Below, piece by piece: positions 1 to 64,000 of a stretch of 64,000 nucleotides of DNA. Numbering within the stretch: position 1 is the first letter of the stretch; each line of letters starts with the position of its first letter. The notes beneath the pieces are model-generated. The model saw nothing but the letters and a program-made list of their open reading frames with translations, was not told where the DNA came from and did no database searches. Source of the DNA: an uncultured Pseudomonadales bacterium (GTDB taxonomy: Bacteria > Patescibacteriota > Microgenomatia > UBA1400 > MFAQ01); contig CAZMCB010000001.1 in NCBI GenBank assembly GCA_964564895.1, positions 19,689-83,688 of the forward strand. Reading direction: 5' to 3'. Position numbers and translations under genes: made by a program.

Positions 1-603
1 ACAGGCGACACCCATACTGATTTTGCGGGTAACGAAATGGAGTGAACGACGAGGAGACTCGTGATTGAAAAGAATTCCTCCGCAGACAAACATGCCATAA
101 GATTTTCTGTAACAGTCAATCATCATATGAGCATAGGCTTTGGCAATTCCGTAAGGATTGTTGGCAAAGATTGGAGTTTGTTCGTTAGCATGCTCAATTC
201 CTTCGACACCACCAAGGATTTCGCGGGAAGTGGCTTGATATACACGAGCCTTGGGGCAGAAACGTCTGACAGACTCAAAAACACGAAGAGGCCCTATTCC
301 TGTGACTTCAGCGGTGTAGAAAGGATGAGTCCAACTATCAGCAGGAACACTTTGTGCGGCGAAGTTGTAAACCTCATCTGGCTGATATTTGATCATCAAG
401 TGATCAAGAGATGATTGATCAACAAGATCGGCGGCTTCAAGAATTATTTTACCTTTGAGATGTTCGATATTGGGCTGATGAGTAGAGGTGGAGCGGCGAA
501 TTGTACCTACAATTTTGTATCCTTTTTCGAGAAGAAAGTCCGCGAGGTAGCTTCCATCTTGAGAAGTAACTCCGACAATTAGTGCAACTTTGGGTTGGGT
601 CAT
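1..603 (-). CDS. gmd: GDP-mannose 4,6-dehydratase. Only the N-terminal ~200 aa are in the window; the gene runs off the window start.
   Basis: My own minus-strand translation from the ATG at 601-603 reads MTQPKVALIVGVTSQDGSYLADFLLEKGYKIVGTIRR...QPDEVYNFAAQS...ILFNHESPRR. The Rossmann GxxGxxG, the QPDE(I/V)YNL-like motif and LFNHESPRR are diagnostic of GMD. It is absent from the ORF track because the frame is open to position 1. The + strand ORF 61..414 is its antisense shadow. Confidence 0.8.
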   Translation of the reverse strand, partial: MTQPKVALIVGVTSQDGSYLADFLLEKGYKIVGTIRRSTSTHQPNIEHLKGKIILEAADLVDQSSLDHLMIKYQPDEVYNFAAQSVPADSWTHPFYTAEVTGIGPLRVFESVRRFCPKARVYQATSREILGGVEGIEHANEQTPIFANNPYGIAKAYAHMMIDCYRKSYGMFVCGGILFNHESPRRSLHFVTRKISMGVAC

Positions 604-627
604 GGTTTATTTTACTAGATATTTTTA

Positions 628-1374
628 TTAATTCTTCTTCATTACAGAGAATATGGAGATTCCAAAAGGGTAATTTATCTGCTTCATCAGCCTTATTTCA
701 TTTACAAAAATGAAAGTTAGTAGTTTATTGATTATATTATTGTTCGCGACGTCATAATTGAGGTTTGAATCAAAGTCTCCTAGCTTGGAAAATGGTTTAA
801 TTCGACTTAAAAGACGTATTGCAACGATAGCTGGAGATAGAAAGAAATTGAAATAACTAATTTTCTCGATTTTCATTTTAGTTTTTTTTGCAAGAGACCT
901 AACCTTTCTTCGGACATAGCGTCGGAAGTGCCCTTGTTGAGCATCGTGCTCTGACCAAAGAAACTGAAGAGCAGGAACGGTCATGATAATTTTACCGTTT
1001 CTTTTCAATACTCTTTTTGCTTCACCAAGAACACTGGAATCATCCTTAATGTGTTCAAGCACATCAAGAAGTAAAACATAATCAAAAGTTTCATCTTTAA
1101 AGGGAAGTGTTTCAGCTTCAACTCTGATTATTTGTTTATGTCCTCGATTCTTTGCATATTCAACGGCCACAGATGAACTATCTACACCGTACAAATCAGG
1201 GTGAGAGAGATGATTATTGAGAAATGTAAGCGTCTCTCCTGTTCCACAACCAATATCTAGTATTTTAAGATTTCTTTCTTTTTTTATTTCTTGTCGGAGA
1301 ATCTCCCGACGACCTTCCCACCACCAGTGATGTTTTTCGATTCGATTGAAATGTCCTAATAATTTTTCGTCCAT
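628..1374 (-). CDS. Class I SAM-dependent methyltransferase
   Basis: Has the LDIGCGTGETL glycine-rich SAM motif and an acidic loop (GVDSS). It is about 250 aa, typical of Methyltransf_11/23 proteins. Confidence 0.75.
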   Translation of the reverse strand: MDEKLLGHFNRIEKHHWWWEGRREILRQEIKKERNLKILDIGCGTGETLTFLNNHLSHPDLYGVDSSSVAVEYAKNRGHKQIIRVEAETLPFKDETFDYVLLLDVLEHIKDDSSVLGEAKRVLKRNGKIIMTVPALQFLWSEHDAQQGHFRRYVRRKVRSLAKKTKMKIEKISYFNFFLSPAIVAIRLLSRIKPFSKLGDFDSNLNYDVANNNIINKLLTFIFVNEIRLMKQINYPFGISIFSVMKKN

Positions 1375-1412
1375 TTGTTGATTTTAAACATATCTATATC
1401 AATATAACCACC

Positions 1413-2615
1413 CTATTTGGCTACATGCCACCAAGGTTGAATCCAAAAATATGAAACCATGAGGCAAAATTGGAATACTAACAAAAGTAGGATAACTCGA
1501 AAATGCCACTTCCCAAATTTGGAAAATTCGGATAAACCTAGCGCATATGGAACAATAACACCAAAGGTATAAAAAGCTTTTAGAACATAGTCATAAGGAA
1601 TATAGATACTGTATTGAACTAAAGAGGCTAGGGCGATAAATAGATATGAAAATAATATTAGCCCTGTCACCTTATCTATTATAAGTAATTTGATTAGGCC
1701 AATAAAAGACATGATCAACAAAGGAAAGCCCAACAGCCAGAGACTGAAGGCTTTTTTGTGAAAAGGCACTACAGGAACTGTGGAGTATTCTCCATCATGC
1801 CAAAGCGTATTCCACAGACCTCCAGAAAATGAATACTTTCGAGCGTTAAAGATGTCTGCTTTAAAAATCCAGTCCAATCTAGTAAAAAACACAAAATCTC
1901 TTTTGGCTCCCTCACCGCCCATTGTGGCAATGTCTGGAGCCATAACCAATGGTTTCCCATACAAAGAGTTGTTTCTAATTAGAATTGGTGAAATCAATAA
2001 AAGAATAAACGCACCGGACAAGAATATTGTTTTAATTTTCTGAGTAAGAGAAATATTGCGATTTAGGAATATTGCCAAAATTAGAATTGGAATCAAGCTT
2101 AGCGATGTATATTTGGTATAGAAACCAAGGGCAATTACTAAAGTGGAGAAAAATATTTGTTTGAAAAAATCTCTCGGTTTTATTAATTTTGGAATGTTTA
2201 AAATCAGAAACAAAGAAAGGACAATCCACATACCAGACATAAACTCATTGGTGATTTGGGGAGCGAGATAGTTGGCCATAGGTAAACTCAAGAGGGCTAA
2301 GGTGGAAACTGTAGATTTGGAGAGTCTATAAACAATAATGGAAAGTGCAATAAAGACAAAAAAATTAAGAAATTGAGGATTTACGGAAACTGATTCAAAA
2401 ACAGCGCCAGCAGTATAGTACAGAGGGGTCTGAAGAAATTCCCAGTCTTGATATCCATTTGGTAAATTGTGATTGGTAGCTATCCAAGAAATATATGCTT
2501 GATGATCTAGCCCATCGAAACCAAAATCTGGATTGTAATGGGTGATATTGTGGAAATGAAAAACCAGAGAAACTAGAAAGATGAAACCAAGGAATATCTT
2601 CTCAATTTTCTTCAT
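1413..2615 (-). CDS. Polytopic membrane protein, putative GT-C glycosyltransferase (PMT_2/ArnT-like)
   Basis: 400 aa with more than 10 hydrophobic helices and no soluble domain. Its architecture matches the neighbouring ArnT/PMT-like genes. Confidence 0.45.
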   Translation of the reverse strand: MKKIEKIFLGFIFLVSLVFHFHNITHYNPDFGFDGLDHQAYISWIATNHNLPNGYQDWEFLQTPLYYTAGAVFESVSVNPQFLNFFVFIALSIIVYRLSKSTVSTLALLSLPMANYLAPQITNEFMSGMWIVLSLFLILNIPKLIKPRDFFKQIFFSTLVIALGFYTKYTSLSLIPILILAIFLNRNISLTQKIKTIFLSGAFILLLISPILIRNNSLYGKPLVMAPDIATMGGEGAKRDFVFFTRLDWIFKADIFNARKYSFSGGLWNTLWHDGEYSTVPVVPFHKKAFSLWLLGFPLLIMSFIGLIKLLIIDKVTGLILFSYLFIALASLVQYSIYIPYDYVLKAFYTFGVIVPYALGLSEFSKFGKWHFRVILLLLVFQFCLMVSYFWIQPWWHVAK

Positions 2616-2749
2616 GACTAAACAAAGTTAAGGCGATGATATAAAACACAGTAAAACTAATGATTAAAAATATTGTCTCTGGGCGGAGCCCCCTCGCACT
2701 TCGATATCCATAATCAATTCCGGAAAGTACTAAGGCAATAATGAAGGGT

Positions 2750-4285
2750 TTAAATAATTTCATAGAGATAAAAATTATCTTGATTGAGAATAAGCTTTAC
2801 ACCTTTAAGTTTTTCTAGAATCAAACCCTCATTACAGTTCATTGAGTGGTTTGTTATGATGTATTGCGTTTTGTCTGTAATGTTATTTTTAATAGTGTTT
2901 TTTATAATAGCTAATAGTATTTGAGCTTCTGTAACATCTTTTTCAGTAAGTAGCTTTGCATAAGCGACATCTGCAGATTCGTTGTATTCTCCTACCTTTA
3001 CTACTCCACACGCTATGAAATAATCTCCTGCCATAATGGAATAGTCATCGAGATAGTAACTTGCCCAGTAGTAGTTACTGCTCGGAAGTAATAAATAAGA
3101 ACTTTCCTTGGGGGCAAGTTTTTCAATATTTTGATAAAAAGAAACCTCTGTTTCATTTATTAAGACAGGTCCGCGGGATAGAATTCTGGTGTCGGCTGAG
3201 AGATATATAAATAGTAAGGGTAAAACAGAAAGTACTTTATAAATATTTCCTTTTTTAAATAACGATAAAAAGACTGCATAAAAAATAAATGTTGAAAGAG
3301 TGACAAGACCCACAAATCTCTCTGGCAAGAAATTCAAACCGATGAGTGGTTGAAAAGTAAATAATGCACCAATAATGAAAAGCGCCAGGGGTAGAGCAAA
3401 TTTTCTTCGATTTGTTTTAATCTCTTTTCTTTTGATGAATAAGACGATTACAGAAAATAAAAGAAAATATACTAACCAATATTTACCCGTTTCTTCTAAA
3501 AATGTTTTTTGAATTCTTTCGGCCTCATCCCCAAGAATCATAGGTTGAGAGGGAAAGATAATTTTAATTTTTTCAGCAATTGGGCTGATGATGGAAGAGG
3601 ATGCCATAGCTGTAAACGGAGGCAAAGATACTGGAAAGTAACGAATTATTTGGCAAAATCCAATTGCACAGGAAATAATTAGGACAATAACGGCCTTCTT
3701 GAGTGTTTTGATTTTGTTTTGATCAAGAATTATTTTGAGTAGAAAATAGAGGCCAACAACCAATCCATACGCCACTGAAGAAAAGTTGTGAACATAGAAT
3801 ATCAATCCCAAAACAAGTCCTAATAATATATTTTTAAAGCGAAATTCTTTACTAGTTTCTATAGCAAAAAAAGCAAACAGAATGATAAAGCTGGTGTAAT
3901 TGGCAAATAACATATATGCATAGCCAAGAAGATATGGAGAAATAATCACTGCTGACGCAAGAGCTACTGCAGTAAGGCGTGACTTGGTCAGATTAGTCAT
4001 TAATTTAGTCAGAAGTATGACGATAATCATGGAAATTATGGTAATAGCCGCGCGATATGCCATCATTGGATCTAAATTAAATATTCTAGAAATAAGTGCG
4101 GGGAAGGCTATCACTAGATAGCGATCTAAGAGGGAATAACTGATAACGTTTGGATTACTAAGGGCAAAATCACGAATGGCAGAAAGATAGAATGGTGTGT
4201 CAAAACCAGGAAGAAAAGGTTTAATCCAGAAAAAATTTATTGAAAGAAGAAATGAAAGAATTATTGGCAGCAAACTAATCACCAT
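2750..4285 (-). CDS. Polytopic membrane protein with a C-terminal extracytoplasmic domain, GT-C-like
   Basis: The ORF-track start at 4408 would overlap the epimerase by 134 nt. The internal Met (MVISLLPIILSF...) at 4285 gives an 11-nt overlap and starts at the first TM helix. Multiple TM helices are followed by a ~170-aa hydrophilic C-terminus. Confidence 0.45.
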   Translation of the reverse strand: MVISLLPIILSFLLSINFFWIKPFLPGFDTPFYLSAIRDFALSNPNVISYSLLDRYLVIAFPALISRIFNLDPMMAYRAAITIISMIIVILLTKLMTNLTKSRLTAVALASAVIISPYLLGYAYMLFANYTSFIILFAFFAIETSKEFRFKNILLGLVLGLIFYVHNFSSVAYGLVVGLYFLLKIILDQNKIKTLKKAVIVLIISCAIGFCQIIRYFPVSLPPFTAMASSSIISPIAEKIKIIFPSQPMILGDEAERIQKTFLEETGKYWLVYFLLFSVIVLFIKRKEIKTNRRKFALPLALFIIGALFTFQPLIGLNFLPERFVGLVTLSTFIFYAVFLSLFKKGNIYKVLSVLPLLFIYLSADTRILSRGPVLINETEVSFYQNIEKLAPKESSYLLLPSSNYYWASYYLDDYSIMAGDYFIACGVVKVGEYNESADVAYAKLLTEKDVTEAQILLAIIKNTIKNNITDKTQYIITNHSMNCNEGLILEKLKGVKLILNQDNFYLYEII

Positions 4286-5255
4286 CTTTACATAATAAAT
4301 TATTCGCCCAGCTTCGATTTTCAAGATACCATTCAACACTATTTTTAATTCCTTCTTCAAAGGATATTGATGGTTCCCATCCGAATAATTCCTTAGCCTT
4401 ATTTCCATTTGCTAAAGTATCTTTCATGTCAGCTTTTGAAAAAGCTTGGTATTCCACATTAGCTTTTTTACCTGAATATTTTTCTATTAAAGTAATTAAA
4501 TCTTTAAGTGAATACGACGCCAAGCCTCCACCCAAGTTGGTTATTTCGTAACCGACAGGTTTTAATGCCGAAATGGTGCCTCTAGCAATATCGTCAACAT
4601 AGGTAAAATCACGGGTTTGTGTCCCGTCGCCATTTACAGTTATCGGTTTGCCTTCAACAATATTATTAATGAATTTGAAAATAACCATATCTGGTCTTCC
4701 TGCCGGACCATAAACAGTGAAATAACGAACAATACTTATATCTAATCCATATAAATAATGATATGTATAAGCCATTACTTCAGCAGATTTTTTTGAAGCT
4801 GCGTATGGTGAAATTGGAGTATTTACGGGTAATGTCTCTAGAAAAGGCATCTCCTGCCCAGCGTATAAGGATGAAGTAGAAGCAAGAACCATTTTTTTGA
4901 CATCATATTTATTCATTAAATCCAATAGGTTTAGGGTTCCGATTGCATTTGTCCTCATATAGACAAAGGGGTCCTTCATGCTATATCTCACTCCTGCTCT
5001 GGCTGCCAAATTAATTACTCCATCAATTTTATTGTTTTTGAATATATTTTCTAAATCTTCGATATTTTCTATATCAATTTTTTCGAACTTAAAATTATTG
5101 TCTTTTTTAAGCAAATTCAAACGATGCTCCTTCAATTTAACATCGTAATAATCATTCATATTATCAACACCCAAGACTGTATCTCCACGCTTTAATAGCT
5201 GCTCACACACCTTGTGTCCAATAAATCCCGAGGAACCCGTGACTAATATATTCAT
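4275..5255 (-). CDS. NAD-dependent nucleotide-sugar epimerase/dehydratase (UDP-glucuronate / UDP-GlcNAc 4-epimerase family)
   Basis: MNILVTGSSGFIGHKVCEQLLKRGDTVLGVDN is an extended-SDR Rossmann motif. The YAASKKSAE YxxxK catalytic motif is present. 326 aa. Confidence 0.8.
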   Translation of the reverse strand: MNILVTGSSGFIGHKVCEQLLKRGDTVLGVDNMNDYYDVKLKEHRLNLLKKDNNFKFEKIDIENIEDLENIFKNNKIDGVINLAARAGVRYSMKDPFVYMRTNAIGTLNLLDLMNKYDVKKMVLASTSSLYAGQEMPFLETLPVNTPISPYAASKKSAEVMAYTYHYLYGLDISIVRYFTVYGPAGRPDMVIFKFINNIVEGKPITVNGDGTQTRDFTYVDDIARGTISALKPVGYEITNLGGGLASYSLKDLITLIEKYSGKKANVEYQAFSKADMKDTLANGNKAKELFGWEPSISFEEGIKNSVEWYLENRSWANNLLCKDGD

Positions 5256-5426
5256 TATTTTTATTATACCTATACTTAAATAGTATACTTATAAAGCTTG
5301 TCGAGTTTGTTTTATTGATAATGCATATATATGTATAAAATTAAATATTGTGTTTTTATGATTTCAATTAAAAAGTGGACCATATCATTTCTTGAATCTA
5401 TTTACACGAAGGTTTTTAAGCGCGAA
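5256..5426. promoter_or_regulatory. Divergent promoter region between the epimerase operon (-) and the flippase operon (+)
   Basis: A 170-nt, very AT-rich spacer with several TATAAT/TATACT-like hexamers between divergently transcribed genes. Exact -35/-10 boxes are not assignable. Confidence 0.3.
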
Positions 5427-6662
5427 ATGAGTGATAATGTGCGTACGTTTCTTAAAAATTTGTCTTTGTCAATTTTTGGAGGTGGAATCGCATCGGCTGC
5501 AATGATGGTAATAAATATTGGGGCAGGTAGAATGTTGGGTCCAAGTGGGTATGGAGAATATGGACTAGTTTTAGCAATCAGTCAAATTTTTATGGTTCCA
5601 ATAGTGCTTGGGCTTGATGTATCAGGAGTAAGGGCAATATCTTCCGTTGAATCAAGAAGGGAGAAATCATTAAATATTTCCAGTGTATTTCACTTTGTTG
5701 GTTTATCGTCTATAGTATTTATTTTTTTATATTTAGTGTTCAATAATTTTGTTTCAAAAATACTCAACATTGACAGAACAATTTTATTAATGTCGGCCAT
5801 ATATGCAATTGTTACTTCTTTTAAGGTAATTTCAGATAGTTTTGTACGAGCACTTTTACTATTTAAAACTCAGTTGTTTGCACGACTTGTGGAAATGATT
5901 ACAATCATCTTTCTTTTTTCGTTGTTCTTTTTAGTAATCGAAAAACAAAATTATACGAATTATTTAATTTCAATATTGGGAGGTTCAATTGTGTTTTGTA
6001 TTATATTGCTAGCTAAGTACTTACCATACCTAACTAAGTTTGATTTTAGTTACTTAAAAAAACAACTCTCATATAGTTCGGTTTTGTTGTTTGGTTCAAT
6101 CTTAGGAGCAATATATAATGTTCTAGAAAAAATGGTAATAGCTAGGTACTTGAGTGTTTTTGACTTAGGGATATATCTTGCATATTTCACCGCATCCTTA
6201 GGAATGATTGCACAATTAACACAAATGTTTGTTAATGTATTTTTTCCTTCAATAACAAAATCATCTAACAGATCTGTTTATTTAAAAGTTGAGAAAATTT
6301 TTCTTTCTCTATTTTTTCCGACATTATTATTAATATCTTGTCTGATATTTATAATAATCAATTTTTTTGGCAAAACATATGGAATGAATTATTATTATGT
6401 ATTCGGTTTTGGATTATTGGCTACAATGCAAATGCTGTTAGGAATAAATTACTATATTTTTGCTTCTTCCTCAAAAAAACTATATTTTACATATGTTAAA
6501 TATGTTGGTGCAATAAATTTTCTCCAGTTACTTGCATACGGAGCTATGATTTATTTTGATATCGTTTCAATTGATTTAATAATAGTAGTGTCAATGGTAA
6601 ATTCAATCGCAAACATTACATTTCAAAGGAAACTGATAATGAATAAGGATATTATGATATAA
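5427..6662 (+). CDS. Wzx-like oligosaccharide flippase (MOP superfamily, polysaccharide biosynthesis protein)
   Basis: The N-terminus NLSLSIFGGGIASAAMMVINIGAGRMLGPSGYGEYGLV matches the Wzx N-terminal pattern (...ARxLGPxxxGxY). About 12 TM helices. Start taken at M33 (5427); the ORF track extends to 5331. Confidence 0.65.
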   Translation: MSDNVRTFLKNLSLSIFGGGIASAAMMVINIGAGRMLGPSGYGEYGLVLAISQIFMVPIVLGLDVSGVRAISSVESRREKSLNISSVFHFVGLSSIVFIFLYLVFNNFVSKILNIDRTILLMSAIYAIVTSFKVISDSFVRALLLFKTQLFARLVEMITIIFLFSLFFLVIEKQNYTNYLISILGGSIVFCIILLAKYLPYLTKFDFSYLKKQLSYSSVLLFGSILGAIYNVLEKMVIARYLSVFDLGIYLAYFTASLGMIAQLTQMFVNVFFPSITKSSNRSVYLKVEKIFLSLFFPTLLLISCLIFIIINFFGKTYGMNYYYVFGFGLLATMQMLLGINYYIFASSSKKLYFTYVKYVGAINFLQLLAYGAMIYFDIVSIDLIIVVSMVNSIANITFQRKLIMNKDIMI

Positions 6663-6755
6663 AATCGACTATATTGTTGCATGGCAATCTTATATGGTGC
6701 GTGTTAACATTAAAATAAATTATCACCAAGTATCATCTTATTTACCTGAAAAGAT

Positions 6756-7940
6756 ATGAATGTAAAAAAATGTAGAATGTGTGGATCCCCAAAACTTTGG
6801 GAATGGCTTGATCTTGGGCACCATCCACATTCAGACCAGTTTAAAACATCGAGAGACGTAGAAGAAAAGACATACCCTCTTCGAGTTTGTTTATGTGAGA
6901 AATGTGGATTAAATCAACTAACCTATGTAGTTGACAAAGAAGAACTTTATGCAAAAGACTACCTCTATGAATCTTCAATTACGAAGACTGGTAATTCTCA
7001 CTGGGAAGAATTCGCCGATACAGTCCTAAAGAATGTAAAAATGCCTAAAGATGGTCTCGTTGTAGATATAGGTTCAAATGATGGTACTTTATTAATGAAG
7101 TTCCAAGCAAGAGGGTTTGATGTTCTTGGAATAGATCCCACTCCAGAGGTTACCGAAATTGCTAGGCAAAGAGGCATCCCAACAATCACAGATTTTTTCT
7201 GTAAACGAGCGATAAAGGGAAAGAGAGCAGAGTTGGTCGTTGGCACAAATGTATTTGCCCACATAGACGATTTGGATGATTTTATGAATAACATTTCTGA
7301 ATTACTTACCGAAAACGGAACCTTTGTTTTCGAATCTCCGTATTTTGCCGACTTTCTAGAAGGACTCGAGTATGACACGGTGTACCATCAGCATCTTTCC
7401 TATCTTTCGCTTAAGCCAATTATAAATTTTTTAGAAAAGTTTCAGATGGAGGTTTACGACATTAATCGCGTTGGTATTCATGGGGGTGGCTTCCGTGTAT
7501 ACATTTCTCGAAAGGGCAAATTTGAGATTAAACCAATTGTTAAGGAGATGATAGAATCGGAGTGTTGGGATAAAAAAGATCTAATTAAATTTGCAGTTGA
7601 TACAAAGAATAATCGTGATGAGCTTTTTGAATTAATATATTCGTTATACAAACAACGAAAAACAATAGCTGTGGTATCTACTCCAGCAAAAGGTATGACT
7701 CTACTTAATTACAGTGGAATTGGAAAATATATATCATTTGCAACCGACAAATCAAAATTAAAACAAGGAAGATATACTCCAGGAACTTTTATTAAAATAT
7801 ATTCTGATGATGAGCTATTAAGTAAACAGCCAGATTATGCATTACTCTTGGCTTGGAACTTTGGTAAGGAAATTATTAAAAATAATAGTGGTTATAAGGG
7901 AAAATGGATTATCCCGATACCAAAAATACAAATAATATGA
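6756..7940 (+). CDS. NDP-hexose C-methyltransferase (TylCIII/TcaB9-like; Methyltransf_13/14 architecture)
   Basis: N-terminal Cys4 zinc ribbon (CRMCGS...CEKCG), a central SAM motif VVDIGSNDGTLL, and a C-terminal ~120-aa domain. This three-part layout is typical of sugar C-3/C-methyltransferases. Confidence 0.65.
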   Translation: MNVKKCRMCGSPKLWEWLDLGHHPHSDQFKTSRDVEEKTYPLRVCLCEKCGLNQLTYVVDKEELYAKDYLYESSITKTGNSHWEEFADTVLKNVKMPKDGLVVDIGSNDGTLLMKFQARGFDVLGIDPTPEVTEIARQRGIPTITDFFCKRAIKGKRAELVVGTNVFAHIDDLDDFMNNISELLTENGTFVFESPYFADFLEGLEYDTVYHQHLSYLSLKPIINFLEKFQMEVYDINRVGIHGGGFRVYISRKGKFEIKPIVKEMIESECWDKKDLIKFAVDTKNNRDELFELIYSLYKQRKTIAVVSTPAKGMTLLNYSGIGKYISFATDKSKLKQGRYTPGTFIKIYSDDELLSKQPDYALLLAWNFGKEIIKNNSGYKGKWIIPIPKIQII

Positions 7941-8281
7941 TACATAAAACCCATAAGGATGAAAGAGGTATTATAAAAGATTTAATAATTGGAAAAGAAG
8001 GTGCGGCTACATATATTACGTTTGAAAAAGGAGCTATTCGAGGGAATCATCTTCATAAAAAAACCGTTCAGCATGATTTCATTCTTTCCGGAAGACTTAT
8101 ATGTTATTCAGGAGATAAAAAAATTATTCTTAAATCAGGAGAAATTATTACCCACTTAGCCAATGTTCCTCATGCTTATAAAGCTATTGAAAAATCAGAA
8201 ATGATCTCTTTAGTAAGTGGTCCAAGAAAAGGTGAAGATTATTCTCTAGATATGTACAAATTAATAAAACCTTTGGTATGA
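7937..8281 (+). CDS. Cupin-fold NDP-4-keto-6-deoxyhexose 3,4-ketoisomerase (FdtA/QdtA/WxcM-like)
   Basis: About 114 aa with RGNHLHKK, which matches the RGxHAH(K) active-site motif of FdtA-type isomerases. ATGA start/stop overlaps link it to the upstream and downstream genes. Confidence 0.55.
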   Translation: MIHKTHKDERGIIKDLIIGKEGAATYITFEKGAIRGNHLHKKTVQHDFILSGRLICYSGDKKIILKSGEIITHLANVPHAYKAIEKSEMISLVSGPRKGEDYSLDMYKLIKPLV

Positions 8282-9279
8282 GATGTTCAAGGCCGTCTGT
8301 TACAGAACTAGAAAAAAAGTTCGTCAACGAAGCTCTTGATTTAGGTGATATTGGCGTAGGAGAATTTATCTCTAAATTTGAGACATCCTGGGCGACATGG
8401 AACAAAAAAAAATATGGGGTTTCTTGTAATTCCGGAACAAATGCTATTTACCTTGCTTTGAAGGCTCTTAAAATTGGTCCGGGGGACGAAGTGATTGTTC
8501 CAGAGTTTACTATGATAGCTACTGCATGGGCTGTGTCATATACTGGAGCAAAACCGGTTTTTGTTGATTGTGGTGATGATCTCAATATGCTCGATACTTT
8601 TACGGTTACTGAAAAGACAAAAGCAATTATTACGGTTCCAATATATGGGAGAAAAGTTAAGGAAAGTGTGTATGCAAAAGCAAGAAATAATAATCTGTAT
8701 ATCATTGAAGACATGGCTGAAGCTCACGGAATAAATCCTAGAGGAGATATTGCCTGTTATTCATTCTATGGAAATAAAATTATTACCACAGGAGAAGGCG
8801 GTATGTGTATTACCGATAATGAGATGTGGGCATCAGAGATGCGGCTTTATGCAAATATGTACTTTGACAAAGAACGAAAAATGCTTCATCCCAAAATCGG
8901 TCATAATTTTCGTATGACAAACTTACAGGCAGCTTTCGGTTTGGCACAAGTGATGAGGATCGAAGAAATTCTAGCAAAAAGACGCCAAATTGAAAAGTGG
9001 TATGACACCTATATTCCAAGTAAAATGAAGATGCCTAAACGTGATGTTTTGTGGATGTATGATATTGATTGCGGTGATAAACAAGAGGAATATAAAAGTA
9101 AACTTGGAGAGATTGAGTCAAGATACTTTTTCAAACCAATGAGTATGCAACCAATGTACCTCGGAAAATATGATAATTTAAACGCATATAGGTGGTCTAA
9201 AAGAGGGCTGTATCTTCCAACATTTACCGATATGACCGAAGATGAAGTAAAAAATGTGTGCGAAAAATTATATAATTAG
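8278..9279 (+). CDS. DegT/DnrJ/EryC1/StrS-family PLP-dependent sugar aminotransferase
   Basis: SGTNAIYLALKALKIGPGDEVIVPEFTMIATA matches the AAT-I fold. YGNKIITTGEGGM contains the PLP lysine. Confidence 0.8.
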   Translation: MRCSRPSVTELEKKFVNEALDLGDIGVGEFISKFETSWATWNKKKYGVSCNSGTNAIYLALKALKIGPGDEVIVPEFTMIATAWAVSYTGAKPVFVDCGDDLNMLDTFTVTEKTKAIITVPIYGRKVKESVYAKARNNNLYIIEDMAEAHGINPRGDIACYSFYGNKIITTGEGGMCITDNEMWASEMRLYANMYFDKERKMLHPKIGHNFRMTNLQAAFGLAQVMRIEEILAKRRQIEKWYDTYIPSKMKMPKRDVLWMYDIDCGDKQEEYKSKLGEIESRYFFKPMSMQPMYLGKYDNLNAYRWSKRGLYLPTFTDMTEDEVKNVCEKLYN

Positions 9280-9315
9280 CAATTTAATATTTGCTTTGAA
9301 TCGCATAAAAATCAA

Positions 9316-10365
9316 ATGAAAGTAAGAATTGTGTGCTACGAAGATGTTGACACTTGGATTTTGGGTAAATTTGCAAAAAAACTTAATGAAGAGTTAACTA
9401 AACTTGGTGTAGATTCTGATATCGCAAAAGTACCAAACGGAAATGCCGATATCAACCATCACATCATTTATTTTTCTTACGATTGTCATAAAAATTCAAT
9501 TGATACTCTCATGATTACGCACATCGACTCACCTTTTAAACTTAAAATATTAAAAAAACAACTCGAATCTGCCAAATTGGGAGTGTGTATGTCACTCGAC
9601 ACAATGCAAAAACTGATTGATTCTGGAATACCAAAAGAAAAATTATATTATATAAACCCTGCGCACGATGAGGTTATCAATCCTAGAAAAATTGTGATTG
9701 GTATCTTGAGCAAGGTTCATGAAGATGGAAGAAAACAAGAAAATATATTATTAAGATTATGCAAAAAAATAAATCCTGACGATTTTAGTTTTAAAGTAAT
9801 GGGCTCTGGTTGGAATGAGATTGTAAATAAACTTAAGAGGATGGGGTTTAAGGTTGATTATTTCGAGAACTTTAACTATGACAGATACGTTGAGCTAGTT
9901 CCCACTCTCGATTATTTCTTTTACTTTAGTTTTGACGAAGGGTCGATGGCGTTCATGGATGCATTGTCTGCTGGAGTTCCCACCATCGTTACACCACAAG
10001 GATACCATTTAGATGCTATTGGAGGAATAAGTTATCCCGTCAGAACATTCGATGACATAGTTAAAACGTTCAATGATATTTCCAATAAACGCAAAGTTTT
10101 GGTAGACTCTGTTTCAAAATGGACATGGAAAAATTATGCAAAAGAACATATTCTTTTATGGGATCAATTATTATCAAACAAAAATATTGATATTCTATTG
10201 AAAAATAAGCTATTAAAAAGAAAATCTAATCCCCACAAACCAGAAAAACTTTTTAGTTATCTAAATATATTTAACAATATGTATACGATTAAAACAGCCA
10301 TTTTATATCTAACACCAAATTTTTTAAAAAATATTTGTAAGAATATATTTTCTAAAATATCATGA
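9316..10365 (+). CDS. Divergent GT-B-fold (GT4-like) glycosyltransferase
   Basis: FSFDEGSMAFMDALSAGVPTIVTP aligns with the GT4 EX7E motif ([21 protein letters not shown]), with D in place of the second E. Otherwise no recognisable motif. Confidence 0.4.
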   Translation: MKVRIVCYEDVDTWILGKFAKKLNEELTKLGVDSDIAKVPNGNADINHHIIYFSYDCHKNSIDTLMITHIDSPFKLKILKKQLESAKLGVCMSLDTMQKLIDSGIPKEKLYYINPAHDEVINPRKIVIGILSKVHEDGRKQENILLRLCKKINPDDFSFKVMGSGWNEIVNKLKRMGFKVDYFENFNYDRYVELVPTLDYFFYFSFDEGSMAFMDALSAGVPTIVTPQGYHLDAIGGISYPVRTFDDIVKTFNDISNKRKVLVDSVSKWTWKNYAKEHILLWDQLLSNKNIDILLKNKLLKRKSNPHKPEKLFSYLNIFNNMYTIKTAILYLTPNFLKNICKNIFSKIS

Positions 10366-11132
10366 ATATTTATAAGGACTATGCAGAGTATTACGACCTT
10401 CTATATGCGGATAAAGATTATTTAAAAGAAGCATGTTTTGTCAGCAAAGTATTGTCCAAATACTCAAAGGGGAAAGGGACAATTTTGGAACTTGGTTGCG
10501 GTACTGGGATCCACGCGACCGAGTTAGTTAAAAGAGGATTTCTTGTGGACGGAATTGATTCTAGTAAGGTCATGTTGGAGAGTGCAAAAAACAGGTTCGA
10601 TTACCTACCAACTGATTTGAAAAAAAACCTTTCTTTTTCTTATGGGGATATTCGAAAATATCGAAACAAAAAAAAATATGACTCAGTTGTTTCTCTATTT
10701 CATGTGACTAGCTACATGACTACTAACAAACATTTGAACGCAATGTTTGATACGGCAAATTTTCATCTCAATAAAAACGGAATATTTATGTTCGATTGTT
10801 GGTATGGTCCTGCAGTTCTCACCATTAGACCGAAAAAGAAAAATAAAATAATTGAAAATGAAAAAATTAAAATTGTCAGAACTGCTATACCAGAAATGCG
10901 TCCCAATGAAAACATTGTGGATGTAAATTATGATATTAATTTTATTGATAAACATACTAAAACAATTAATAAGATAAAAGAAATTCATTCTGTAAGATAC
11001 TTCTTTATGCCAGAAATTATCGAAGTATTAAAATTTAACAATTTCGATCTCATAGACGCCTGTGAACTAATTTCTAAAAAAAAACCAGGCTTTGAAACCT
11101 GGGGGGTCTGTTTTATAGCAAAAAAATCATGA
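10362..11132 (+). CDS. Class I SAM-dependent methyltransferase
   Basis: ILELGCGTGIHATELVKRGFLVDGIDSS contains the SAM motif I and an acidic post-I residue. Confidence 0.7.
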   Translation: MNIYKDYAEYYDLLYADKDYLKEACFVSKVLSKYSKGKGTILELGCGTGIHATELVKRGFLVDGIDSSKVMLESAKNRFDYLPTDLKKNLSFSYGDIRKYRNKKKYDSVVSLFHVTSYMTTNKHLNAMFDTANFHLNKNGIFMFDCWYGPAVLTIRPKKKNKIIENEKIKIVRTAIPEMRPNENIVDVNYDINFIDKHTKTINKIKEIHSVRYFFMPEIIEVLKFNNFDLIDACELISKKKPGFETWGVCFIAKKS

Positions 11133-11875
11133 TTAATGTAAAAAAATTTCTAGGTATTATTTCCGAAATTATAAATAAATTTCACGGTGAATCAAATAAA
11201 AAACCCCTCCATTATTTCAAAAACCCAATAAATAGATATATTAAGAAACCCATAACAGTATTTACGAGCATTACAGGAGACATGGATAAACTAATTGACG
11301 ACCAGGTGACTGAAGGAGCAAATTTTATTGCTTTTACTGACCAAAAAAGTAAAACATGGAAGACGTTTAAGCCTTACGATAAATTTAAAGACTATCGAAG
11401 GAATTCTAGAATCTATAAAATTATTCCTCATTTGTTTTTCGATACTGAATATTCGATTTGGATTGATGGAAATGTAAGACTAAAAGTACCAGCCCAAGAA
11501 GTGATTAATAAATTTCTACAACAAAAAGATATTGCTGTCTGGAAGCATCTTAATAGAGATTGTATATACGACGAAGCAGAGGCTTGTTTAATACAAGGAA
11601 AAGATACTCCAGAGGCACTTAATGAACAAATAAGTGAGTATAAAAAACGGGGTATCCCTGCACATGGTGGTTTGTACGCGGCGACAATAATTATTAGGAG
11701 ACACACAAAGAGGATTGGTGAATTAAATGAGAGGTGGTGGGCAGAATATACTAGGTATTCTCAAAGAGATCAAATAAGTTTTCCCGTTGCATTTCCTGCC
11801 GAAGAAATATGTTGTATTCCAGATGGAACAATGTGGAATAATAAATATTTTGAAAGAGTTAATCATAAAAAGTAG
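11129..11875 (+). CDS. DUF616 (TOD1/MUCI70-like) putative glycosyltransferase
   Basis: YKIIPHLFFDTEYSIWIDGNV and SQRDQISF match conserved blocks of the DUF616 family that I recall from plant TOD1 and bacterial capsule-locus proteins. Confidence 0.5.
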   Translation: MINVKKFLGIISEIINKFHGESNKKPLHYFKNPINRYIKKPITVFTSITGDMDKLIDDQVTEGANFIAFTDQKSKTWKTFKPYDKFKDYRRNSRIYKIIPHLFFDTEYSIWIDGNVRLKVPAQEVINKFLQQKDIAVWKHLNRDCIYDEAEACLIQGKDTPEALNEQISEYKKRGIPAHGGLYAATIIIRRHTKRIGELNERWWAEYTRYSQRDQISFPVAFPAEEICCIPDGTMWNNKYFERVNHKK

Positions 11876-11889
11876 TTATAATCCAATAA

Positions 11890-12462
11890 ATGAATAAGAA
11901 AAAACGCAAATATATAAATCTTGATATTGGCTGTGGTCAAAATAAAAAACTCGGGTTCAAAGGCTTAGATAAAATGAAAATGATTAATGTTGATATTGTT
12001 TGCGACCTTGAAAAAGAAAAAATACCACTTGAAGACTGTTCAGTTCAAGAAATTTATTCAATGCATTTTTTAGAACATACAAATAATTTGATCCAAGTCA
12101 TGGATGAAATATGGAGAGTCTCAACTAATGGAGCAAGGATTGTTTTAGCAGTACCATATTATAATTCTATTGGAGCATTTCGAGATCCCACACACAAAAG
12201 GTTTTTTACATACAATACTTTTGATTATTTTACAGATACAGTCGTGTTCCCTTCTTATTACACAAAAGCAAAATTTATCATAACAAAAAAGAGAATATTG
12301 TTTTATCCAGCAAATTCAAACATTAGAGGTATCATTCCAAAAATATTCAAATTACCTTTTCAGCTATTTGTAAATATATTTCCCAATCTTTACGAAAATT
12401 CTTTTTTGAAAATATTCCCTGCTAATGATTTATATGTTGAATTGAAAACAATTAAATTATGA
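11890..12462 (+). CDS. Small class I SAM-dependent methyltransferase
   Basis: LDIGCGQNKKLGF..D.. is the motif I. It is about 190 aa and lies in a sugar-modification context. Confidence 0.6.
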   Translation: MNKKKRKYINLDIGCGQNKKLGFKGLDKMKMINVDIVCDLEKEKIPLEDCSVQEIYSMHFLEHTNNLIQVMDEIWRVSTNGARIVLAVPYYNSIGAFRDPTHKRFFTYNTFDYFTDTVVFPSYYTKAKFIITKKRILFYPANSNIRGIIPKIFKLPFQLFVNIFPNLYENSFLKIFPANDLYVELKTIKL

Positions 12463-13277
12463 ACGAAGATTTCGTTAGCATATTAATTGTTTCATATAAT
12501 GCAGAGAGATATATACACAAGACAATTGAGAGTTGTCTAAATCAAACATATAAAAATATTGAGGTATTACTCCTTGATAATAACTCAAAAGATAAAACTG
12601 TAGAAATTTCAAGAAAAATTCAAAGAGAAGACAACAGATTAAAAATCTTCGTCGGTAAAACAAATTTAGGACCATACAATGGATTAAACTTTCTTTTGGA
12701 TAAGGCACAAGGAAAATACATAGCCATTCAAGACCACGACGATATCTGGTATCCAGAAAAGATTATGAAACAGATAAATTTTTTAAAAAAAAATAATAAG
12801 TATATTGCTTGTGGAACTAATACCTATTATTATTACGAGTCAAAAAAAATAATGGTTTTAAATAGCTACTCACTGGTTACAAATTTTGTTGACCATACGT
12901 CACTTGTGTTTAGAAACAAGATGTTTAGATATAACACAAATTTTTTATTAGCTGACGAACATTTTGAAAAAAAGATATTGGCCTACGCGGGGAAAATTGG
13001 TTGCATTCAAACAACTCTTACTATTCACAGGATTAAGGAAGATGGAACAAATTTGTCTTCTTATAGATTTAGGATCAACTTAAAAAATATTATGGAATAT
13101 TTCTTTATTAATGGCTTTAATATATCTAGTATAAATAATTTGTTATTTATGATGTTTATAAAAATTGTCCCAGAAAGCATAATTTGGAAGATGAAAAATG
13201 TGATTGCCTCAACAAAAGGAACAAGTATTAGTTTGTCAGATTTTGTATCAAAAAATCCAAAAATTGATTTTATCTAA
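12459..13277 (+). CDS. GT2 family glycosyltransferase
   Basis: ILIVSYNAERYIHKTIESCLNQTY...LLLDNNSKD is a GT-A N-terminal signature. It carries a DxD (DHDD). Confidence 0.75.
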   Translation: MNEDFVSILIVSYNAERYIHKTIESCLNQTYKNIEVLLLDNNSKDKTVEISRKIQREDNRLKIFVGKTNLGPYNGLNFLLDKAQGKYIAIQDHDDIWYPEKIMKQINFLKKNNKYIACGTNTYYYYESKKIMVLNSYSLVTNFVDHTSLVFRNKMFRYNTNFLLADEHFEKKILAYAGKIGCIQTTLTIHRIKEDGTNLSSYRFRINLKNIMEYFFINGFNISSINNLLFMMFIKIVPESIIWKMKNVIASTKGTSISLSDFVSKNPKIDFI

Positions 13278-13279
13278 GC

Positions 13280-14377
13280 TTAAAGTTCATCAATTTCCTT
13301 TGATAGAATTCTAGCAATATTATCCAGATCAAAATTAATATTTGCTTTCCGTTTAGCATTGTTTTCGACAAAACTTCTAAGTTTATGATTGGTAATTAGT
13401 CTAACAATATTATGAGAAAGTGCGTGTGAATTTTTAATCGGAACCAAAAGAGCGCTATTATCATTGAGAATATATATATTTTCCGGAATATTTGTGGCAA
13501 TTATCGGAAGCCCACAAGCCATTGCTTCCAAAATGGAATTACTCATTCCCTCAAATAATGTAGGAAGGACAAAAATATTTGATATCTTTAGTAGATAGGG
13601 AACATCATCTCTTTTTCCTAGAAAAATTATGTTATTTTTCGAATCGTAAAATTTTATTTGATTCTTAAGATTTTCTTTTTCTGAGCCATCCCCAACTAAT
13701 AATAGTTTTATATTCTTGTACTTTTTATAAACCTGCTCAAATGCTTCAAGAAGATATTTGTGACCTTTATTTATATGAAAATTTGCAACACAAATTATGA
13801 CTTTATCAGACTGTTTGATACCTAGCTTTGTTCTTAATTTGTAGTCTTTTGGAATACTATTATAATAATCAACATCGATACCGTTTGGAATAACGATAAT
13901 TTTGTTTTTCGATACTCCAATTTTGTGAACATAGAAATCTTTGACTGCTTCCGAGTTTGCAATATACTTATATACTAAACTCTTAGTAATTGTTTCAAAA
14001 AGCCTTGCTTGCCAATAGTTTTTGTGATTGTATGTAGTTCTTAAAAATGGTATTACTTTGCAATTAATAAATGATTGTACATACAGCCTCCCAATTAGAT
14101 CAGCGTGAAATAAATAAGTAATTATCAAGCTTGGGCTTATTTCTTTTAACTTTAGTTTTAATCGACGATATGAGAATAAATCAACCAGACTCTTCTGATT
14201 GATATTAATAACTCTGATACCTTTTTTTTCAAATTTATCAGCCAGACCCCCTCTTCTGTTTAGAGTGACTATTATGTGATTGAATTTCTTCATAAGAGGC
14301 AGAGTTCGAAGAAGCATATTTTCACAGCCACCACTGTCTAGTGATTGAATTAAGTGGACAATTGTTTTTTTAGACAT
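13280..14377 (-). CDS. GT4 family glycosyltransferase (GT-B fold)
   Basis: EGMSNSILEAMACGLPIIATN is an EX7E motif. Start taken at the internal Met (MSKKTIVHL) at 14377, which avoids a 47-nt overlap with the upstream methyltransferase. Confidence 0.8.
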   Translation of the reverse strand: MSKKTIVHLIQSLDSGGCENMLLRTLPLMKKFNHIIVTLNRRGGLADKFEKKGIRVININQKSLVDLFSYRRLKLKLKEISPSLIITYLFHADLIGRLYVQSFINCKVIPFLRTTYNHKNYWQARLFETITKSLVYKYIANSEAVKDFYVHKIGVSKNKIIVIPNGIDVDYYNSIPKDYKLRTKLGIKQSDKVIICVANFHINKGHKYLLEAFEQVYKKYKNIKLLLVGDGSEKENLKNQIKFYDSKNNIIFLGKRDDVPYLLKISNIFVLPTLFEGMSNSILEAMACGLPIIATNIPENIYILNDNSALLVPIKNSHALSHNIVRLITNHKLRSFVENNAKRKANINFDLDNIARILSKEIDEL

Positions 14378-15440
14378 GTGTTCCAATACAAGTAATACCT
14401 GCCTCAGGATGTTCAAATGATTTTATATTATTGAGTTTTGCTTCTTTGAACCATTTTTCTATTTCTTCTGAATAATAGTAATTACTCTTTGGAGTTGCTA
14501 ATACATCAAAGGCATCATTTAGCTTCATGTTGAAAGAAAAATTTTCATAATAGAAAAAGGGCATCTTTTTCAACTTTAGTGACTTACAAAATATGTTCCA
14601 TAAGTGAACTATTGTTGCCGGGATGTAGCAAAGTTTGTATAAGATCGGTTTGGGAATTAATCGACTGATAACTCTAAGTGGCTCATACAAATATATGGCT
14701 CTATTATTGTTTCGACGACTGTAGACCCAGATTAACATTTTTCCATTTTTCTTTAAAACTTTGATGAGTTTTTTGAAACCCTCCTTCGGTTCTGGGATAT
14801 GATGTAATACTCCAATACTGTAGGCAATATCTATCTCGTCTTTAAGTGGTAAAGCATAAATATCCGCTTGGACAATAGCAACATTCACGTATGATTTCGT
14901 CATCTCGTAGGCGACCTCGACACTATCCCCAAGATCAACTCCAAACGCCACCTTGGCCCCTCCTAGGGCCGCCCATTTTGTAAATCTACCAGAACCACAA
15001 CCGATATCCAATGTTACCTTTCCTTTAAAATCGTTTTGTTTAATAAATGGCGATAAAAAGTGGTAGAAATTGTTTTTCTCAAAAGTGTTCTCTTTGTATA
15101 TATTTGTCCACTCGTACGCAAAACTATCGGCAGTTTTCCGCTGATGTTTTTCAAATGAGGATTTTTGTTTTGTATCCTTTACAACACGTTTCCATTCACT
15201 CACAATATTAGGAGGAAGAATGTTTTTGTATTTATTTAAAAATGAATATTTTCTCTGAAGAATGTCGATTTTTTCTTGACCAGTCAGCATTCTAGGAATA
15301 CCTCCAATAACTGGGTACCAAGAACTTTTTCCAAGCAAAACCCCATCAACAACTTCGTCTTCATCTCTATTAAATACTTTAAGTATTAGTTCTTTGTTTT
15401 CTGTTGGATCTGATAGATATTTGAAATACGATAGTTTCAT
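14370..15440 (-). CDS. SAM-dependent methyltransferase with an N-terminal Trm112-like domain
   Basis: An N-terminal YPVIGGIPRML Trm112/DUF343-like segment is followed by LDIGCGSGRFTKWAALGGAKVAFGVD (motif I). Confidence 0.65.
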   Translation of the reverse strand: MKLSYFKYLSDPTENKELILKVFNRDEDEVVDGVLLGKSSWYPVIGGIPRMLTGQEKIDILQRKYSFLNKYKNILPPNIVSEWKRVVKDTKQKSSFEKHQRKTADSFAYEWTNIYKENTFEKNNFYHFLSPFIKQNDFKGKVTLDIGCGSGRFTKWAALGGAKVAFGVDLGDSVEVAYEMTKSYVNVAIVQADIYALPLKDEIDIAYSIGVLHHIPEPKEGFKKLIKVLKKNGKMLIWVYSRRNNNRAIYLYEPLRVISRLIPKPILYKLCYIPATIVHLWNIFCKSLKLKKMPFFYYENFSFNMKLNDAFDVLATPKSNYYYSEEIEKWFKEAKLNNIKSFEHPEAGITCIGTHV

Positions 15441-17329
15441 GAAAAATATTCTCTAAACCATAATTCTAATGTTAGAAGTGCCCAAATTCTGGAAGAATAA
15501 TTGGTGTTTGTATTCTGATGTTCTTTAAGCATCCACTTAATATACTCTTTACTGAACATCCCTCTGGATATTGCTTTGTCTGAAAGCAAAATATCTTCAG
15601 TATATTTTGCAAGGTCGTTTTTGAACCATGTTTCAATTGGAATTCCAAAACCCATCTTTGGTCTAAACATTACCTCATCTGGAACTAATCCTCGGAGAGC
15701 TTCTTTAAGAATATATTTTTTGTTGTTTAATCCTTTTAACTTCAAACCAAACGGAATTTTAGCTGTTAATTCTAGAAACTCATTGTCGAGAAATGGTGAT
15801 CGACCTTCTAGAGAAGCGGCCATACTGGCAATATCCACTTTTACCATCAAATCGTCTGGTAAATAACTATTAAAATCAGCGAAAAGCGTTTGGTCTAACT
15901 TATTATCTGTTCCTGATTCATTAAACTTATCGGCAATAATTTTGTAGCTATTATTCTTTCCTATTTTTTCTTTGAATTCATCTGTATAAAGTTTTTCCTT
16001 TGAGTCGTTGTCAAAATAACAGATATAGTTCATGTATCTTTCTCGATAATCTTGATTTATGGATTTTGAAAATCGATTGACTCTATCAAAAAATGTTGAC
16101 TTAATTGATCTATTAACGTAATCTGTTATGGGAATAGCCATCTTGTTGATTAATTTAAATTTGTCATACCAGAGAGCAAATTTTTGAACACTGTATCTTC
16201 CATAGCCAGCAAAATTTTCATCTCCCCCATCTCCGTTTAGCGCCACTGTAACATGCTCCTTTGTAAGTTTGCTTAGATAATATGTGGCTAATCCACTGCT
16301 ATCAGCATAAGGCTCCTCGTATTGCCGTACTAACCAAGGAAGAATTTCTATCGTTTCTGGTTTGACTACAAATTCGGTATGATCGGTATTAAATTTGTCG
16401 GCAACAATCCTGGCATATTTTGATTCATCAAATTTCTTTTCTTGAAATGAGATTGTAAAAGTTTTAACTTTATTAACTGAATTCTTACTCATCAAAGCGA
16501 CGACAGCACTTGAATCAATACCGCCTGATAAAAATGCACCAACAGGAACATCTGAAGCTAACATGCGAATCTTTACAGATTCATCCAATTTATCCAAAAC
16601 CCTCTTCTTCCAATCAACCTCACTTAAATCTAGCTTTTCTGAGTAATCTAGTTTCCAGTATCTTTTGTTGATTAGTTTTTTTGTTTTTAGATCCAAATGT
16701 ATGAAATGAGCCGGTTCAAGTTTTTTAATATCTTTAAACCCTGTAAGAGGTGAAGGTACATATTGAAGAGTTAGGTAATGATGTATGGCAAGATAATCGG
16801 GTTCCTTTTTATACTCTTTTTGTGTGAGAATCGCCTTTAACTCCGAAGCAAACATAAACACATTGTCATCAATGTAATATTTGAATGGTTTCTTCCCCAC
16901 TCTATCTCTAGCACAAAATACTGTCTTTTCTTTTTCGTCATAGATGGCAAAAGAAAACATCCCTCTTAAATGATCGAGGCACTTAAAACCATATTTATCA
17001 TATAGTGCCATGATTACTTCTGTATCCGAGTGAGAGTCAAACTTATATCCTATCTTTAACAGTTTAGATTTTTCGTCTAAGTAATTATAAATTTCACCAT
17101 TGAATACTATCCAGTATCTTTTTAGATAATTCATTGGCTGGTGGCCTAATGGAGAAAGATCGATGATGGATAGCCTCCGATGACCTAGCCCTACTCTTCT
17201 ATCAGAAGAGATGTAAACACCATCGTCGTCAGGACCGCGATGTTTAATCGACTCTGACATCTGCTCAACTTGAGAAGCAGAGACTTCTTTGTCTTTTGCA
17301 AAATAGATTTTCCCAACAATTCCACACAT
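15437..17329 (-). CDS. Asparagine synthase (glutamine-hydrolysing) family amidotransferase, AsnB/WbpS-like
   Basis: MCGIVG is the N-terminal Ntn nucleophile. SGGIDSS is the PP-loop ATP pyrophosphatase motif. 630 aa. Confidence 0.9.
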   Translation of the reverse strand: MCGIVGKIYFAKDKEVSASQVEQMSESIKHRGPDDDGVYISSDRRVGLGHRRLSIIDLSPLGHQPMNYLKRYWIVFNGEIYNYLDEKSKLLKIGYKFDSHSDTEVIMALYDKYGFKCLDHLRGMFSFAIYDEKEKTVFCARDRVGKKPFKYYIDDNVFMFASELKAILTQKEYKKEPDYLAIHHYLTLQYVPSPLTGFKDIKKLEPAHFIHLDLKTKKLINKRYWKLDYSEKLDLSEVDWKKRVLDKLDESVKIRMLASDVPVGAFLSGGIDSSAVVALMSKNSVNKVKTFTISFQEKKFDESKYARIVADKFNTDHTEFVVKPETIEILPWLVRQYEEPYADSSGLATYYLSKLTKEHVTVALNGDGGDENFAGYGRYSVQKFALWYDKFKLINKMAIPITDYVNRSIKSTFFDRVNRFSKSINQDYRERYMNYICYFDNDSKEKLYTDEFKEKIGKNNSYKIIADKFNESGTDNKLDQTLFADFNSYLPDDLMVKVDIASMAASLEGRSPFLDNEFLELTAKIPFGLKLKGLNNKKYILKEALRGLVPDEVMFRPKMGFGIPIETWFKNDLAKYTEDILLSDKAISRGMFSKEYIKWMLKEHQNTNTNYSSRIWALLTLELWFREYFS

Positions 17330-17332
17330 AGA

Positions 17333-19246
17333 TTATCTTAACCTCCAAATCTTCACTCCACCATAATCATATTCAAGTGGATAAATATTAAACTTGTCAA
17401 GTTTGGCCCCGAAATAATTCACATCGCGCCACCACTCTCTCGTTGAGTATATTCCTTCAAATTTGTTTGATGAATACATTACATACGTAGGAGAGTGAAA
17501 AAATATTAAAGATGGGTAACAAATAGATTTGAATCTTTTAATTTTTGCTCTTGCATCGTTTACATATACAGAAAGACTCTCTACATTTCCATAAATAATG
17601 TCAAAATCTGATAATAAGCTTTTTACTTTGTTTATTTCTGATGCAACAATATCTGATTCACATATATTTACCTCATTTTGTTCGATAATATTTTCTGACA
17701 AAAAGAAATCCTTGTTTGGGGATATTAATTTTCTTTCTCCAAAAAACCATATTATTTGATTGTTTGCTTGCTGACTTATAAATATTGATTCTTTTGGGGT
17801 ATTTGTTTTTATCCACTCTGCTGCTTCCATTTCCTCTGGTGAAGTCAAGGATTTCTTACCCACTGCGACAACAAAACTACCATAAATTGAAATTATGATT
17901 AAAAATACAATAAAGATATTTGTTATTTCTGATAATTTAATTTTTTTTAAGAAATAGGCAGTAAAAAGCAAAATTATTACATCGAAAAACACCCAAGACC
18001 TTTCAGGCAGTATTCCAATATTCATTCTAGGAAGAATTTCCGATAATGAAAAAAATATAATTCCAGCAAAAAGTAATGACGTTTGAATTTTAGTGAGTTT
18101 ACGTATCTTTGTAAATGAAATTGAAAGTATAAGTATCCATCCGACTATGATTGGTGAAAGATAATAACCGTAATACATGGCTATCGATTTCCATCCTATC
18201 CATGCAACAAACATATTATCAGCAGAAAGATCCGTACTCAAAAACCACCACTTCCAGCTAAAGTTATTTATCAAATTACTAATGACTTTATTCACTAAGC
18301 CAATTGCGTAGCTTACAGAAAAAATATTGGAGTAAGCGATCCATCCCAATAGCAAAGCAACAAGACAAATCAAAAATATAATTAATTTGTCTTTTTTATC
18401 TCCATTAATCAAATATTTAATAATTATTTTTGCAACAGAAAACAAAACAATTAATACCAAAATTGCAAATAGTTCATGATACAAAAGTCCCACAATAGAA
18501 ATCCAAAAAATTACTATTAAATCACGAAGATTTTTTTTCGTAGAAAAATATGTATTTAGGAAATAAAACAGTATTGGCATAAGAATCAACAAAATACTTT
18601 GAGCCCTAGGTATATCAATTTCCATATTGATTACTGGCACTGCAAGGGTGCTAGCAAGAAGTAATCCTCGTAAGAATTTATCTTTATTATCTTTTGTAAA
18701 AAGATATACGGAAAAAAGTAAACTTGATTGGGCAATAATCAAAACTATTGGGAATAATACATATGGATCGACAGAAGAGACTACTGAAAAAATAGTCAAT
18801 GAGGCATTGAATAGTGGTCTGTAGCTAGAGACAATTGAACCGCTGATCAAATTTTCTCTGACACTGACGATATTACTGTAACTATCCCATTCCGGAATGG
18901 TGAAATATATTGAGTAAAAAACAAGATGTAAAGCAAGATAAGCAAGGAACCAAAAGAATATTCCTTTTATTTTTAATTTTCCAAATTCGAAGATTTTCTT
19001 TTTTGTTAGTAAACCTAAGCCCAGCCAGACAAATGTCAAAACTCCTATTACAGAATAATAATTAATATCAAGTTTGAGTAAATTTAAAATGTAAAAAAGA
19101 GGAGTGATGATAGTGAAGAAGGATACCAACCAAGACAGCCACCTTCCGGACAATCCATCTTCTCTTTTCCAAAACAATCGACCTATCATGTCGGTAGCAC
19201 CGATTAAAATTAGAAATCCTAATATACCTTTTAATATTTCTATCAT
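17333..19246 (-). CDS. Large polytopic membrane protein with a C-terminal extracytoplasmic domain, GT-C-like
   Basis: About 14 TM helices in the N-terminal 470 aa, then a ~170-aa hydrophilic tail. No named motif recognised. Confidence 0.4.
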   Translation of the reverse strand: MIEILKGILGFLILIGATDMIGRLFWKREDGLSGRWLSWLVSFFTIITPLFYILNLLKLDINYYSVIGVLTFVWLGLGLLTKKKIFEFGKLKIKGIFFWFLAYLALHLVFYSIYFTIPEWDSYSNIVSVRENLISGSIVSSYRPLFNASLTIFSVVSSVDPYVLFPIVLIIAQSSLLFSVYLFTKDNKDKFLRGLLLASTLAVPVINMEIDIPRAQSILLILMPILFYFLNTYFSTKKNLRDLIVIFWISIVGLLYHELFAILVLIVLFSVAKIIIKYLINGDKKDKLIIFLICLVALLLGWIAYSNIFSVSYAIGLVNKVISNLINNFSWKWWFLSTDLSADNMFVAWIGWKSIAMYYGYYLSPIIVGWILILSISFTKIRKLTKIQTSLLFAGIIFFSLSEILPRMNIGILPERSWVFFDVIILLFTAYFLKKIKLSEITNIFIVFLIIISIYGSFVVAVGKKSLTSPEEMEAAEWIKTNTPKESIFISQQANNQIIWFFGERKLISPNKDFFLSENIIEQNEVNICESDIVASEINKVKSLLSDFDIIYGNVESLSVYVNDARAKIKRFKSICYPSLIFFHSPTYVMYSSNKFEGIYSTREWWRDVNYFGAKLDKFNIYPLEYDYGGVKIWRLR

Positions 19247-20394
19247 TTATTTAGTAGAGCAATATATTTATCAATCGAGGTATCCCAGCTAAACTTGTAT
19301 TTTACTTCTTCCCTTGCTTGATTTCCCAATTTGGTTCTCAATTCTTTATTATGTGCTAACTGTGCAATTTTATCAGCGAGAATACTTGAATTTCTGGCAG
19401 GAATTAGTATTCCGGAACTATCGCTGATGATTTCTTTTGTTCCACCAACATTGGTAGCAATAATTGCCTTACTGCAGATAGCTGCTTCGATAACGCTTGT
19501 GGGCAGACCCTCAGTGTAGCTAGGATTCACGACAATATCACTTGTTTTTAGAATACCAATTAGTCCTTCTTTGTTTTTTTGACCAAAGAAAATTACTTTG
19601 TTTGCTATCTTTAAATCTTTTGCTTTTTCTTCTAAATTTATTTTTTGAGGACCTGAACCAACTATGAATAATACCCAATTATTAATTTTTAATTTTGATA
19701 CTGCTGACAACAAATCAGGCACTCCCTTTCCGTCTATTAATCTGCCTGTGTAGACAATTTTTACTAGATCTTTGAATTTATTTAAAATTCCTTTGTCTGG
19801 TGCAATATTTTCTATTTCATCAATCTCGATGCCCCTGAAAATTACATGGTACTTCCTATTGGGATATATTTTTTTGCAAAACTCAGCTGAAGCCTTGGAG
19901 TTGGCAACTACAATGTTGGCTTTCTTGAGAATTAATCGACCACAAGTATTGTCAAATAGTTTGGCGATAAATGAGTGAAGCTTGTTTGAAAGTTGAACGA
20001 AGTCTGAACCATGCTCTATATGCATCCATTTTATTTTTCTTTTTTGAGAGTAAGTAAGTGCCATCAGGGAAGTAAAAAAGAATCTGGTTCGAGAGATAAC
20101 TAAATCAAAATTTTTTTTATATAACTCATTTATCAAATTTCGATAATCTTTTTGCCAGAACTTCGGCAAAAACCAATTGGGTATTAATTCGAAGGCTGGG
20201 AATCTAACAATGTTAACGTTTTTATAGCGAAGATCTCTTTCAGGAGTATCTATAGGCAATCTGGGAGTAAAAACCGTAATCTCATATCCCCTTTTAGATA
20301 TGAACTTATTAAACTCGTCTGCATGACTTTCTAAACCACCGACATGAGGAAAATAGTAGGGACAGAATACTAAAATTTTCCCAAGAATTTTCAT
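19243..20394 (-). CDS. GT4 family glycosyltransferase
   Basis: EGLPTSVIEAAICSKAIIATNVGG is an EX7E motif. The N-terminus MKILGKILVFCPYYFPHVGGLE is typical GT4. Confidence 0.8.
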   Translation of the reverse strand: MKILGKILVFCPYYFPHVGGLESHADEFNKFISKRGYEITVFTPRLPIDTPERDLRYKNVNIVRFPAFELIPNWFLPKFWQKDYRNLINELYKKNFDLVISRTRFFFTSLMALTYSQKRKIKWMHIEHGSDFVQLSNKLHSFIAKLFDNTCGRLILKKANIVVANSKASAEFCKKIYPNRKYHVIFRGIEIDEIENIAPDKGILNKFKDLVKIVYTGRLIDGKGVPDLLSAVSKLKINNWVLFIVGSGPQKINLEEKAKDLKIANKVIFFGQKNKEGLIGILKTSDIVVNPSYTEGLPTSVIEAAICSKAIIATNVGGTKEIISDSSGILIPARNSSILADKIAQLAHNKELRTKLGNQAREEVKYKFSWDTSIDKYIALLNK

Positions 20395-20738
20395 CTCTTC
20401 TTATTTTTGGTAATTTTCTTCACTGCCATCTTCCTTACCAAAATTTCAACATTCTTTTGTAATCTATTTGTTCGAACATGATTCTGAAACATAACGTAGG
20501 AAATAATGGCAAGAGCAGCAAAAGTTGCTAAATCAAATAGTCTAACGAAAAATAAATTGTTGACCAATGGCTCTATTAGTTTGGGGAAAAAAGTAATGAA
20601 AAGTAACCCACCCCAGATAATCACCCAAACCAGAGCACCTTTTGAACCTATTTCATTTTTCTTCCAATATAGAAAAACATTGTAGAGCATCAAAAAAGAA
20701 AACACAAAAACCAGAAGTTGAACGCCTATTATGGACAT
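20391..20738 (-). CDS. Small 3-4 TM membrane protein (DUF2304-like?)
   Basis: 115 aa, strongly hydrophobic, with a basic C-terminal tail. It sits between a GT4 and sugar-nucleotide genes. The family assignment is tentative. Confidence 0.4.
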   Translation of the reverse strand: MSIIGVQLLVFVFSFLMLYNVFLYWKKNEIGSKGALVWVIIWGGLLFITFFPKLIEPLVNNLFFVRLFDLATFAALAIISYVMFQNHVRTNRLQKNVEILVRKMAVKKITKNKKR

Positions 20739-20756
20739 AACTATATTCTATCTTAC

Positions 20757-21614
20757 TTATTGACCGTTGGCTTTTCGAAACACCTTGTTAACCCTGTCCA
20801 TGGCTTTCATGAGTTTAGGCTCAAAACCCATTTTTTCAGAGTCGTAAATGATCGCCTTTGTGTCTTTAGGGAAACACTTGCCTCCGTAACCTCTGCTTTC
20901 GGGAAAAACAAGGGTGTGATTTTTGTTTATTCTTGGATCTGCAAGCCAACACTCTCTTAGCTCGTTGTAATCTACTCCATATGTCTTCGCAATATCGAAC
21001 CATTCGTTACAAAAAGTAACTTTCATGGCAAAAAAACTGTTTTCCATATACTTTGTAAGAACTGCGGTCATCAAATCTACTTGGAAATATTGAGTATCGA
21101 CTCCCATTCTTCTTTTGAATACATCTACGCAAAAAGACGTGTCTTTTTTTTCTCCACCGAATACTTGCCAAGTATGTGCTTCCATGTTCGCGGGATCTGG
21201 GTATTTCCAAGCTGGCGTAAAGTATTTTGATTCACCCATGTATTCAGGGCTAAAAACAAATTTCTTGAACTTTTTACCTAATTCTGCCATCTCACTTGGA
21301 GGCATAGTTGACTTTACAAGAATTACCCCTTTGAAATTGATTTCTTTTGAAAGCCAAGTAAGAGTATCCCTTACGAGACTAGTATCTGCTTTTCCATTTG
21401 CAGTTTCGTTTGTAGGAACACTGATAACGGCTAGGTCTAGATCTTTGAAACTATTTTTATCTGTGAAATTGTATTCCTGTGCACTCATCTCTGAGGCGAA
21501 CTTTTTACCTTCTTCATTAATGAATGGATCATAAATCGCAGCAACCTCAGATTTGAACAATCGATGAATTCCCTTACCTACAACTCCATATCCAATAATG
21601 CCTATTTTGTACAT
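20757..21614 (-). CDS. UDP-glucose/GDP-mannose dehydrogenase-family protein, short form lacking the C-terminal NDP-sugar-binding domain
   Basis: MYKIGIIGYGVVGKG is the NAD Rossmann motif. The central block KYMENSFFAMKVTFCNEWFDIAKTYGVDYNELRECWLADPRI resembles the UDPGDH dimerisation domain. GGKCFPKDTKAI matches the catalytic-Cys motif GGSCFPKD. The protein ends ~36 aa after that Cys, at 285 aa. Confidence 0.6.
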   Translation of the reverse strand: MYKIGIIGYGVVGKGIHRLFKSEVAAIYDPFINEEGKKFASEMSAQEYNFTDKNSFKDLDLAVISVPTNETANGKADTSLVRDTLTWLSKEINFKGVILVKSTMPPSEMAELGKKFKKFVFSPEYMGESKYFTPAWKYPDPANMEAHTWQVFGGEKKDTSFCVDVFKRRMGVDTQYFQVDLMTAVLTKYMENSFFAMKVTFCNEWFDIAKTYGVDYNELRECWLADPRINKNHTLVFPESRGYGGKCFPKDTKAIIYDSEKMGFEPKLMKAMDRVNKVFRKANGQ

Positions 21615-21618
21615 GAGC

Positions 21619-22287
21619 CTAATTATAGTACCATCCAGGGATTTGTAATAGTATTTTTATTGCATCAAAAAGAGAGACTCCCTTGTATTTATCAATATAA
21701 ATTGTATCTACCTCTATCTCTTTATAATCGAGATGGTTTTTTCCTACCCTTGTGGCAATTTCTGTTTCAACTCCATATCGTGTAGAACGCCACTTTATTT
21801 GTTTGTAGACAGACTTATTGAATCCTAGATAGCCACAAAGAAATTCTTTTCTATTGATATCAAATAGAAACCTCAAAATGCTTTTGGCAATAATATTCCC
21901 CCATTTTCTGACAAAAGGCATTTCACCATTTAGCTTTCTATAACCAAAAACTAAATCGTGGTTAATTAATTCTTTCTCGAAATCTCTGAGGTGTTTAGGG
22001 TTATGTTGGCCGTCGGCGTCGATAAAAATTACAGCATCAGCTTTTAGTTTCCATGCCATAGACACTCCGGTTCGCATTGCAGCACCCTTACCGAGATTTA
22101 TTGCATGAGACAAAAGGAATACTCTTTTGTTGTTTTTAAATTTTTTGTTTAATACTTTCCAAGTATCATCTGTCGAACCATCGTCAATAACTACTAAATC
22201 ATTATTTGTATTCTTTAGAACTCTATTGATAGTATCAACTGCTCGAAAATTTTCATTGAAAGCCGGAATGATAATTATTGTTTTCAC
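21619..22287 (-). CDS. GT2 glycosyltransferase, polyprenol-phosphate sugar synthase-like (DPM1/GtrB-like, short)
   Basis: IIIIPAFNENFRAV...VVIDDGSTDDT and FIDADGQH are GT-A DPM1-like motifs. A 4-nt overlap links it to the upstream GT-C gene. Confidence 0.7.
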   Translation of the reverse strand: MKTIIIIPAFNENFRAVDTINRVLKNTNNDLVVIDDGSTDDTWKVLNKKFKNNKRVFLLSHAINLGKGAAMRTGVSMAWKLKADAVIFIDADGQHNPKHLRDFEKELINHDLVFGYRKLNGEMPFVRKWGNIIAKSILRFLFDINRKEFLCGYLGFNKSVYKQIKWRSTRYGVETEIATRVGKNHLDYKEIEVDTIYIDKYKGVSLFDAIKILLQIPGWYYN

Positions 22288-23777
22288 TTTGGATTGTTCT
22301 TAAAAATATAAATGTTGAAGGCACCTTTTTGGAGAACTTCGATTGGCTTCAGTTCTGATTCGTATTCTCTATCTTCCATAATAATTATCTTATATTTTGG
22401 AACTTGATCCGAAGAATTTTCATTTAGTATCCATCCAAAATATTCATTTGCTTGGCATTTAATCGGAAGACGCCCATAAATCCTGTACATAAAACACCAT
22501 CCGGCGTATTGGGGGTAAGTGGAACCACCGATTTCGGGTATTTCAACAGAGAATGATTCATCATTTATGACGCTCATTGTTTCAGATATTATCTGACTTC
22601 TGACAGTGAGACCGAACCTTGATTGATTGATGGTCAATACGGCAAAACTGTTGATTAGAATATAACCTCCCAACAATATTGTTGAAAGTCTTAATGGTAT
22701 TTGAGAAAGAAATAATCCAACGATAATTGCAAATAAAGCAAAGAAACTAACTAAAAAATATTCACAACTGGGACTGGGATAAAAAAGAAAGGCTGCAAGT
22801 ATCGATAAGGTAGTAAAAAATAAAATGCGTAAATTCTTTTCTCTTTTTTGTTTTATAAATAGCCATCCCAAAATAATTGTTGAAATAACAGATAGTTGCC
22901 AGTAACCTTTTGTCATGCCTGGGTGGACTCCTAAGAGCATTTCGTCTTGGATGGTCGTATATGGCTTGATAAACCAGAAACGACTTAAGGCTGTACCGAT
23001 TGATCGATAATTTCCAGAGATAACAGAGGAGTCAAATGACAAGCCATCTTCTTTTGAAGAAAATACGTAGCGAACAGGCCCTAATAGATTGTCGAAGTTG
23101 TGACTAATATCGAAAACGATCATCGGAGAAACGATAATAAGATATGCGGATATAGATAAAAACCATGATTTAAGAGAAATCTTTTTGATATTTTTGAGAA
23201 CGATAAATAGAACTAACGGCCAGAAAGCGACGAGAGATAAATGAATATGCAGAGAGATCGCCATCAAGGCGGAAGTCAGGACAAACCAACGAGAGTCCTT
23301 GTCGGCTTTGTAGAGTGAGTATAGAAGCCATACCGAGATAAATGGAATTGGTGTAGGATTCCAGAAACGTCGATCGAATATATTCATAAGTGCTGAAAAA
23401 CCATAGATAAGCAGGGCGAAAGTGGCTGCCTTTTTAGAGAATATTTTGGAGGTGATGTAATAGATGCTGAAACTGGTGGCTATACCCAGAAGAGGAGAGA
23501 AGATAGCCAGACTAACCAAATCCCCTCCTGAAAGCTTAAAGAGAATGGCATTGAGATAAGTAAAGGCGGGACCAAGATAGAAACCAAAATTACTGGCGCT
23601 AACGCCAATCCAGATAGGGTGGAAATTGAGCACTTGGGACCAAGCGAGAAATGCTTGGTATTCTTCGTCGAAGTTAAAACTAAACCAGTCTACGGCATTC
23701 CAAAGACGAAGAGCACAAAAAGCTACTATCAGAATACCAATCAATACTTTTGTAAAATTGAGCTTTGGCTTGGCCAT
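22284..23777 (-). CDS. GT-C glycosyltransferase, PMT/ArnT-family (GT39/GT83-like)
   Basis: Polytopic, with about 11 TM helices. The N-terminal loop FNFDEEYQAFLAW carries a D-E acidic pair, as in ArnT/PMT. A C-terminal soluble domain is present. Confidence 0.55.
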   Translation of the reverse strand: MAKPKLNFTKVLIGILIVAFCALRLWNAVDWFSFNFDEEYQAFLAWSQVLNFHPIWIGVSASNFGFYLGPAFTYLNAILFKLSGGDLVSLAIFSPLLGIATSFSIYYITSKIFSKKAATFALLIYGFSALMNIFDRRFWNPTPIPFISVWLLYSLYKADKDSRWFVLTSALMAISLHIHLSLVAFWPLVLFIVLKNIKKISLKSWFLSISAYLIIVSPMIVFDISHNFDNLLGPVRYVFSSKEDGLSFDSSVISGNYRSIGTALSRFWFIKPYTTIQDEMLLGVHPGMTKGYWQLSVISTIILGWLFIKQKREKNLRILFFTTLSILAAFLFYPSPSCEYFLVSFFALFAIIVGLFLSQIPLRLSTILLGGYILINSFAVLTINQSRFGLTVRSQIISETMSVINDESFSVEIPEIGGSTYPQYAGWCFMYRIYGRLPIKCQANEYFGWILNENSSDQVPKYKIIIMEDREYESELKPIEVLQKGAFNIYIFKNNPK

Positions 23778-23788
23778 AAGTTAGTTTA

Positions 23789-25975
23789 TCATTTTGGTTT
23801 TTGTATCCAATAGATTAAGACCAGTACCGGCAACATAATATATGCCAACATAACTCCACGAGGATAATAACCAGTGGTAACTAAAGGTAGATGTGCAAAA
23901 ACGAAAAATATAAATAGACAAAACATGACTGTCTTAACTGATAGTCTGACCTTCTTAGAACAAAAGACTTGGATGAGAAAAATTCCAAACAATACTAATA
24001 CTGAAATATCTATCCCCGAAGGAATCATAATTTTGAAATTTTCAAAAATATTTGATTGGGAAACCATGGCTGCTGTGGTGTTTGATTGATAATACTGTGC
24101 AGCTGAGCCAATATTTAGGCCACCCATAACGGCATTGAGCACTATGAGAATCAAAGCAGTTCCTGATGGGATAAGGAATCGAATAATTTGTTTGAATTCT
24201 AGTTTGTTTCTTATTAGAAATATCAACATAAAATATGGAACAAAATATATTAAATTTGGAGTTCTAAACATCAAAGTCATTGCCCAGATAATTCCTGAAA
24301 CGACAAACCAAAGAGTGATTTTTGTTTTTTCTATAAACGGCAGTAATGCTAGCCATGAAATAGCAAGAAGTGCTAGAGGCCATGTATAGACTTCGGACAG
24401 AGGAACCATACTTCGTATAAAGAGACTGTTTACATGAAGATACAGATACCAATAAACACTTGAAAATAATACAACAGTAGTAAATGTTTCTAAAACGCTT
24501 GTTTTCTTTTCATATATGAATATGCAAAAAAGTGCAGTCGACATGAATAAAAGCAGACTGGATTGAAGAATCCAGTATGAAAAGGTATCTAAAAATATGT
24601 TTCCATCACCGAATGCGACCATGGTTAGGGATTTGAAATATAGAAATAGAGGCTTAGAGGTAACTACTGTTGGCTCTACAAATAGGGTTTTATTTTGAGC
24701 AATATCTCTGGCCCAAGAAAAATATGTAAGCTGATCATGGCCGACCAGATAAAGCTCTGTTCCATCCCGTAAAGATGGAGATACTAACAACAAGGATGGA
24801 AAAATAACAATGAACATCCAAAGAAAAATAATTATCGATTGGCTTTGACCAATTTTGATGAGATTTTGGAGTAGTTTACGAATAATGCCAGAAGAATAAA
24901 TAATTATTAAAACGAAAAAGGCAATTTTCATTATTACCATGTTGTTGTCTAGAGCAAAAGCGTTTTTGGAGAACTTAAGGAATCCTGTTCCGACAATCTT
25001 TAGAAGAACAAAGGCTATAGAACAATTTATCGCGATTTTAAAAATGTCAGAAATAATATTCCTTATTGAGATTTGATGACGAATAAATGATAAGGATTTT
25101 ATAAAAGCATTTGAAACCAAAAAACATATATATATTCCGAAAAATATTAATAGTGAAATATATCCGAATTTTCCGATTAATTGAAAAAGTTTTGGTTGGA
25201 AAAAATCTGTAGATACTATTTTTTGAGTGTTATTATCGTTTATGAAAAGTGATATCTTTGCCTCGGATTCAGAGATTGAATTAACATTGAAACTTCTGGC
25301 ACAGTCTAAGAAATTATCTTTATCGTTATTACACTCATAGTTTGAAAATGATAAATCAAGACTATCATCTGAAAAATTATCTATTTTAATTTCTTTTTCC
25401 TCTTTGGAAAAACCATGATTTGTATTTCCTATAGATACATTACCTTGGTATTTGATTGTAAACGAGATACTGTCAGAACCTGATTTTTCTCGTAATAACT
25501 TAATTTTTTGAGAGTTTAAATAGAATGATGATGTGAAAGGATATTTGTTTTCAAGGCGATACTCTTCCCAAATTGCGGAGTTACTTTTACTTTTTCCATA
25601 AACATTGTAGGACAGGCTATTAAAACCACTTAATCTCCATTTTTGGGAACTTGATGAGGAGTTAAAATCTATTTCTCTTTCATATCGAGAAATCGATGAA
25701 TTCTTGAACGGGAAATCTAGTGAAAACATGCATTCATCAGAAGCATTTGGAAGCCTAATACATGTTGGAATGCCATATGTTACTCGACTAAAATAGTTTG
25801 ACCCAATAATTAGTCCTAAAAAAATTATCCAAACAAATTGGAATTTGAAAAAGTATTTTGGAAAAACAATACGAGACATTTTGGACCAGAGTAAAACAAA
25901 TAGAACCAGAAAAAGCCAGGACATAATTACCCAGAATGTTGTCAACTCAACCACTGAATGTAGATTAAAAAACAT
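23789..25975 (-). CDS. Large membrane protein: N-terminal TM, ~230-aa Ser/Asn-rich extracytoplasmic domain, then a ~450-aa polytopic domain
   Basis: 728 aa. Hydrophobicity pattern only; no recognisable catalytic motif. Confidence 0.4.
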   Translation of the reverse strand: MFFNLHSVVELTTFWVIMSWLFLVLFVLLWSKMSRIVFPKYFFKFQFVWIIFLGLIIGSNYFSRVTYGIPTCIRLPNASDECMFSLDFPFKNSSISRYEREIDFNSSSSSQKWRLSGFNSLSYNVYGKSKSNSAIWEEYRLENKYPFTSSFYLNSQKIKLLREKSGSDSISFTIKYQGNVSIGNTNHGFSKEEKEIKIDNFSDDSLDLSFSNYECNNDKDNFLDCARSFNVNSISESEAKISLFINDNNTQKIVSTDFFQPKLFQLIGKFGYISLLIFFGIYICFLVSNAFIKSLSFIRHQISIRNIISDIFKIAINCSIAFVLLKIVGTGFLKFSKNAFALDNNMVIMKIAFFVLIIIYSSGIIRKLLQNLIKIGQSQSIIIFLWMFIVIFPSLLLVSPSLRDGTELYLVGHDQLTYFSWARDIAQNKTLFVEPTVVTSKPLFLYFKSLTMVAFGDGNIFLDTFSYWILQSSLLLFMSTALFCIFIYEKKTSVLETFTTVVLFSSVYWYLYLHVNSLFIRSMVPLSEVYTWPLALLAISWLALLPFIEKTKITLWFVVSGIIWAMTLMFRTPNLIYFVPYFMLIFLIRNKLEFKQIIRFLIPSGTALILIVLNAVMGGLNIGSAAQYYQSNTTAAMVSQSNIFENFKIMIPSGIDISVLVLFGIFLIQVFCSKKVRLSVKTVMFCLFIFFVFAHLPLVTTGYYPRGVMLAYIMLPVLVLIYWIQKPK

Positions 25976-25995
25976 CTGGTTTATTAGTACGGAGG

Positions 25996-27039
25996 CTAGA
26001 CTAACTTTTTAATAATTGGAATTTTTTTAATGAGATAGATACTTAAAAAGCTAAAGAACACACAAAGAACAATTAGTCCACCTAACCACAAAATGTAATT
26101 TGAAGAAAAAGCAGAAATAAAGAAATTTGTATTTTTGAAATATAGTAACCAAAGAGGATGAATTAAATAAACTCCTAATGATAATTCTGAGAGAGATGCA
26201 ATTTTTTTGAATGATGAAAGTCGCTTATTACTTAAATTGATAACAATATAGAAGAGAAAATTTGCAGCAAGAATTACAGGGACTGAAAAATGCTTTACAA
26301 AAACCAGAACCATTTCTTGGCTCGTGTAAAGAAAAAATGTTTTTCTTGTTATCAATACGCCGAGAAATAGTAACAGAGATGATAATGCGATCAATAATAC
26401 TGGGTGTTTAGGTGGTGATTTTTTTCCTATCCAGTATCCTGCTATGTAATAGCCTAGATATGGGAGAAACCAGTTAAAAATATTGCTAACCTGAGGAAAT
26501 CCAAAAAATGAATAAAGAATTAGATAAGCTGCAGAACAAAGAAAAAGAAAGGGAACAATAATATTTAGATTCTTGTTTAATACGTATTTTTTAATTAATG
26601 GAGTAAAGAGATAAAGACCAAACATAACATTAATAAAATACAGATGATACTCTGTTCCCGAGCGCCAAAGATTGTCGATAAAATCAAGAGGATTTGCAAG
26701 AGACGCCATCCCTTTATTTAGTACGTAATAGACTAGACACCAAAAAATGTAAGGAATTAAAATTCTACTCAGCCTTCGACGATAAAATTCTTTTGGATTA
26801 TTAGATAAATCTGAGTTTAATAAAAAATATCCACTAATCATGACAAAGACAGGAGTCCCCCATTTAAGCATCCAGTTTAGGCCATTGGTAATTAACCACC
26901 AATGATAGCCAACCAAATCAAGCTTGTAATAGATTAGAGAGGTAACATGCATGACAACAACTGCGGTCGCGGCAATAACCCTAATAAGATCGGCTGAAAT
27001 CTTTCTTTCTTTTTGGCTTGTTTGTATCTGTGTAGTCAA
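25996..27039 (-). CDS. Acyltransferase family 3 (OatA/OafA-like) membrane O-acyltransferase
   Basis: KISADLIRVIAATAVVVMHVTS matches the acyltransferase_3 N-terminal RxxxxDxLRxxA...H motif. About 10 TM helices. Confidence 0.65.
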   Translation of the reverse strand: MTTQIQTSQKERKISADLIRVIAATAVVVMHVTSLIYYKLDLVGYHWWLITNGLNWMLKWGTPVFVMISGYFLLNSDLSNNPKEFYRRRLSRILIPYIFWCLVYYVLNKGMASLANPLDFIDNLWRSGTEYHLYFINVMFGLYLFTPLIKKYVLNKNLNIIVPFLFLCSAAYLILYSFFGFPQVSNIFNWFLPYLGYYIAGYWIGKKSPPKHPVLLIALSSLLLFLGVLITRKTFFLYTSQEMVLVFVKHFSVPVILAANFLFYIVINLSNKRLSSFKKIASLSELSLGVYLIHPLWLLYFKNTNFFISAFSSNYILWLGGLIVLCVFFSFLSIYLIKKIPIIKKLV

Positions 27040-27048
27040 TTTTGTCTT

Positions 27049-28185
27049 TTAGCCAATAAAGTAACCCCTTGTAAAGAAGCCGATGGAAAGTATGGAAAGA
27101 ATGATGCAAAAGGCGTAGTAAATATAACTGACAAAAGGATGGCGCTTATCTAGCCAAGAAGCTAAGAAAATAAACATAGGAAAGAGAACTACAGCGTATC
27201 TAGGAAGACTTGAGAGAGTACCGGTGAGAGTAGGTAGAATGTAAGAGAAGGAACAAAAAATCCAGTACGAGGGACGGATTTTTTTGATTGAGAAGATGAG
27301 AAGCATAAGAATCAATAATCCAACAAGGAATTCTAGAATGACAGAGAAATAGGTGGAGCTCCAAGGGTCGACTGTAAAAATCATCTTGATGTATCGGTAA
27401 AAAACTTGATAGAGAAGAATCAGCTTGTCTGTAGTTCGGCCCGGAACGTAGTGCTGATAATTAATGAAGAAGAAGGCGTCCCCTGTCATGCGGAACTGGT
27501 AGTACATATAGGAGAGCAAGCCGATGGGAGGAGTAGCAAGCCAGAGAATCTTGGGCTTAAGGAAGGTCTTTATCCCCTCTCCATAAGTGTTGAAATACTC
27601 GATGATGAGAGCAAACCAGATGAAGATGCCTGTGACTCTTGTGGCCGATAGGATTGCGGCTGCGATACAGGCTAAGGGGAAATTCTTTTTGCGAGCGAAG
27701 TAAAAAGATAGAACAGCAAGAAGTAAAAAGGTAGACTCGTTGTAAACACTGCCGAAATAAAATGATGTAGGAAAAATGAGGATGAGAAATAGCGTGTATT
27801 TAGCAATCTTTGCCGAGTAATCAAGCCTTATCAGCTTGTACAAGAAAAAGAGGGCGAAAATAAATGAGAGACTGGATACAATGAGGCCGGAGACGGTAAA
27901 ATTTCCGATCAATGGATTGATTTGCTTTATGAGCCAAGGGTAAACTGGGAAAAAAGCGTAGACCTTGTCTGTTTTGGTTAGAGTGCCGTAGTCGTATTTG
28001 GCAATGCTTTGATAGTGAAGGCCGTCGAAATTGGACCACATGGTAAGCAGATCACCAGTGGACGCTTTTGGAGTGAGATTGGTGAAAGTAGTGCTGGGTT
28101 TGAGAACGAACATGGCGAGAACAGCAACAAGAAAAATGAGAGTGCGCCAGATGAGGAATTTTTTGAATATGTTTCCGAGAGACAT
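27049..28185 (-). CDS. GT-C-like membrane protein (DUF2029/PIG-V mannosyltransferase-like)
   Basis: WSNFDGLHYQSIAKYDYG...AFFPVYP resembles the WDGxxYxxIAxxGY...AFFPLYP block of PIG-V/DUF2029 proteins. Polytopic. Confidence 0.5.
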   Translation of the reverse strand: MSLGNIFKKFLIWRTLIFLVAVLAMFVLKPSTTFTNLTPKASTGDLLTMWSNFDGLHYQSIAKYDYGTLTKTDKVYAFFPVYPWLIKQINPLIGNFTVSGLIVSSLSFIFALFFLYKLIRLDYSAKIAKYTLFLILIFPTSFYFGSVYNESTFLLLAVLSFYFARKKNFPLACIAAAILSATRVTGIFIWFALIIEYFNTYGEGIKTFLKPKILWLATPPIGLLSYMYYQFRMTGDAFFFINYQHYVPGRTTDKLILLYQVFYRYIKMIFTVDPWSSTYFSVILEFLVGLLILMLLIFSIKKIRPSYWIFCSFSYILPTLTGTLSSLPRYAVVLFPMFIFLASWLDKRHPFVSYIYYAFCIILSILSIGFFTRGYFIG

Positions 28186-28267
28186 GGTTAAGATTGATTA
28201 TATCGCTTGGAGATGTTTTGGGTGGAGAGGATTTGATTTCGGGTATTGTTTGGTGTTAAATGAATGT

Positions 28268-28606
28268 ATGGGAAAATATATTGTTCGTAGATACGAAAAT
28301 CTAAACGGTAAGGATCTTATTAAGGAATTCTTTTTAAAATGCTCTACGGCTCAACAAGCAAAAATATCTCGTCAAATATTTCATCTTGAGTTTTACGGTA
28401 TCTCGAGACTAAATCCAACTCTTAAAAAAGTTGCTGGAACAAATTTATGGGAAATGAGAAGCCTTGGAAAGGATAATATTAGAATATTCTGTGCTCAGGA
28501 TAATAATTCAATAATTTTATTGCACATAATTATTAAGAAATCACAAAAAACAAGTCAAAAAGATTTATCAATTGCAATTAAAAGATATAGTGATTTATTT
28601 GATTAA
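28268..28606 (+). CDS. Type II toxin, HigB/RelE-superfamily (phage Gp49-like, PF05973-like)
   Basis: The 112-aa version starts at MGKYIVRRYEN. WEMRSLGKDNIRIFCAQDNNSIILLHIIIKKSQKTSQKDLSIAIKRYSDL matches the Gp49/HigB-like pattern (..E.R...IRI.......I.LLH...KKSQKT....I..A..R). The ORF-track frame extends upstream to 28031 and overlaps the neighbouring gene. Confidence 0.7.
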   Translation: MGKYIVRRYENLNGKDLIKEFFLKCSTAQQAKISRQIFHLEFYGISRLNPTLKKVAGTNLWEMRSLGKDNIRIFCAQDNNSIILLHIIIKKSQKTSQKDLSIAIKRYSDLFD

Positions 28607-28633
28607 ATATATCTTTTATGATATATTAACTTT

Positions 28634-28924
28634 ATGAGAAAACTAAAATTATTTTCTGACCTATTTAAAGAGATGTTGCAAGATCCCGAATTCAAAAAGG
28701 AGTGGGAGAAGCTAGAACCTCAGTATCAACTTGAACACGAAATTATTAAGGCGAGAATTGAAAGCAAATTGACTCAAGAGGAATTGGCTAAAAAAATGGA
28801 TACTACTCAAGCAGCAATTTCCCGAATTGAGTCTGGCTCAGTAAGCCCTTCAATTAATACCGTCAATAGAATCGCGATGGCTTTCGGGAAGAAATTGGAA
28901 ATTAGATTTGTGTCGCCTGATTAA
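28634..28924 (+). CDS. XRE-family HTH antitoxin (HigA-like)
   Basis: LTQEELAKKMDTTQAAISRIESGSVSPSINTVNRIAMAFGKKLEI is a classic HTH_3/XRE domain. It lies 27 nt downstream of the toxin, in toxin-then-antitoxin (HigBA) order. Confidence 0.75.
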   Translation: MRKLKLFSDLFKEMLQDPEFKKEWEKLEPQYQLEHEIIKARIESKLTQEELAKKMDTTQAAISRIESGSVSPSINTVNRIAMAFGKKLEIRFVSPD

Positions 28925-29927
28925 CTTTGCGATAGACATCTAGCGTGGCTTTGGCTGTTTTGGACCATGTGAACGTATCGGCTTTGGCCTTGGCTATTTC
29001 GATTTGATTTTGTTTTTCTTTGGGGGTGAGTGAGAGAGCTTTTTTGATAGCTTTTTCCATAGACAGTAGCTTTCTAGGATTGAAAGTGATGGCTCCTTCG
29101 TGATAGATCTCAGGGAGACTGCTGGTACTGGAGCTTGCGACCAAGCAACCTGCAGTCATGGCTTCAAGAAGTGGTAAACCAAAACCTTCATAAAGTGATG
29201 GTTGGACATAAAGAGTGCTTAATCTGTAGAGAGCACTGAGATCTTCATTTGATACAAAGCCTGGCAGTATTAGATGCTTGTAGACCTTGAGGCGAACCAT
29301 ATCGATAAGCTCGGGGTGAACTGGTTCTTTGATTTCTTGGAGCATTCCTTTGCCTACAATCACGAGAGGAATATCTAGCCTATCTGTGACTTCGGCGAGG
29401 GAGGGAAGATTTTTATTAGGATTTGGGCCGCCAGCAACGGTGAGAATGAATTTGTTGGGGAGATTGAGTCTTTTTTTGACCTCTTTTAATTTTTCTTCGG
29501 AGATGTCTTTTTTATAAATCTGGTCGATGGCGAGTGGGGTGACAAAAATCTTTTCCGAGGGGACTCTGAAGATTTTTTCGATATCGTTTTTGGAGCTAAC
29601 TGAGTCGGTGATGATGGCAGAAACTGACTGGAGTGAGAGCCATTGTCTGGCTAGGTTTATCGTACCCTTGATGCCTTTGGGGTAGCGACTGGATAGAACT
29701 AGAGGAGTGAGATCGTGGATGGTAACAATGGTGGGCTTTTCTTTTTTGAGCGGAAGAGTGGCGTAGAAAAGATCGAAGAAAGGATAGTGAATGATATCGG
29801 GATTTTTGTCTGTAAGAGTCACATCTGACAATTTCTCAAGTGCCTTGGCTAGATTGTCGGCATAGAAGCCAACTCCCCTACCTTTAGAGTGATCACCGCT
29901 GTTTAGAAAAACTTTGATTTTATTCAT
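28902..29927 (-). CDS. GT4 family glycosyltransferase
   Basis: YEGFGLPLLEAMTAGCLVASSSTSSLPE is an EX7E motif. Its 3' end overlaps the convergent antitoxin gene by 23 nt. Confidence 0.8.
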   Translation of the reverse strand: MNKIKVFLNSGDHSKGRGVGFYADNLAKALEKLSDVTLTDKNPDIIHYPFFDLFYATLPLKKEKPTIVTIHDLTPLVLSSRYPKGIKGTINLARQWLSLQSVSAIITDSVSSKNDIEKIFRVPSEKIFVTPLAIDQIYKKDISEEKLKEVKKRLNLPNKFILTVAGGPNPNKNLPSLAEVTDRLDIPLVIVGKGMLQEIKEPVHPELIDMVRLKVYKHLILPGFVSNEDLSALYRLSTLYVQPSLYEGFGLPLLEAMTAGCLVASSSTSSLPEIYHEGAITFNPRKLLSMEKAIKKALSLTPKEKQNQIEIAKAKADTFTWSKTAKATLDVYRKVNQATQI

Positions 29928-29965
29928 TAGTTATATGGGAATTATAGTATAAAATTGAGTTTAGA

Positions 29966-31120
29966 TTGAAAAAAGTAATATTGATTTGTTTTTTGATCTT
30001 CGGCGTTTTTCTTAGTGTTTGTTTTGCTGCTTTTTCTTATATTTTTATTGACGAACCTTTGCTTATCATGCTGGGGCAGAGTAAACCAGTGATTTTGGAT
30101 TTGGTTTCCTCACTTCACAAATATGTGTCTCTTGATTTGGCCAATATGATTGGCTTGGCTATCTTAATATTACTTTGTGTAATTGCCTTGATTTTAGTCA
30201 TGTCAAAAAAGGCGGTGAGCATGAGACTGGTCTACTTATCTATCTTTATCCCTGCGATTCTAGTATTTGCCTACCCTATCTTAAGCCGCGATATTTTTAG
30301 CTATATGTATTATGCCAAGATGGTTTTGATACAACATCAAAATCCTTACCTTGTGGCGCCAATGGCGAACTGGGGTGTGGATATGTGGGTTGGATTTCTT
30401 CATAATGTGGAACGAGTTTATGTATACGGACCAGTGGCACTTCTTATAAATCTTGTACCTATGGCTTTGATCGGAGCGGAGCGATTTTTGGTAAATATGT
30501 ATGTACTAAAAGCTGTTAGCTTGGCGTTTTTCTTGTTTGGAGGTTGGTTGTTTTTACGAATTAGTAAAAACCGTAACTTGGTATTGGTGCTGTGGTTACT
30601 CAACCCTTACATAATCAATGAATTTTTGATTAATGGTCACAATGATCTTTTTATGGTTGTTTTCTTTTGGCTGGCAGTATATCTAAAACAAAAGTCAAAA
30701 ACAGTTCTTTCTCTACTGGCTTGGGCTTTGTCTGTGGCTACCAAGTATGTTTCGGGAGTGCTACTACCGGTATTTTTTATGCCAAAAAAACTGCAGAGAC
30801 TGTTTGGACTGATGGCAATTGTAGTAATCGGAGGATATTTTACCTATCACGGATACTTGCCTTGGTACTACTCTTGGATGTACTTCCTCTTGCCTTACCT
30901 CAAGCTTAATAAGATGCAGATTATCTCGCTTCTTTACTTACAGCTTGCCTTAGTACTGACTTACTCTGGATTTTTACAAAACGGACTTTGGGGGACATAC
31001 TCTAGTAGCCAGATAATTGTAGCTATCGTGAGATCAGTCAAAATATTTACACCTTTATTTGTAATCGCTACAGTTTATCCCTTCTTTATGGAAAGACTCA
31101 AACTTCGTCGACCTTCTTAA
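29966..31120 (+). CDS. Polytopic membrane protein, DUF2029/GT87-like putative glycosyltransferase
   Basis: SRDIFSYMYYAKMVLIQHQNPYLVAP resembles the DUF2029 D..Y..A......G.NPY block. About 11 TM helices. Confidence 0.45.
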   Translation: MKKVILICFLIFGVFLSVCFAAFSYIFIDEPLLIMLGQSKPVILDLVSSLHKYVSLDLANMIGLAILILLCVIALILVMSKKAVSMRLVYLSIFIPAILVFAYPILSRDIFSYMYYAKMVLIQHQNPYLVAPMANWGVDMWVGFLHNVERVYVYGPVALLINLVPMALIGAERFLVNMYVLKAVSLAFFLFGGWLFLRISKNRNLVLVLWLLNPYIINEFLINGHNDLFMVVFFWLAVYLKQKSKTVLSLLAWALSVATKYVSGVLLPVFFMPKKLQRLFGLMAIVVIGGYFTYHGYLPWYYSWMYFLLPYLKLNKMQIISLLYLQLALVLTYSGFLQNGLWGTYSSSQIIVAIVRSVKIFTPLFVIATVYPFFMERLKLRRPS

Positions 31121-31970
31121 GTTCCCAGAGCTTCATGTAAGAGAAAGCGTGATGAAGACCAGAGTAAAGTGAGAAAACAAAGCCTGGGAATCCATCCAAG
31201 AAACCACGATGGCGGAAATAGAGAGTGATGAAGGTGCCTGCTGGTTTGAAAAATAGAAAACTAATGGTGTTTAACAAATTAACTTTGAGTCCTTGCTCGT
31301 TGTAGAATCTGGCCTGCAGACTAGAGTAGCGATTTTCTCTAAGTAAGTATCTGCTGAAGTCTGGGGTGGCGTAGTGATCGAGATCTGTTTTGAGCCAGCC
31401 TACCACTCCATCTACTTTCATCTGCTCATGAACATCTTTGGCTGGAAGAGTGGCTTTGCCTTTTTGAAAAAGCCTAATGACTGGGTCTGGGTACTGTCCT
31501 GTGTTTTTGAGGTATCGGGTGAGAAAAAAGTTTTTTCTGGGAAGCCAGTAAGCCGAGGCTGGTTTTTCAAGTTTCTTGGGTTCTGGGAAAATCTTGACTA
31601 TTTTGTTTACTTTTCTTCTAAGGGGACTGATCCAATTGTCGTAGCCTGTGTACTCTCCTTTTAAGAGACTGATTATTTCATTTTTCATCTGCTTAGTAAT
31701 TCTTTCGTCGGCGTCTAGCTGGAGAATCCAGTCTGATTTGGCTTTGGCGATGGCTTTGTTTTTGGTGATGTGGAAAATTTGCTCGTGGGGCTCACTGAAC
31801 ACCTTTGCTCCTAAACCCTCGGCTAACCCTTTGGTTTTGTCGGTACTTTGCTCGTCTACTATGATGATTTCGTCTACCCAGCCTTTGACGGATTTGAGAC
31901 AGTCAACAATGTTTGACTCTTCGTTGAAAGTGGCTAAAACAACTGAGATGGTTTGAGTTTTATTTTTCAT
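31098..31970 (-). CDS. GT2 family glycosyltransferase
   Basis: ISVVLATFNEESNIVDCLKSV...IIIVDEQSTDKT and LDADE are GT-A motifs. Confidence 0.75.
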   Translation of the reverse strand: MKNKTQTISVVLATFNEESNIVDCLKSVKGWVDEIIIVDEQSTDKTKGLAEGLGAKVFSEPHEQIFHITKNKAIAKAKSDWILQLDADERITKQMKNEIISLLKGEYTGYDNWISPLRRKVNKIVKIFPEPKKLEKPASAYWLPRKNFFLTRYLKNTGQYPDPVIRLFQKGKATLPAKDVHEQMKVDGVVGWLKTDLDHYATPDFSRYLLRENRYSSLQARFYNEQGLKVNLLNTISFLFFKPAGTFITLYFRHRGFLDGFPGFVFSLYSGLHHAFSYMKLWELKKVDEV

Positions 31971-33598
31971 TTGGTTGAGGAAAACTTGAACATAATATCT
32001 CCTGAAGGTGATTTTATCGTGTTTATTAGTTTTGTATCATCGACTTTTTCTTCGGCAGAGATGAGAAGAGCATTTGGAATTTTCATATCTTCCTCGTAGT
32101 TTATGGCTCTGAATTCATATTTACCCAACTTTCTGCCTGTAGAAAAACCGTATTTATCTGGATCGGAATATTTGATGTCTTCTTGAAGCCTTTCTGGAGA
32201 ATATTTAGTGAAAAAGGCAATTAGGATGTATGGCTGATCATAACGATCGGAGATAATTATTTTGTCGTACTTATCGTAGTTCTCTTTTGTGTATTCGGCA
32301 ATTTGATCGAAGCCATATTGCCAAGCAAAAGGAAGCCTCTCTGGATACTCAACATAGTACATATTGAGGTAGCGGGTGAAGTTGTATGAACAAATAGCGA
32401 CAACAAGAACAGTAACAAGGATAAATAGTTTGGGAAGATTCTTTTTTATAAATTTGAAAAATTCAAACAAACCTACTGCTGTAATTATGCTTAGTGGAAT
32501 CGCCATGTTTTGGGCTCTTAGGGCGTGAGGAGACTGATAAGTAATGGAGGCGGCAAGAGGAGCAATCAAGAGCCAATAAAGTAAAACAAATTTACCTTTT
32601 GAATCAAACCTTAGAATATTTAAGATTCCAAGAAAGAAAAATGGTAATAGAGAAAGAAGCGATTGACCCATCTCGGGAACTTTGCTTCTGGCTATTGCAT
32701 CACCATTGGTGAAGAGAAAATCCGGAGAAAAATGACTCAGATAATTGTGAGTAAAGCGCATGCCATAAGTGAAGTATTTGTTATGGAATATATTTGTCCA
32801 ACCTCCTGCACCTTTGTGTTCATTTCGGAAATTTTCAGCTTCCCATACTGGGCCATTATCAGAGAAGATAGATACACCTGAGAATCGAGACTGACCCGCA
32901 GTTGAAAACATTTGAAACACAATAGGAAGTGCAAGAACAATAGATAATACAAGAGCAGAAAGAGTAATTTTGAGATTTGTTTTTGAAAAAAGCCTCTTTA
33001 CTTTATCAAAGTAGATGATGGCAAAGACAATAAAAAGAACTGGGGAGATAATTCTGGCTGAGTGATAAGTGTACAGAGATAGAACTGTGGAAATTCCAAA
33101 GACAAAAAGATATTTTGGTTTTTCAAATGATTTGAGAAAGAAAATGGTGGATAAGAGAATGAAGAAAGTGGCGACATTTACTTCCCAACCTCCTCGAGAA
33201 AACTGTAGATGCCAAGGAGAAGTGGCGAGGACAAGGGCTGCAATCTCTGGTAAATATTTTCTTTCAGAAAATAAACGTTTGGTGAGTAAAAATATTAAGA
33301 AAACACTAGCAATGCCAAGAAGAGCACTGGGGAGACGAACTGACCAGACAGAAAGACCCATCACTTTGACAAAGGGAAGGACGATATAAAAATATAGTGG
33401 TGGTTTGTAATCATCAAATGATCTAAAGACCAAAGGCCAAGCGACTCCATGCTCGTCTTTGCCTGTTTCAATTAAAGACCAAGCGTTGTAACCTATGGCT
33501 GCTTCGTCGGCATTGAGACCAGCTGGATGAATGTCAAGAAATGCAAGACGCAAAATGGCGGCGAGAATTAGAATGGCAATAATTAGTTTATTTTTCAT
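31967..33598 (-). CDS. ArnT/PMT-family GT-C glycosyltransferase (paralog 1 of 3)
   Basis: GLNADEAAIGYNAWSLIETGKDEHG...PLVFRSFDDYKPPLYFY matches the ArnT/PMT first-loop signature. 543 aa, polytopic with a C-terminal domain. Confidence 0.7.
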   Translation of the reverse strand: MKNKLIIAILILAAILRLAFLDIHPAGLNADEAAIGYNAWSLIETGKDEHGVAWPLVFRSFDDYKPPLYFYIVLPFVKVMGLSVWSVRLPSALLGIASVFLIFLLTKRLFSERKYLPEIAALVLATSPWHLQFSRGGWEVNVATFFILLSTIFFLKSFEKPKYLFVFGISTVLSLYTYHSARIISPVLFIVFAIIYFDKVKRLFSKTNLKITLSALVLSIVLALPIVFQMFSTAGQSRFSGVSIFSDNGPVWEAENFRNEHKGAGGWTNIFHNKYFTYGMRFTHNYLSHFSPDFLFTNGDAIARSKVPEMGQSLLSLLPFFFLGILNILRFDSKGKFVLLYWLLIAPLAASITYQSPHALRAQNMAIPLSIITAVGLFEFFKFIKKNLPKLFILVTVLVVAICSYNFTRYLNMYYVEYPERLPFAWQYGFDQIAEYTKENYDKYDKIIISDRYDQPYILIAFFTKYSPERLQEDIKYSDPDKYGFSTGRKLGKYEFRAINYEEDMKIPNALLISAEEKVDDTKLINTIKSPSGDIMFKFSSTK

Positions 33599-35198
33599 CT
33601 GTTTTGGTTTTTACTATTCTGTAGGCAACGAACCCGTCGGGGAATTTAATTTCTTCAAATCTTTCTATGGCAGGATTATTTTTGTCGAACTCGTTTTTTA
33701 TGTTTCCGATGGTGCCAATAAAAGTAGTATTTTGCTGGTTAGATATTTCGCTGTCACTAAACTGATGAAACTCGATATTATCTAGCTTGGCAACATGCCC
33801 GACGTCAAAGCCCCCACTAATAAAGGAGTTTTGTCTTTGATAGGAGGCGGGATCGTAACGAGAATAAAAAAGGTAGAAAATGTATGGCTGACCATTAACG
33901 TCGGTCATAACTACAATATTTGATTTGTGATCATTGATAAAGCGAACCGCCTCCTTGTAGCCGAACTGGAACTCATGGGCATAAGTATAGTTTGCATGAA
34001 CTAAGAGCAAGTCCACCATATATATAGTAGTGACTAAGGTGAGGAGAGAAATAAGAATAAATAGTGACTTTAATTTAGTAAAGGCGAAAAAGAGTCCTGA
34101 ACCGATGATAATTGATAAGGGAATAACCATAAATAAAGTTCTTACTGTGGAGTACTCCGAAAGAGTGAGGGCTCCAGGGATCGGAGAGAGTAATAAAAGC
34201 CCGATGATAAGAACACTGATTCTTTTGTTGGCGAATCTCATAAGGAATACAAGGCCCAGAACTAGAGCAATAAAATCAAATGGTTGAAGAACTCCAAGAT
34301 TTGGAAAATGTCCCCTCTCATTGACTGTCATACCTTCGTAGAATAGAAGTTTAGGAGACAAGTGATTTAGGTAACGACCAGCAATAAGACGAGTCATTAA
34401 CTGAGGTTTGTTTTCTATGATGCTCGTTGATATTTCTGGTTCGTAGGAGAAAATACTAAGTCGTTTTAACCTGTTCCCCGCATCACCAAAAGACGAGGAA
34501 ATAAAAATTGAAAGTACAGCTGCCACTGCAATAACTGTAATAGTGATATTAATTGGTTTTTTGAAGTACTGCCCTAGCTTGCTGAAGAAACTTTCTCGAA
34601 ATACGATAATGATGAAAAGAATCAGAAGAGGGGTGAGCATCTTGGCTGCTTGGTAAGTGATGAGGGTTAGAACCGCCAAAATTATTGAGTAATTTAGGAA
34701 TTTTCCGGACTTTATATATCGAACTAAAAAGTAAATTGAAAAAAGGAGCATGGTGGTAAAAACATTGGATTCCCAAGCACCTCGGGACAGATGAATATGA
34801 AGTGGCATGATGGCAAGGGCGAGGGCTGCGAACTGAGCTAAAAGAGATTTCTTCTTCTCATCTTCAAACAGCTCTCTTGTTAAAAGAAAAACACCAAAGA
34901 TAGCTAGTATTCCAAATAGGACACTTGGTAGACGAACAGCAAATTCGGAAAGACCAAAAATGGCAATAGAGGGAATAGCTAAATAAACATATAACCCTGG
35001 CTTGTAATCGCCGAAGCTTTTGAAAACAATGGGCAGAAACTTACCAAACTCGTCTTTGCCGGTTTTGAGAACTGAGAAGGCATTGTAACCTAGGGCGGCC
35101 TCATCCCAAGTGAGTGCATTGGGAATTGATCCAACCTCGTAAAGTCTAAGGAAGGCTCCAAGAACTAGGGCAAGAATAAGGATGATGTACTTTTTCAT
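33588..35198 (-). CDS. ArnT/PMT-family GT-C glycosyltransferase (paralog 2 of 3)
   Basis: LTWDEAALGYNAFSVLKTGKDEFGKFLPIVFKSFGDYKPGLYVY is the same motif block as its neighbours. Confidence 0.7.
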   Translation of the reverse strand: MKKYIILILALVLGAFLRLYEVGSIPNALTWDEAALGYNAFSVLKTGKDEFGKFLPIVFKSFGDYKPGLYVYLAIPSIAIFGLSEFAVRLPSVLFGILAIFGVFLLTRELFEDEKKKSLLAQFAALALAIMPLHIHLSRGAWESNVFTTMLLFSIYFLVRYIKSGKFLNYSIILAVLTLITYQAAKMLTPLLILFIIIVFRESFFSKLGQYFKKPINITITVIAVAAVLSIFISSSFGDAGNRLKRLSIFSYEPEISTSIIENKPQLMTRLIAGRYLNHLSPKLLFYEGMTVNERGHFPNLGVLQPFDFIALVLGLVFLMRFANKRISVLIIGLLLLSPIPGALTLSEYSTVRTLFMVIPLSIIIGSGLFFAFTKLKSLFILISLLTLVTTIYMVDLLLVHANYTYAHEFQFGYKEAVRFINDHKSNIVVMTDVNGQPYIFYLFYSRYDPASYQRQNSFISGGFDVGHVAKLDNIEFHQFSDSEISNQQNTTFIGTIGNIKNEFDKNNPAIERFEEIKFPDGFVAYRIVKTKTDEK

Positions 35199-36868
35199 GG
35201 TAACGATACAATTATAAAGGCTGGAGTACCATCAAGAAAATTAATCGTTTTTAGAATTTCTGCGTTTTCCGGGACGTGTTTTGGTGCGGTGATGAGAAGA
35301 CTATTTTGGGTACTGACTACTTCTTTGCTTTCGAGAGTGAGACTGTCAATTGATGAATCCGGAATATCTTTCTCGTTTACAAAATAATACTTTCCAATTC
35401 TATCCACCCAGTACCACTCAGATTGATAAAACCTAGTGGTAATATTTTTGTCTTGAAGGACCTCAGGACTTATCCTATTTGAAAATAAGTAAAAGATGTG
35501 TGGCTCACCGTATTTTTTGGTGATGAAAATTTTATCGTAGCTATCTTCGTTTTCTTTGGCGAAATTAATGGCTTCTTGTGTGCCGAATTGCCAAGATTCT
35601 GAGTATTTAATTGGATACTCGAAAAAATATTTATTAAGGTAAGTACCAAAGCAAACTAAGGTGAGTAAAACCAAGACACTTGAAGCAGTTTTTGATTTTT
35701 GCGAAATTTTCCAGAGTGCTAGGGTCGAAATGATTACGATTACGGGAATCATAATAATAGGACGGATTGCTTGGGGCGGATCTGCAGTAAGAGACGCGGC
35801 AAGCGGAGAAAAAATTAACCAAGCAAGAAGAAATTGTGATGTTTTTTCTTTCCTGAGATTAATAAGAATCAGCAGTGTTCCAAAATACAAAAGCAACATA
35901 ATAGGAAGTGTGATCATGTTTGTGTTAGGAATGGCAAACTGCCATTGGGGACCATCGCTTTGAGTAAAGAAGGGAGGTAAAAGGTAGCTAAAGTAGTTGG
36001 CGGCTAGAGCGGAAACAAAATAGACAGGTCTGTTGTGAACAAGCGTGGGTAATGGAGCCGGAAGAGTACTTTCTGTTCGTTTTTGACCAATTTGGAAAAC
36101 AGCGTTTTCGGACAAAATCTTGACTTGGTCGTACCTTGCGGTACCTTCTCCTCCGATGGTTTGGAAAACAACTAAAAACACAAAAAGAGAAAATATGATC
36201 GTAGAAACTATTGAAATGAGATTTATTTTTGGTTTTATTTTGAAAATTATGATTGCGGCTAAGAGCATAGGAAGAACAAACACTCTGGCAGAGTTGTATG
36301 TATGCATCGATAGACCAAGAAGAAGAGCTGAAATAATGAGAGAGACCGGGTTTTGTTTTGATCTTAATAAAAAGTAAAAACCATAAATTATTAGTGTGAG
36401 AGCTAGATTGGCTTCAAATGCTGGCCGTGACATGAAAAAATGCCAAGGAAGAATGGACAACAAAAAGGACGAGAGTAAGGCTAGGCTTATCTGCGTTCCA
36501 AAGAGAGTGATTTTCTTGTCTGGGAAAAGTTCTTTTACCAGTAGATATATTCCATACAAAGCAAAAAGACCGGCAATCATAGAAACAAAACGAACTGCAA
36601 AAGCGTTGAGACCAAAGATAGCGATTGGAAGAATTGATGAGTAGATATATACAGGAAGTTTGTAATCTCCAAATGCCCTGAAAATTAGAGGAAAACTTTT
36701 GCCCCATTCGTCTTTGCCTGTAGTGAGAATAGAGTAAGCATTGTATCCATGGCTGACTTCATCCCAGTTTAGACTGGGAGGATTTCCAGTAAAGTTAACT
36801 AGCCTTACTACAATAGAAGCTATAAAAACTAGAGCGAAAACAATTTTAACTATGTGTTTCTTGAACAT
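35195..36868 (-). CDS. ArnT/PMT-family GT-C glycosyltransferase (paralog 3 of 3)
   Basis: LNWDEVSHGYNAYSILTTGKDEWGKSFPLIFRAFGDYKLPVYIY is the same motif block. Confidence 0.7.
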   Translation of the reverse strand: MFKKHIVKIVFALVFIASIVVRLVNFTGNPPSLNWDEVSHGYNAYSILTTGKDEWGKSFPLIFRAFGDYKLPVYIYSSILPIAIFGLNAFAVRFVSMIAGLFALYGIYLLVKELFPDKKITLFGTQISLALLSSFLLSILPWHFFMSRPAFEANLALTLIIYGFYFLLRSKQNPVSLIISALLLGLSMHTYNSARVFVLPMLLAAIIIFKIKPKINLISIVSTIIFSLFVFLVVFQTIGGEGTARYDQVKILSENAVFQIGQKRTESTLPAPLPTLVHNRPVYFVSALAANYFSYLLPPFFTQSDGPQWQFAIPNTNMITLPIMLLLYFGTLLILINLRKEKTSQFLLAWLIFSPLAASLTADPPQAIRPIIMIPVIVIISTLALWKISQKSKTASSVLVLLTLVCFGTYLNKYFFEYPIKYSESWQFGTQEAINFAKENEDSYDKIFITKKYGEPHIFYLFSNRISPEVLQDKNITTRFYQSEWYWVDRIGKYYFVNEKDIPDSSIDSLTLESKEVVSTQNSLLITAPKHVPENAEILKTINFLDGTPAFIIVSLP

Positions 36869-38119
36869 TTATTGTATTATTTTGCCTCTATTCTTGGAAG
36901 AGAGTAGGTCATAAATTAGATAAATACTGGTAGCGGCAAAGAGACTTCTGATGGCACTCTTGAAGAAAAAAATATTTGTTTTGGCTGCGATCAGTTTATC
37001 AATGCCTTGGAATTTGTTTAGTTCTTGATTGAGTACCGCAAACATTCCAACTGATAATGAGTTATCAAATGTAAGAATAATAATTAGATAACAGCCAAGA
37101 AGAGTTAGATCTAGCCATAGATTTCTCCAGTTGTTGGAAATCAGCTCAATGATGATAAAAGGAGAAACCCAGAGGAACCATTGAGGATGAAAATGAGTAA
37201 CTGAAAAAAGTATTAGGAAATATCCGAGATAATATTTCCAAAGTTTTTGAATTAAATTTTTGTTTCTTAGAGCATGAAAAACTAACAGAACAAAGCCGAG
37301 GATATACGGGTAAAGCCCTTCACCCCCCGAGACCATCCATTGCATATAAAACATTTTTTGGGACTGAGGGCTAAAGACCATATTCCTGAACGCGGGAGAG
37401 GTAATGTAGGGTGCAATAGTGATAATGTATGGAACTAGGCCGAAAAATAGTATTTTTGCTCTATTCCAAAATCCTTTGGCGGCTAGAACTACAAAGGGTA
37501 ATAAGAAAATTGGATATTGTTTGTAGGCAGTACCTATACCAATCATTACAGCCGCCCAACCAAGCTTGTTTTTCTTGGCAAACACCAGCGAAAGAACAGT
37601 AAATATTGCAGGGATAATATCAAAGACCCCCATGGAGAAAGTGGCATAGAAAGTGACTGGATTGAAAAGCCAGAGGAGAAAAGCCCATTTCTTTTGTTTT
37701 TCTTTGTCAAATAGTGAGGCAAGTACAAAAGCCATGGCAATATCGATAAAGAGATATGGAAGCTTGAGAACAATAAGATACAGCGATAGATTTGGTTGAA
37801 AAATAGAACCACCATTCATGAGATCTGTAAAAAAGCTCTCGGGAATTATGGCACTAGCTCCCTTAAGAAAAGTCCCTAAAGTGAAATATGTAAGAGGAGG
37901 ATATATAAAAATATCTTCGACCTTAAAGTGCTGTACAAGTGGATGATCGGAGGGGAGATTGGCTAGATGATCATAAATGTTGGTAACATTTTTGAATCCG
38001 AAAAAATAACTAGACAGAGACTGACCAACAATATCGGCCTGAAAAGTAGATCCAGCGATAAACAAGCGCATGGCGACTGCAAGAATCAATAATAAAATTA
38101 ACTTTTTTGAAAGCTTCAT
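36869..38119 (-). CDS. Polytopic membrane protein, DUF2029/GT87-like
   Basis: 416 aa with about 11 TM helices. It directly abuts the upstream ArnT paralog with no spacer. Confidence 0.45.
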   Translation of the reverse strand: MKLSKKLILLLILAVAMRLFIAGSTFQADIVGQSLSSYFFGFKNVTNIYDHLANLPSDHPLVQHFKVEDIFIYPPLTYFTLGTFLKGASAIIPESFFTDLMNGGSIFQPNLSLYLIVLKLPYLFIDIAMAFVLASLFDKEKQKKWAFLLWLFNPVTFYATFSMGVFDIIPAIFTVLSLVFAKKNKLGWAAVMIGIGTAYKQYPIFLLPFVVLAAKGFWNRAKILFFGLVPYIITIAPYITSPAFRNMVFSPQSQKMFYMQWMVSGGEGLYPYILGFVLLVFHALRNKNLIQKLWKYYLGYFLILFSVTHFHPQWFLWVSPFIIIELISNNWRNLWLDLTLLGCYLIIILTFDNSLSVGMFAVLNQELNKFQGIDKLIAAKTNIFFFKSAIRSLFAATSIYLIYDLLSSKNRGKIIQ

Positions 38120-38928
38120 CTTTTTATTTTTTTAATTAGTTTTTGCCATTTTTGACCGACAAAGAGAACTGCATTTAGGACGCTTGATCCAAACTTGCCA
38201 TGGTAAATCTCGGCTGACTTAGCTAAGGGACTGGAAAGATGTGAGCTAAAACTGCCACTAGCACCATGAGCATGCATAACAACGGCTTTGGGATAGAAGA
38301 AGACTGGAAGATTGAATTTTTTTAGACGGCGACAGTACTCGATATCTTCGTAGTAAAGGAAAAATCGCTCATCAAGACCGCCAACTTGATTAAAGGTGGT
38401 TCGAGGAATAAGAAAGGCAGCCATAACGGCGATGTCGACCTTAGTAGTTTTGTTTCCTGGGTAATATTTGTTGAAACAGCGTTTGCATCCGAAAAAATAA
38501 TGTTTGATAGCGTTACCTATCGTTGGGAACTTGTAGCAGGATGGCTGTATCTTGCCATCATTGTAGAGAAGCTTCGGGGCAACAGCTCCAAGGACAGGAT
38601 GTGCCTCTGCAAATTCAAATAATAATTTGAGAGCGTTGCCTTTTATTCTTGTATCAGGATTAATGACCAAAATATGCTTACCTTTGGAAGCTCTAAACCC
38701 TTTGTTGATGGCTTTGGAAAAGCCAACATTCTCAGTATTGATTAGTACTGTTGGCTTGAGGGAGTGGTTTCTAGCAATCTGCGCCCCTTTATCCATTGGG
38801 TAGTTGTCGACGACAATAATTTCTTTGTTTAGACCATCTTTGGATTTTTTGATGGAGTCAAGGAAGGGACCGATGGTGTCTTCGGAGCGATAGCCTACAG
38901 TAATAATCGAGAGATCAATTTCCTTCAT
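38116..38928 (-). CDS. GT2 family glycosyltransferase
   Basis: LSIITVGYRSEDTIGPFLDSI...IIVVDNYPMD is a GT-A N-terminus. Confidence 0.75.
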   Translation of the reverse strand: MKEIDLSIITVGYRSEDTIGPFLDSIKKSKDGLNKEIIVVDNYPMDKGAQIARNHSLKPTVLINTENVGFSKAINKGFRASKGKHILVINPDTRIKGNALKLLFEFAEAHPVLGAVAPKLLYNDGKIQPSCYKFPTIGNAIKHYFFGCKRCFNKYYPGNKTTKVDIAVMAAFLIPRTTFNQVGGLDERFFLYYEDIEYCRRLKKFNLPVFFYPKAVVMHAHGASGSFSSHLSSPLAKSAEIYHGKFGSSVLNAVLFVGQKWQKLIKKIKR

Positions 38929-39796
38929 ATTTTTTGTTTACTAAAGACAGAACTTCGCTGTCTTTTTTTGTGAAATTTGTTTTTTGATGATTGGAAAATT
39001 TTCTAAAAAAAGCGGCGAGAATCACCTTTATGTAGCCGGGGTGTTTTAATGCATGTGCAAATAGATATTTTCTATGTGAGGAGACAAGATCTGGGTCAGT
39101 GATATTTATCCAGTTGAAGAGAAGTTCGTTTCTTTGTTTGATTAGACTGAGATAGCTAGGTTTTATTTTTTTGGCTGTGGATTCATGCTCGTGATACACA
39201 ACTGAGTCTTTGTCCCAGATGATTTTGTAGCCTGATTTCCAAGCTCGGTAACCAATATCTATGTCTTCCCAGTAAAAAGGAGCGTAAACCTCATTTAAAC
39301 CGCCAAGTTTGTCCCAAATACTTCTTTTGAAAATTGCACTTCCACCAGACGCCCAAGCGGAGAAGTAAGGATGATCTTTGTCTTCACCTCTTGTGAATTG
39401 AATCTTGCCATCGTGAGATACCAAAGGCCAAGAAGATTCATTCTCATTGAAAGACACAGCAAATACTTTCTCATCTTCAAAAAAGTGAAGAGTATTTTTT
39501 AGATAGCCTTTTTCTGGTCTAACGTCGTTGTTTAGAAGGACAATGTATTCTGAGTTGGACTTGGCTACTCCTTGATTGACTGGTTTGGTGAAACCAAGAT
39601 TGGTTTTGTTTTTGACGATTATTACTTCTGGATATTCTTTTTTGAGCCATTCAATCGTACCGTCTGTACTGCCATTGTCGATAATGATTACCTTATGTAG
39701 ATAATCTGAGTTATTGAATACCTGAGGTAAGTGCTTCTCTAGTAAGTACTTGCCGTTGAAGCTCGGGATTACAATATCGATTGTAGGTTTTGCCAT
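38915..39796 (-). CDS. GT2 family glycosyltransferase
   Basis: IDIVIPSFNGKYLLEKHL...IIIDNGSTDGT and LLNNDV are GT-A motifs. Confidence 0.75.
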   Translation of the reverse strand: MAKPTIDIVIPSFNGKYLLEKHLPQVFNNSDYLHKVIIIDNGSTDGTIEWLKKEYPEVIIVKNKTNLGFTKPVNQGVAKSNSEYIVLLNNDVRPEKGYLKNTLHFFEDEKVFAVSFNENESSWPLVSHDGKIQFTRGEDKDHPYFSAWASGGSAIFKRSIWDKLGGLNEVYAPFYWEDIDIGYRAWKSGYKIIWDKDSVVYHEHESTAKKIKPSYLSLIKQRNELLFNWINITDPDLVSSHRKYLFAHALKHPGYIKVILAAFFRKFSNHQKTNFTKKDSEVLSLVNKKYEGN

Positions 39797-39837
39797 CTGT
39801 TAAGAGTATACCAGCCACGGTGATAGAATTATAAATA

Positions 39838-42117
39838 GTGATTAGAAAGTTAATAAAATACTGGCCTTTTGTATTTATTGGTTTGGTTTGTTTGGTTTAT
39901 TTTTGGGAAGTATTTTTGAAGGGAATGGTACCTTTCCCCGGCGATATCTTGGTCGGAGCCTATTTCCCCTGGCTAGAAAGTAAATGGGGCACGGCAACCG
40001 GCGTTCCATTTAAGGCAAATCCATCTACTCCTGACGTTTATTCTACGTTTTATCTGTGGAAAAGTTTGGCCGCCGAAAGCATTAGAAATCTCCAATGGCC
40101 ACTTTGGAACCCCTACTCATATTCTGGTTATCCCCTATTGGCTAACTTTCATTCTGGTGCTTTGTATCTTGGAAATTTATTGATGGTAGTGCTTGGAGAT
40201 ATTAATGGATGGTCGGCCTTGATTATTTTTGGAGTAGTAGGGTCTTTTACATCCATGTATCTGATGCTTAGGCAGTTAAAGATGACGACACTTGCGGCTT
40301 TGCTTGGTGGCTTTGCTTATGCCTTTTCTGGATTCTCAATTAGCTGGTCTCAGTTTATAAACGCTCCTCAGGCAATGGTTTGGCTACCTTTGTTAATAAT
40401 GTGTATTGATAAATATTTTGAGGACAATAAATTAAAACACTTATTCTGGCTGCCATTTTTGTTTTTCTTGTTTATAACTGCAGGACATTTCCAGATTACT
40501 GTCTACGGCTCGGCGATTTTATTGTTGTTTGTATTATGGAAAGCGGCTTCGAAAAAAAATATCAGCAAGACTTTTATATTTATTCCGATATTACTGATTA
40601 CTATTGGATTTTCAGCTATGCAGATTCTTCCAACAATGGAAATGGCTAAACAAGGAATCCGCTCGAATGATCGTGTTTTGGAAGACCGAAATTATGGACT
40701 TTCCCCAATGCGAAATTTAATAAACCTTTTTGCACCTGACTTTTTTGGAAACCCAGTTAAAGCAAATTTTTGGGGATTTTTTAATTATCATGAAACTATC
40801 TTTTATGCTGGACTTCTGACGACTTTAGTAATGATCTGGGCTTTGTTTCTTTGGAAAAAGATTTCTGCAACGACAAAGTTTTTTTGGATTATCGCTATTG
40901 TGGCACTGCTGTTTGGTTTTGATACCCCATTTGGTAGAGCGATTTATTTATGGAAAGTTCCGGGGTTATCTACGAGTGATGCGGGAAGAATAGCTTCTGT
41001 GTTTGTACTGGGGAGTAGCGTGGTCCTTGCTGGAGTAGTTGACAATTTGGAAAAATGCTCCAAAAAAGCAATTGTTTCTTTCTTGGTATTGAGCGCAGTA
41101 ATTTTTGGAAGTTTATTTATACTAGCGGACAAGAGTCAGGTGTTGTGGGGCAAGTTCTCGACTGGAATCTTGACTGAGGAAATAAAAAGAATGGTGGCAT
41201 TGAGAAACTTGGTTTTCCCCGCCGGTCTTTTTGCTCTGATCATTGGCTCGGTAGTACTTTTGAGAAATAGAAGGGTACTTTTTGTAAGTAGTTTGATTGC
41301 GATCATGATTTTGGATATGTTTAGATTTGGATGGAAATACACTCCGTTTGTTCCAAAACTTTATGTGTATCCTGATACCCCAATGACACTTTTCCTTAAA
41401 GAAAAAAATTCCGAGGAAATAATGAGAATAGATCGTGAAAAAGCTGAGATAATGCCAAATGCGACGTGGATGGCATATAGACTAATGAGCCCATCGGGAT
41501 ATGACCCAATGGCACTTCGAGATTATGTTTCGGAGTTTAATGGAATTTTGAATCACAAACCAAATTCGAGTCTTTCTCGATACTCAGAAATTGAACAGTA
41601 TGACGCGGAGGCTTTGGGAAAATTCAATGTGAAGTACTTACTGGCAGTGAAAAAAGAAAAGGATGAAGGATCTTTGGAAAAATATATCAATCCATTAATT
41701 GATCTGAAAAAATGGAAGAGTGTATTTGAGTCTAGCTCTTCTGCTGTACTTGAAAATACTGAGTATAAGGAAAGAGCAAGAATTGTGGATGCTAATGGTG
41801 AAGAGGCTATCGGAAAGGCTACGATAAAAGAGTATCAAAATGAAAGAGTCGTAATTGACTTTAGTAACGAGACTGGAGAAAAACTGCTTCTTTCGGATAC
41901 TTATTACTCTGGATGGAAGGCTACTATTAATGGTAGACAGACAAAAATTGGGAATGAGATAAAACCATTTAGATCTGTTGATATTAGAGGAATAAGTGAG
42001 GGTGAAGTATTGTTTGAATATAAACCAGATTCGTTTAGAATTGGATTATGGATAAGTATCTTAAGTGTTATTACTTGGATAGGTTTGTTTGTATTTAAAA
42101 AAAGAGATGAAAAATAA
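39838..42117 (+). CDS. YfhO-family polytopic membrane protein (putative GT-C glycosyltransferase)
   Basis: GMVPFPGDILVGAYFPW...LQWPLWNPYSYSGYPLLANF resembles the YfhO N-terminal pattern (G..PFGGD...QYYP....LWNP..G.P). 759 aa. Confidence 0.55.
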   Translation: MIRKLIKYWPFVFIGLVCLVYFWEVFLKGMVPFPGDILVGAYFPWLESKWGTATGVPFKANPSTPDVYSTFYLWKSLAAESIRNLQWPLWNPYSYSGYPLLANFHSGALYLGNLLMVVLGDINGWSALIIFGVVGSFTSMYLMLRQLKMTTLAALLGGFAYAFSGFSISWSQFINAPQAMVWLPLLIMCIDKYFEDNKLKHLFWLPFLFFLFITAGHFQITVYGSAILLLFVLWKAASKKNISKTFIFIPILLITIGFSAMQILPTMEMAKQGIRSNDRVLEDRNYGLSPMRNLINLFAPDFFGNPVKANFWGFFNYHETIFYAGLLTTLVMIWALFLWKKISATTKFFWIIAIVALLFGFDTPFGRAIYLWKVPGLSTSDAGRIASVFVLGSSVVLAGVVDNLEKCSKKAIVSFLVLSAVIFGSLFILADKSQVLWGKFSTGILTEEIKRMVALRNLVFPAGLFALIIGSVVLLRNRRVLFVSSLIAIMILDMFRFGWKYTPFVPKLYVYPDTPMTLFLKEKNSEEIMRIDREKAEIMPNATWMAYRLMSPSGYDPMALRDYVSEFNGILNHKPNSSLSRYSEIEQYDAEALGKFNVKYLLAVKKEKDEGSLEKYINPLIDLKKWKSVFESSSSAVLENTEYKERARIVDANGEEAIGKATIKEYQNERVVIDFSNETGEKLLLSDTYYSGWKATINGRQTKIGNEIKPFRSVDIRGISEGEVLFEYKPDSFRIGLWISILSVITWIGLFVFKKRDEK

Positions 42118-43429
42118 ATATCTAAATATATTTCTGATTGGGCTGATTTTGGTTTTTGGACTATGGCTTAGAACTTACAACCTAGGAAACAGATATACCT
42201 TTGAATGGGACCAAGACGATGATGCAGTGAAGGTAATGAAGATACTTGAGGGACAACCAACTTTGATTGGCCCTAGAGTAGCAGGACCAGACAGTTTTTT
42301 TGTAGCTCCTTGGCATTATTATTTCCTTGCTCCTTTTTATGCTGTGGGTGGAGGGGATCCAATTTCTGGTGCTTGGGCTAGTGTACTTGTGGGTGTGGTA
42401 ACGGTGTTGGCATATTATTTCGTGGGGTCACGACTATGGGGAAGGAAGGAAGGGCTTATAGCGGCCTGGGCTGGAGCCGCGGCGTACTCTATCGTTAGTT
42501 GGAATGTGATGTATACACCTTTGCTTTCGATAATAGTGTTTTTCTTGGGAAATAGATTGCTTGAAGGGAAAAAATATTTTTGGCTCGCAATTGCTTTGGC
42601 TATCTTTGCAGGAACAACACATTTGGTGCCTGCGACTCTTTTAATTATGATTTTAGCAATTTACTTTTTGATCAAAAAAAAGCCACCGGTCAAGAATATT
42701 GTTTTGGGATTTTTGATTGGTATGATTTGGCTGGTACCTTTGATTCTTTTTGATCTACGACACGATTTCTTAATATTTAATAAAGTAATTCTCTTTTTCA
42801 CAGCTAAAGGTGAGTATCACGAAGGAGTATTTAACCTTTTGGCGTGGAGAGCCTTTTACCGAGGATTTACATTGATGGGTGGAGATGGATCAAACAGTTT
42901 TTGGTATATCTTTGAAAGGGTCTTTTTGGCAGCAACTGTAATTTTAGGAATTGTGATGACAAAAGAAAAACAAAAGAAAATTTGGTATTCGCTGTGGTTT
43001 ATTTTCCCCGCTATCGTTTTGCTCTTTTATTGGAAAAATATTCCAGAGTATTATTTTGGAGTCCCTTTTGCCCTTCTTCCACTTTTCTTAGCTATTTTGT
43101 CTAGAAAATTTAAGACAGTGATTATTGCTTTTCTGATTGTTGGCTCAGCAATTCAGATAAATAGAGTATTGAACCATGAAGCTTGGGTAAGTATTAATGA
43201 CAAAAAAGAGGTTGTTTTCTTTATGAGTGAGTATACAAAAGACAAACGTTTTAATTTCTCCTATGATGTTCCTTTTGGAGAAGAGATTGGGTATCCATAT
43301 CTCTTTAAATGGATGAAGCATGAACCGGAAAATATACCTGAGGCCAAGCTATATACTCTTAGCCGAAAACCAACTGCAACAGAAAATGTAATTTATTCTA
43401 AAAAAGGACTTAGCATCATTCAAAGATAA
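42089..43429 (+). CDS. Polytopic membrane protein, PMT_2/ArnT-like GT-C
   Basis: 446 aa. FEWDQDDDAV is an acidic first loop. Polytopic. The alternative start at 42107 would reduce the overlap with the upstream gene. Confidence 0.5.
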   Translation: MYLKKEMKNKYLNIFLIGLILVFGLWLRTYNLGNRYTFEWDQDDDAVKVMKILEGQPTLIGPRVAGPDSFFVAPWHYYFLAPFYAVGGGDPISGAWASVLVGVVTVLAYYFVGSRLWGRKEGLIAAWAGAAAYSIVSWNVMYTPLLSIIVFFLGNRLLEGKKYFWLAIALAIFAGTTHLVPATLLIMILAIYFLIKKKPPVKNIVLGFLIGMIWLVPLILFDLRHDFLIFNKVILFFTAKGEYHEGVFNLLAWRAFYRGFTLMGGDGSNSFWYIFERVFLAATVILGIVMTKEKQKKIWYSLWFIFPAIVLLFYWKNIPEYYFGVPFALLPLFLAILSRKFKTVIIAFLIVGSAIQINRVLNHEAWVSINDKKEVVFFMSEYTKDKRFNFSYDVPFGEEIGYPYLFKWMKHEPENIPEAKLYTLSRKPTATENVIYSKKGLSIIQR

Positions 43430-45310
43430 ATGAAAAAAATACTATTAATCGCAGCCGCTCTTTTCTTTTTCATTGCTCCTCTCACTTATCATCCAGATAA
43501 TAAAGCGGTTTTGTTTTGGGCCTCTCAAGATAATGGCAAGGTGTGGAATATTTGGGAGTATGGTGAAAAAAACTTGAAGCCCGACCAACAGTTTAACTAT
43601 CCCCCTCTTCATTTTTATTTGGATAAATTGCAGTACGCTATTTCAAAACCCTTGGGCGGTGAAGGTTATGTAGAGTGGCTTGGTTCATCCAACAAAGAGG
43701 ATTTCTTTAACCCTTTGTTGGCTCGCTATATGATGGCAACAAAATTTCCTTTGATACTTTTTGCTTTGGTTGCAGGATACCTAATCTATCTACTTGCTAA
43801 ACATTTTGGTTTGAGTGAGAAACGATCAAGAGTGGCTGCTGCAATTTGGTTTTTTAACCCTATCACCTTATACAGTATCCCGATAATGGGACAAAACGAT
43901 GTTATGGCCATTGTGTTTTTTCTTGCTGGCTGGCTTTTGCTTTCAAGGAAACCTGTTATTGCAGCAGTGATATTTGGTTTGGCATCATCAATAAAAACAT
44001 ACCCTCTGATTTGGCTCGCGTTTTTGTTGCCGGCTACAAAAAACATATCTCGGAAACAAAAGGTGGGAGTGTTTTTGCTTAGTGTTTTTGTTTATGTTAT
44101 GACGCTGGTTCCTTTTTTACACAATTCCACTTTCTTAAGCGCTGGCTCAAATTCAGAGATAAATAATAGATTTTTGATTCCTCAGATTAGTATTGGATTC
44201 GATCAAGCAATTTATGTAATCCCTTTACTATTGTCTGTTGTTTTCTTTGCAATAAATTCTTCTCCTGCAGCCATACTTCTAACCGCCAATCTTATACTTT
44301 TGGGGTTCTCTCATTTTCATCCGCAATGGTATACGTGGACGATTCCATTTTTCGCACTATGGATAGTGTCTTGTAAAAATAGAGACAACATTCTTGCGGC
44401 AATTCTTTTATCTATCGTGACAATCGGCTCTTGGATGGCTGTAGTGTTTCTGTTTGCAGATAAATGGCTTACTGTGGGGATTTTGTCTGTTGCCAATCCT
44501 TCTTTGGGAAATTTACCTGTTTTACGCGAGTTTCTATTAGCACGCGGCTTTGATGTAAATTTATATAATAATTTGGCTCAGACCGCTTTGGCTGCTGTTG
44601 GATTGATTTCTTTGATAGCATTGCTATCAAGAAAATTTTCTGACGAGAAAGCTGAGTTTTCATTGAAGTTTATTGATCGTTTGGGGAAATGGTGGAGTGA
44701 AGTTCCTCGAGTATTAAGAATATTTTTATCTTTATTACTTGCTGGTGGATTGATGATAATCTGGATTGGTCTGACACAACTAATTCCAGCACCATCTTCG
44801 ACGAAACCAATTACAAAAAATAACTACCTAGAAATTAATAATAAATTAATTGGAAGTATAGAAACGAAACAAAATAATTTTTATCGATTTGATTTGGCTT
44901 TTAGCAATCCAAAACAAAGAAATGTCGGGAAATACCTTGTATCTCTTTATGAAAATGGAAACAGCCTACATAAACAAATAATTTCTGGAATGAACATTGG
45001 TGAGGACACAGTAATTCGTTTTGATTTGGCGGATGTTCAAGAAAATTCTAACAATCGCACCTATGAAGTTGTTGTTGAGGCTATTGAGGGCACAAAGAGT
45101 GCTTCTTCATCAAGAAATGAAGCAGGATATATATCCGCGAGTGTTATTGAGCCAAATACTCAAAATTCTTTGGAAGTACAAGAGTTTTTTAAACCCTCTC
45201 AAAATTTAAATAATATATTTGAGAAAACAGTAGCTGTTGTCCAAAATATTTTCAGCCAAGTTCCTTGGTACTACGTACTGATCGTTGGTCTAATCTGTCT
45301 TGGAGTTTAA
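43430..45310 (+). CDS. Polytopic membrane protein (DUF2029-like) with a C-terminal extracytoplasmic domain
   Basis: 626 aa. The N-terminal ~450 aa are polytopic, with FNPITLYSIPIMGQNDV. The C-terminal ~170 aa are hydrophilic. Confidence 0.45.
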   Translation: MKKILLIAAALFFFIAPLTYHPDNKAVLFWASQDNGKVWNIWEYGEKNLKPDQQFNYPPLHFYLDKLQYAISKPLGGEGYVEWLGSSNKEDFFNPLLARYMMATKFPLILFALVAGYLIYLLAKHFGLSEKRSRVAAAIWFFNPITLYSIPIMGQNDVMAIVFFLAGWLLLSRKPVIAAVIFGLASSIKTYPLIWLAFLLPATKNISRKQKVGVFLLSVFVYVMTLVPFLHNSTFLSAGSNSEINNRFLIPQISIGFDQAIYVIPLLLSVVFFAINSSPAAILLTANLILLGFSHFHPQWYTWTIPFFALWIVSCKNRDNILAAILLSIVTIGSWMAVVFLFADKWLTVGILSVANPSLGNLPVLREFLLARGFDVNLYNNLAQTALAAVGLISLIALLSRKFSDEKAEFSLKFIDRLGKWWSEVPRVLRIFLSLLLAGGLMIIWIGLTQLIPAPSSTKPITKNNYLEINNKLIGSIETKQNNFYRFDLAFSNPKQRNVGKYLVSLYENGNSLHKQIISGMNIGEDTVIRFDLADVQENSNNRTYEVVVEAIEGTKSASSSRNEAGYISASVIEPNTQNSLEVQEFFKPSQNLNNIFEKTVAVVQNIFSQVPWYYVLIVGLICLGV

Positions 45311-46371
45311 ATAAGAGACTTAATCTTTTTTGAGAATTGATCTGTAGAGAAACTCTCAGATCTTTCACTAAGATTTGAGAAAATAGTCGCAAGTTTTTTG
45401 GGGTTGTTGATTAGAACACTAGTTTCTTTGGCCATTTCTTCTGGAGTATTGCAAAGAACACCAGTGTCAGGGGTTATTATTTCTTTTTGGCCACCTTTGG
45501 CAATAACAACTGGTATACACCCGGCCGACATTGCTTCGACTGTGGTCATACCAAAGTGCTCGACTTTTTCGGGGTCTGTTTCTTCGTCTATTTCAAACCC
45601 TGCGGCGTGCCAAAAAAACTTAGACTTGGCATAGAGAGATTTTAATTTATCAAAGTCAGGATTTACTAAAAATTTGATTGATAGAGAGCCGGCTTGTTTT
45701 TTGAGAAGCGCTAGAGTGTCCGAGGTGTTGTTGCTTCCTCCCGCTAGAAATAGCTCGTAATCGGGATTAGTTTTGTTTAGGATACTGAATGCTTTGATCA
45801 GTACATCTTGGCGCTTTGAGTGACTGGGAGAATCAAATCTGGCAACAGAGAGAATGATGTTTTCTTTTGTACCTTTTTGGAAACTTGCGGTATCAATAGG
45901 AGGATAAAGCACAAAACTTTTTGTTTTGGGGAGGTGCTTTTCGTGTACAGCAGCAGTGAAACGTGAGTTGTAGACAAATTTGTTGACGAATAAAGTTTTG
46001 ATGGCATTAGTGAATGAACCACCTCCTAGTGTTTTGAAGGGAACTTGAAAATGAACTAAATTGTTTCGAGAAAAAAGGAAAGGCAAACTACCATCGCTTA
46101 CCCAAAATATTAATCCATAGCGCATAGTAAAAAACAGTTTTTTGAAGAAGGAAGTTTTTTGAGTAAAAATATCAAAGGCTTTTTTGTTTAGCTTTAAACC
46201 TTCTAAGTTTAGACCGAATCTCTCTTCTGCTTTTTTTAGAGTGTCTGAGTCTTTCCATGCAATCTCTACTCGGAATCCTAAATTAATTAACTGAGCTGCA
46301 AACGTAAGAGAATAGCGCTCTCCTCCGCCAAGAGTGTCTAAATATGGATCGAAAATTATGGCTTTTTTCAT
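45307..46371 (-). CDS. GT4 family glycosyltransferase
   Basis: EHFGMTTVEAMSAGCIPVV is an EX7E motif. Start taken at MKKAIIFDPYLDTLGGGE (46371), a classic GT4 N-terminus. The ORF-track start at 46410 overlaps the upstream gene. Confidence 0.75.
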   Translation of the reverse strand: MKKAIIFDPYLDTLGGGERYSLTFAAQLINLGFRVEIAWKDSDTLKKAEERFGLNLEGLKLNKKAFDIFTQKTSFFKKLFFTMRYGLIFWVSDGSLPFLFSRNNLVHFQVPFKTLGGGSFTNAIKTLFVNKFVYNSRFTAAVHEKHLPKTKSFVLYPPIDTASFQKGTKENIILSVARFDSPSHSKRQDVLIKAFSILNKTNPDYELFLAGGSNNTSDTLALLKKQAGSLSIKFLVNPDFDKLKSLYAKSKFFWHAAGFEIDEETDPEKVEHFGMTTVEAMSAGCIPVVIAKGGQKEIITPDTGVLCNTPEEMAKETSVLINNPKKLATIFSNLSERSESFSTDQFSKKIKSLI

Positions 46372-46372
46372 T

Positions 46373-47818
46373 TTATTTTTCAAATCGATAAAGATATAAG
46401 GGGTATTCACTAACCCTCCACATATTGGTTATTGTACTGCCTTTGAATGACTCTATCTCCCATGCTTGGTCGTTTCTAAGGACCTCTGGGTCTTCGGTTG
46501 CAGAAACTACATACAAGACCTCACTTTGAGGGAATTTATCAAAGGGGTATAGAGTCATGCCATTTATAAGAGCCATGTCACGAAAACGTTGACCATAGAG
46601 ATTAGAGTCTGGACTAGCTAGTGCAGCTACGTTGGTCTTGGGATTTTGTTCTAATATAATATGTTTTGTGACGTTTCTAACCGCCTCTATGTCTCCTTGC
46701 CATGTGTAGCTTTTGAGAAGATTTACGGCGCTATTTAGGCTAATGACTAGTAGTATTCCAAGTATTATTTTGCCGTAGATATTTTTATAAAGGGAGAAGA
46801 AACGCAGAAAGAATAATATCGCTAGAGGCACTTGAGCATACTGATAATGGGGATAAGTAACAGTAACAAAACCAAAGAAAATAAAGGAGACAAGAAGTGA
46901 GAGGAAGGAGTAACTTAGATATTTGTCTTTTCTGTGGACCAAGAATATCCCGACGAAAATTAAAAAGAAAATTATGGTGACAAAAAGATTATTTGGAACG
47001 AAGTAATTTGAAAAGACAACTAAAGAGTTCCAGAGCCTCTCAAAAAAGCCAGCAAAAGAAAGAGACATAAATGATTTTTCATTGGCTGAAAGGAAGGCCG
47101 TAGAGTTAAAGAAAAAATGATTCTTCATCTCGAATAATACAAAGGGGATGATGGCGAAAGAGAAACCGAGTAGTGTGAGGAAGATTTTTTTGATGGCTCC
47201 TTTGGTTCCTTTGTAAAGAAGTGGAAGAAAAATAATAATCGGTAATACCACGATTGCCGCTAAATAATGATGATAAAGAGCAGCACCTAGTGATAGACCT
47301 CCAAGAAAAACGAGAATCGGATTTTTAAACGATAGTGAGAAAACAAAAACACTTAACCAAAAGATAATGGGGTTTGGATTCCAAGCCCATCTGGAGGCAA
47401 CCATGACTGGCGAAAGGCTAGCAATTAGCAAAGATAGAAACAATGCTTTTTTGGTTTTTCCAAATGTTTTTACTATCACAATTGTTAGAAGTAACCAACC
47501 AAGTACACCATAGAACGCGGCCATGTAGGCAGGCCCTAAGGGATCAAAATTTGTAAGAACTGTAGCGGGCATGTACATGTAGTAACTTAGCGATGGGAAC
47601 ATTTCCAGTCTGTCTTCGGAAATAGGACCAACAAAAGTAATTTGTTTGAGATCCCAGATACGATGCATATCAACTAGAGCTCTGGACTCATCCCAGATAA
47701 AACGAGAGTTTTTTTCGAGATTGTAGGTATAAAGAAAAACAACTAAAAAACCTAAAACAAAAAAGAGCCAGTATTTTTTTATAAAGGAAATTATTTTGTT
47801 CATTTTTCTTTTTGCCAT
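46373..47818 (-). CDS. Polytopic membrane protein, PMT_2/ArnT-like GT-C
   Basis: 481 aa. IWDESRALVDM is an acidic first loop. About 12 TM helices. Confidence 0.5.
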   Translation of the reverse strand: MAKRKMNKIISFIKKYWLFFVLGFLVVFLYTYNLEKNSRFIWDESRALVDMHRIWDLKQITFVGPISEDRLEMFPSLSYYMYMPATVLTNFDPLGPAYMAAFYGVLGWLLLTIVIVKTFGKTKKALFLSLLIASLSPVMVASRWAWNPNPIIFWLSVFVFSLSFKNPILVFLGGLSLGAALYHHYLAAIVVLPIIIFLPLLYKGTKGAIKKIFLTLLGFSFAIIPFVLFEMKNHFFFNSTAFLSANEKSFMSLSFAGFFERLWNSLVVFSNYFVPNNLFVTIIFFLIFVGIFLVHRKDKYLSYSFLSLLVSFIFFGFVTVTYPHYQYAQVPLAILFFLRFFSLYKNIYGKIILGILLVISLNSAVNLLKSYTWQGDIEAVRNVTKHIILEQNPKTNVAALASPDSNLYGQRFRDMALINGMTLYPFDKFPQSEVLYVVSATEDPEVLRNDQAWEIESFKGSTITNMWRVSEYPLYLYRFEK

Positions 47819-48621
47819 TCCTCTAGCAGATCTTGATCAACTTTTTTGTATGTATCAGATAGCGATGGTTTTCTCTGAGCTTCCCAAAGACGCTCGTAGG
47901 TCAAGAACTTACTGAACATCTGGTAGATAATCTCTATCCAGCCTTCGGTACCATCTCGCCATAGCCCCTGCTTTACTGCACGATACCAAAACTCGGTGAG
48001 CATAATGCGGATAAAGCGCCAACCTTTCATGGGAGGATGACCAGCATCAAGAAGCATCTGGGCTTCCATCTTTGACCACTTCATCGTATTAGGTACTTTT
48101 TCATCGATGTTTTTGTGGGAAAGATGAACCATCTGATGACGCAGATCACCTATGGGACCCACGATCTTAGGCTGCTCATGAAGCTTACCTTCCCAGCGCT
48201 TAAGGGCGGTCTTTTTCATGAGACGCAGGACTCTCGGATCTCCCCAGTGATTAAGGTGTTTGCCTAAAAATATTTCGTAGCGACTAATGGTGTAGGCCTG
48301 GAACTGTGGTTCTTCTATTGTGGCCATTATTTCCCTCGCGAGCTTAACAGGAATGCGTTCATCCGAGTCGAGGTATAGCAACCATTCTCCTTTGGCTTCT
48401 TTGGCACCGCTATTGCGCCATTTGGAAAAACTATCCCCCGTTTCATGAACAACTTTGGCACCTAATTTGAGACAAATATCGACTGTGTTGTCTGTGGAGC
48501 CAGTATCGACGACAATGACCTCTGAGACGAACTGTGAGGTCTTGATCGCTGGTATTATTTCGTCTGCAACATTTTTGGCAAGGATAATGATGGATAGTTT
48601 TTTCATATTTTTTTGATCCAC
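47800..48621 (-). CDS. GT2 family glycosyltransferase
   Basis: LSIIILAKNVADEIIPAIKTS...VIVVDTGSTDNT and LDSDE are GT-A motifs. Confidence 0.75.
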   Translation of the reverse strand: MDQKNMKKLSIIILAKNVADEIIPAIKTSQFVSEVIVVDTGSTDNTVDICLKLGAKVVHETGDSFSKWRNSGAKEAKGEWLLYLDSDERIPVKLAREIMATIEEPQFQAYTISRYEIFLGKHLNHWGDPRVLRLMKKTALKRWEGKLHEQPKIVGPIGDLRHQMVHLSHKNIDEKVPNTMKWSKMEAQMLLDAGHPPMKGWRFIRIMLTEFWYRAVKQGLWRDGTEGWIEIIYQMFSKFLTYERLWEAQRKPSLSDTYKKVDQDLLEEWQKEK

Positions 48622-49514
48622 GATCCGCCACCTAAGTTTCTTGAAAAAAAGTCTCGGACGGCTTGTTTCTGGGCTTTGGTTCCAATAAATAATTTCTTGA
48701 TTGCTTCTCTTATGAGCGCAAACTTGGTTCTGGGTTTAGCGTAGTCCATGCCAAAGAGAAGGCGATTTCTGGTTAGGAAATAATCGTTTAAAGGCGAGCC
48801 AATACCAGAGCTTTGGGCCACCTTGTGCCATAGCTTGATCTCGGAATCGATGATTAACTTGTAGCCGGCTTTCTTAATACGCATACCCAGATCGGAGTCT
48901 TCGAAGTATAAACAGTATCGCTCGTCAAAAAGACCCACCTTCCTTAAGATATCGGCTTTGGTGATAAATAAACAACCAGTAATAAAATCGGTTTCTCTCT
49001 GACCATCGAACTGACCTTTGTCTACTTCATTTACCCCAATGTGCTTGGCATAGATATTGTCCCAGTCGTACTCCCCTCCTGCATACCAGATGACTTTTCC
49101 TAACTCGTCTTTTTTGTACTTGTCTTCGAACTCAAAGCCTTTGGCAAAATAGATCAAACCACCCACAACTCCCGTCGAGTCATCAGAGATGGGTGAGGCT
49201 AATATCTTTAGTATTAAGTCTTCGGGAACGACTGTGTCGTTGTTTATGAGAACAATGATGTCTACACCATCAGCCAATGCTTTTTTGAAACCTAGATTGT
49301 TTCCTGCAGCAAAGCCTACATTTCCTGGGCTTTCGACGTAAACTGCTTGAGGATATTTTTCTAGTTTTTCTTTGAGCTCATCTGATCTGTCATTATCTAC
49401 AACGTAGACTGTAGAGGTGACCCCTAAAGGAAGAGTGTTTTTCTCGAGCTGCTTAACTACTTCCAAGGTATCTTCTATGCTATGGAAACTGACAGTGATA
49501 AAGCCTATTTTCAT
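48603..49514 (-). CDS. GT2 family glycosyltransferase (WbbL/rhamnosyltransferase-like architecture)
   Basis: FITVSFHS...VVDNDRSDE and LINNDTVV are GT-A motifs. 303 aa. Confidence 0.7.
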   Translation of the reverse strand: MKIGFITVSFHSIEDTLEVVKQLEKNTLPLGVTSTVYVVDNDRSDELKEKLEKYPQAVYVESPGNVGFAAGNNLGFKKALADGVDIIVLINNDTVVPEDLILKILASPISDDSTGVVGGLIYFAKGFEFEDKYKKDELGKVIWYAGGEYDWDNIYAKHIGVNEVDKGQFDGQRETDFITGCLFITKADILRKVGLFDERYCLYFEDSDLGMRIKKAGYKLIIDSEIKLWHKVAQSSGIGSPLNDYFLTRNRLLFGMDYAKPRTKFALIREAIKKLFIGTKAQKQAVRDFFSRNLGGGSWIKKI

Positions 49515-49783
49515 TGATTAATTATAGTGTATATCAAAGCTGACCAATCTTTCCATCTCAATATATTTCCTTGTACTGTTCATCTACACATTTCTCACTA
49601 ATGCATTGGTCGCTGTAGTCTTCTTTCTCATACTACGTGGTCTCAATCTAGGCAGTTGTCAAGCATGCCTATTTCGCCACTCTTTATAAGAATTCGAAAG
49701 AATCCTACGACGCGCATGCGATGCAACTCGTTTGAAATGGTAGATTTCACAGTTTTATGCGGAAATATATTGGATTCTACGGA

Positions 49784-50701
49784 CTATTTAGTCAGCTTGC
49801 GGCGGAGCTTGAGGAGGAAGCGTTTGGCTTTGGAGGGCTGGTCTTGGATGAGGACGGTGAGATACCAGTACTGAAGCTCTTTGAATTTTTCTAGGAAAAG
49901 CTTTTGCCAGATGGGAGTGAGGTAGCCGGGGCGTTTTGGTTCGTGACCTTCGGCCTGCCAGACCTTGAGATAGACAAGCATGATCGAAAACATCTGCAAG
50001 AAAGCCAAGACTAGTCCGTGCAAGCCATCCTTGTAGCCATCGCCAGCAAAGAAGCGACTGATAAATTCACTGATTGGTTTGCCAATAAGATCCTTAACGT
50101 CGAATTTGTAGCCAGAGTTTTGCAACTCTTTGGCTTGCTGAGTGGAGTAGCGAAGAGCTCTCTCAAAATACTCGTCTATAGAGTTGTAATGAAAATGCTC
50201 GATGGCTAAAGATTCCTCAGCTTCTAAATTGATACCGGTTCCTGAAGTGATTGGAATTGAGTGAATTTCATTTTGCCATTCTACGGCTCCTTTTTTGAAA
50301 AATCTGATGTTGTAATCTGGCCACCAACGAGAATGCTCGGTCCATTGACCAAAGATAATATTTTTTCTTGGTACCCTTACAAAATCTACTTTATCTTCTT
50401 CGGTAATTTCGATAAGTTTTTTGGCTAGAGACTTGGGAATTCGCTCGTCGGCGTCAAGTATTAGTACCCAGTTACCAACGGCTTTACTGATAGCAAAGTT
50501 TCTTGCTGGCTCGACGTAACCAACCATTTTATGGTCGTAGATTTTATCAGTGTATTTTTTGGCGATATTGACGGTGTCATCAGCAGATTCCATATCAACA
50601 ACGATTATTTCATCAGCGAACTGGAGTGACTCGAGACAAGCAGCAATATTTTTTTCTTCGTTTCTGGTGTTTATTACTGCTGAGATATTTATTTTGGACA
50701 T
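49784..50701 (-). CDS. GT2 family glycosyltransferase
   Basis: ISAVINTRNEEKNIAACLESL...IIVVDMESADDT and LDADE are GT-A motifs. Confidence 0.75.
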   Translation of the reverse strand: MSKINISAVINTRNEEKNIAACLESLQFADEIIVVDMESADDTVNIAKKYTDKIYDHKMVGYVEPARNFAISKAVGNWVLILDADERIPKSLAKKLIEITEEDKVDFVRVPRKNIIFGQWTEHSRWWPDYNIRFFKKGAVEWQNEIHSIPITSGTGINLEAEESLAIEHFHYNSIDEYFERALRYSTQQAKELQNSGYKFDVKDLIGKPISEFISRFFAGDGYKDGLHGLVLAFLQMFSIMLVYLKVWQAEGHEPKRPGYLTPIWQKLFLEKFKELQYWYLTVLIQDQPSKAKRFLLKLRRKLTK

Positions 50702-50702
50702 A

Positions 50703-53700
50703 TTAAAGAGTTTTGTAGATATTAATTTCGGCTGATTCGAAAATTCTGACCATAGGCATAGAACACGGACTGAGTCTCATTAGATTGAGAGGTGTCTCGT
50801 ATATATATTTTATTTCATTTTTTGCAAGAAAGTTTTTTGCCCAGTCTAGATCAGTCGTGTTATAGAAACGCTGGATATCTTTTGCCCTTTGCTGATAGTT
50901 GTAACCAGTGATATCAAGGTTTATGGTATCGGAAAGGAACTCTGGCTGGCCAGAGAGAGCAGAGATGTAAGCTGTGGAGTTGTAAGCATATAGTGGTTTG
51001 GGGGGAAGAATATGACCAGCTAATTGATTGTCAAAGTATGGGGCCAAGACAACTCCTTTTGGTTGAGTCTTTAAAAATTCTAGAGCACGAAGCTCGGTGT
51101 AACTCACCCTTGAGGATGGCTTGAAACTAGTGTGTTCTCCGATTGAACCAATGGTGGTTAAAAGCGTACAAAGAACTAACAATACAATCATCAATATTTT
51201 GACAAAACGAGAATGTATTTTATTTATATAAAACATTACTCCCCTGCCGGCAAAGAGACCAAAAACAAATAACGAGTAATACATAAACTGAATACTGTTC
51301 CAAGGATTGTACTTTTGGGTAAGAATCATAGGGATTAAAATGCCAACTAGAGAGATAGCTATAAGTATTCTCTGAGAGAGGAAAGAGTTTTTGCCTTTTA
51401 TTATTTGCCAAACTCCAAAGAGACGAGTGCCAATATTGCCAATGAGGAAAACTATTACTCCGAGAAGATTAACTATTAATAATTTTATGGTTGATCCCGT
51501 GGCTTCATAAGCTTGCCAAGCATTGGCGACCTTTTCAAAGTTTAATCTGTCGCTTGAAGCAAACATGCTCTTGATAAACCAGAAGGGAGAAAATTCAAAT
51601 GGGAAACCAGCAGATGAGCTAAAAGGTAACGTAATGAGAACCCCTAACAATCCGATTAATATAAGGAACAACCATTGACCAGTTAACAAAAGACCGGCAG
51701 AGAGAAGGATGAATGCATAAACCTTTGTCTGCGCCAGAAGACCTCCAAAAAACACAATTCCAGCAAACTTTAGAGTGCTTTTCTTCTCAAAGTATTTTTC
51801 AAGAAGGAAAAGAGTGACAAGCAAAAAGAGAACTGAGAGAGCATACGGTGGATTAAGGAAAATGGAAAAAGATTGATTTGCCCAGAAGGCAGATTCACCA
51901 CCAAAAATGCTATTTCCGGAAAGAAGTGATGGAAGGAATCCGAGAGATCCCGCAAGGTAGACAAATAATAAGGAAATTATTATTTCTATCTCTTTGAACT
52001 TCCATAGTCTTAGGAGCTTGATGATGAAAAAAGTAAGGAGAATGGCTATCACTAGAGGCAAAAAGAAAAAGAATATTTGAGATGATGGAATATGTGTAAA
52101 TCGAACCAAAAGACCGGCAAAATAATCAAAAACAAAATGATAATTCCCCAACTTCTCCCCTGCCAACTGAGGGTGAGATAAAGATAGAGGATTTTCGGCT
52201 ATCTTTTCGATGAGTGAGAGGTGAAAGACTGCATCATGAGAGTTTGAACCCCAGTAACCCAGTCCAAAGGGGTAAAGCTTGCTATCTTTGTAGACTGCAA
52301 TTAAGGGAATTAGTGAAATTAGTGATCCAATTCCAAAAGTTTTGTTTATCAAAAAACAAAAAATTATGACAAGTAAAACAATTGTAATTTGAAAAATCGG
52401 TTTTGAAAATAGAGATGTAAAAGGAGTCTTTGGGGCAACAGTCCAAGCCACCTCGTTTTTCTTTGTTGTTTCTTTAATGTTTTTAAAGTCTGTGTGCGGT
52501 ACAGCAATATTTGAGAAAGTTATCGTTTTTGGAGTAAGGGCTATTTTTTTGTCTCCATTTACTAAGGCGATATTCCAAATATCACTTTTTTCATCATAAA
52601 GAGTCTCGTACTTTTCTAAATCAATGTTTAAAGCGAGAGCGGTTTCTGGATTTTTGACCGAGTCAATCTCGGCTGGAATTTCGGCGGAAATTCCGTAGTA
52701 TTGATTTGGAGTGGCAATATAGTCTTCGTAAATTTCACGATTGTATACTCTGAAGTCAATTATCTTTGTTTGGCCATTTTGAGCCTTTAGGCCTAAGCGA
52801 TAAAAGGGGGTTTGGTACCATATCACTTCACCAGGTTCGTTACTTGTGGGGTCTGCGGTGCGGTAAAAATACACTGGGCTGCTTTCCGGATATAGAGATT
52901 TCATCCAGTCACCAAAATATTCTAAGCTTACAAAACGAATATTATATTTTTCCTGATTGGCTTTTATGGTGGAGTAAATATGTCTTATTTCTGGAAGATA
53001 ATCTCCGGTAAGAACATCATTTTCTAGACCGATATTGATATATGTAAATTTATTTAGATCTTTTTGAGTGTAAAGCGCGAAAACATGATCAAAAAAACTC
53101 GATGATTGGCCAACCATTTGATACTCATTTGGCTGTATCGAATAAAGGGAAGTCCTTTCGGGATTAATTATATTGAAAAGATCTCGTTGGGCGAAACGCA
53201 CAACTGGAATATTGACTCGATTTTTGAAACTCTCGGCTGGAATAAGTGAGTTATTTTTGTCTGGGAAATATGGACTTCCGATATAGCCTCCCCAAAGTCT
53301 TGTACCTCTCATCTGATATTGATCATCAAGAATCATAGCAGTCTGAACAGAGTATTTAGTTTTTAGATAATCGAGAGAAAAACTATCAAGATGCCAAGCC
53401 CCGACAGTGCGAGGGAAGAAACCAAAACGCTCCTTAAACGAGCTCATAAAAGCATCAATGATAAGAAGTCTTTGATCTGGTGTGTATCCTGAAAGGAAGG
53501 TTTCATTAATACCGCCTCCTGAATAAATATTCACCTTTTGGGTTAGCTTGGGAGTAACTTCGAGCAAGCCCCCTAGTGAAACTAACTTATCTGGACCAAT
53601 TAGTTCGCTGAAAAAAGCAGAAATTGTGGCGTCATTTACAGCATCAAAACGAAGTAGCCATGTGGATGGTAAACCAGAATGAGAGGACTCTTCATATAAT

Positions 53701-53864
53701 TTAATTGGAATATCTAAAGGTTTTTGAGTTTTACTTAGCCATCCTTCGGATCCCCTGACAGGATTAGTAAGGGTGACGAAAGTAGGACCGGTATATGCCA
53801 GAGACTTAATTGGAAAAATAAAAAAGAAAAATATTGATAGAAATAAAAATAGCTTCTTAATCAT
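50703..53864 (-). CDS. Giant fusion protein: signal peptide, ~480-aa extracytoplasmic domain (possible carbohydrate-active/esterase-like fold), then a ~570-aa polytopic GT-C-like membrane domain
   Basis: 1053 aa. The N-terminus MIKKLFLFLSIFFFFIFPIKSLA is a signal peptide. A hydrophilic stretch runs to about residue 490, followed by about 14 TM helices and a ~150-aa C-terminal tail. Confidence 0.5.
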   Translation of the reverse strand: MIKKLFLFLSIFFFFIFPIKSLAYTGPTFVTLTNPVRGSEGWLSKTQKPLDIPIKLYEESSHSGLPSTWLLRFDAVNDATISAFFSELIGPDKLVSLGGLLEVTPKLTQKVNIYSGGGINETFLSGYTPDQRLLIIDAFMSSFKERFGFFPRTVGAWHLDSFSLDYLKTKYSVQTAMILDDQYQMRGTRLWGGYIGSPYFPDKNNSLIPAESFKNRVNIPVVRFAQRDLFNIINPERTSLYSIQPNEYQMVGQSSSFFDHVFALYTQKDLNKFTYINIGLENDVLTGDYLPEIRHIYSTIKANQEKYNIRFVSLEYFGDWMKSLYPESSPVYFYRTADPTSNEPGEVIWYQTPFYRLGLKAQNGQTKIIDFRVYNREIYEDYIATPNQYYGISAEIPAEIDSVKNPETALALNIDLEKYETLYDEKSDIWNIALVNGDKKIALTPKTITFSNIAVPHTDFKNIKETTKKNEVAWTVAPKTPFTSLFSKPIFQITIVLLVIIFCFLINKTFGIGSLISLIPLIAVYKDSKLYPFGLGYWGSNSHDAVFHLSLIEKIAENPLSLSHPQLAGEKLGNYHFVFDYFAGLLVRFTHIPSSQIFFFFLPLVIAILLTFFIIKLLRLWKFKEIEIIISLLFVYLAGSLGFLPSLLSGNSIFGGESAFWANQSFSIFLNPPYALSVLFLLVTLFLLEKYFEKKSTLKFAGIVFFGGLLAQTKVYAFILLSAGLLLTGQWLFLILIGLLGVLITLPFSSSAGFPFEFSPFWFIKSMFASSDRLNFEKVANAWQAYEATGSTIKLLIVNLLGVIVFLIGNIGTRLFGVWQIIKGKNSFLSQRILIAISLVGILIPMILTQKYNPWNSIQFMYYSLFVFGLFAGRGVMFYINKIHSRFVKILMIVLLVLCTLLTTIGSIGEHTSFKPSSRVSYTELRALEFLKTQPKGVVLAPYFDNQLAGHILPPKPLYAYNSTAYISALSGQPEFLSDTINLDITGYNYQQRAKDIQRFYNTTDLDWAKNFLAKNEIKYIYETPLNLMRLSPCSMPMVRIFESAEINIYKTL

Positions 53865-55368
53865 GTTTTAGTCGAAAGTAACTGAGAGTATCTTTGATAA
53901 AAGATTTTCCCTCAACTAGAATAATTGTTCCAAAATAGACACTAGCTGAAATTAAACCAATAATTATTAGTCGAGTGAAAGAGTTTCCGTATTGAATCGT
54001 AAATACTAAAAATGAAGACATCAAAAATGTTGCTGCCAATGGAGTTTTTAGAATGTTTAATAAATTGAAGTGAACATATTTTCTTGCCAAAAGAATGGTC
54101 ACGAAAGAAGAAGTGGCAATGATAGCGACTGCATATGAAACTCCAAGGTACCCAAATTTAAGAGATAAGAATGGCATGGTAAGCCATGTAAGACCGGTCC
54201 ACATAAGCATTAGTTTGAAGGTGGACTTGATGTGACCTGTTGCGTTTAAAAGGTTGGTGAGACTAGTGGAAATACTCGCCCAAGCGGAGTTGTATAGATA
54301 AATATACAAAGGAATTAAAGCGGGAAGCCATTTGGCATATTTAGGAATCAGGTTTACTAGAGGTAAGGCAAAAAATCCCATACCAACCAAAATTGGGAAG
54401 GCAGCCAGACACATGTATTTCAGGCTGACCTCTACGGCTCTTGCGAGTCTATCTTTATCATGTTGGAGTCTTGCGAAAGTTGGGAAACTAACTTTTGTGA
54501 GGTTGTCCATGACAATTCTTAATGGGAGACCAGCCCAACGACTTGCCCAGCCGATATAACCCAGACCTGTTGTTCCGATTATCCTTGTAAGAATAATCGT
54601 CATGCCGTCGTCTTTTAGTACAGCAAGGAATGTATTGGCTTGATATGGAAGACCAAAACGAAGGAGAGATTTTAATGATTCTTTGTAGATACCAATTACT
54701 GGCTTCCAAGGATAGACAATATACATCGTGATAAGTCCAACGAAACCTCTAGCTAGGACGGCAAAAGAAAAGGAGGATACGCCGAAACCTTTCCAAGCAA
54801 AATATACGGCTACTACATTGAAAGCTAAGGTTTCAAGTATCTGAGGAAGAATTAGTTTATTAAACTTGATTTCTCTCTCGAGCATGATTGAAGGAATTGT
54901 TTTGAGCGAACTAAGGAAAAGTGAAATACCCATGGCATAGAGAAGATACATACCTGACTGGTCAATGTTGTATTGGGTACGGATTAAAGATCTTAGTAAA
55001 AACAAAACCAAAAGAAGTAAAAATACTAAAATTTGCTGAATGGTGAAAGTAGTTGCCAAGTCTTTTTTGGTGATGGCTTCCTTTTTTTGAATAAGGGCTG
55101 CAGCAAGACCAATATCTGAGAAATATGCCAAGAAATTTACAACTGAAGAAACTAGATAAAATATTCCGTATATATTTGGATCAAGAAAGATTGTGAGGGC
55201 GAGCGTTGCAAGAAAAGTTATTATCTGAACAATAAAGGTTCTAGATATTAGAGCCAAAACACCAGACACGGATCGACGTTTTATTTCGTTTACCTCCATA
55301 GAGACTCCTGGTTCAGCGACGTTTTCCACGAATTTGAAGTTTTGATTGTTTGATAATAAGGAAGACAA
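53857..55368 (-). CDS. Wzx-like flippase / polysaccharide biosynthesis protein (MOP superfamily)
   Basis: RRSVSGVLALISRTFIVQIITFLATLALTIFLDPNIYGIFYLVSSVVNFLAYFSDIGLAAALIQKK is a canonical Wzx N-terminal block. About 12-14 TM helices. The alternative start at 55299 (MEVNEIKRR) avoids overlap with the upstream gene. Confidence 0.65.
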   Translation of the reverse strand: MSSLLSNNQNFKFVENVAEPGVSMEVNEIKRRSVSGVLALISRTFIVQIITFLATLALTIFLDPNIYGIFYLVSSVVNFLAYFSDIGLAAALIQKKEAITKKDLATTFTIQQILVFLLLLVLFLLRSLIRTQYNIDQSGMYLLYAMGISLFLSSLKTIPSIMLEREIKFNKLILPQILETLAFNVVAVYFAWKGFGVSSFSFAVLARGFVGLITMYIVYPWKPVIGIYKESLKSLLRFGLPYQANTFLAVLKDDGMTIILTRIIGTTGLGYIGWASRWAGLPLRIVMDNLTKVSFPTFARLQHDKDRLARAVEVSLKYMCLAAFPILVGMGFFALPLVNLIPKYAKWLPALIPLYIYLYNSAWASISTSLTNLLNATGHIKSTFKLMLMWTGLTWLTMPFLSLKFGYLGVSYAVAIIATSSFVTILLARKYVHFNLLNILKTPLAATFLMSSFLVFTIQYGNSFTRLIIIGLISASVYFGTIILVEGKSFIKDTLSYFRLKHD

Positions 55369-57019
55369 TAGAAATCCAAGCTACTAATGAAATTATATTG
55401 GATATTCGACGAACGGGAGTGTCTAGGTATTTAATGGTAAGGAAGTGGTCCCCTGCTGGGACAAAGACTTTCATAGCACCGTACTGATCGAGAATTACGT
55501 CAACTGGCTTGTTGTCTATAGAAATATCCCAGCCCGGATAATAGAAGACATTTATATTGATGAAGCTATCGATGTCTGAGCTTATGCTTGCTTTGGTGTT
55601 GAAAGGATTGGAATCAGTGATGTTTATTTGTGCAGCTTGAAGAATCGATGTCACTCTGGCGCTGGGAACATCTGTGGGTCTTGTTGCATTAACTGGCAGG
55701 GGCATGTAGTTTTCGGTGTAATCAAGATATTCCGAGGAGACTTTTTCACCTGATTGAAGGACCTGATTAGGTAAGTATCTTCTTAAGAAATAATTATCGG
55801 GAGTGGCGGTAATTTCTCCTGGGCGAAAGTAGGCGACGGTAAGAGAAAATGAGGCAATTATTATTATCGAAGAAAAAATTGCTAAAAGTTTTCCGGAAAT
55901 ATTTTTTATGAAAAATACAAAGAGAACGGCTGAGAGAATAGTGGTAATAGAAAGTAATCTCCAAGGGAACTGTATGGCGTTGGTAAAGGGAAAAATATTC
56001 CAGATAAATGAGGACCTGATATTCATCATAAAAATAACAAAGAAGGTGGCGAGGATTGTGGCTATCAAGTATCCTTTTTCTGCTTTTTTATTTCTTACAG
56101 ACTTAATGATTAATAAAACAATAGCTGCAAGAAGTACGACCAAATTTACTATGCCAATTTGGAAAGACATATCATCATATGGTCCCCAGTTTGAAGCTCC
56201 ATAACCCCATGGTGAGTATATTAGTTGCCAGATAAAGGGGAAATGATCGTAAAGATTGAAAGGAAGAACTTCTTTGATAAAACCTTTTTCAGCAAAAACT
56301 GGAATCAAATAATATGAGGTGAGGAGAAAGGATGAAAAAAGACCAGCAAAAACACTTAATATAAATTTGTAATTTCTACGAAGAAGCTCGACCAAGAAAT
56401 AAATGCCAACTAATATTGGTAGCCCAAAAGCGGTAGACGGTTGATGGGAAAGGATAAGTAAAGAAACTGAAATGCCTAAAAGTAGGATATTTTTTAGATT
56501 TTGTTTTTCTTTTAGCCTAGCTAGACTGTATAAAATCCAAGGGAAAATGGCTAAAGCAAAGGACTCTCCGATTGTGCCTCTGACATAAACATCAATCGCT
56601 CTATAAGGGGTATAGGTGTAAAGAACGGCAGCGGCTAAAGAGGCAAAAGAAGTGGTGTATTTTTTGGCAAAAAGATACATACCAAATGCGCCAATGAAAA
56701 GAGATAAGGCTAAAGTAAGAGTGTAAGAATAAAAAAGTGAAAAGCCGACCTTATTAAATAGGTATCCTATGTAATATGGAAGCTGATAATTGAACTCTGG
56801 ATATGGAGAGCCATAAGTAAAATGAACATCCAAAGCCCAACGTGGAGGAAACTGGCCCAGATCAATGGTTTGGATATACTGATGGAGATTTACTATCTGA
56901 GATTCATCGTGGAAAGTAAAACTAAAAGGAGTAACTAGCTTGATGGCAGCCGGAATAATTGCCAGAATCAAAAGAATGGGAATAATTTTGGATAGTTTAT
57001 CGAGTATTTTTTTTATCAT
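55313..57019 (-). CDS. Polytopic membrane protein, HDD...PxRW...GYGxPxFNYY...PYY family (paralog A), putative GT-C
   Basis: FTFHDESQIVNL...FPPRWALDVHFTYGSPYPEFNYQLPYYIGYLFN. 568 aa with a C-terminal soluble domain. Confidence 0.5.
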   Translation of the reverse strand: MIKKILDKLSKIIPILLILAIIPAAIKLVTPFSFTFHDESQIVNLHQYIQTIDLGQFPPRWALDVHFTYGSPYPEFNYQLPYYIGYLFNKVGFSLFYSYTLTLALSLFIGAFGMYLFAKKYTTSFASLAAAVLYTYTPYRAIDVYVRGTIGESFALAIFPWILYSLARLKEKQNLKNILLLGISVSLLILSHQPSTAFGLPILVGIYFLVELLRRNYKFILSVFAGLFSSFLLTSYYLIPVFAEKGFIKEVLPFNLYDHFPFIWQLIYSPWGYGASNWGPYDDMSFQIGIVNLVVLLAAIVLLIIKSVRNKKAEKGYLIATILATFFVIFMMNIRSSFIWNIFPFTNAIQFPWRLLSITTILSAVLFVFFIKNISGKLLAIFSSIIIIASFSLTVAYFRPGEITATPDNYFLRRYLPNQVLQSGEKVSSEYLDYTENYMPLPVNATRPTDVPSARVTSILQAAQINITDSNPFNTKASISSDIDSFININVFYYPGWDISIDNKPVDVILDQYGAMKVFVPAGDHFLTIKYLDTPVRRISNIISLVAWISIVFLIIKQSKLQIRGKRR

Positions 57020-58697
57020 GTGGAGCTACGGCAATAACTAAACTCAATAATAACGAAATAAAAGTAATGATGTTTGCTACTTCTCTCGTGCGGGTATTTT
57101 CAAAGTACCCTTGGACTAGTGTAATACCTTTATCAAAAGTAAGTGTGATTTCTCCATGGTCTTCCCCAATCTGATATACCGTGGGTGTAACACTGCTGTT
57201 TAAATACACTTTCCAGTCTGGAAAGGCTGAGATGGGGAATGAAACCGTTGCCTGACCAAAAGAAACATCTACGTCTGCTGAAAAATAAGCTGATCTTTTC
57301 TGGAAATTTTTTACTTCTGCTAATCCGGAAAGTACTACTGGATTGCTTGGAGCTATCTTTTCGGGAACGGAGACCATAGATAAAGGACGATAATCAAAGA
57401 AGGCAGATTTTTGGCTTTGTTCGAACACTTTTCCTGATAGATAAGTTTCGTCTGTAGCACTTGGACTAGACTTATCAAACTTGAAGAAACGAAAATTTAG
57501 AAATAACAAAGCAAAAACGAGAAGTAGGGTGAGTAGTTTTTGAGTTTTTTGTCCGAATGAGCTAATAAAAATGGCCAAAACTACAGCGGAGCTAAGCGCA
57601 ACTAAGCCTAAAAATCTCCAAGGGAACTGGACGAAAGATAGAGGTGCAATTAGCTCCCAAATAGCGATAGATCTTATGGTTGTGAGGAAAATAGCAAAAA
57701 GGGCAAAACAAAAAAATGTAATTAAGAGAATTTTGGAGGTTTTTGAAAGTGACTTTCTTTTGATAAATAAAAATATCGGTGTAACGACTAAAGCTAACGT
57801 CTGAACTATACCAACAGCAAAAGAGATCTTGTCGTTTGGACCAAACTCACTGGCACGATATCCCCAACTTTGTTTGATAAACAGTTGAGATAGAGTAGCA
57901 AAATGAGCTCGAAAATCAAAATAACCACTAGTAAGGAATCCGGTATCTACCAAGTTATTTTCGAAAATTACTGGTAGTAAGAAAAATGAGGCAATACCTA
58001 AACCAAGCACAGCAGAACTAAAAAGTAGTGAAAAAGATTTGATTTTTTGTTTGTTTATAAAAATCATGATGATGGCAAATACGGCGATGAAGGGGGAAGA
58101 AATTAAAGTGGTGATGTTGTGAGTACTAAGGAAAAGACCTAGGATTAGCGAGAGAAAAGCAAGATTAATTTTGGTTTTGTTGATAATTAATTTTGTGATT
58201 CCGAATAGAACTAACGGCAATAGTGCCAGAGCGAAATTTTCGGCGAGAGCTCCCCTTACAAAAATTTCAAGAGCACGAAAAGGAACCAAAATATAGGCAA
58301 CCCCTCCAATGAAGCTTGGCAGAATTGGAACAAACTGTGAAAGGAATATAAACATGGCGATTCCAGCAAGAGCTATCGAAATAAACATGACTATTTTGAC
58401 TGAATCAATTAGAGAAAAACCAAGATTGTTAAAAATTGCACCGACGTAATATGGAGTGGCAGAGTAATAGTTAAACATGGGTTGACCGTATCCATAACTC
58501 ATGTCTGGGGACCAACGACAAGGAATTTGACCATCATTTAGGCAACGTTTCATTTCGTAAAGTCGCATAACTTGTAAGTCGTCGTGCATAGAGAAAAAGC
58601 CTGGTTTGAAAATATTCCAAGAAACTAAAACGGAAATTAATAGCAGGCCGATGATGGCAATTAACTTTTTATTCATGTTTTCTTTTGAAGATGGCAT
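56997..58697 (-). CDS. Polytopic membrane protein, same family (paralog B)
   Basis: FFSMHDDLQVMRLYEMKRCLNDGQIPCRWSPDMSYGYGQPMFNYYSATPYYVGAIFN. Confidence 0.5.
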   Translation of the reverse strand: MPSSKENMNKKLIAIIGLLLISVLVSWNIFKPGFFSMHDDLQVMRLYEMKRCLNDGQIPCRWSPDMSYGYGQPMFNYYSATPYYVGAIFNNLGFSLIDSVKIVMFISIALAGIAMFIFLSQFVPILPSFIGGVAYILVPFRALEIFVRGALAENFALALLPLVLFGITKLIINKTKINLAFLSLILGLFLSTHNITTLISSPFIAVFAIIMIFINKQKIKSFSLLFSSAVLGLGIASFFLLPVIFENNLVDTGFLTSGYFDFRAHFATLSQLFIKQSWGYRASEFGPNDKISFAVGIVQTLALVVTPIFLFIKRKSLSKTSKILLITFFCFALFAIFLTTIRSIAIWELIAPLSFVQFPWRFLGLVALSSAVVLAIFISSFGQKTQKLLTLLLVFALLFLNFRFFKFDKSSPSATDETYLSGKVFEQSQKSAFFDYRPLSMVSVPEKIAPSNPVVLSGLAEVKNFQKRSAYFSADVDVSFGQATVSFPISAFPDWKVYLNSSVTPTVYQIGEDHGEITLTFDKGITLVQGYFENTRTREVANIITFISLLLSLVIAVAPHDKKNTR

Positions 58698-60405
58698 AAA
58701 GGCAAAGTGGAAGAAAAATAATTGTCAGGATATTTCCAACAAGACGAACTGGTGAGTTTGTAAGACGAGCATAGATTTGGTGTTCTCCTTTTGGAACTTT
58801 GAAAGTAATTAAGCCTAACTCATTGTTGTGATCTATGGCAACCTTTTTGCCGTCGACTTTGACTACCCAACCTGGAAAATCAAAAAGAGATAGAGTAACA
58901 GTGGTGTCTTCTGAGTTTTGTAGTGTAAAGCGTTGCCAGTTTGTCCCTTTAGTGAAGAAAAGAAAATCAGCAAAACCATTGGATACTACCGGAAGGTTTG
59001 GTGCGGGGCTGGTGGGTGGATGAGAAGCAAAAATTGGGAGGTAGTCGTAGATACTTGTGGTCATCTGTTTGTCCCAAGTGATTCCGGAGTATTTTTCTTC
59101 AATTGTTATATTGAACCATTTTGAAGGAGTGAAAAAAGAGAGATTTAGAAGCACTAAAAAGATAATCGTTGTTCCAATGATTATTAACGATTGCTTTGTC
59201 TTTTGACCTACTAGGATAGAGCCTGCGATTACGGCAAAAAAAGTATTTGCCAGTACTAAAAAGCGCCATGGGAATTGAAGGTATACAAGAGGAGTGGCTA
59301 TTGTCCAGATAAAGGAAGATTTTTCGTGGGTCATGAAGGAAGTAAAAAGACCAAGAATAAAAAATGTTAGAACAATAGAGAATATTTTTTTATCTTTTCG
59401 AGCGTATTTGAGAAAAGCAATAACTAAAGCTGTAAGTACAAAAATAATGATAATAGGCCCAAAGAAAAAAGATAGATCATCATGAGGACCAATAACTGAT
59501 GAGCCAACTCCCCAAAAAGTTGAGGTAAATAGCTGACTGATGGATACGAAATGTGCCCGATAATCAAAGTATCCTCCTAACATTGTTTCTGTGTGAGCAA
59601 ATTGTTTTTCCAGTACTACGGGCAGGAAGAAGAAAGCAGCAATAAGTCCTCCCCAGACTAGTGATAGACCAAATTTGAATATATGAACTAGCGTTGTTTT
59701 GTTGATTCTGAGCTTGTCGTATTGAAAAAGAAAAACTAAAAACAATATCACTAATGCTGGAGAAAAAATGAGGGTGCTTATATTGTGACTTAGTATTAGT
59801 AAACCGAAAGAAAGAGCTAGTAAAGCTGATTTTTTTATGGTGAACTCTTTGGCTAGATTGTATGAAGCAAGAATTACAAGAGGAATAAACACAAAGGCCC
59901 ATGACTCACCCATAGCACCACGAGAGTAAAGATCGGATGCTCGATATGGAGCATAAGCATAGATTAGCGCCGATAATACTCCACCCCACCTACCCCAAAG
60001 TCTATTTCCGAGCAAAAACATAGCTAAATTTCCAAGTATCAGGGAAAGAATAAAACCCAATTTGACTGAATCAAAAACACCAACCCCCAAAAGATTCGCA
60101 GCGGCCATGACGTAATAACTAAATGGTCCGTAGTAATTAAACTGAGGATAACCGTAGGCATAACCCATGCTAGGTACCCACCGACAAGGAATCTGAAAAT
60201 CTTTGATGCACTTGACCATCTCGGTCACACGGATTGCTTGCATATCATCGTGCATGGCGAATGTACCGGGCCTAAAAAGAGAGGTGACAGTAGGAAGAGT
60301 AAGAACAACAACTAAGAAAGGCAATAACCATTGCTTGTTTTTTAGGAAAAAATTTTTTAAGCGATCCTTAATACTCATAGAATTGCAGAGCCTCCGCGGT
60401 GCCAT
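58669..60405 (-). CDS. Polytopic membrane protein, same family (paralog C)
   Basis: TFAMHDDMQAIRVTEMVKCIKDFQIPCRWVPSMGYAYGYPQFNYYGPFSYYVMAAAN. Confidence 0.5.
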   Translation of the reverse strand: MAPRRLCNSMSIKDRLKNFFLKNKQWLLPFLVVVLTLPTVTSLFRPGTFAMHDDMQAIRVTEMVKCIKDFQIPCRWVPSMGYAYGYPQFNYYGPFSYYVMAAANLLGVGVFDSVKLGFILSLILGNLAMFLLGNRLWGRWGGVLSALIYAYAPYRASDLYSRGAMGESWAFVFIPLVILASYNLAKEFTIKKSALLALSFGLLILSHNISTLIFSPALVILFLVFLFQYDKLRINKTTLVHIFKFGLSLVWGGLIAAFFFLPVVLEKQFAHTETMLGGYFDYRAHFVSISQLFTSTFWGVGSSVIGPHDDLSFFFGPIIIIFVLTALVIAFLKYARKDKKIFSIVLTFFILGLFTSFMTHEKSSFIWTIATPLVYLQFPWRFLVLANTFFAVIAGSILVGQKTKQSLIIIGTTIIFLVLLNLSFFTPSKWFNITIEEKYSGITWDKQMTTSIYDYLPIFASHPPTSPAPNLPVVSNGFADFLFFTKGTNWQRFTLQNSEDTTVTLSLFDFPGWVVKVDGKKVAIDHNNELGLITFKVPKGEHQIYARLTNSPVRLVGNILTIIFLPLCLYAIFKRKHE

Positions 60406-61867
60406 CTATCCTAGCCGGCTTGGGATATTCTTTGATTAATTTCAAACGTTCCACAATTGAAGGCTGCATGTGATTTCTGGATTTGTTGATTACAAAGTAT
60501 CTTTTGTTTTTTGGATCTGTGTTTACTAAACCTTCAGGAATAGTGATAATCGAAGGATTGGAACCGACGATGGTGATATTGCTGTGACCGTTGGTGTAGA
60601 TTTGAAGGCCATCAGGAAGAGTACCAAAAAAACCTTCAGTAAAAACCACTACGTTCTCCCCTTTTGATTCTTGTTCGATTAAATATGCTGCAACTTCTTT
60701 TTGGCCCCAGCCTGCAGTCCATTCCTCAAGATACCCATTGCGCATATCGAAGGAAAGAGGGGCTTTGGTTGGTGTAAAAACACTAAGAATAGAAAAAACT
60801 AATGGCACAACTACAAGAATAAACGACGAAAGTTTAATTAGAATCCCTTTTCGAGTAACTAACCAGTTTAGGCCGATACTAATAATTGGTACAAGAGGTA
60901 AAACAGCAAACAATGCGTAACGACTGGTGTAAACCTTTGCAATGGAACCTTGGGCGACAAGAGGGAGAAGTGAAACCAACAGTAGAAAGAGCGATGTCAA
61001 ACGGGTTTTTTTGGGAATGAAGCCAAAAATTAGAGCAAGTAATAGTGTTGGTGAAAAAAGTAACCATAACCAGTTTATGGTTTTTGCTAAATTATTTAGA
61101 AGAGGGTCTAGTGGATGCCTTAGGATCTCTTGCCAAGTAAATAAATAGTCTTGATTTCGAGCTCCAATCATTTGGAATGCCGGCCCAAGACGAAGAATGC
61201 CATACATCAGCTGAGAAATTACGATAACTGCAAACAAACCTAGACAGAGATTAACGAAAGATTTTAGTTTGTCAGCTTTGGGGCGAAAAAAGAAAACTAA
61301 AGCGACCGCGAGCCAAGCGTAAAAGAAAATCGCGGGCGATTTTGTAAGAAGCCCTCCACCAAGAGCAAATCCTAAAATCATGGCGTGGTCGAGTTTTCTG
61401 GTTTTGGCAAAAAGAGCAGAAAGGCCAAGCGACCAAACACCAAACATGGCTAGCATTGAGTCTGCGAGTGCCATCCGATCGAAAAACACTGAAAATGGAA
61501 GTACCGAATACGTAAGAAGAGTAAGAGCGACAACAAGAAAATTTCCAAAAAGAACATACGAGAGAAAACCTAGACCTAACAGAGTACCAAAGCCTGTAGC
61601 TACGGAAACAAGGCGACCAGCAACCAATGGATCATCTGTTAGTTTAAAAAATGGAATAGTGGCCCACATAAAGAGTGGTTGTTTACCATCTGTTTGGGGT
61701 AAAAATCTAAGGCTCGCTTCGTTTTTCATGACCTGAGACCAGCGAATATAGATGGCTTCATCAACGAAAACAGGAATATTATTTAGCTTTGAGAGTCTTA
61801 AAAAAAAGAACAAGCCAAAAGCCAGAAGAGAAATAAGAATTATCCAGAATGTTTTATTTTTGATCAT
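60368..61867 (-). CDS. ArnT/PMT_2-like GT-C glycosyltransferase
   Basis: NNIPVFVDEAIYIRWSQ is a DE first-loop motif. The N-terminal 370 aa are polytopic and a C-terminal ~120-aa soluble domain follows. A 14-nt overlap links it to the upstream DPM1-like GT2. Confidence 0.6.
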   Translation of the reverse strand: MIKNKTFWIILISLLAFGLFFFLRLSKLNNIPVFVDEAIYIRWSQVMKNEASLRFLPQTDGKQPLFMWATIPFFKLTDDPLVAGRLVSVATGFGTLLGLGFLSYVLFGNFLVVALTLLTYSVLPFSVFFDRMALADSMLAMFGVWSLGLSALFAKTRKLDHAMILGFALGGGLLTKSPAIFFYAWLAVALVFFFRPKADKLKSFVNLCLGLFAVIVISQLMYGILRLGPAFQMIGARNQDYLFTWQEILRHPLDPLLNNLAKTINWLWLLFSPTLLLALIFGFIPKKTRLTSLFLLLVSLLPLVAQGSIAKVYTSRYALFAVLPLVPIISIGLNWLVTRKGILIKLSSFILVVVPLVFSILSVFTPTKAPLSFDMRNGYLEEWTAGWGQKEVAAYLIEQESKGENVVVFTEGFFGTLPDGLQIYTNGHSNITIVGSNPSIITIPEGLVNTDPKNKRYFVINKSRNHMQPSIVERLKLIKEYPKPARIDGTAEALQFYEY

Positions 61868-62615
61868 ACAATCCTTTTAGATCATTAATTTTGACGCTTA
61901 AAATTTGTTTTAACATGTCAGTTGATTCCTTGAAAAACCTTTTGTCCTTCCCTGTAGAGGTGTCTTCGTCTTTCCACTCAACATCGACTTCCTTTAAACG
62001 ATTGCCGTATTTTTCGGCTAAGAAAAGTAGTTCGACATCAAACGCAGAAACCGACCATCCCTTGGAGATTTTTTTATCTGACATAACGGAAAGTTTGGGA
62101 AAAATTTTCTTGGCGACTGCCGTATTAAAAGCTTTGAAGCCACACTGTGTATCGACAACATCACGGAGTAAGAATAAACCTCGTACAAAGCGAAAACCCC
62201 ACGAAGTGAGCTGACGGTACCAAGGAAAGTTGGCTCTGGCTTTGCCACGAGAACCAAAAACAACGGTGTAGCCTTCATCGAACCAAGGGAGTAGTTTTTC
62301 TACTTCTTTGAGAGGAGTTGATTGATCCATGTCGGTAAAAAGGACGATTTCACCTTTGGCAGCTTTTATGCCGGCGTAAACTGCTTTGGCCTTGCCACCA
62401 TGTGGATTAGGAAGGACTCTAAACCCCGAATGACTTCTGGCGAAAGTTTGCGCAATCTCTCGGCTGCCATCGGTAGAACCATCGTCACTGATGATCACTT
62501 CGTAGTCGTAGCTAACTTTTTTGAGATATGTGTAAACTTCTTCAAGAACTCCCCTATCAAGATTTTCTTTTTCGTTGAAGTTTGGGATGACAATCGATAG
62601 TTTTATTGCTGACAT
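61854..62615 (-). CDS. GT2 polyprenol-phosphate glycosyltransferase (DPM1/ArnC/GtrB-like)
   Basis: LSIVIPNFNEKENL...VIISDDGSTDGS...FTDMDQSTP are DPM1/ArnC-type motifs. 253 aa, soluble. Confidence 0.8.
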   Translation of the reverse strand: MSAIKLSIVIPNFNEKENLDRGVLEEVYTYLKKVSYDYEVIISDDGSTDGSREIAQTFARSHSGFRVLPNPHGGKAKAVYAGIKAAKGEIVLFTDMDQSTPLKEVEKLLPWFDEGYTVVFGSRGKARANFPWYRQLTSWGFRFVRGLFLLRDVVDTQCGFKAFNTAVAKKIFPKLSVMSDKKISKGWSVSAFDVELLFLAEKYGNRLKEVDVEWKDEDTSTGKDKRFFKESTDMLKQILSVKINDLKGLYDQK

Positions 62616-62618
62616 AGT

Positions 62619-63158
62619 TTATTTGAATACCTGGGCCTTGTAATATTTTAACTCATCTATCGACTCGAGAATGTCATCGTGAGCTCGATGAGTTTCTTCT
62701 TTGTGAAAGGCAGGAAGGGATGGATACCAACGAAGAGCTAGTTCTTTGATGGTGGTCACATCAATAATGCGATAGTGTACAAAGGCAGCAAGGCGAGGCA
62801 TATGTAGTCTTAAAAATTCACGATCAATATGAACTGAGTTTCCAGCTAATAAAGCCGTATTTGAAGGGCTGATTTTTTTGAGAAATTGGAGAGTTTGTTC
62901 CTCGGCTTCAGCTAAAGTGATTTTTGAGTCGTGTATTTCGTTTAGAAGGCCTGACTCGGCAAAGTGTTCTTGATTCCATGCAATCATGTTATTTAGAACT
63001 GAGCTTGGCTGGTTGATAACCAGATCAGGACCTTCGGCTAAAACATTTAATTCTCCGTCTGTCACTATCGTCGCAATCTCAACGATCTGATCTTTTTCAG
63101 GATTGAGCCCTGTCATTTCTAGATCTATCCAGATTAATTTTCCGTTGGTACTGCTCAT
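62619..63158 (-). CDS. orn: Oligoribonuclease (DEDDh 3'-5' exoribonuclease)
   Basis: LIWIDLEMTGLNPEKDQIVEIATIVTD is Exo motif I (DxE). GNSVHIDREFL is Exo II. YRIIDVTTIKEL...HRAHDDI is Exo III with the catalytic His. 179 aa. Confidence 0.85.
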   Translation of the reverse strand: MSSTNGKLIWIDLEMTGLNPEKDQIVEIATIVTDGELNVLAEGPDLVINQPSSVLNNMIAWNQEHFAESGLLNEIHDSKITLAEAEEQTLQFLKKISPSNTALLAGNSVHIDREFLRLHMPRLAAFVHYRIIDVTTIKELALRWYPSLPAFHKEETHRAHDDILESIDELKYYKAQVFK

Positions 63159-64000
63159 CTTGTGTGTTCTAGTTTGTATATTTTTAAGTAATCAATTTGC
63201 CATGTAGAAACAACGTGTGATGGTCCAAAAACTGCTATCTGCCAGTCTGGATTACCTTCAGGTTGACATTTTTCTCCGTCTTCACAGATGACGAAAAGCT
63301 GATCAACAATCTTGTCTTCCCCTCTTACTAGCTTGGCCTGTTTGTTTTCTAGGAAGTAGCGATAGGATTCATCGTAGTTATTTTTGGAAATCAGTCCAAA
63401 GTTAAACTCCTGCCCTTGGGATTCTTGAATAATAAGGTCGGCAGCTTGCTCTGTCCTTCTTAGCTGGTAATTGGGATTGCCGAAAGCTGGGCTGGTGCGA
63501 AGAGCATTGAAAACAAGAATAGCAAAGAGAGTGATAAATACCCATTTAAAAACCGGATTCATCTTAACTACCGACGAGAAGAGTGCTCCAGAAAGTAGAA
63601 AAACAGCTGGGTATACCAGTCCTAAGTAGTGAATATATATTGGCTGATTGTAAAGACTCAAGCCTAAAATGGTAAATAATATCCAAGAAGTAATAATCTG
63701 GATGGATGGTTTTTTGCGGTTTATCAGAATATAAAACGCTGAAATTGCACAAAGGATAATAGTAACGATCAATTTTGGTTTTTCATTTCCGGTGAGGAGA
63801 GAACTTTGGGTGAAAGAGAAAAGAGTAAAGGGCTTTGTGAGTGAGTCGGCGAGATTGAATACTCCGGACTTGGCTGAGAGCATCGCCTTAAGTGCAGAGA
63901 GATTCATACCAGAGTGCTTAAGATCAAAGAGAACCAAAGGAGACATGAAAGCTAAGAATATTAAAACGGCAAATATCGTGTGTTTTGTAAAAGATTTTGC
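63155..64000 (-). CDS. Membrane protein with a C-terminal soluble domain. The 5' end runs off the window end.
   Basis: The frame stays open upstream of the listed Met at 63946 (...HTIFAVLIFLAFMSPLVLF, inside a TM helix), so the gene probably starts beyond 64000. It has at least 4 TM helices and then a ~110-aa hydrophilic C-terminus. Confidence 0.45.
   Translation of the reverse strand, partial: AKSFTKHTIFAVLIFLAFMSPLVLFDLKHSGMNLSALKAMLSAKSGVFNLADSLTKPFTLFSFTQSSLLTGNEKPKLIVTIILCAISAFYILINRKKPSIQIITSWILFTILGLSLYNQPIYIHYLGLVYPAVFLLSGALFSSVVKMNPVFKWVFITLFAILVFNALRTSPAFGNPNYQLRRTEQAADLIIQESQGQEFNFGLISKNNYDESYRYFLENKQAKLVRGEDKIVDQLFVICEDGEKCQPEGNPDWQIAVFGPSHVVSTWQIDYLKIYKLEHTR

What the first reader, a model, noticed from the sequence alone, without database searches (positions are those of the whole stretch)
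55313..60405. Tandem triplet of a poorly characterised polytopic family with an HDD...PCRW...GYGxPxFNYY...PYY signature
- Three consecutive about 570-aa paralogs share a striking N-terminal block: (F/M)HD(D/E)xQ...(I/F)P(C/P)RW...(Y/G)Y(G/A)(Y/S)(G/P)xPxFNY(Y/Q)xPxxYY. It sits directly after the first TM helix.
- The position and acidic character suggest a periplasmic-face catalytic loop. This is analogous to the DE/DxD loops of GT-C enzymes, but with a distinct sequence.
- I cannot place this motif in a named, characterised family from memory. It may correspond to COG5617-type predicted membrane proteins.
- Three diverged copies in a row suggest substrate or linkage diversification.
Basis: seen in the sequence. 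Interest (0 to 1): 0.65.

Follow-up and report, generated by a model that had tools for sequence, protein, structure and literature searches.

The report
Three tandem GT-C membrane glycosyltransferases
Three neighbouring genes encode diverged copies of an uncharacterised membrane sugar-transferase (Pfam PF10131, GT-C superfamily); they sit in a cell-surface glycan operon conserved across Microgenomates (CPR) bacteria, so this is a sound but unsurprising new member of a known enzyme class.

Summary
Three back-to-back minus-strand genes (A 58669-60405, B 56997-58697, C 55313-57019) encode 566-578-aa paralogs that are 29-35% identical. All three share the HD(D/E)...P(C/P)RW...FNY(Y/Q)...YY block right after the first transmembrane helix.

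The family is a named one. All three pass Pfam PF10131 (PTPS_related, GT-C clan, function unknown). The Pfam model starts only at FNYY, so the HDD/PCRW block lies outside it.

The genes lie in an operon conserved across Microgenomates: polyprenyl-P-sugar-synthase-like GT2, PMT_2, A, B, C, Wzx, a deacetylase-GT-C fusion, three GT2 and a GT4. It carries 1-4 family copies, most often three, each with 1:1 orthologs.

Most likely these are lipid-phosphate-sugar-dependent glycosyltransferases that extend or decorate a flipped envelope glycan in distinct linkages. Donor, acceptor and activity are inferred, not shown.

The parts
58669..60405 (-). Paralog A, 578 aa (probably 569 aa from the ATG at 60378). 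PF10131-type GT-C glycosyltransferase of the 'A/B-type' with the Cys pair.
   Evidence: ORF. PF10131 37 bits against a cut-off of 26.4. 47-54% identical 1:1 orthologs in Collierbacteria loci. Alternative start.
56997..58697 (-). Paralog B, 566 aa. PF10131-type GT-C glycosyltransferase; this is the copy that was modelled.
55313..57019 (-). Paralog C, 568 aa. The most divergent copy (HDE, PPRW, no Cys pair); it belongs to a separate 'C-type' clade.
   Evidence: PF10131 29.7 bits, PMT_2 29.6 bits, and a weak match to the YfhO C-terminus. Separate UPGMA cluster of 57 Cys-less members.
60112..60258 (-). First outside loop (EL1) motif block of A: AMHDD...QIPCRW...PQFNYYGPFSYY. It holds the candidate catalytic Asp.
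   Evidence: Translation; conservation.
58446..58592 (-). EL1 motif block of B, residues 36-84. D39, P59 and R61 are invariant in 217 members; C52/C60 are a putative disulfide.
56771..56917 (-). EL1 motif block of C: TFHDES...QFPPRW...PEFNYQLPYY.
59263..59277 (-). QFPWR motif of A, at the outer end of TM10. The Arg is the candidate ligand for the donor phosphate.
   Evidence: QFPWR is present in 217 of 217 members; translation. The conserved Arg before TM10 in GT-C enzymes is noted in PMC7801869.
57615..57629 (-). QFPWR motif of B (residues 357-361).
55958..55972 (-). QFPWR motif of C.
61854..62615 (-). Soluble GT2 (253 aa, no TM helix). Candidate polyprenyl-phosphate-sugar synthase that supplies the donor.
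   Evidence: Best solved relatives are P. furiosus Dol-P-Man synthase 5mlz (2.8e-16), ArnC and GtrB. Best NCBIfam hits are ArnC, PgfS and Dol-P hexose transferase, all below their cut-offs. Syntenic in most loci.
60368..61867 (-). PMT_2-family GT-C (499 aa), immediately upstream of A.
   Evidence: PF13231 33.9 bits; syntenic.
53857..55368 (-). Wzx/MOP-type flippase (503 aa), immediately downstream of C.
   Evidence: PF13440 170.7 bits; NCBIfam MOP flippase hits below cut-off; syntenic.
50703..53864 (-). 1053-aa fusion: an outside deacetylase/glycoside-hydrolase-like domain, a GT-C membrane module and a C-terminal globular domain like that of AglB.
45307..50701 (-). Cytoplasmic GT2a (49784-50701), GT2b (48603-49514), GT2c (47800-48621) and GT4 (45307-46410), which complete the conserved operon.
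   Evidence: Pfam; synteny.

Best explanation
A, B and C are three active, functionally distinct GT-C-fold glycosyltransferases of the uncharacterised Pfam family PF10131.

Architecture. Each has 12 transmembrane helices with both ends in the cytoplasm. An outward-facing active site is built from the loop after TM1 (invariant Asp39 as the catalytic or acceptor-activating residue, plus Arg61), the second outside loop (Arg148, Glu153), His193, Glu246, and the QFPWR motif at the outer end of TM10 (Arg361 as the likely ligand for the donor phosphate). A roughly 125-residue beta-sandwich domain outside the membrane, followed by a last helix, probably helps hold the acceptor.

Inferred mechanism.
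1. The soluble GT2 two genes upstream loads a sugar onto polyprenyl phosphate.
2. The cytoplasmic GT2 and GT4 enzymes of the operon build a lipid-linked glycan, which the adjacent Wzx flips.
3. On the outer face the GT-C enzymes (PMT_2, A, B, C and the 1053-aa fusion) each add a sugar from the lipid-phosphate donor at a different position or in a different linkage. This builds or decorates an envelope glycan.

What is shown: the genes, the paralogy, family membership, the fold, the topology, the conservation pattern, the conserved operon and the fusions.

What is inferred: catalysis, the roles of individual residues, the donor, the acceptor and the order of action.
For: - Family: all three pass the PF10131 gathering score, as do 64 of 64 aligned relatives. 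PF10131 belongs to GT-C clan CL0111 (PMC7801869).
- Homology to PMT_2: hhalign 97.5% probability, E 8e-12. Extending that alignment (it begins at B residue 52) back colinearly puts D39/D40 within one residue of the PMT_2 invariant D36-E37; R148 lies within the aligned region, opposite PMT_2's R131.
- Conservation in 217 members: D39, P59, R61, P139, R148, G149, E153, P161, H193, P242, W347 and QFPWR are at 100%. Outside loops are more conserved (0.54-0.76) than the helices (0.35-0.50). All three window copies keep every invariant residue.
- Topology: positive-inside rule, 25-48% against 4-7% K+R. Cys52/Cys60 occur both 159 times, neither 58 times, singly 0 times.
- Donor supply: the best solved relatives of the GT2 at 61854-62615 are Dol-P-Man synthase, ArnC and GtrB.
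- Operon: the same gene order is found in about 60 Microgenomates loci. The number of family copies between PMT_2 and Wzx is 1 (7 loci), 2 (6), 3 (38) or 4 (6).
- 1:1 orthology of A, B and C.
- Fusions: a cytoplasmic GT2 joined to the N-terminus of a family member is seen in four clusters and two genomes. This links the family to lipid-linked glycan synthesis and agrees with an N-in topology.
- Known precedent for a cytoplasmic GT-A + Wzx-type flippase + GT-C system: PMC8035078.
Against: - There is no biochemical or genetic datum for any PF10131 member in the searchable literature, so activity, donor and acceptor are inferences from homology and context.
- No initiating phosphoglycosyltransferase was found in the 64-kb window.
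- The flippase is Wzx-type, which usually moves diphosphate-linked oligosaccharides. No GtrA-type flippase for the monophosphate donor was seen.
- The GT2 that is fused to family members elsewhere is rhamnosyltransferase-like (the ortholog of window ORF 38116-38928). It is not the Dol-P-Man-synthase-like GT2.
- The Pfam match covers only profile positions 1-317 of 621.
Confidence: 0.7

Rival explanations
1. The three enzymes are protein O-glycosyltransferases, like eukaryotic and actinobacterial PMTs or the streptococcal YfhO-type PgtC2 and PgfM1. In this reading they move single sugars from polyprenyl-P-sugar onto Ser/Thr-rich regions of surface or membrane proteins (S-layer, pili, adhesins), and the three copies differ in protein targets or in the sugar.
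Confidence: 0.18
2. They are oligosaccharyltransferase- or ligase-like enzymes (STT3, PglB, AglB type). In this reading they move a complete Wzx-flipped, diphosphate-linked oligosaccharide en bloc onto protein or lipid, and the three copies serve different acceptors.
Against: No member of 217 has a WWDYG-type motif. The outside domain is a small beta-sandwich of about 125 residues rather than the large alpha/beta STT3 domain. The NCBIfam archaeal STT3 model scores 15 bits against a cut-off of 450. A monophosphate-sugar synthase-like GT2 is encoded two genes upstream. Three sequential paralogs fit stepwise addition better than en-bloc transfer. The 1053-aa neighbour, with its AglB-like C-terminal domain, is a better candidate for such a step.
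Confidence: 0.07
3. One or more of the copies is not an enzyme. It would be a catalytically dead GT-C-fold partner, scaffold or substrate-presenting subunit, like PIG-U in GPI transamidase or the inactive halves of some GT-C heterodimers.
Against: All three copies keep every residue that is invariant in 217 members: D39, R61, R148, E153, H193 and QFPWR. The C-type clade is itself conserved across genomes at about 39% mean identity.
Confidence: 0.05

Closest known systems
[quoted passage not shown]
   Same: All three proteins and 64 of 64 aligned relatives score above the gathering threshold. NCBI names a relative '6-pyruvoyl-tetrahydropterin synthase-related protein'. The family is listed as GT-C with function unknown (PMC7801869).
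   Different: Only profile positions 1-317 of 621 are matched. The Pfam model starts at B residue 75, so TM1 and the HDD...PCRW part of the loop, including the invariant Asp, lie outside it. The Microgenomates proteins are a short subfamily of about 560 aa with their own C-terminal beta domain.
YfhO family (PF09586): CsbB/GtcA/YfhO teichoic-acid glycosylation; streptococcal PgtC2 and PgfM1 protein glycosylation
   Same: It is a GT-C enzyme working with a GT-A polyprenyl-P-sugar synthase and a flippase (PMC8035078; PMC12041528). There is a weak match of the C-terminal beta domain plus last helix to the YfhO C-terminus (C residues 459-532 against profile 750-824 of 835). Three of 64 relatives match YfhO, the best at 3.4e-9.
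   Different: The hits are below the YfhO gathering score (20.5 against 28.5 bits). The proteins are about 300 residues shorter. A separate true YfhO-like gene exists in the window (39838-42117, 54.9 bits). No YfhO structure was available for comparison.
PMT_2 / ArnT-like GT-C enzymes (PF13231)
   Same: Clear homology to the window's own PMT_2 paralogs (hhalign 97.5% probability, E 8e-12). The acidic motif sits in an equivalent position after TM1, and an Arg is conserved in the second outside loop. Paralog C passes the PMT_2 threshold (29.6 against 26.1 bits).
   Different: A and B do not pass. An HMM of the family finds none of the six PMT_2 proteins of the window even at E of 10 or less. The family has QFPWR and DYLP motifs of its own.
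S. pyogenes GacI/GacJ/GacK/GacL-type 'multi-component transmembrane glycosylation system' (cytoplasmic GT-A + Wzx-type flippase + GT-C)
   Same: The parts list is the same: a soluble GT-A without TM helices, a Wzx-family flippase and GT-C transferases in one operon (PMC8035078).
   Different: Here there are five GT-C modules instead of one, four more cytoplasmic GTs, and no identified small GacJ-like partner. The system belongs to a different phylum and its polymer is unknown.
Serial GT-C paralog sets: ER ALG3/ALG9/ALG12, and mycobacterial Emb/Aft arabinosyltransferases
   Same: Several diverged GT-C paralogs use one lipid-phosphate sugar to add residues in different linkages to a flipped lipid-linked glycan. 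ALG12, ALG9, ALG3, AftA, AftB, AftD and EmbA are all structural matches (PMC13503287 listed).
   Different: There is no detectable sequence relationship beyond the superfamily. This is an analogy of logic and not a membership. Sequential action has not been demonstrated here.

Membership tests
GT-C glycosyltransferase superfamily (fold class / Pfam clan CL0111) | Polytopic membrane protein with 7-13 TM helices and its N-terminus in the cytoplasm | tested here: met
   12 helices in the AF2 model. K/R-rich N- and C-termini, and inside loops at 25-48% K+R against 4-7% outside.
GT-C glycosyltransferase superfamily (fold class / Pfam clan CL0111) | Structural similarity of the membrane core to solved GT-C enzymes | tested here: met
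   [not shown]
GT-C glycosyltransferase superfamily (fold class / Pfam clan CL0111) | Conserved acidic residue (DxD, DD or DE variant) in the first extracytoplasmic loop after TM1 | tested here: met
   D39 is present in 217 of 217 members. Motif variants are HDD 132, QDD 25, SDD 20 and HDE 13. Its position is equivalent to the PMT_2 D36-E37.
GT-C glycosyltransferase superfamily (fold class / Pfam clan CL0111) | Uses a lipid-phosphate-linked sugar donor; transferase activity | not testable with these tools
   Context only: a Dol-P-Man-synthase/ArnC/GtrB-like GT2 lies two genes upstream.
Pfam PF10131 PTPS_related | Score at or above the gathering threshold (26.4 bits) | tested here: met
   A 37.0, B 57.8 and C 29.7 bits. 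64 of 64 relatives match at E<=0.001.
Pfam PF10131 PTPS_related | Match along the whole 621-position model | tested here: not met
   Only positions 1-317 are aligned, corresponding to B residues 75-417. The C-terminal half of the model has no counterpart.
YfhO (PF09586) | Score at or above the gathering threshold (28.5 bits) | tested here: not met
   Only C hits, at 20.5 bits and over the last 75 profile positions. Three of 64 relatives match.
PMT_2 (PF13231) | Score at or above the gathering threshold (26.1 bits) | tested here: inconclusive
   C scores 29.6 (passes), A 16.4 (fails) and B has no hit. Profile-profile homology is 97.5%, but the family HMM does not retrieve the PMT_2 proteins.
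STT3/PglB/AglB oligosaccharyltransferases (GT66) | WWDYG-type motif in a large C-terminal outside domain | tested here: not met
   0 of 217 members have WWD or W[WY]D[YW]G. The outside domain is a beta-sandwich of about 125 aa. TIGR04154 scores 15 bits against a cut-off of 450.
Multi-component transmembrane glycosylation system (GT-A synthase + flippase + GT-C) | A polyprenyl-P-sugar synthase-type GT-A encoded with the GT-C | tested here: met
   The top PDB relatives of the GT2 at 61854-62615 are 5mlz, ArnC and GtrB. It is syntenic in most loci. This rests on homology only, and the NCBIfam hits are below cut-off.
Multi-component transmembrane glycosylation system (GT-A synthase + flippase + GT-C) | A flippase encoded with them | tested here: met
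   Wzx/MOP family at 53857-55368, PF13440 170.7 bits. The type-b system with Wzx is described in PMC8035078. Which lipid it flips is unknown.
Multi-component transmembrane glycosylation system (GT-A synthase + flippase + GT-C) | Transfer of the sugar to an envelope polymer outside the membrane | not testable with these tools
   No experimental data exist; the organism is uncultivated.

The most novel reading that the evidence does not exclude
The conserved Microgenomates operon would be a bacterial counterpart of the ER and archaeal lipid-linked-oligosaccharide pathway.

1. Cytoplasmic GT2 and GT4 enzymes start a lipid-linked glycan, and Wzx flips it.
2. A variable cassette of one to four PF10131 GT-C paralogs, plus a PMT_2 enzyme, extends it outside the cell from a polyprenyl-P-sugar, in the way ALG3/9/12 do.
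3. The 1053-aa deacetylase-GT-C protein, with its AglB-like C-terminal domain, edits the glycan and transfers it en bloc to its final acceptor.

The copy number of the cassette (1-4) would then set lineage-specific glycan structure on the surface of these ultrasmall, probably host-attached bacteria.
Probability: 0.2. Interest if true: 0.6.

Novelty: new member of a known kind. Interest (0 to 1): 0.35.

Why it matters
PF10131 is a very large family: about 20,000 clusters at 50% identity match the profile. Yet it has no characterised member in the searchable literature, and its Pfam model omits the loop that carries the candidate catalytic Asp.

This locus offers several things to anyone who wants to characterise the family:
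- A well-defined set of candidate active-site residues: D39, R61, R148, E153, H193 and QFPWR.
- A confident model.
- A putative donor-supplying GT2.
- A conserved operon context.

For CPR biology, it shows that Microgenomates keep a conserved 11-13-gene envelope-glycan operon with five GT-C modules despite genomes of about 1 Mb. That points to an important surface glycan.

It does not change what is known about GT-C enzymes in general.

Tried and rejected
- Sequence search of the PDB with the family profile found nothing relevant (best E 0.37, to the mannose-6-phosphate receptor). Only fold comparison linked the family to solved structures.
- NCBIfam has no model for A, B or C.
- Foldseek against afdb50 was unavailable, so the closest AlphaFold DB relatives, and YfhO in particular, could not be compared.
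A database search was used instead.
The nearest is Microgenomates GW2011_GWA2_44_7 at 79-84% identity.
- Promoter and terminator scans were not above shuffled expectation (39 against 44.2, and 17 against 15.1) and give no transcript boundaries.
- Literature searches for PF10131, PTPS_related, COG5617, DUF2298 and name variants gave only a clan listing and annotation tables. No paper links CPR and GT-C.
- Considered and rejected: that the proteins are real 6-pyruvoyl-tetrahydropterin synthases. The name is an annotation relic; these are 12-helix membrane proteins with a GT-C fold.
- Also rejected: that the GT2 fused to family members is the donor synthase. It is rhamnosyltransferase-like.
Full report
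**1. The observation**

The window carries three consecutive, slightly overlapping ORFs on the minus strand:
- A: 58669-60405, 578 aa
- B: 56997-58697, 566 aa
- C: 55313-57019, 568 aa

Their alignment gives 35% (A/B) and 29% (A/C) identity along the full length, with 83 columns identical in all three. It begins a few residues after the first hydrophobic helix.

A minor correction concerns the start of A. Its first ATG (60405) overlaps the upstream gene by 38 nt. A second ATG at 60378 sits in ATGAGTATTAA, straddling the upstream stop, with GGAGG 12 nt before it. This is probably the real start.

**2. Which family**

All three proteins pass the gathering threshold of Pfam PF10131, 'PTPS_related' (37.0, 57.8 and 29.7 bits against 26.4). 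So do all 64 aligned relatives. NCBI calls one relative '6-pyruvoyl-tetrahydropterin synthase-related protein', a name that is an annotation relic.

PF10131 is already filed in the GT-C clan CL0111 and described as 'function unknown' (PMC7801869). Three literature searches found no functional study of any member, and NCBIfam has no model for these proteins.

Two details matter:
- The Pfam match starts at residue 75 of B (the FNYY part) and covers only profile positions 1-317 of 621. TM1, the HDD motif and the PCRW motif therefore lie outside the Pfam model, which is probably why the block looked unfamiliar.
- A profile of the family finds 19,989 cluster representatives (50% identity clusters) at E of 1e-3 or less, and 7,318 at 1e-30 or less. 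The same profile detects none of the other GT-C proteins of this window even at E of 10 or less. The family is therefore both very large and distinct.

**3. Fold**

An AlphaFold2 model of B, built on a 64-sequence alignment, has mean pLDDT 94.9 and pTM 0.94. A sequence-profile search of the PDB found nothing, but both fold searches gave the same answer.
- Foldseek: the first 33 hits are all GT-C enzymes (AftD, EmbA/B, PglB, AglB, STT3, AftA, Pmt4, ArnT, ALG3/9). After them come MFS transporters with probability below 0.11.

**4. Topology and the motif loop**

The model has 12 membrane helices. The loop after TM1 (residues 31-95) contains short helices, which is the typical GT-C first outside loop. 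A beta-sandwich of about 125 residues (405-535) precedes the last helix.

Three lines of evidence place the motif loop outside:
- The N- and C-termini and the short odd-numbered loops are rich in Lys and Arg (25-48%). The loops predicted to be outside have 4-7%.
- The outside loops are the most conserved parts of the protein (mean top-residue frequency 0.54-0.76, against 0.35-0.50 for the helices).
- The loop holds two cysteines (C52 and C60 of B) that occur strictly together. Among 217 family members from 82 loci, both are present in 159, both absent in 58, and one alone in none. That pattern is what a disulfide predicts, and a disulfide fits an extracytoplasmic loop.

The second refutation criterion, a cytoplasmic loop, is not met either.

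**5. What is conserved**

In the 217 members the following residues are invariant (B numbering): D39, P59, R61, P139, R148, G149, E153, P161, H193, P242, W347 and the whole QFPWR motif at 357-361. All lie in or at the edge of outside loops.

H38 is H, Q, S or N, and D40 is D, E or L (HDD 132, QDD 25, SDD 20, HDE 13, HDL 9).

A profile-profile comparison with the six PMT_2-family GT-C proteins of this window and a Collierbacteria locus gives 97.5% probability (E 8e-12) over B residues 52-236. Extending that alignment colinearly puts D39/D40 within one residue of the PMT_2 invariant D36-E37. R148 aligns with the PMT_2 invariant R131.

The 'HDD' motif is therefore the family's version of the usual GT-C acidic motif. 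The conserved Arg before TM10 matches what has been noted for other GT-C families (PMC7801869).

None of the 217 members has a WWDYG-type motif, so they are not STT3/PglB-type oligosaccharyltransferases.

**6. Genomic context**

The triplet is part of a tightly packed same-strand operon with overlapping or abutting genes:
- GT2 at 61854-62615. It is soluble, and its best solved relatives are P. furiosus Dol-P-Man synthase, ArnC and GtrB. Its best NCBIfam hits are ArnC, PgfS and Dol-P hexose transferase, all below cut-off.
- PMT_2 GT-C at 60368-61867.
- A, B and C.
- Wzx/MOP flippase at 53857-55368.
- A 1053-aa protein at 50703-53864.
- Three GT2 and a GT4 at 45307-50701.

The 1053-aa protein was modelled (pLDDT 88.7). 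It is a fusion of three parts:
- A GT-C membrane module (ALG12 16.5, AftA 15.9, ArnT 15.3, STT3B 15.1).

The operon thus carries five GT-C modules.

**7. Conservation of the operon**

A scan of one genome per species found 235 relatives. The best 80 loci are from Collier-, Woese-, Davies- and Shapirobacteria and other Microgenomates. Some record titles say 'uncultured Pseudomonadales/Gammaproteobacteria' or 'Clostridia' but carry the same operon, so those titles look wrong.

The gene order (membrane protein)-(oligoribonuclease)-GT2-PMT_2-A-B-C-Wzx-1053aa-GT2-GT2-GT2-GT4 recurs in about 60 loci. Between PMT_2 and Wzx there are one (7 loci), two (6), three (38) or four (6) family copies.

Each window copy has its own ortholog in Collierbacteria (A 50%, B 41%, C 42% identity). 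These are closer than the paralogs are to each other within a genome (27-37%).

Clustering separates a C-type clade (57 members, the ones without cysteines) from the A/B type (159 members). The usual order is A/B-type, A/B-type, C-type (43 loci). Single-copy loci mostly keep the A type.

The triplication is therefore old, and each copy has been maintained. This supports functional divergence and argues against redundancy.

**8. Fusions**

Among the family representatives, four clusters (P0135, P0136, P0150, P0191; 821-832 aa) and two genome loci (L074:9239-11656, L081:7357-9945) carry a cytoplasmic GT2 domain fused to the N-terminus of the GT-C module. This agrees with an N-in topology and ties the family to lipid-linked glycan synthesis.

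The fused GT2 is the ortholog of window ORF 38116-38928 (37-40% identity). It is rhamnosyltransferase-like, with the NCBIfam hit below cut-off, and it is not the Dol-P-Man-synthase-like enzyme. The fusion therefore does not identify the donor. Other fusions join the family to PMT or PMT_2 modules or to TPR repeats.

**9. Most likely mechanism**

Shown: fold, topology, conservation and context.

Inferred, by analogy with characterised GT-C systems:
- A GT-A enzyme makes a polyprenyl-phosphate sugar.
- A flippase moves lipid-linked material outward.
- GT-C enzymes transfer the sugar to an envelope polymer outside the membrane.

With four or five GT-C modules and four cytoplasmic GTs in one operon, the most economical reading is stepwise outside extension or branching of a Wzx-flipped glycan. 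A, B and C would make different linkages, much as ALG3/9/12 or the Emb/Aft enzymes do (structural matches). I put about 0.7 on this overall picture. I put more on 'GT-C glycosyltransferase with an outward active site' and less on the particular donor and acceptor.

**10. Rivals**

- Protein O-glycosylation (PMT, YfhO or PgfM1-like) is the main rival, at about 0.18. The fold scores cannot separate it, and YfhO-type enzymes do glycosylate proteins (PMC12041528). The operon content points to a glycan pathway instead.
- En-bloc oligosaccharyl transfer is unlikely, at about 0.07. There is no WWDYG and only a small outside domain, and a monophosphate-sugar synthase is encoded nearby.
- A non-catalytic role for one copy is unlikely, at about 0.05, because all invariant residues are retained in A, B and C.

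**11. Novelty and score**

The GT-C nature of PF10131 is already recorded in Pfam. The multi-component logic is also well known. What is new here:
- The definition of the probable active-site residues, including an Asp outside the Pfam model.
- The disulfide covariation.
- The conserved Microgenomates operon with a 1-4-copy cassette.
- The GT2 fusions.
- The deacetylase-GT-C neighbour.

This is a new, uncharacterised member of a known kind. It is useful for annotation and for CPR envelope biology, but a specialist would not find it surprising. Interest 0.35.

Noticed in passing
[not shown]
   Followed up: partly
window 1-64000: Almost the whole 64-kb window is one glycan island. It holds sugar-nucleotide tailoring genes (methyltransferases, an epimerase, a C-methyltransferase, a DegT aminotransferase, an AsnB-like amidotransferase and a short UDP-glucose-dehydrogenase-like ORF), two Wzx flippases, an acyltransferase_3, at least 12 GT2/GT4 genes and about 18 polytopic GT-C-like proteins (PMT_2 x6, GT87-like x2, YfhO-like, DUF6541-like, and several with no Pfam hit). 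No initiating phosphoglycosyltransferase was seen.
   Followed up: partly
P0135, P0136, P0150, P0191; L074:9239-11656; L081:7357-9945: Natural fusions of a cytoplasmic rhamnosyltransferase-like GT2 (the ortholog of window ORF 38116-38928) to the N-terminus of a PF10131 GT-C module. Other relatives are fused to PMT or PMT_2 modules (P0159, P0162, P0266) or to TPR repeats (P0256).
   Followed up: partly
P0129 (3329 aa, 6 matched stretches), P0144 (1670 aa, 4), P0121 and P0122 (about 1100 aa, 2): Very long predicted proteins contain two to six copies of the family in one ORF. These are either real tandem fusions of the paralog cassette or gene-calling artefacts.
   Followed up: no
L004, L005, L006, L008, L016-L018, L059 and others: Many GTDB representative records titled 'uncultured Pseudomonadales bacterium', 'uncultured Gammaproteobacteria bacterium' (binchicken co-assemblies) or 'Clostridia bacterium' carry the same Microgenomates operon at 35-60% protein identity. 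The titles look like placeholder or wrong taxonomy.
   Followed up: no
window 58446-58592 (B residues 52 and 60) and family alignment: The two cysteines of the first outside loop are strictly all-or-none across 217 members (159 both, 58 neither, 0 single). The Cys-less members form the separate C-type clade, in which Pro replaces the second Cys (PPRW).
   Followed up: yes
window 60368-60405: The listed start of paralog A (ATG 60405) overlaps the upstream PMT_2 gene by 38 nt. A second ATG at 60378 lies within ATGAGTATTAA, overlapping that gene's stop codon, with GGAGG upstream. This suggests translational coupling and a 569-aa product. The TTG start of Wzx at 55368 overlaps C by 56 nt and may also be too far upstream.
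   Followed up: partly
window 21619-23777 (-): A second small GT2 (222 aa) abuts a PMT_2 GT-C (22284-23777), the classical GT-A/GT-C pair of a separate extracytoplasmic glycosylation module. In many other Microgenomates loci a homolog of this GT2, or another weakly Dol-P-Man-synthase-like GT2, lies directly upstream of paralog A.
   Followed up: no

Follow-up and report, generated by a model that had tools for sequence, protein, structure and literature searches.

The window analysed here, a stretch of 64,000 nucleotides from a Microgenomates (CPR/Patescibacteria) genome, is a glycan island in which only two lipid-linked sugar donors are supported, and we consider it likely that it forms part of a Microgenomates cell-envelope glycan island with 'multi-component transmembrane glycosylation' and two donor synthases, not three. 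The first-pass annotation had described three overlapping pairs of a DPM1/ArnC-like GT2 and a PMT/ArnT-like GT-C (here pairs A, B and C), had read each as a two-step system of charging by the GT2 and transfer by the GT-C, and had concluded that at least three lipid-linked monosaccharide donors are made. All three overlaps were recovered. The DPM1/ArnC type and the two-step scheme stand for pairs A and B, by homology, acceptor-phosphate residues and GT-C linkage, and for pair B also by a DUF2304 protein; they do not extend to pair C, as GT2-C belongs to another GT2 subfamily. The count of donors falls as well: the GT-C-like genes number at least 16 and the DPMS-like synthases only two, which argues for donors that are shared and not assigned one per cassette.

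Members of the CPR/Patescibacteria live as uncultured episymbionts and have minimal genomes, typically near 1 Mb; to our knowledge their surface chemistry is essentially unknown. If a genome of this size, typical for CPR, is assumed, the 64-kb glycosylation stretch would occupy about 6% of it. Given that multi-component transmembrane glycosylation has already been described as a mechanism, the main outcome here is a corrected count of donors, which had been set too high. The analysis picks out GT2-A and GT2-B as probable suppliers of lipid-linked sugars and flags two conserved modules (GT2-A with GT-C A; the PMT_2 triplet with GT2-C, a GT4 and a short PMT_2 protein) and, besides, the conserved subfamily of GT2-C.

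Table 1. Features of the window discussed in the text
Feature	Position	Strand	Description
DUF2304 protein	20391..20738	-	Small, three TM helices; Pfam PF10066 (E 3e-14); putative GacJ/Rv3632-like activator or anchor of GT2-B
GT2-B	21619..22287	-	TM-less, GacI/PpgS-type; Pfam PF00535; predicted polyprenyl-phosphate (amino)sugar synthase
GT-C B	22284..23777	-	PMT_2-like; Pfam PMT_2 (E 5e-10)
Short PMT_2 GT-C	27049-28185	-	Pfam assignment; downstream member of the pair C module
GT4	28902-29927	-	Pfam assignment; downstream member of the pair C module
GT87-like polytopic protein	29966..31120	+	Convergent with GT2-C; related by hhalign (96% probability) to 36869-38119 and its GT87-type family
GT2-C	31098..31970	-	TM-less, SunS/GmaR/WrtF-like subfamily; hydrophobic C-terminal helical tail
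Three paralogous PMT_2 GT-C (31967-33598, the first, is GT-C C; 33588-35198; 35195-36868)	31967..36868	-	Upstream of GT2-C
Wzx-type (Polysacc_synt_3) membrane protein	53857..55368	-	Pfam PF13440 (E 6e-50)
Three paralogous GT-C (58669-60405, 56997-58697, 55313-57019)	55313..60405	-	Extend the pair A operon; Pfam PTPS_related, PMT_2, YfhO
GT-C A	60368..61867	-	PMT_2/ArnT-like, polytopic; Pfam PMT_2 (E 5e-8); about 9 TM helices
GT2-A	61854..62615	-	TM-less, DPMS/ArnC/GtrB-type; predicted polyprenyl-phosphate hexose synthase, possibly glucose
GT-C, C-terminal half	63155..64000	-	Cut by the window end, frame open to base 64000; protein of about 495 aa

Gene content and the GT-C partners

The window encodes nine GT2s and no fewer than 16 GT-C-like proteins, and nearly every gene in its arrays overlaps its neighbour. 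GT2-A and GT-C A share 14 nt (tATGatcaaaaaTAA), GT-C B and GT2-B 4 nt (GTGA), and GT-C C and GT2-C 4 nt (ATGA); the GT2 lies upstream in pair A and the GT-C in pairs B and C. PF00535 matches GT2-A, GT2-B and GT2-C with E-values of 6e-30, 5e-24 and 2e-18, and no TM helix is predicted in any of them. A processive QxxRW motif, named by the first-pass annotation as a feature that would refute its reading, was absent from these three and from all nine GT2s of the window. The paired enzymes are therefore not of the processive, cellulose/chitin synthase-like kind with QxxRW and a multi-TM channel, although this motif is too weak a test to separate DPM1-like from other non-processive GT2s. Among the nine, only GT2-A and GT2-B are DPMS-like, with a GT-A fold, a DxD motif and their closest solved relatives in the DPMS/ArnC/GtrB clade.

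All three GT-C partners are PMT_2/ArnT-like: they are polytopic (6-9 predicted TM helices), match PF13231 (PMT_2) above its gathering score (E 5e-11 for GT-C C) and carry an acidic DE motif after TM1, in the first extracytoplasmic loop (VFVDEA, FNFDEE, LNADEA). Since their Pfam family is PMT_2, they might be protein O-glycosyltransferases, comparable to actinobacterial PMT or streptococcal PgfM, that modify surface proteins or pili and not cell-wall polysaccharide. PgfS is indeed among the best NCBIfam models for GT2-A, far under its cutoff like all NCBIfam equivalog scores obtained here, and GT2-C has as its best sequence matches the protein and peptide glycosyltransferases GmaR and SunS. However, a profile of seven window GT-C paralogs had as its sole significant PDB match the lipid A glycosyltransferase ArnT (5ezm), a weak one (E 1.4e-3; single GT-C sequences matched no PDB entry), and the genes around the pairs, for Wzx, GT4, an acyltransferase and enzymes that modify sugar nucleotides, are of the sort usually found where polysaccharides are assembled. 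The acceptor is not readable from sequence. We regard protein O-glycosylation as unlikely.

Pair A and its operon

The best solved relatives of GT2-A by sequence are PfDPMS, ArnC and GtrB. Its residues R123/R134/S138 and D95/D97 align to the acceptor-phosphate triad R117/R131/S135 and the DxD of PfDPMS (PMC5526996), and R123/R134/S138 are invariant in 14 relatives, while the metal-binding Q sits one position off, the motif reading DMDQSTP instead of DADLQH. Apart from GT-C A, with which it is translationally coupled, no membrane partner of GT2-A was identified, nor was a DPM3-like one.

Downstream, the operon continues with three GT-C paralogs of 27-35% mutual identity, the first of which (58669-60405) has an ortholog after that of GT-C A in many loci. 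The Wzx-type protein that follows is a candidate flippase for the lipid-linked sugar, a role modelled on GacK; no flippase gene of the GtrA or ArnE/F type was found. Upstream of GT2-A, the truncated GT-C aligns (E 1e-89 to 1e-92) with residues ~214-495 of polytopic ORFs, 495-498 aa long, whose position ahead of GT2-A orthologs is conserved.

Pair B and its DUF2304 partner

GT2-B shares 31% of its residues with GT2-A across 180 aligned aa, and its best PDB matches are PfDPMS and then GtrB. R117/R127 and the DADGQH motif align to the acceptor-phosphate residues and DxD of PfDPMS, the former site being matched in part, with N131 where PfDPMS has S135. PpgS was the best NCBIfam model, aligned over its full length, followed by AglJ, both far under cutoff (72 versus 370 bits for the PpgS equivalog).

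The constant partner of GT2-B is not its overlapping GT-C. GT-C B, which hhalign relates to the GT-C C family with 96% probability, is kept only in the closest relative (L169), and other relatives have different polytopic proteins or non-membrane genes in its position. By contrast, every relative examined (7/7) has a DUF2304 gene downstream of its GT2-B ortholog; in the window, a short UGDH-like gene stands between the two. GacJ, a DUF2304 protein, binds and stimulates GacI, and Rv3632, also DUF2304, stimulates PpgS. Pair B, with a GT2 and a co-encoded DUF2304 3-TM protein, therefore points to a GacI/GacJ/GacL-type system.

The pair C module

By its closest solved relatives, GT2-C falls outside the DPMS/ArnC/GtrB clade. 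It can be aligned to GT2-A over only ~100 N-terminal residues, and the acceptor-phosphate triad of PfDPMS is not alignable in it. In structural comparisons, for which both AF2 models came from shallow alignments and were moderately confident (pLDDT 74-78), ArnC ranked second and GtrB third for GT2-A; for GT2-C the best matches were SunS and WrtF, with ArnC at rank 19 and DPMS at rank 21. The helical tail at its C-terminus, 'GFLDGxxGF', presumably resembles that of the WaaE/LgtF beta-1,4-glucosyltransferase group, which acts on membrane-anchored acceptors. By exclusion, GT2-C is probably no DPMS-type synthase but an enzyme that works on a membrane-bound acceptor.

The PMT_2 triplet (E 5e-11, 2e-11 and 2e-8; mutual identity 28-33%) followed by GT2-C is kept in most of 80 metagenome loci. 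After the GT2-C orthologs come a soluble ORF of ~345 aa and then the ortholog of the short PMT_2 GT-C, the latter in 29 of the 56 loci that have two downstream genes. The convergent GT87-like protein has no Pfam match, and a homolog intervenes between GT2-A and GT-C A in 11 loci of other genomes. Two paralogs of GT2-C occur in the window, one (47800-48621) overlapping a PMT_2-like gene (46373-47818) and one (49784-50701) abutting a polytopic protein (50703-53864). The tight GT-C linkage, and the fact that all three subfamily members have a polytopic neighbour, are also compatible with a role as donor synthase.

If all three GT2s were polyprenyl-phosphate monosaccharide synthases, each feeding its own overlapping GT-C, three donors would be made and GT2-C would represent a second, structurally distinct class. 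The hydrophobic C-terminal helices of GT2-C suggest work at the membrane, and its place directly after the GT-C C ortholog in 51/69 loci, like the polytopic neighbours of both paralogs, is in line with such a role. Outside the generic nucleotide-binding half, however, GT2-C has no sequence similarity to DPMS, ArnC or GtrB, its lack of an alignable triad also speaks against a synthase, and in many pair C-type loci another GT2, a DPMS-like one, is encoded no more than 6 kb away, which fits a donor from that enzyme and not from GT2-C. We consider three donors quite improbable. The same low likelihood is given to a wider proposal, in which the GT2-C subfamily would serve the PMT_2-type GT-C enzymes of CPR bacteria exclusively, either as a second polyprenyl-phosphate sugar synthase class or as their obligate partner in the cytoplasm, and the lineage would build much of its envelope glycan outside the membrane, where at least 16 GT-C enzymes would draw on a very small set of lipid-linked monosaccharides, much as arabinan and mannan are made in mycobacteria. 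It would explain the fixation of GT2-C behind the PMT_2 triplet across Microgenomates and the three paralogs abutting polytopic proteins.

Comparison with known systems and proposed mechanism

Pair B resembles GacI/GacJ/GacK/GacL of Streptococcus pyogenes and PpgS/Rv3632/Rv3779 of M. tuberculosis in combining a TM-less DPMS-clade GT2, a DUF2304 3-TM protein and a GT-C, and the island also contains Wzx-type genes. It differs in the low PpgS score of its GT2, in the intervening UGDH-like gene and in a GT-C that overlaps the GT2 but varies among relatives. With ArnC/ArnT and GtrB/GtrA/Gtr(type), the window shares the scheme of a GT2 that makes a polyprenyl-P-sugar and a PMT_2/ArnT-like GT-C that transfers it outside; ArnC and GtrB, however, have two C-terminal TM helices, GT2-A and GT2-B none, and the window has many GT-C genes per synthase. 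In contrast to PfDPMS (5mlz, a type II DPM1 without TM helices) and the ALG5-type Dol-P-glucose synthase, GT2-A is bacterial and its carrier presumably of the undecaprenyl type. The likeness of GT2-C to SunS, GmaR and WrtF lies mainly in the nucleotide-binding half; GT2-C lacks TPR and peptide-binding domains, and a context beside three PMT_2 GT-C genes is not described for these enzymes. Systems that combine a cytoplasmic GT-A enzyme and a distinct TM protein with a Wzx-type flippase and a GT-C, as well as genomes with three GT-A/GT-C pairs, have been reported (PMC8035078). L. lactis (CsdAB/CD/EF) and B. subtilis (CsbB-YfhO/YkcBC/YkoST) carry several pairs per genome with a shared flippase (PMC8035078), whereas the window combines two DPMS-type GT2s with at least 16 GT-C-like genes within 64 kb.

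We propose that GT2-A and GT2-B are peripheral enzymes that would transfer a sugar from NDP-sugar to polyprenyl phosphate on the cytoplasmic face. For GT2-A this sugar is possibly glucose; GT2-B would load its predicted sugar together with the GacJ-like DUF2304 protein, the low-scoring PpgS model being a GalNAc-transferring one. The lipid-linked monosaccharide would then be flipped, perhaps by the Wzx-type protein of the pair A operon, and consumed outside the membrane by the many co-encoded PMT_2, PTPS_related, GT87 and YfhO-type GT-C enzymes, each presumably with its own acceptor or linkage. GT2-C, as a membrane-associating GT-A enzyme, would with the adjacent GT4 most likely take part in making or modifying an acceptor, lipid-linked or membrane-bound, which the three neighbouring PMT_2 paralogs may decorate. 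The data show the families and folds, the conserved residues and the kept gene order; the sugars and acceptors, the flipping step and a possible physical complex of a GT2 with its GT-C are inferred.

Adjacency and conservation

Co-conservation across relatives, a check suggested by the first-pass annotation, was found for two of the pairs. In 30/45 Patescibacteria-type loci, and in 0/35 Chloroflexota/Acidobacteriota loci, the GT2-A ortholog is followed within two genes by an ortholog of GT-C A; an ortholog of GT-C C lies directly upstream of the GT2-C ortholog in 51/69 loci; GT-C B is confined to the closest relative, as described above. This cross-genome conservation of pairs A and C, and not adjacency in the window, is the non-random signal. 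That the GT2s are ordinary cytoplasmic polysaccharide glycosyltransferases in a dense, translationally coupled operon, with no donor-transferase tie, is very unlikely: chance alone predicts GT2/GT-C neighbours in the window, gene overlap is near-universal in its arrays, GT-C B is not kept beside GT2-B in most relatives and Chloroflexota orthologs of GT2-A have no GT-C neighbours, but the 30/45 and 51/69 linkages are far from random, the resemblance of GT2-A and GT2-B is specifically to the polyprenyl-phosphate clade, and PMT_2-type GT-C enzymes need such donors, for which these two are the only DPMS-like candidates.

Within an island of this density, in-window adjacency is expected by chance: for 9 GT2 and 13 GT-C among ~52 genes, 4.5 adjacencies are expected and P(>=3) is 0.88. 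At least two further overlapping GT2/GT-C pairs were found in the window, 38116-38928/36869-38119 and 47800-48621/46373-47818.

Overlapping GT2/GT-C genes in the window

The window is a glycan-biosynthesis island throughout (~36% G+C), with nine PF00535 GT2 genes and twelve Pfam-supported GT-C-type genes (PMT_2, PTPS_related, GT87, YfhO); one more GT-C is a fragment truncated by the window end, and three additional polytopic proteins were assigned to GT87 or PMT_2 by local hhalign. Two Wzx-type genes, four GT4s, methyltransferases, an aminotransferase, an epimerase/dehydratase, an acyltransferase and an asparagine synthase are also encoded. According to the ORF coordinates, the three overlapping GT2/GT-C sites described in the first-pass annotation (pairs A, B and C) are present, all on the minus strand. 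The GT2s carry PF00535 and their partners PF13231 (PMT_2) above the gathering score, and each partner has 6-9 predicted TM helices and a DE motif directly past TM1. TM prediction and a motif check revealed neither a TM helix nor QxxRW in GT2-A, GT2-B or GT2-C. Processive synthases, the alternative that the annotation itself had named, are ruled out because this motif is absent from all three. None of the GT2s of the window scored above a curated NCBIfam cutoff.

Given the gene content of the window, 4.5 GT2/GT-C adjacencies are expected by chance (P(>=3) = 0.88), and at least two further overlapping pairs had been overlooked; three cassettes are therefore not special inside the window. The meaningful signal is the conservation of the pairs in other genomes.

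Features of the window discussed in the text
Feature	Position	Strand	Length (aa)	Remark
GT2-A	61854-62615	-		pair A; end inside GT-C start, 14-nt overlap
GT-C A	60368-61867	-		pair A
GT-C B	22284-23777	-		pair B; end GTGA = GT2 start
GT2-B	21619-22287	-		pair B
GTC_C	31967-33598	-		pair C; end ATGA = GT2 start
GT2-C	31098-31970	-		pair C
GT2	38116-38928	-		further pair, 4-nt overlap
GT87-type	36869-38119	-		further pair
GT2-C-type GT2	47800-48621	-		further pair, 19-nt overlap
PMT_2-like	46373-47818	-		further pair
GT2-C-type GT2	49784-50701			GT2-C paralog
GTC_58669	58669-60405	-		GT-C, pair A operon
Short PMT_2	27049-28185	-		
Polytopic protein	42089-43429			
GT87-like	29966-31120	+	384	polytopic
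Polytopic protein	50703-53864	-	1053	
Polytopic protein	23789-25975	-	728	
Polytopic protein	17333-19246	-	637	
Wzx-type	53857-55368			pair A operon
UGDH-like	20757-21614	-	285	
Asparagine synthase homolog	15437-17329	-		
Two small ORFs	28031-28924	+		second ORF 28634-28924
RNase_T	62619-63158	-		oligoribonuclease-like

Pair A is a conserved Microgenomates module

The acceptor-phosphate site of the solved synthase PfDPMS consists of R117, R131 and S135, and its metal site of D89xD91xQ93 (PMC5526996). In a HMMER alignment, these arginines, the serine and the metal-site aspartates correspond to R123, R134, S138 and D95/D97 of GT2-A, which are invariant among 14 relatives, while the metal-site glutamine is shifted by one position (DMDQSTP). 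A soluble synthase of the GpgS/MpgS type is less likely for GT2-A, since those structures rank below three polyprenyl-phosphate glycosyltransferases. Many relatives bear the automated JGI name dolichyl-phosphate beta-glucosyltransferase. By its homologs the source belongs to Microgenomates, a CPR group: GT2-A and GT2-C have relatives in Woesebacteria and Collierbacteria (85-89% identity), GT2-B in Shapirobacteria; an exact-sequence lookup of GT2-A matched only contigs of ~1.5 kb.

Scanning one genome per species retrieved 80 GT2-A loci. An ortholog of GT-C A lies on the same strand within two genes downstream in 30 of the 45 Patescibacteria-type loci and in none of the 35 from Chloroflexota/Acidobacteriota. 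The gene between the two orthologs in 11 loci is a homolog of the window's GT87-like ORF; another GT-C usually stands upstream of GT2-A, and in many loci a GTC_58669 ortholog follows GT-C A. This linkage and the recurring flanking GT-C genes make pair A a conserved Microgenomates module. The Chloroflexota neighbourhoods, judged by N-terminal sequence, presumably contain an RmlD-type reductase, other GT2s and a GDP-mannose dehydratase, and gave no informative clue to the donor sugar. The RNase_T gene sits between a GT-C and GT2-A; two other loci (L003, L004) have at its position a ~181-aa TM-less ORF of corresponding size, which may be its counterpart.

Pair B has a constant DUF2304 neighbour and a variable partner

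GT2-B shares 31% identity with GT2-A across 180 residues and carries DADGQH, R117 and R127. Its nearest solved relatives are PfDPMS, followed by GtrB; PpgS (aligned end to end) and then AglJ are its top NCBIfam models, both far under cutoff, and its nearest named relatives are Shapirobacteria (70% identity). The DPM1/ArnC-type assignment of the first-pass annotation is supported for GT2-A and GT2-B, which are PfDPMS-related, but not for GT2-C.

In seven relatives compared, the constant neighbour is a downstream DUF2304 gene, immediately adjoining except where a short UGDH-like gene intervenes, as in the window and its two closest relatives (L169, L170). This UDP-glucose/GDP-mannose dehydrogenase-like ORF comprises the N-terminal and central domains without the C-terminal one, a short form shared by both relatives; L171 and L172 have full-length 430-aa versions. 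The upstream gene, overlapping GT2-B by 4 nt in the window, varies: the PMT_2 ortholog occurs only in the 93% relative. In three relatives a 511-544-aa protein with 5-10 TM helices, unrelated to it, stands there, and the last three have a GT2, an MptE-like gene or a toxin-antitoxin pair without overlap. Co-conservation, the check suggested in the first-pass annotation, is seen for pairs A and C, but for GT-C B only in the closest relative.

GacJ, a DUF2304 protein, binds to GacI, the synthase of GlcNAc-P-Und, and enhances its activity; Rv3632 acts on PpgS in the same way, and the sugar is then transferred by the GT-C GacL (Rush et al.). With a DUF2304 protein accompanying the GT2 in both cases, pair B is a GacI/GacJ/GacL-type system, in which the GT-C is interchangeable among relatives and presumably the acceptor-specific part.

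GT2-C belongs to a PMT_2-triplet module

GT2-C can be aligned with GT2-A over ~100 N-terminal residues only and at full length with its two window paralogs. Its C-terminal tail is hydrophobic and helical and may resemble that of the WaaE/LgtF group, whose enzymes act on membrane-anchored acceptors. Among 80 metagenome loci, the GTC_C ortholog precedes GT2-C on the same strand in 51/69 cases, and the order PMT_2 - PMT_2 - PMT_2 - GT2-C - GT4 - short PMT_2 recurs at identities as low as 45%. In ~30 of the 80 (L084-L157), a separate GT2, mostly of 200-315 aa, lies within 6 kb and best matches GT2-A or GT2-B, which suggests that this module frequently includes a DPMS-like synthase. In the present window these enzymes are GT2-A and GT2-B, the latter downstream of pair C on the same strand. 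The simplest reading is that GT2-C and the GT4 work on the acceptor side, with the donor coming from DPMS-like enzymes; we consider it improbable that the GT2-C subfamily represents a novel type of lipid-sugar synthase or a protein on which the GT-C enzymes obligately depend as a partner.

The GT87-like gene is convergent with GT2-C. Two small ORFs inserted between the short PMT_2 and the GT4 are probably a toxin-antitoxin pair, judging from an XRE-type HTH-like sequence in the second; L170 has a DUF433/DUF5615 pair at a comparable spot.

GT-C families, donors and proposed mechanism

PDB searches with each of the three GT-C proteins singly returned noise; pooling seven window paralogs into one profile was required to reach ArnT, its sole PDB match (E 1.4e-3). 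At E<=1, Pfam gave no family for 29966-31120, 50703-53864, 23789-25975 or 46373-47818. Local hhalign of the window families assigned the first to GT87 (96%), the last to PMT_2 (GTC_C family, 96% probability) and 42089-43429 to PMT_2, and did not place the 1053-, 728- and 637-aa proteins, which have 10-13 predicted TM helices and match no Pfam family either. The 728-aa protein is kept upstream of GT-C B in L169.

At least three lipid-linked donors, as deduced from three cassettes, are unsupported: against 16 or more GT-C-like genes there are two synthases of the DPMS type. The comparisons show which families and folds the proteins belong to, and that catalytic and acceptor residues as well as gene order are conserved. 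Beyond this, we propose that GT2-A and GT2-B would make polyprenyl-P-sugars at the cytoplasmic face, that a flippase, for which the Wzx-type protein is a candidate by analogy with GacK, would move them, and that outside the membrane the many GT-C enzymes would pass these sugars on to acceptors, either wall polymers or proteins. The window pairs show the arrangement of multi-component transmembrane glycosylation, for which a review is available (PMC8035078). It includes the form in which the GT-A is cytoplasmic, the TM protein is separate and the flippase is of the Wzx type, and it describes genomes that have three GT-A/GT-C pairs. The arrangement is already known in kind, and the window is an additional instance in an uncultured CPR lineage; a literature search combining CPR or Microgenomates with GT-C, ArnT or PMT found nothing. 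The known scheme does not account for the GT2-C subfamily or for its fixed tie to the PMT_2 triplet.

G+C is 0.31-0.36 at 4000-28000 and 0.37-0.41 at 28000-64000, and the left part resembles a polysaccharide locus that varies and may have been exchanged. Within it lies the glutamine-dependent asparagine synthase homolog, which possibly amidates a sugar acid and is conserved in L169 and L170.
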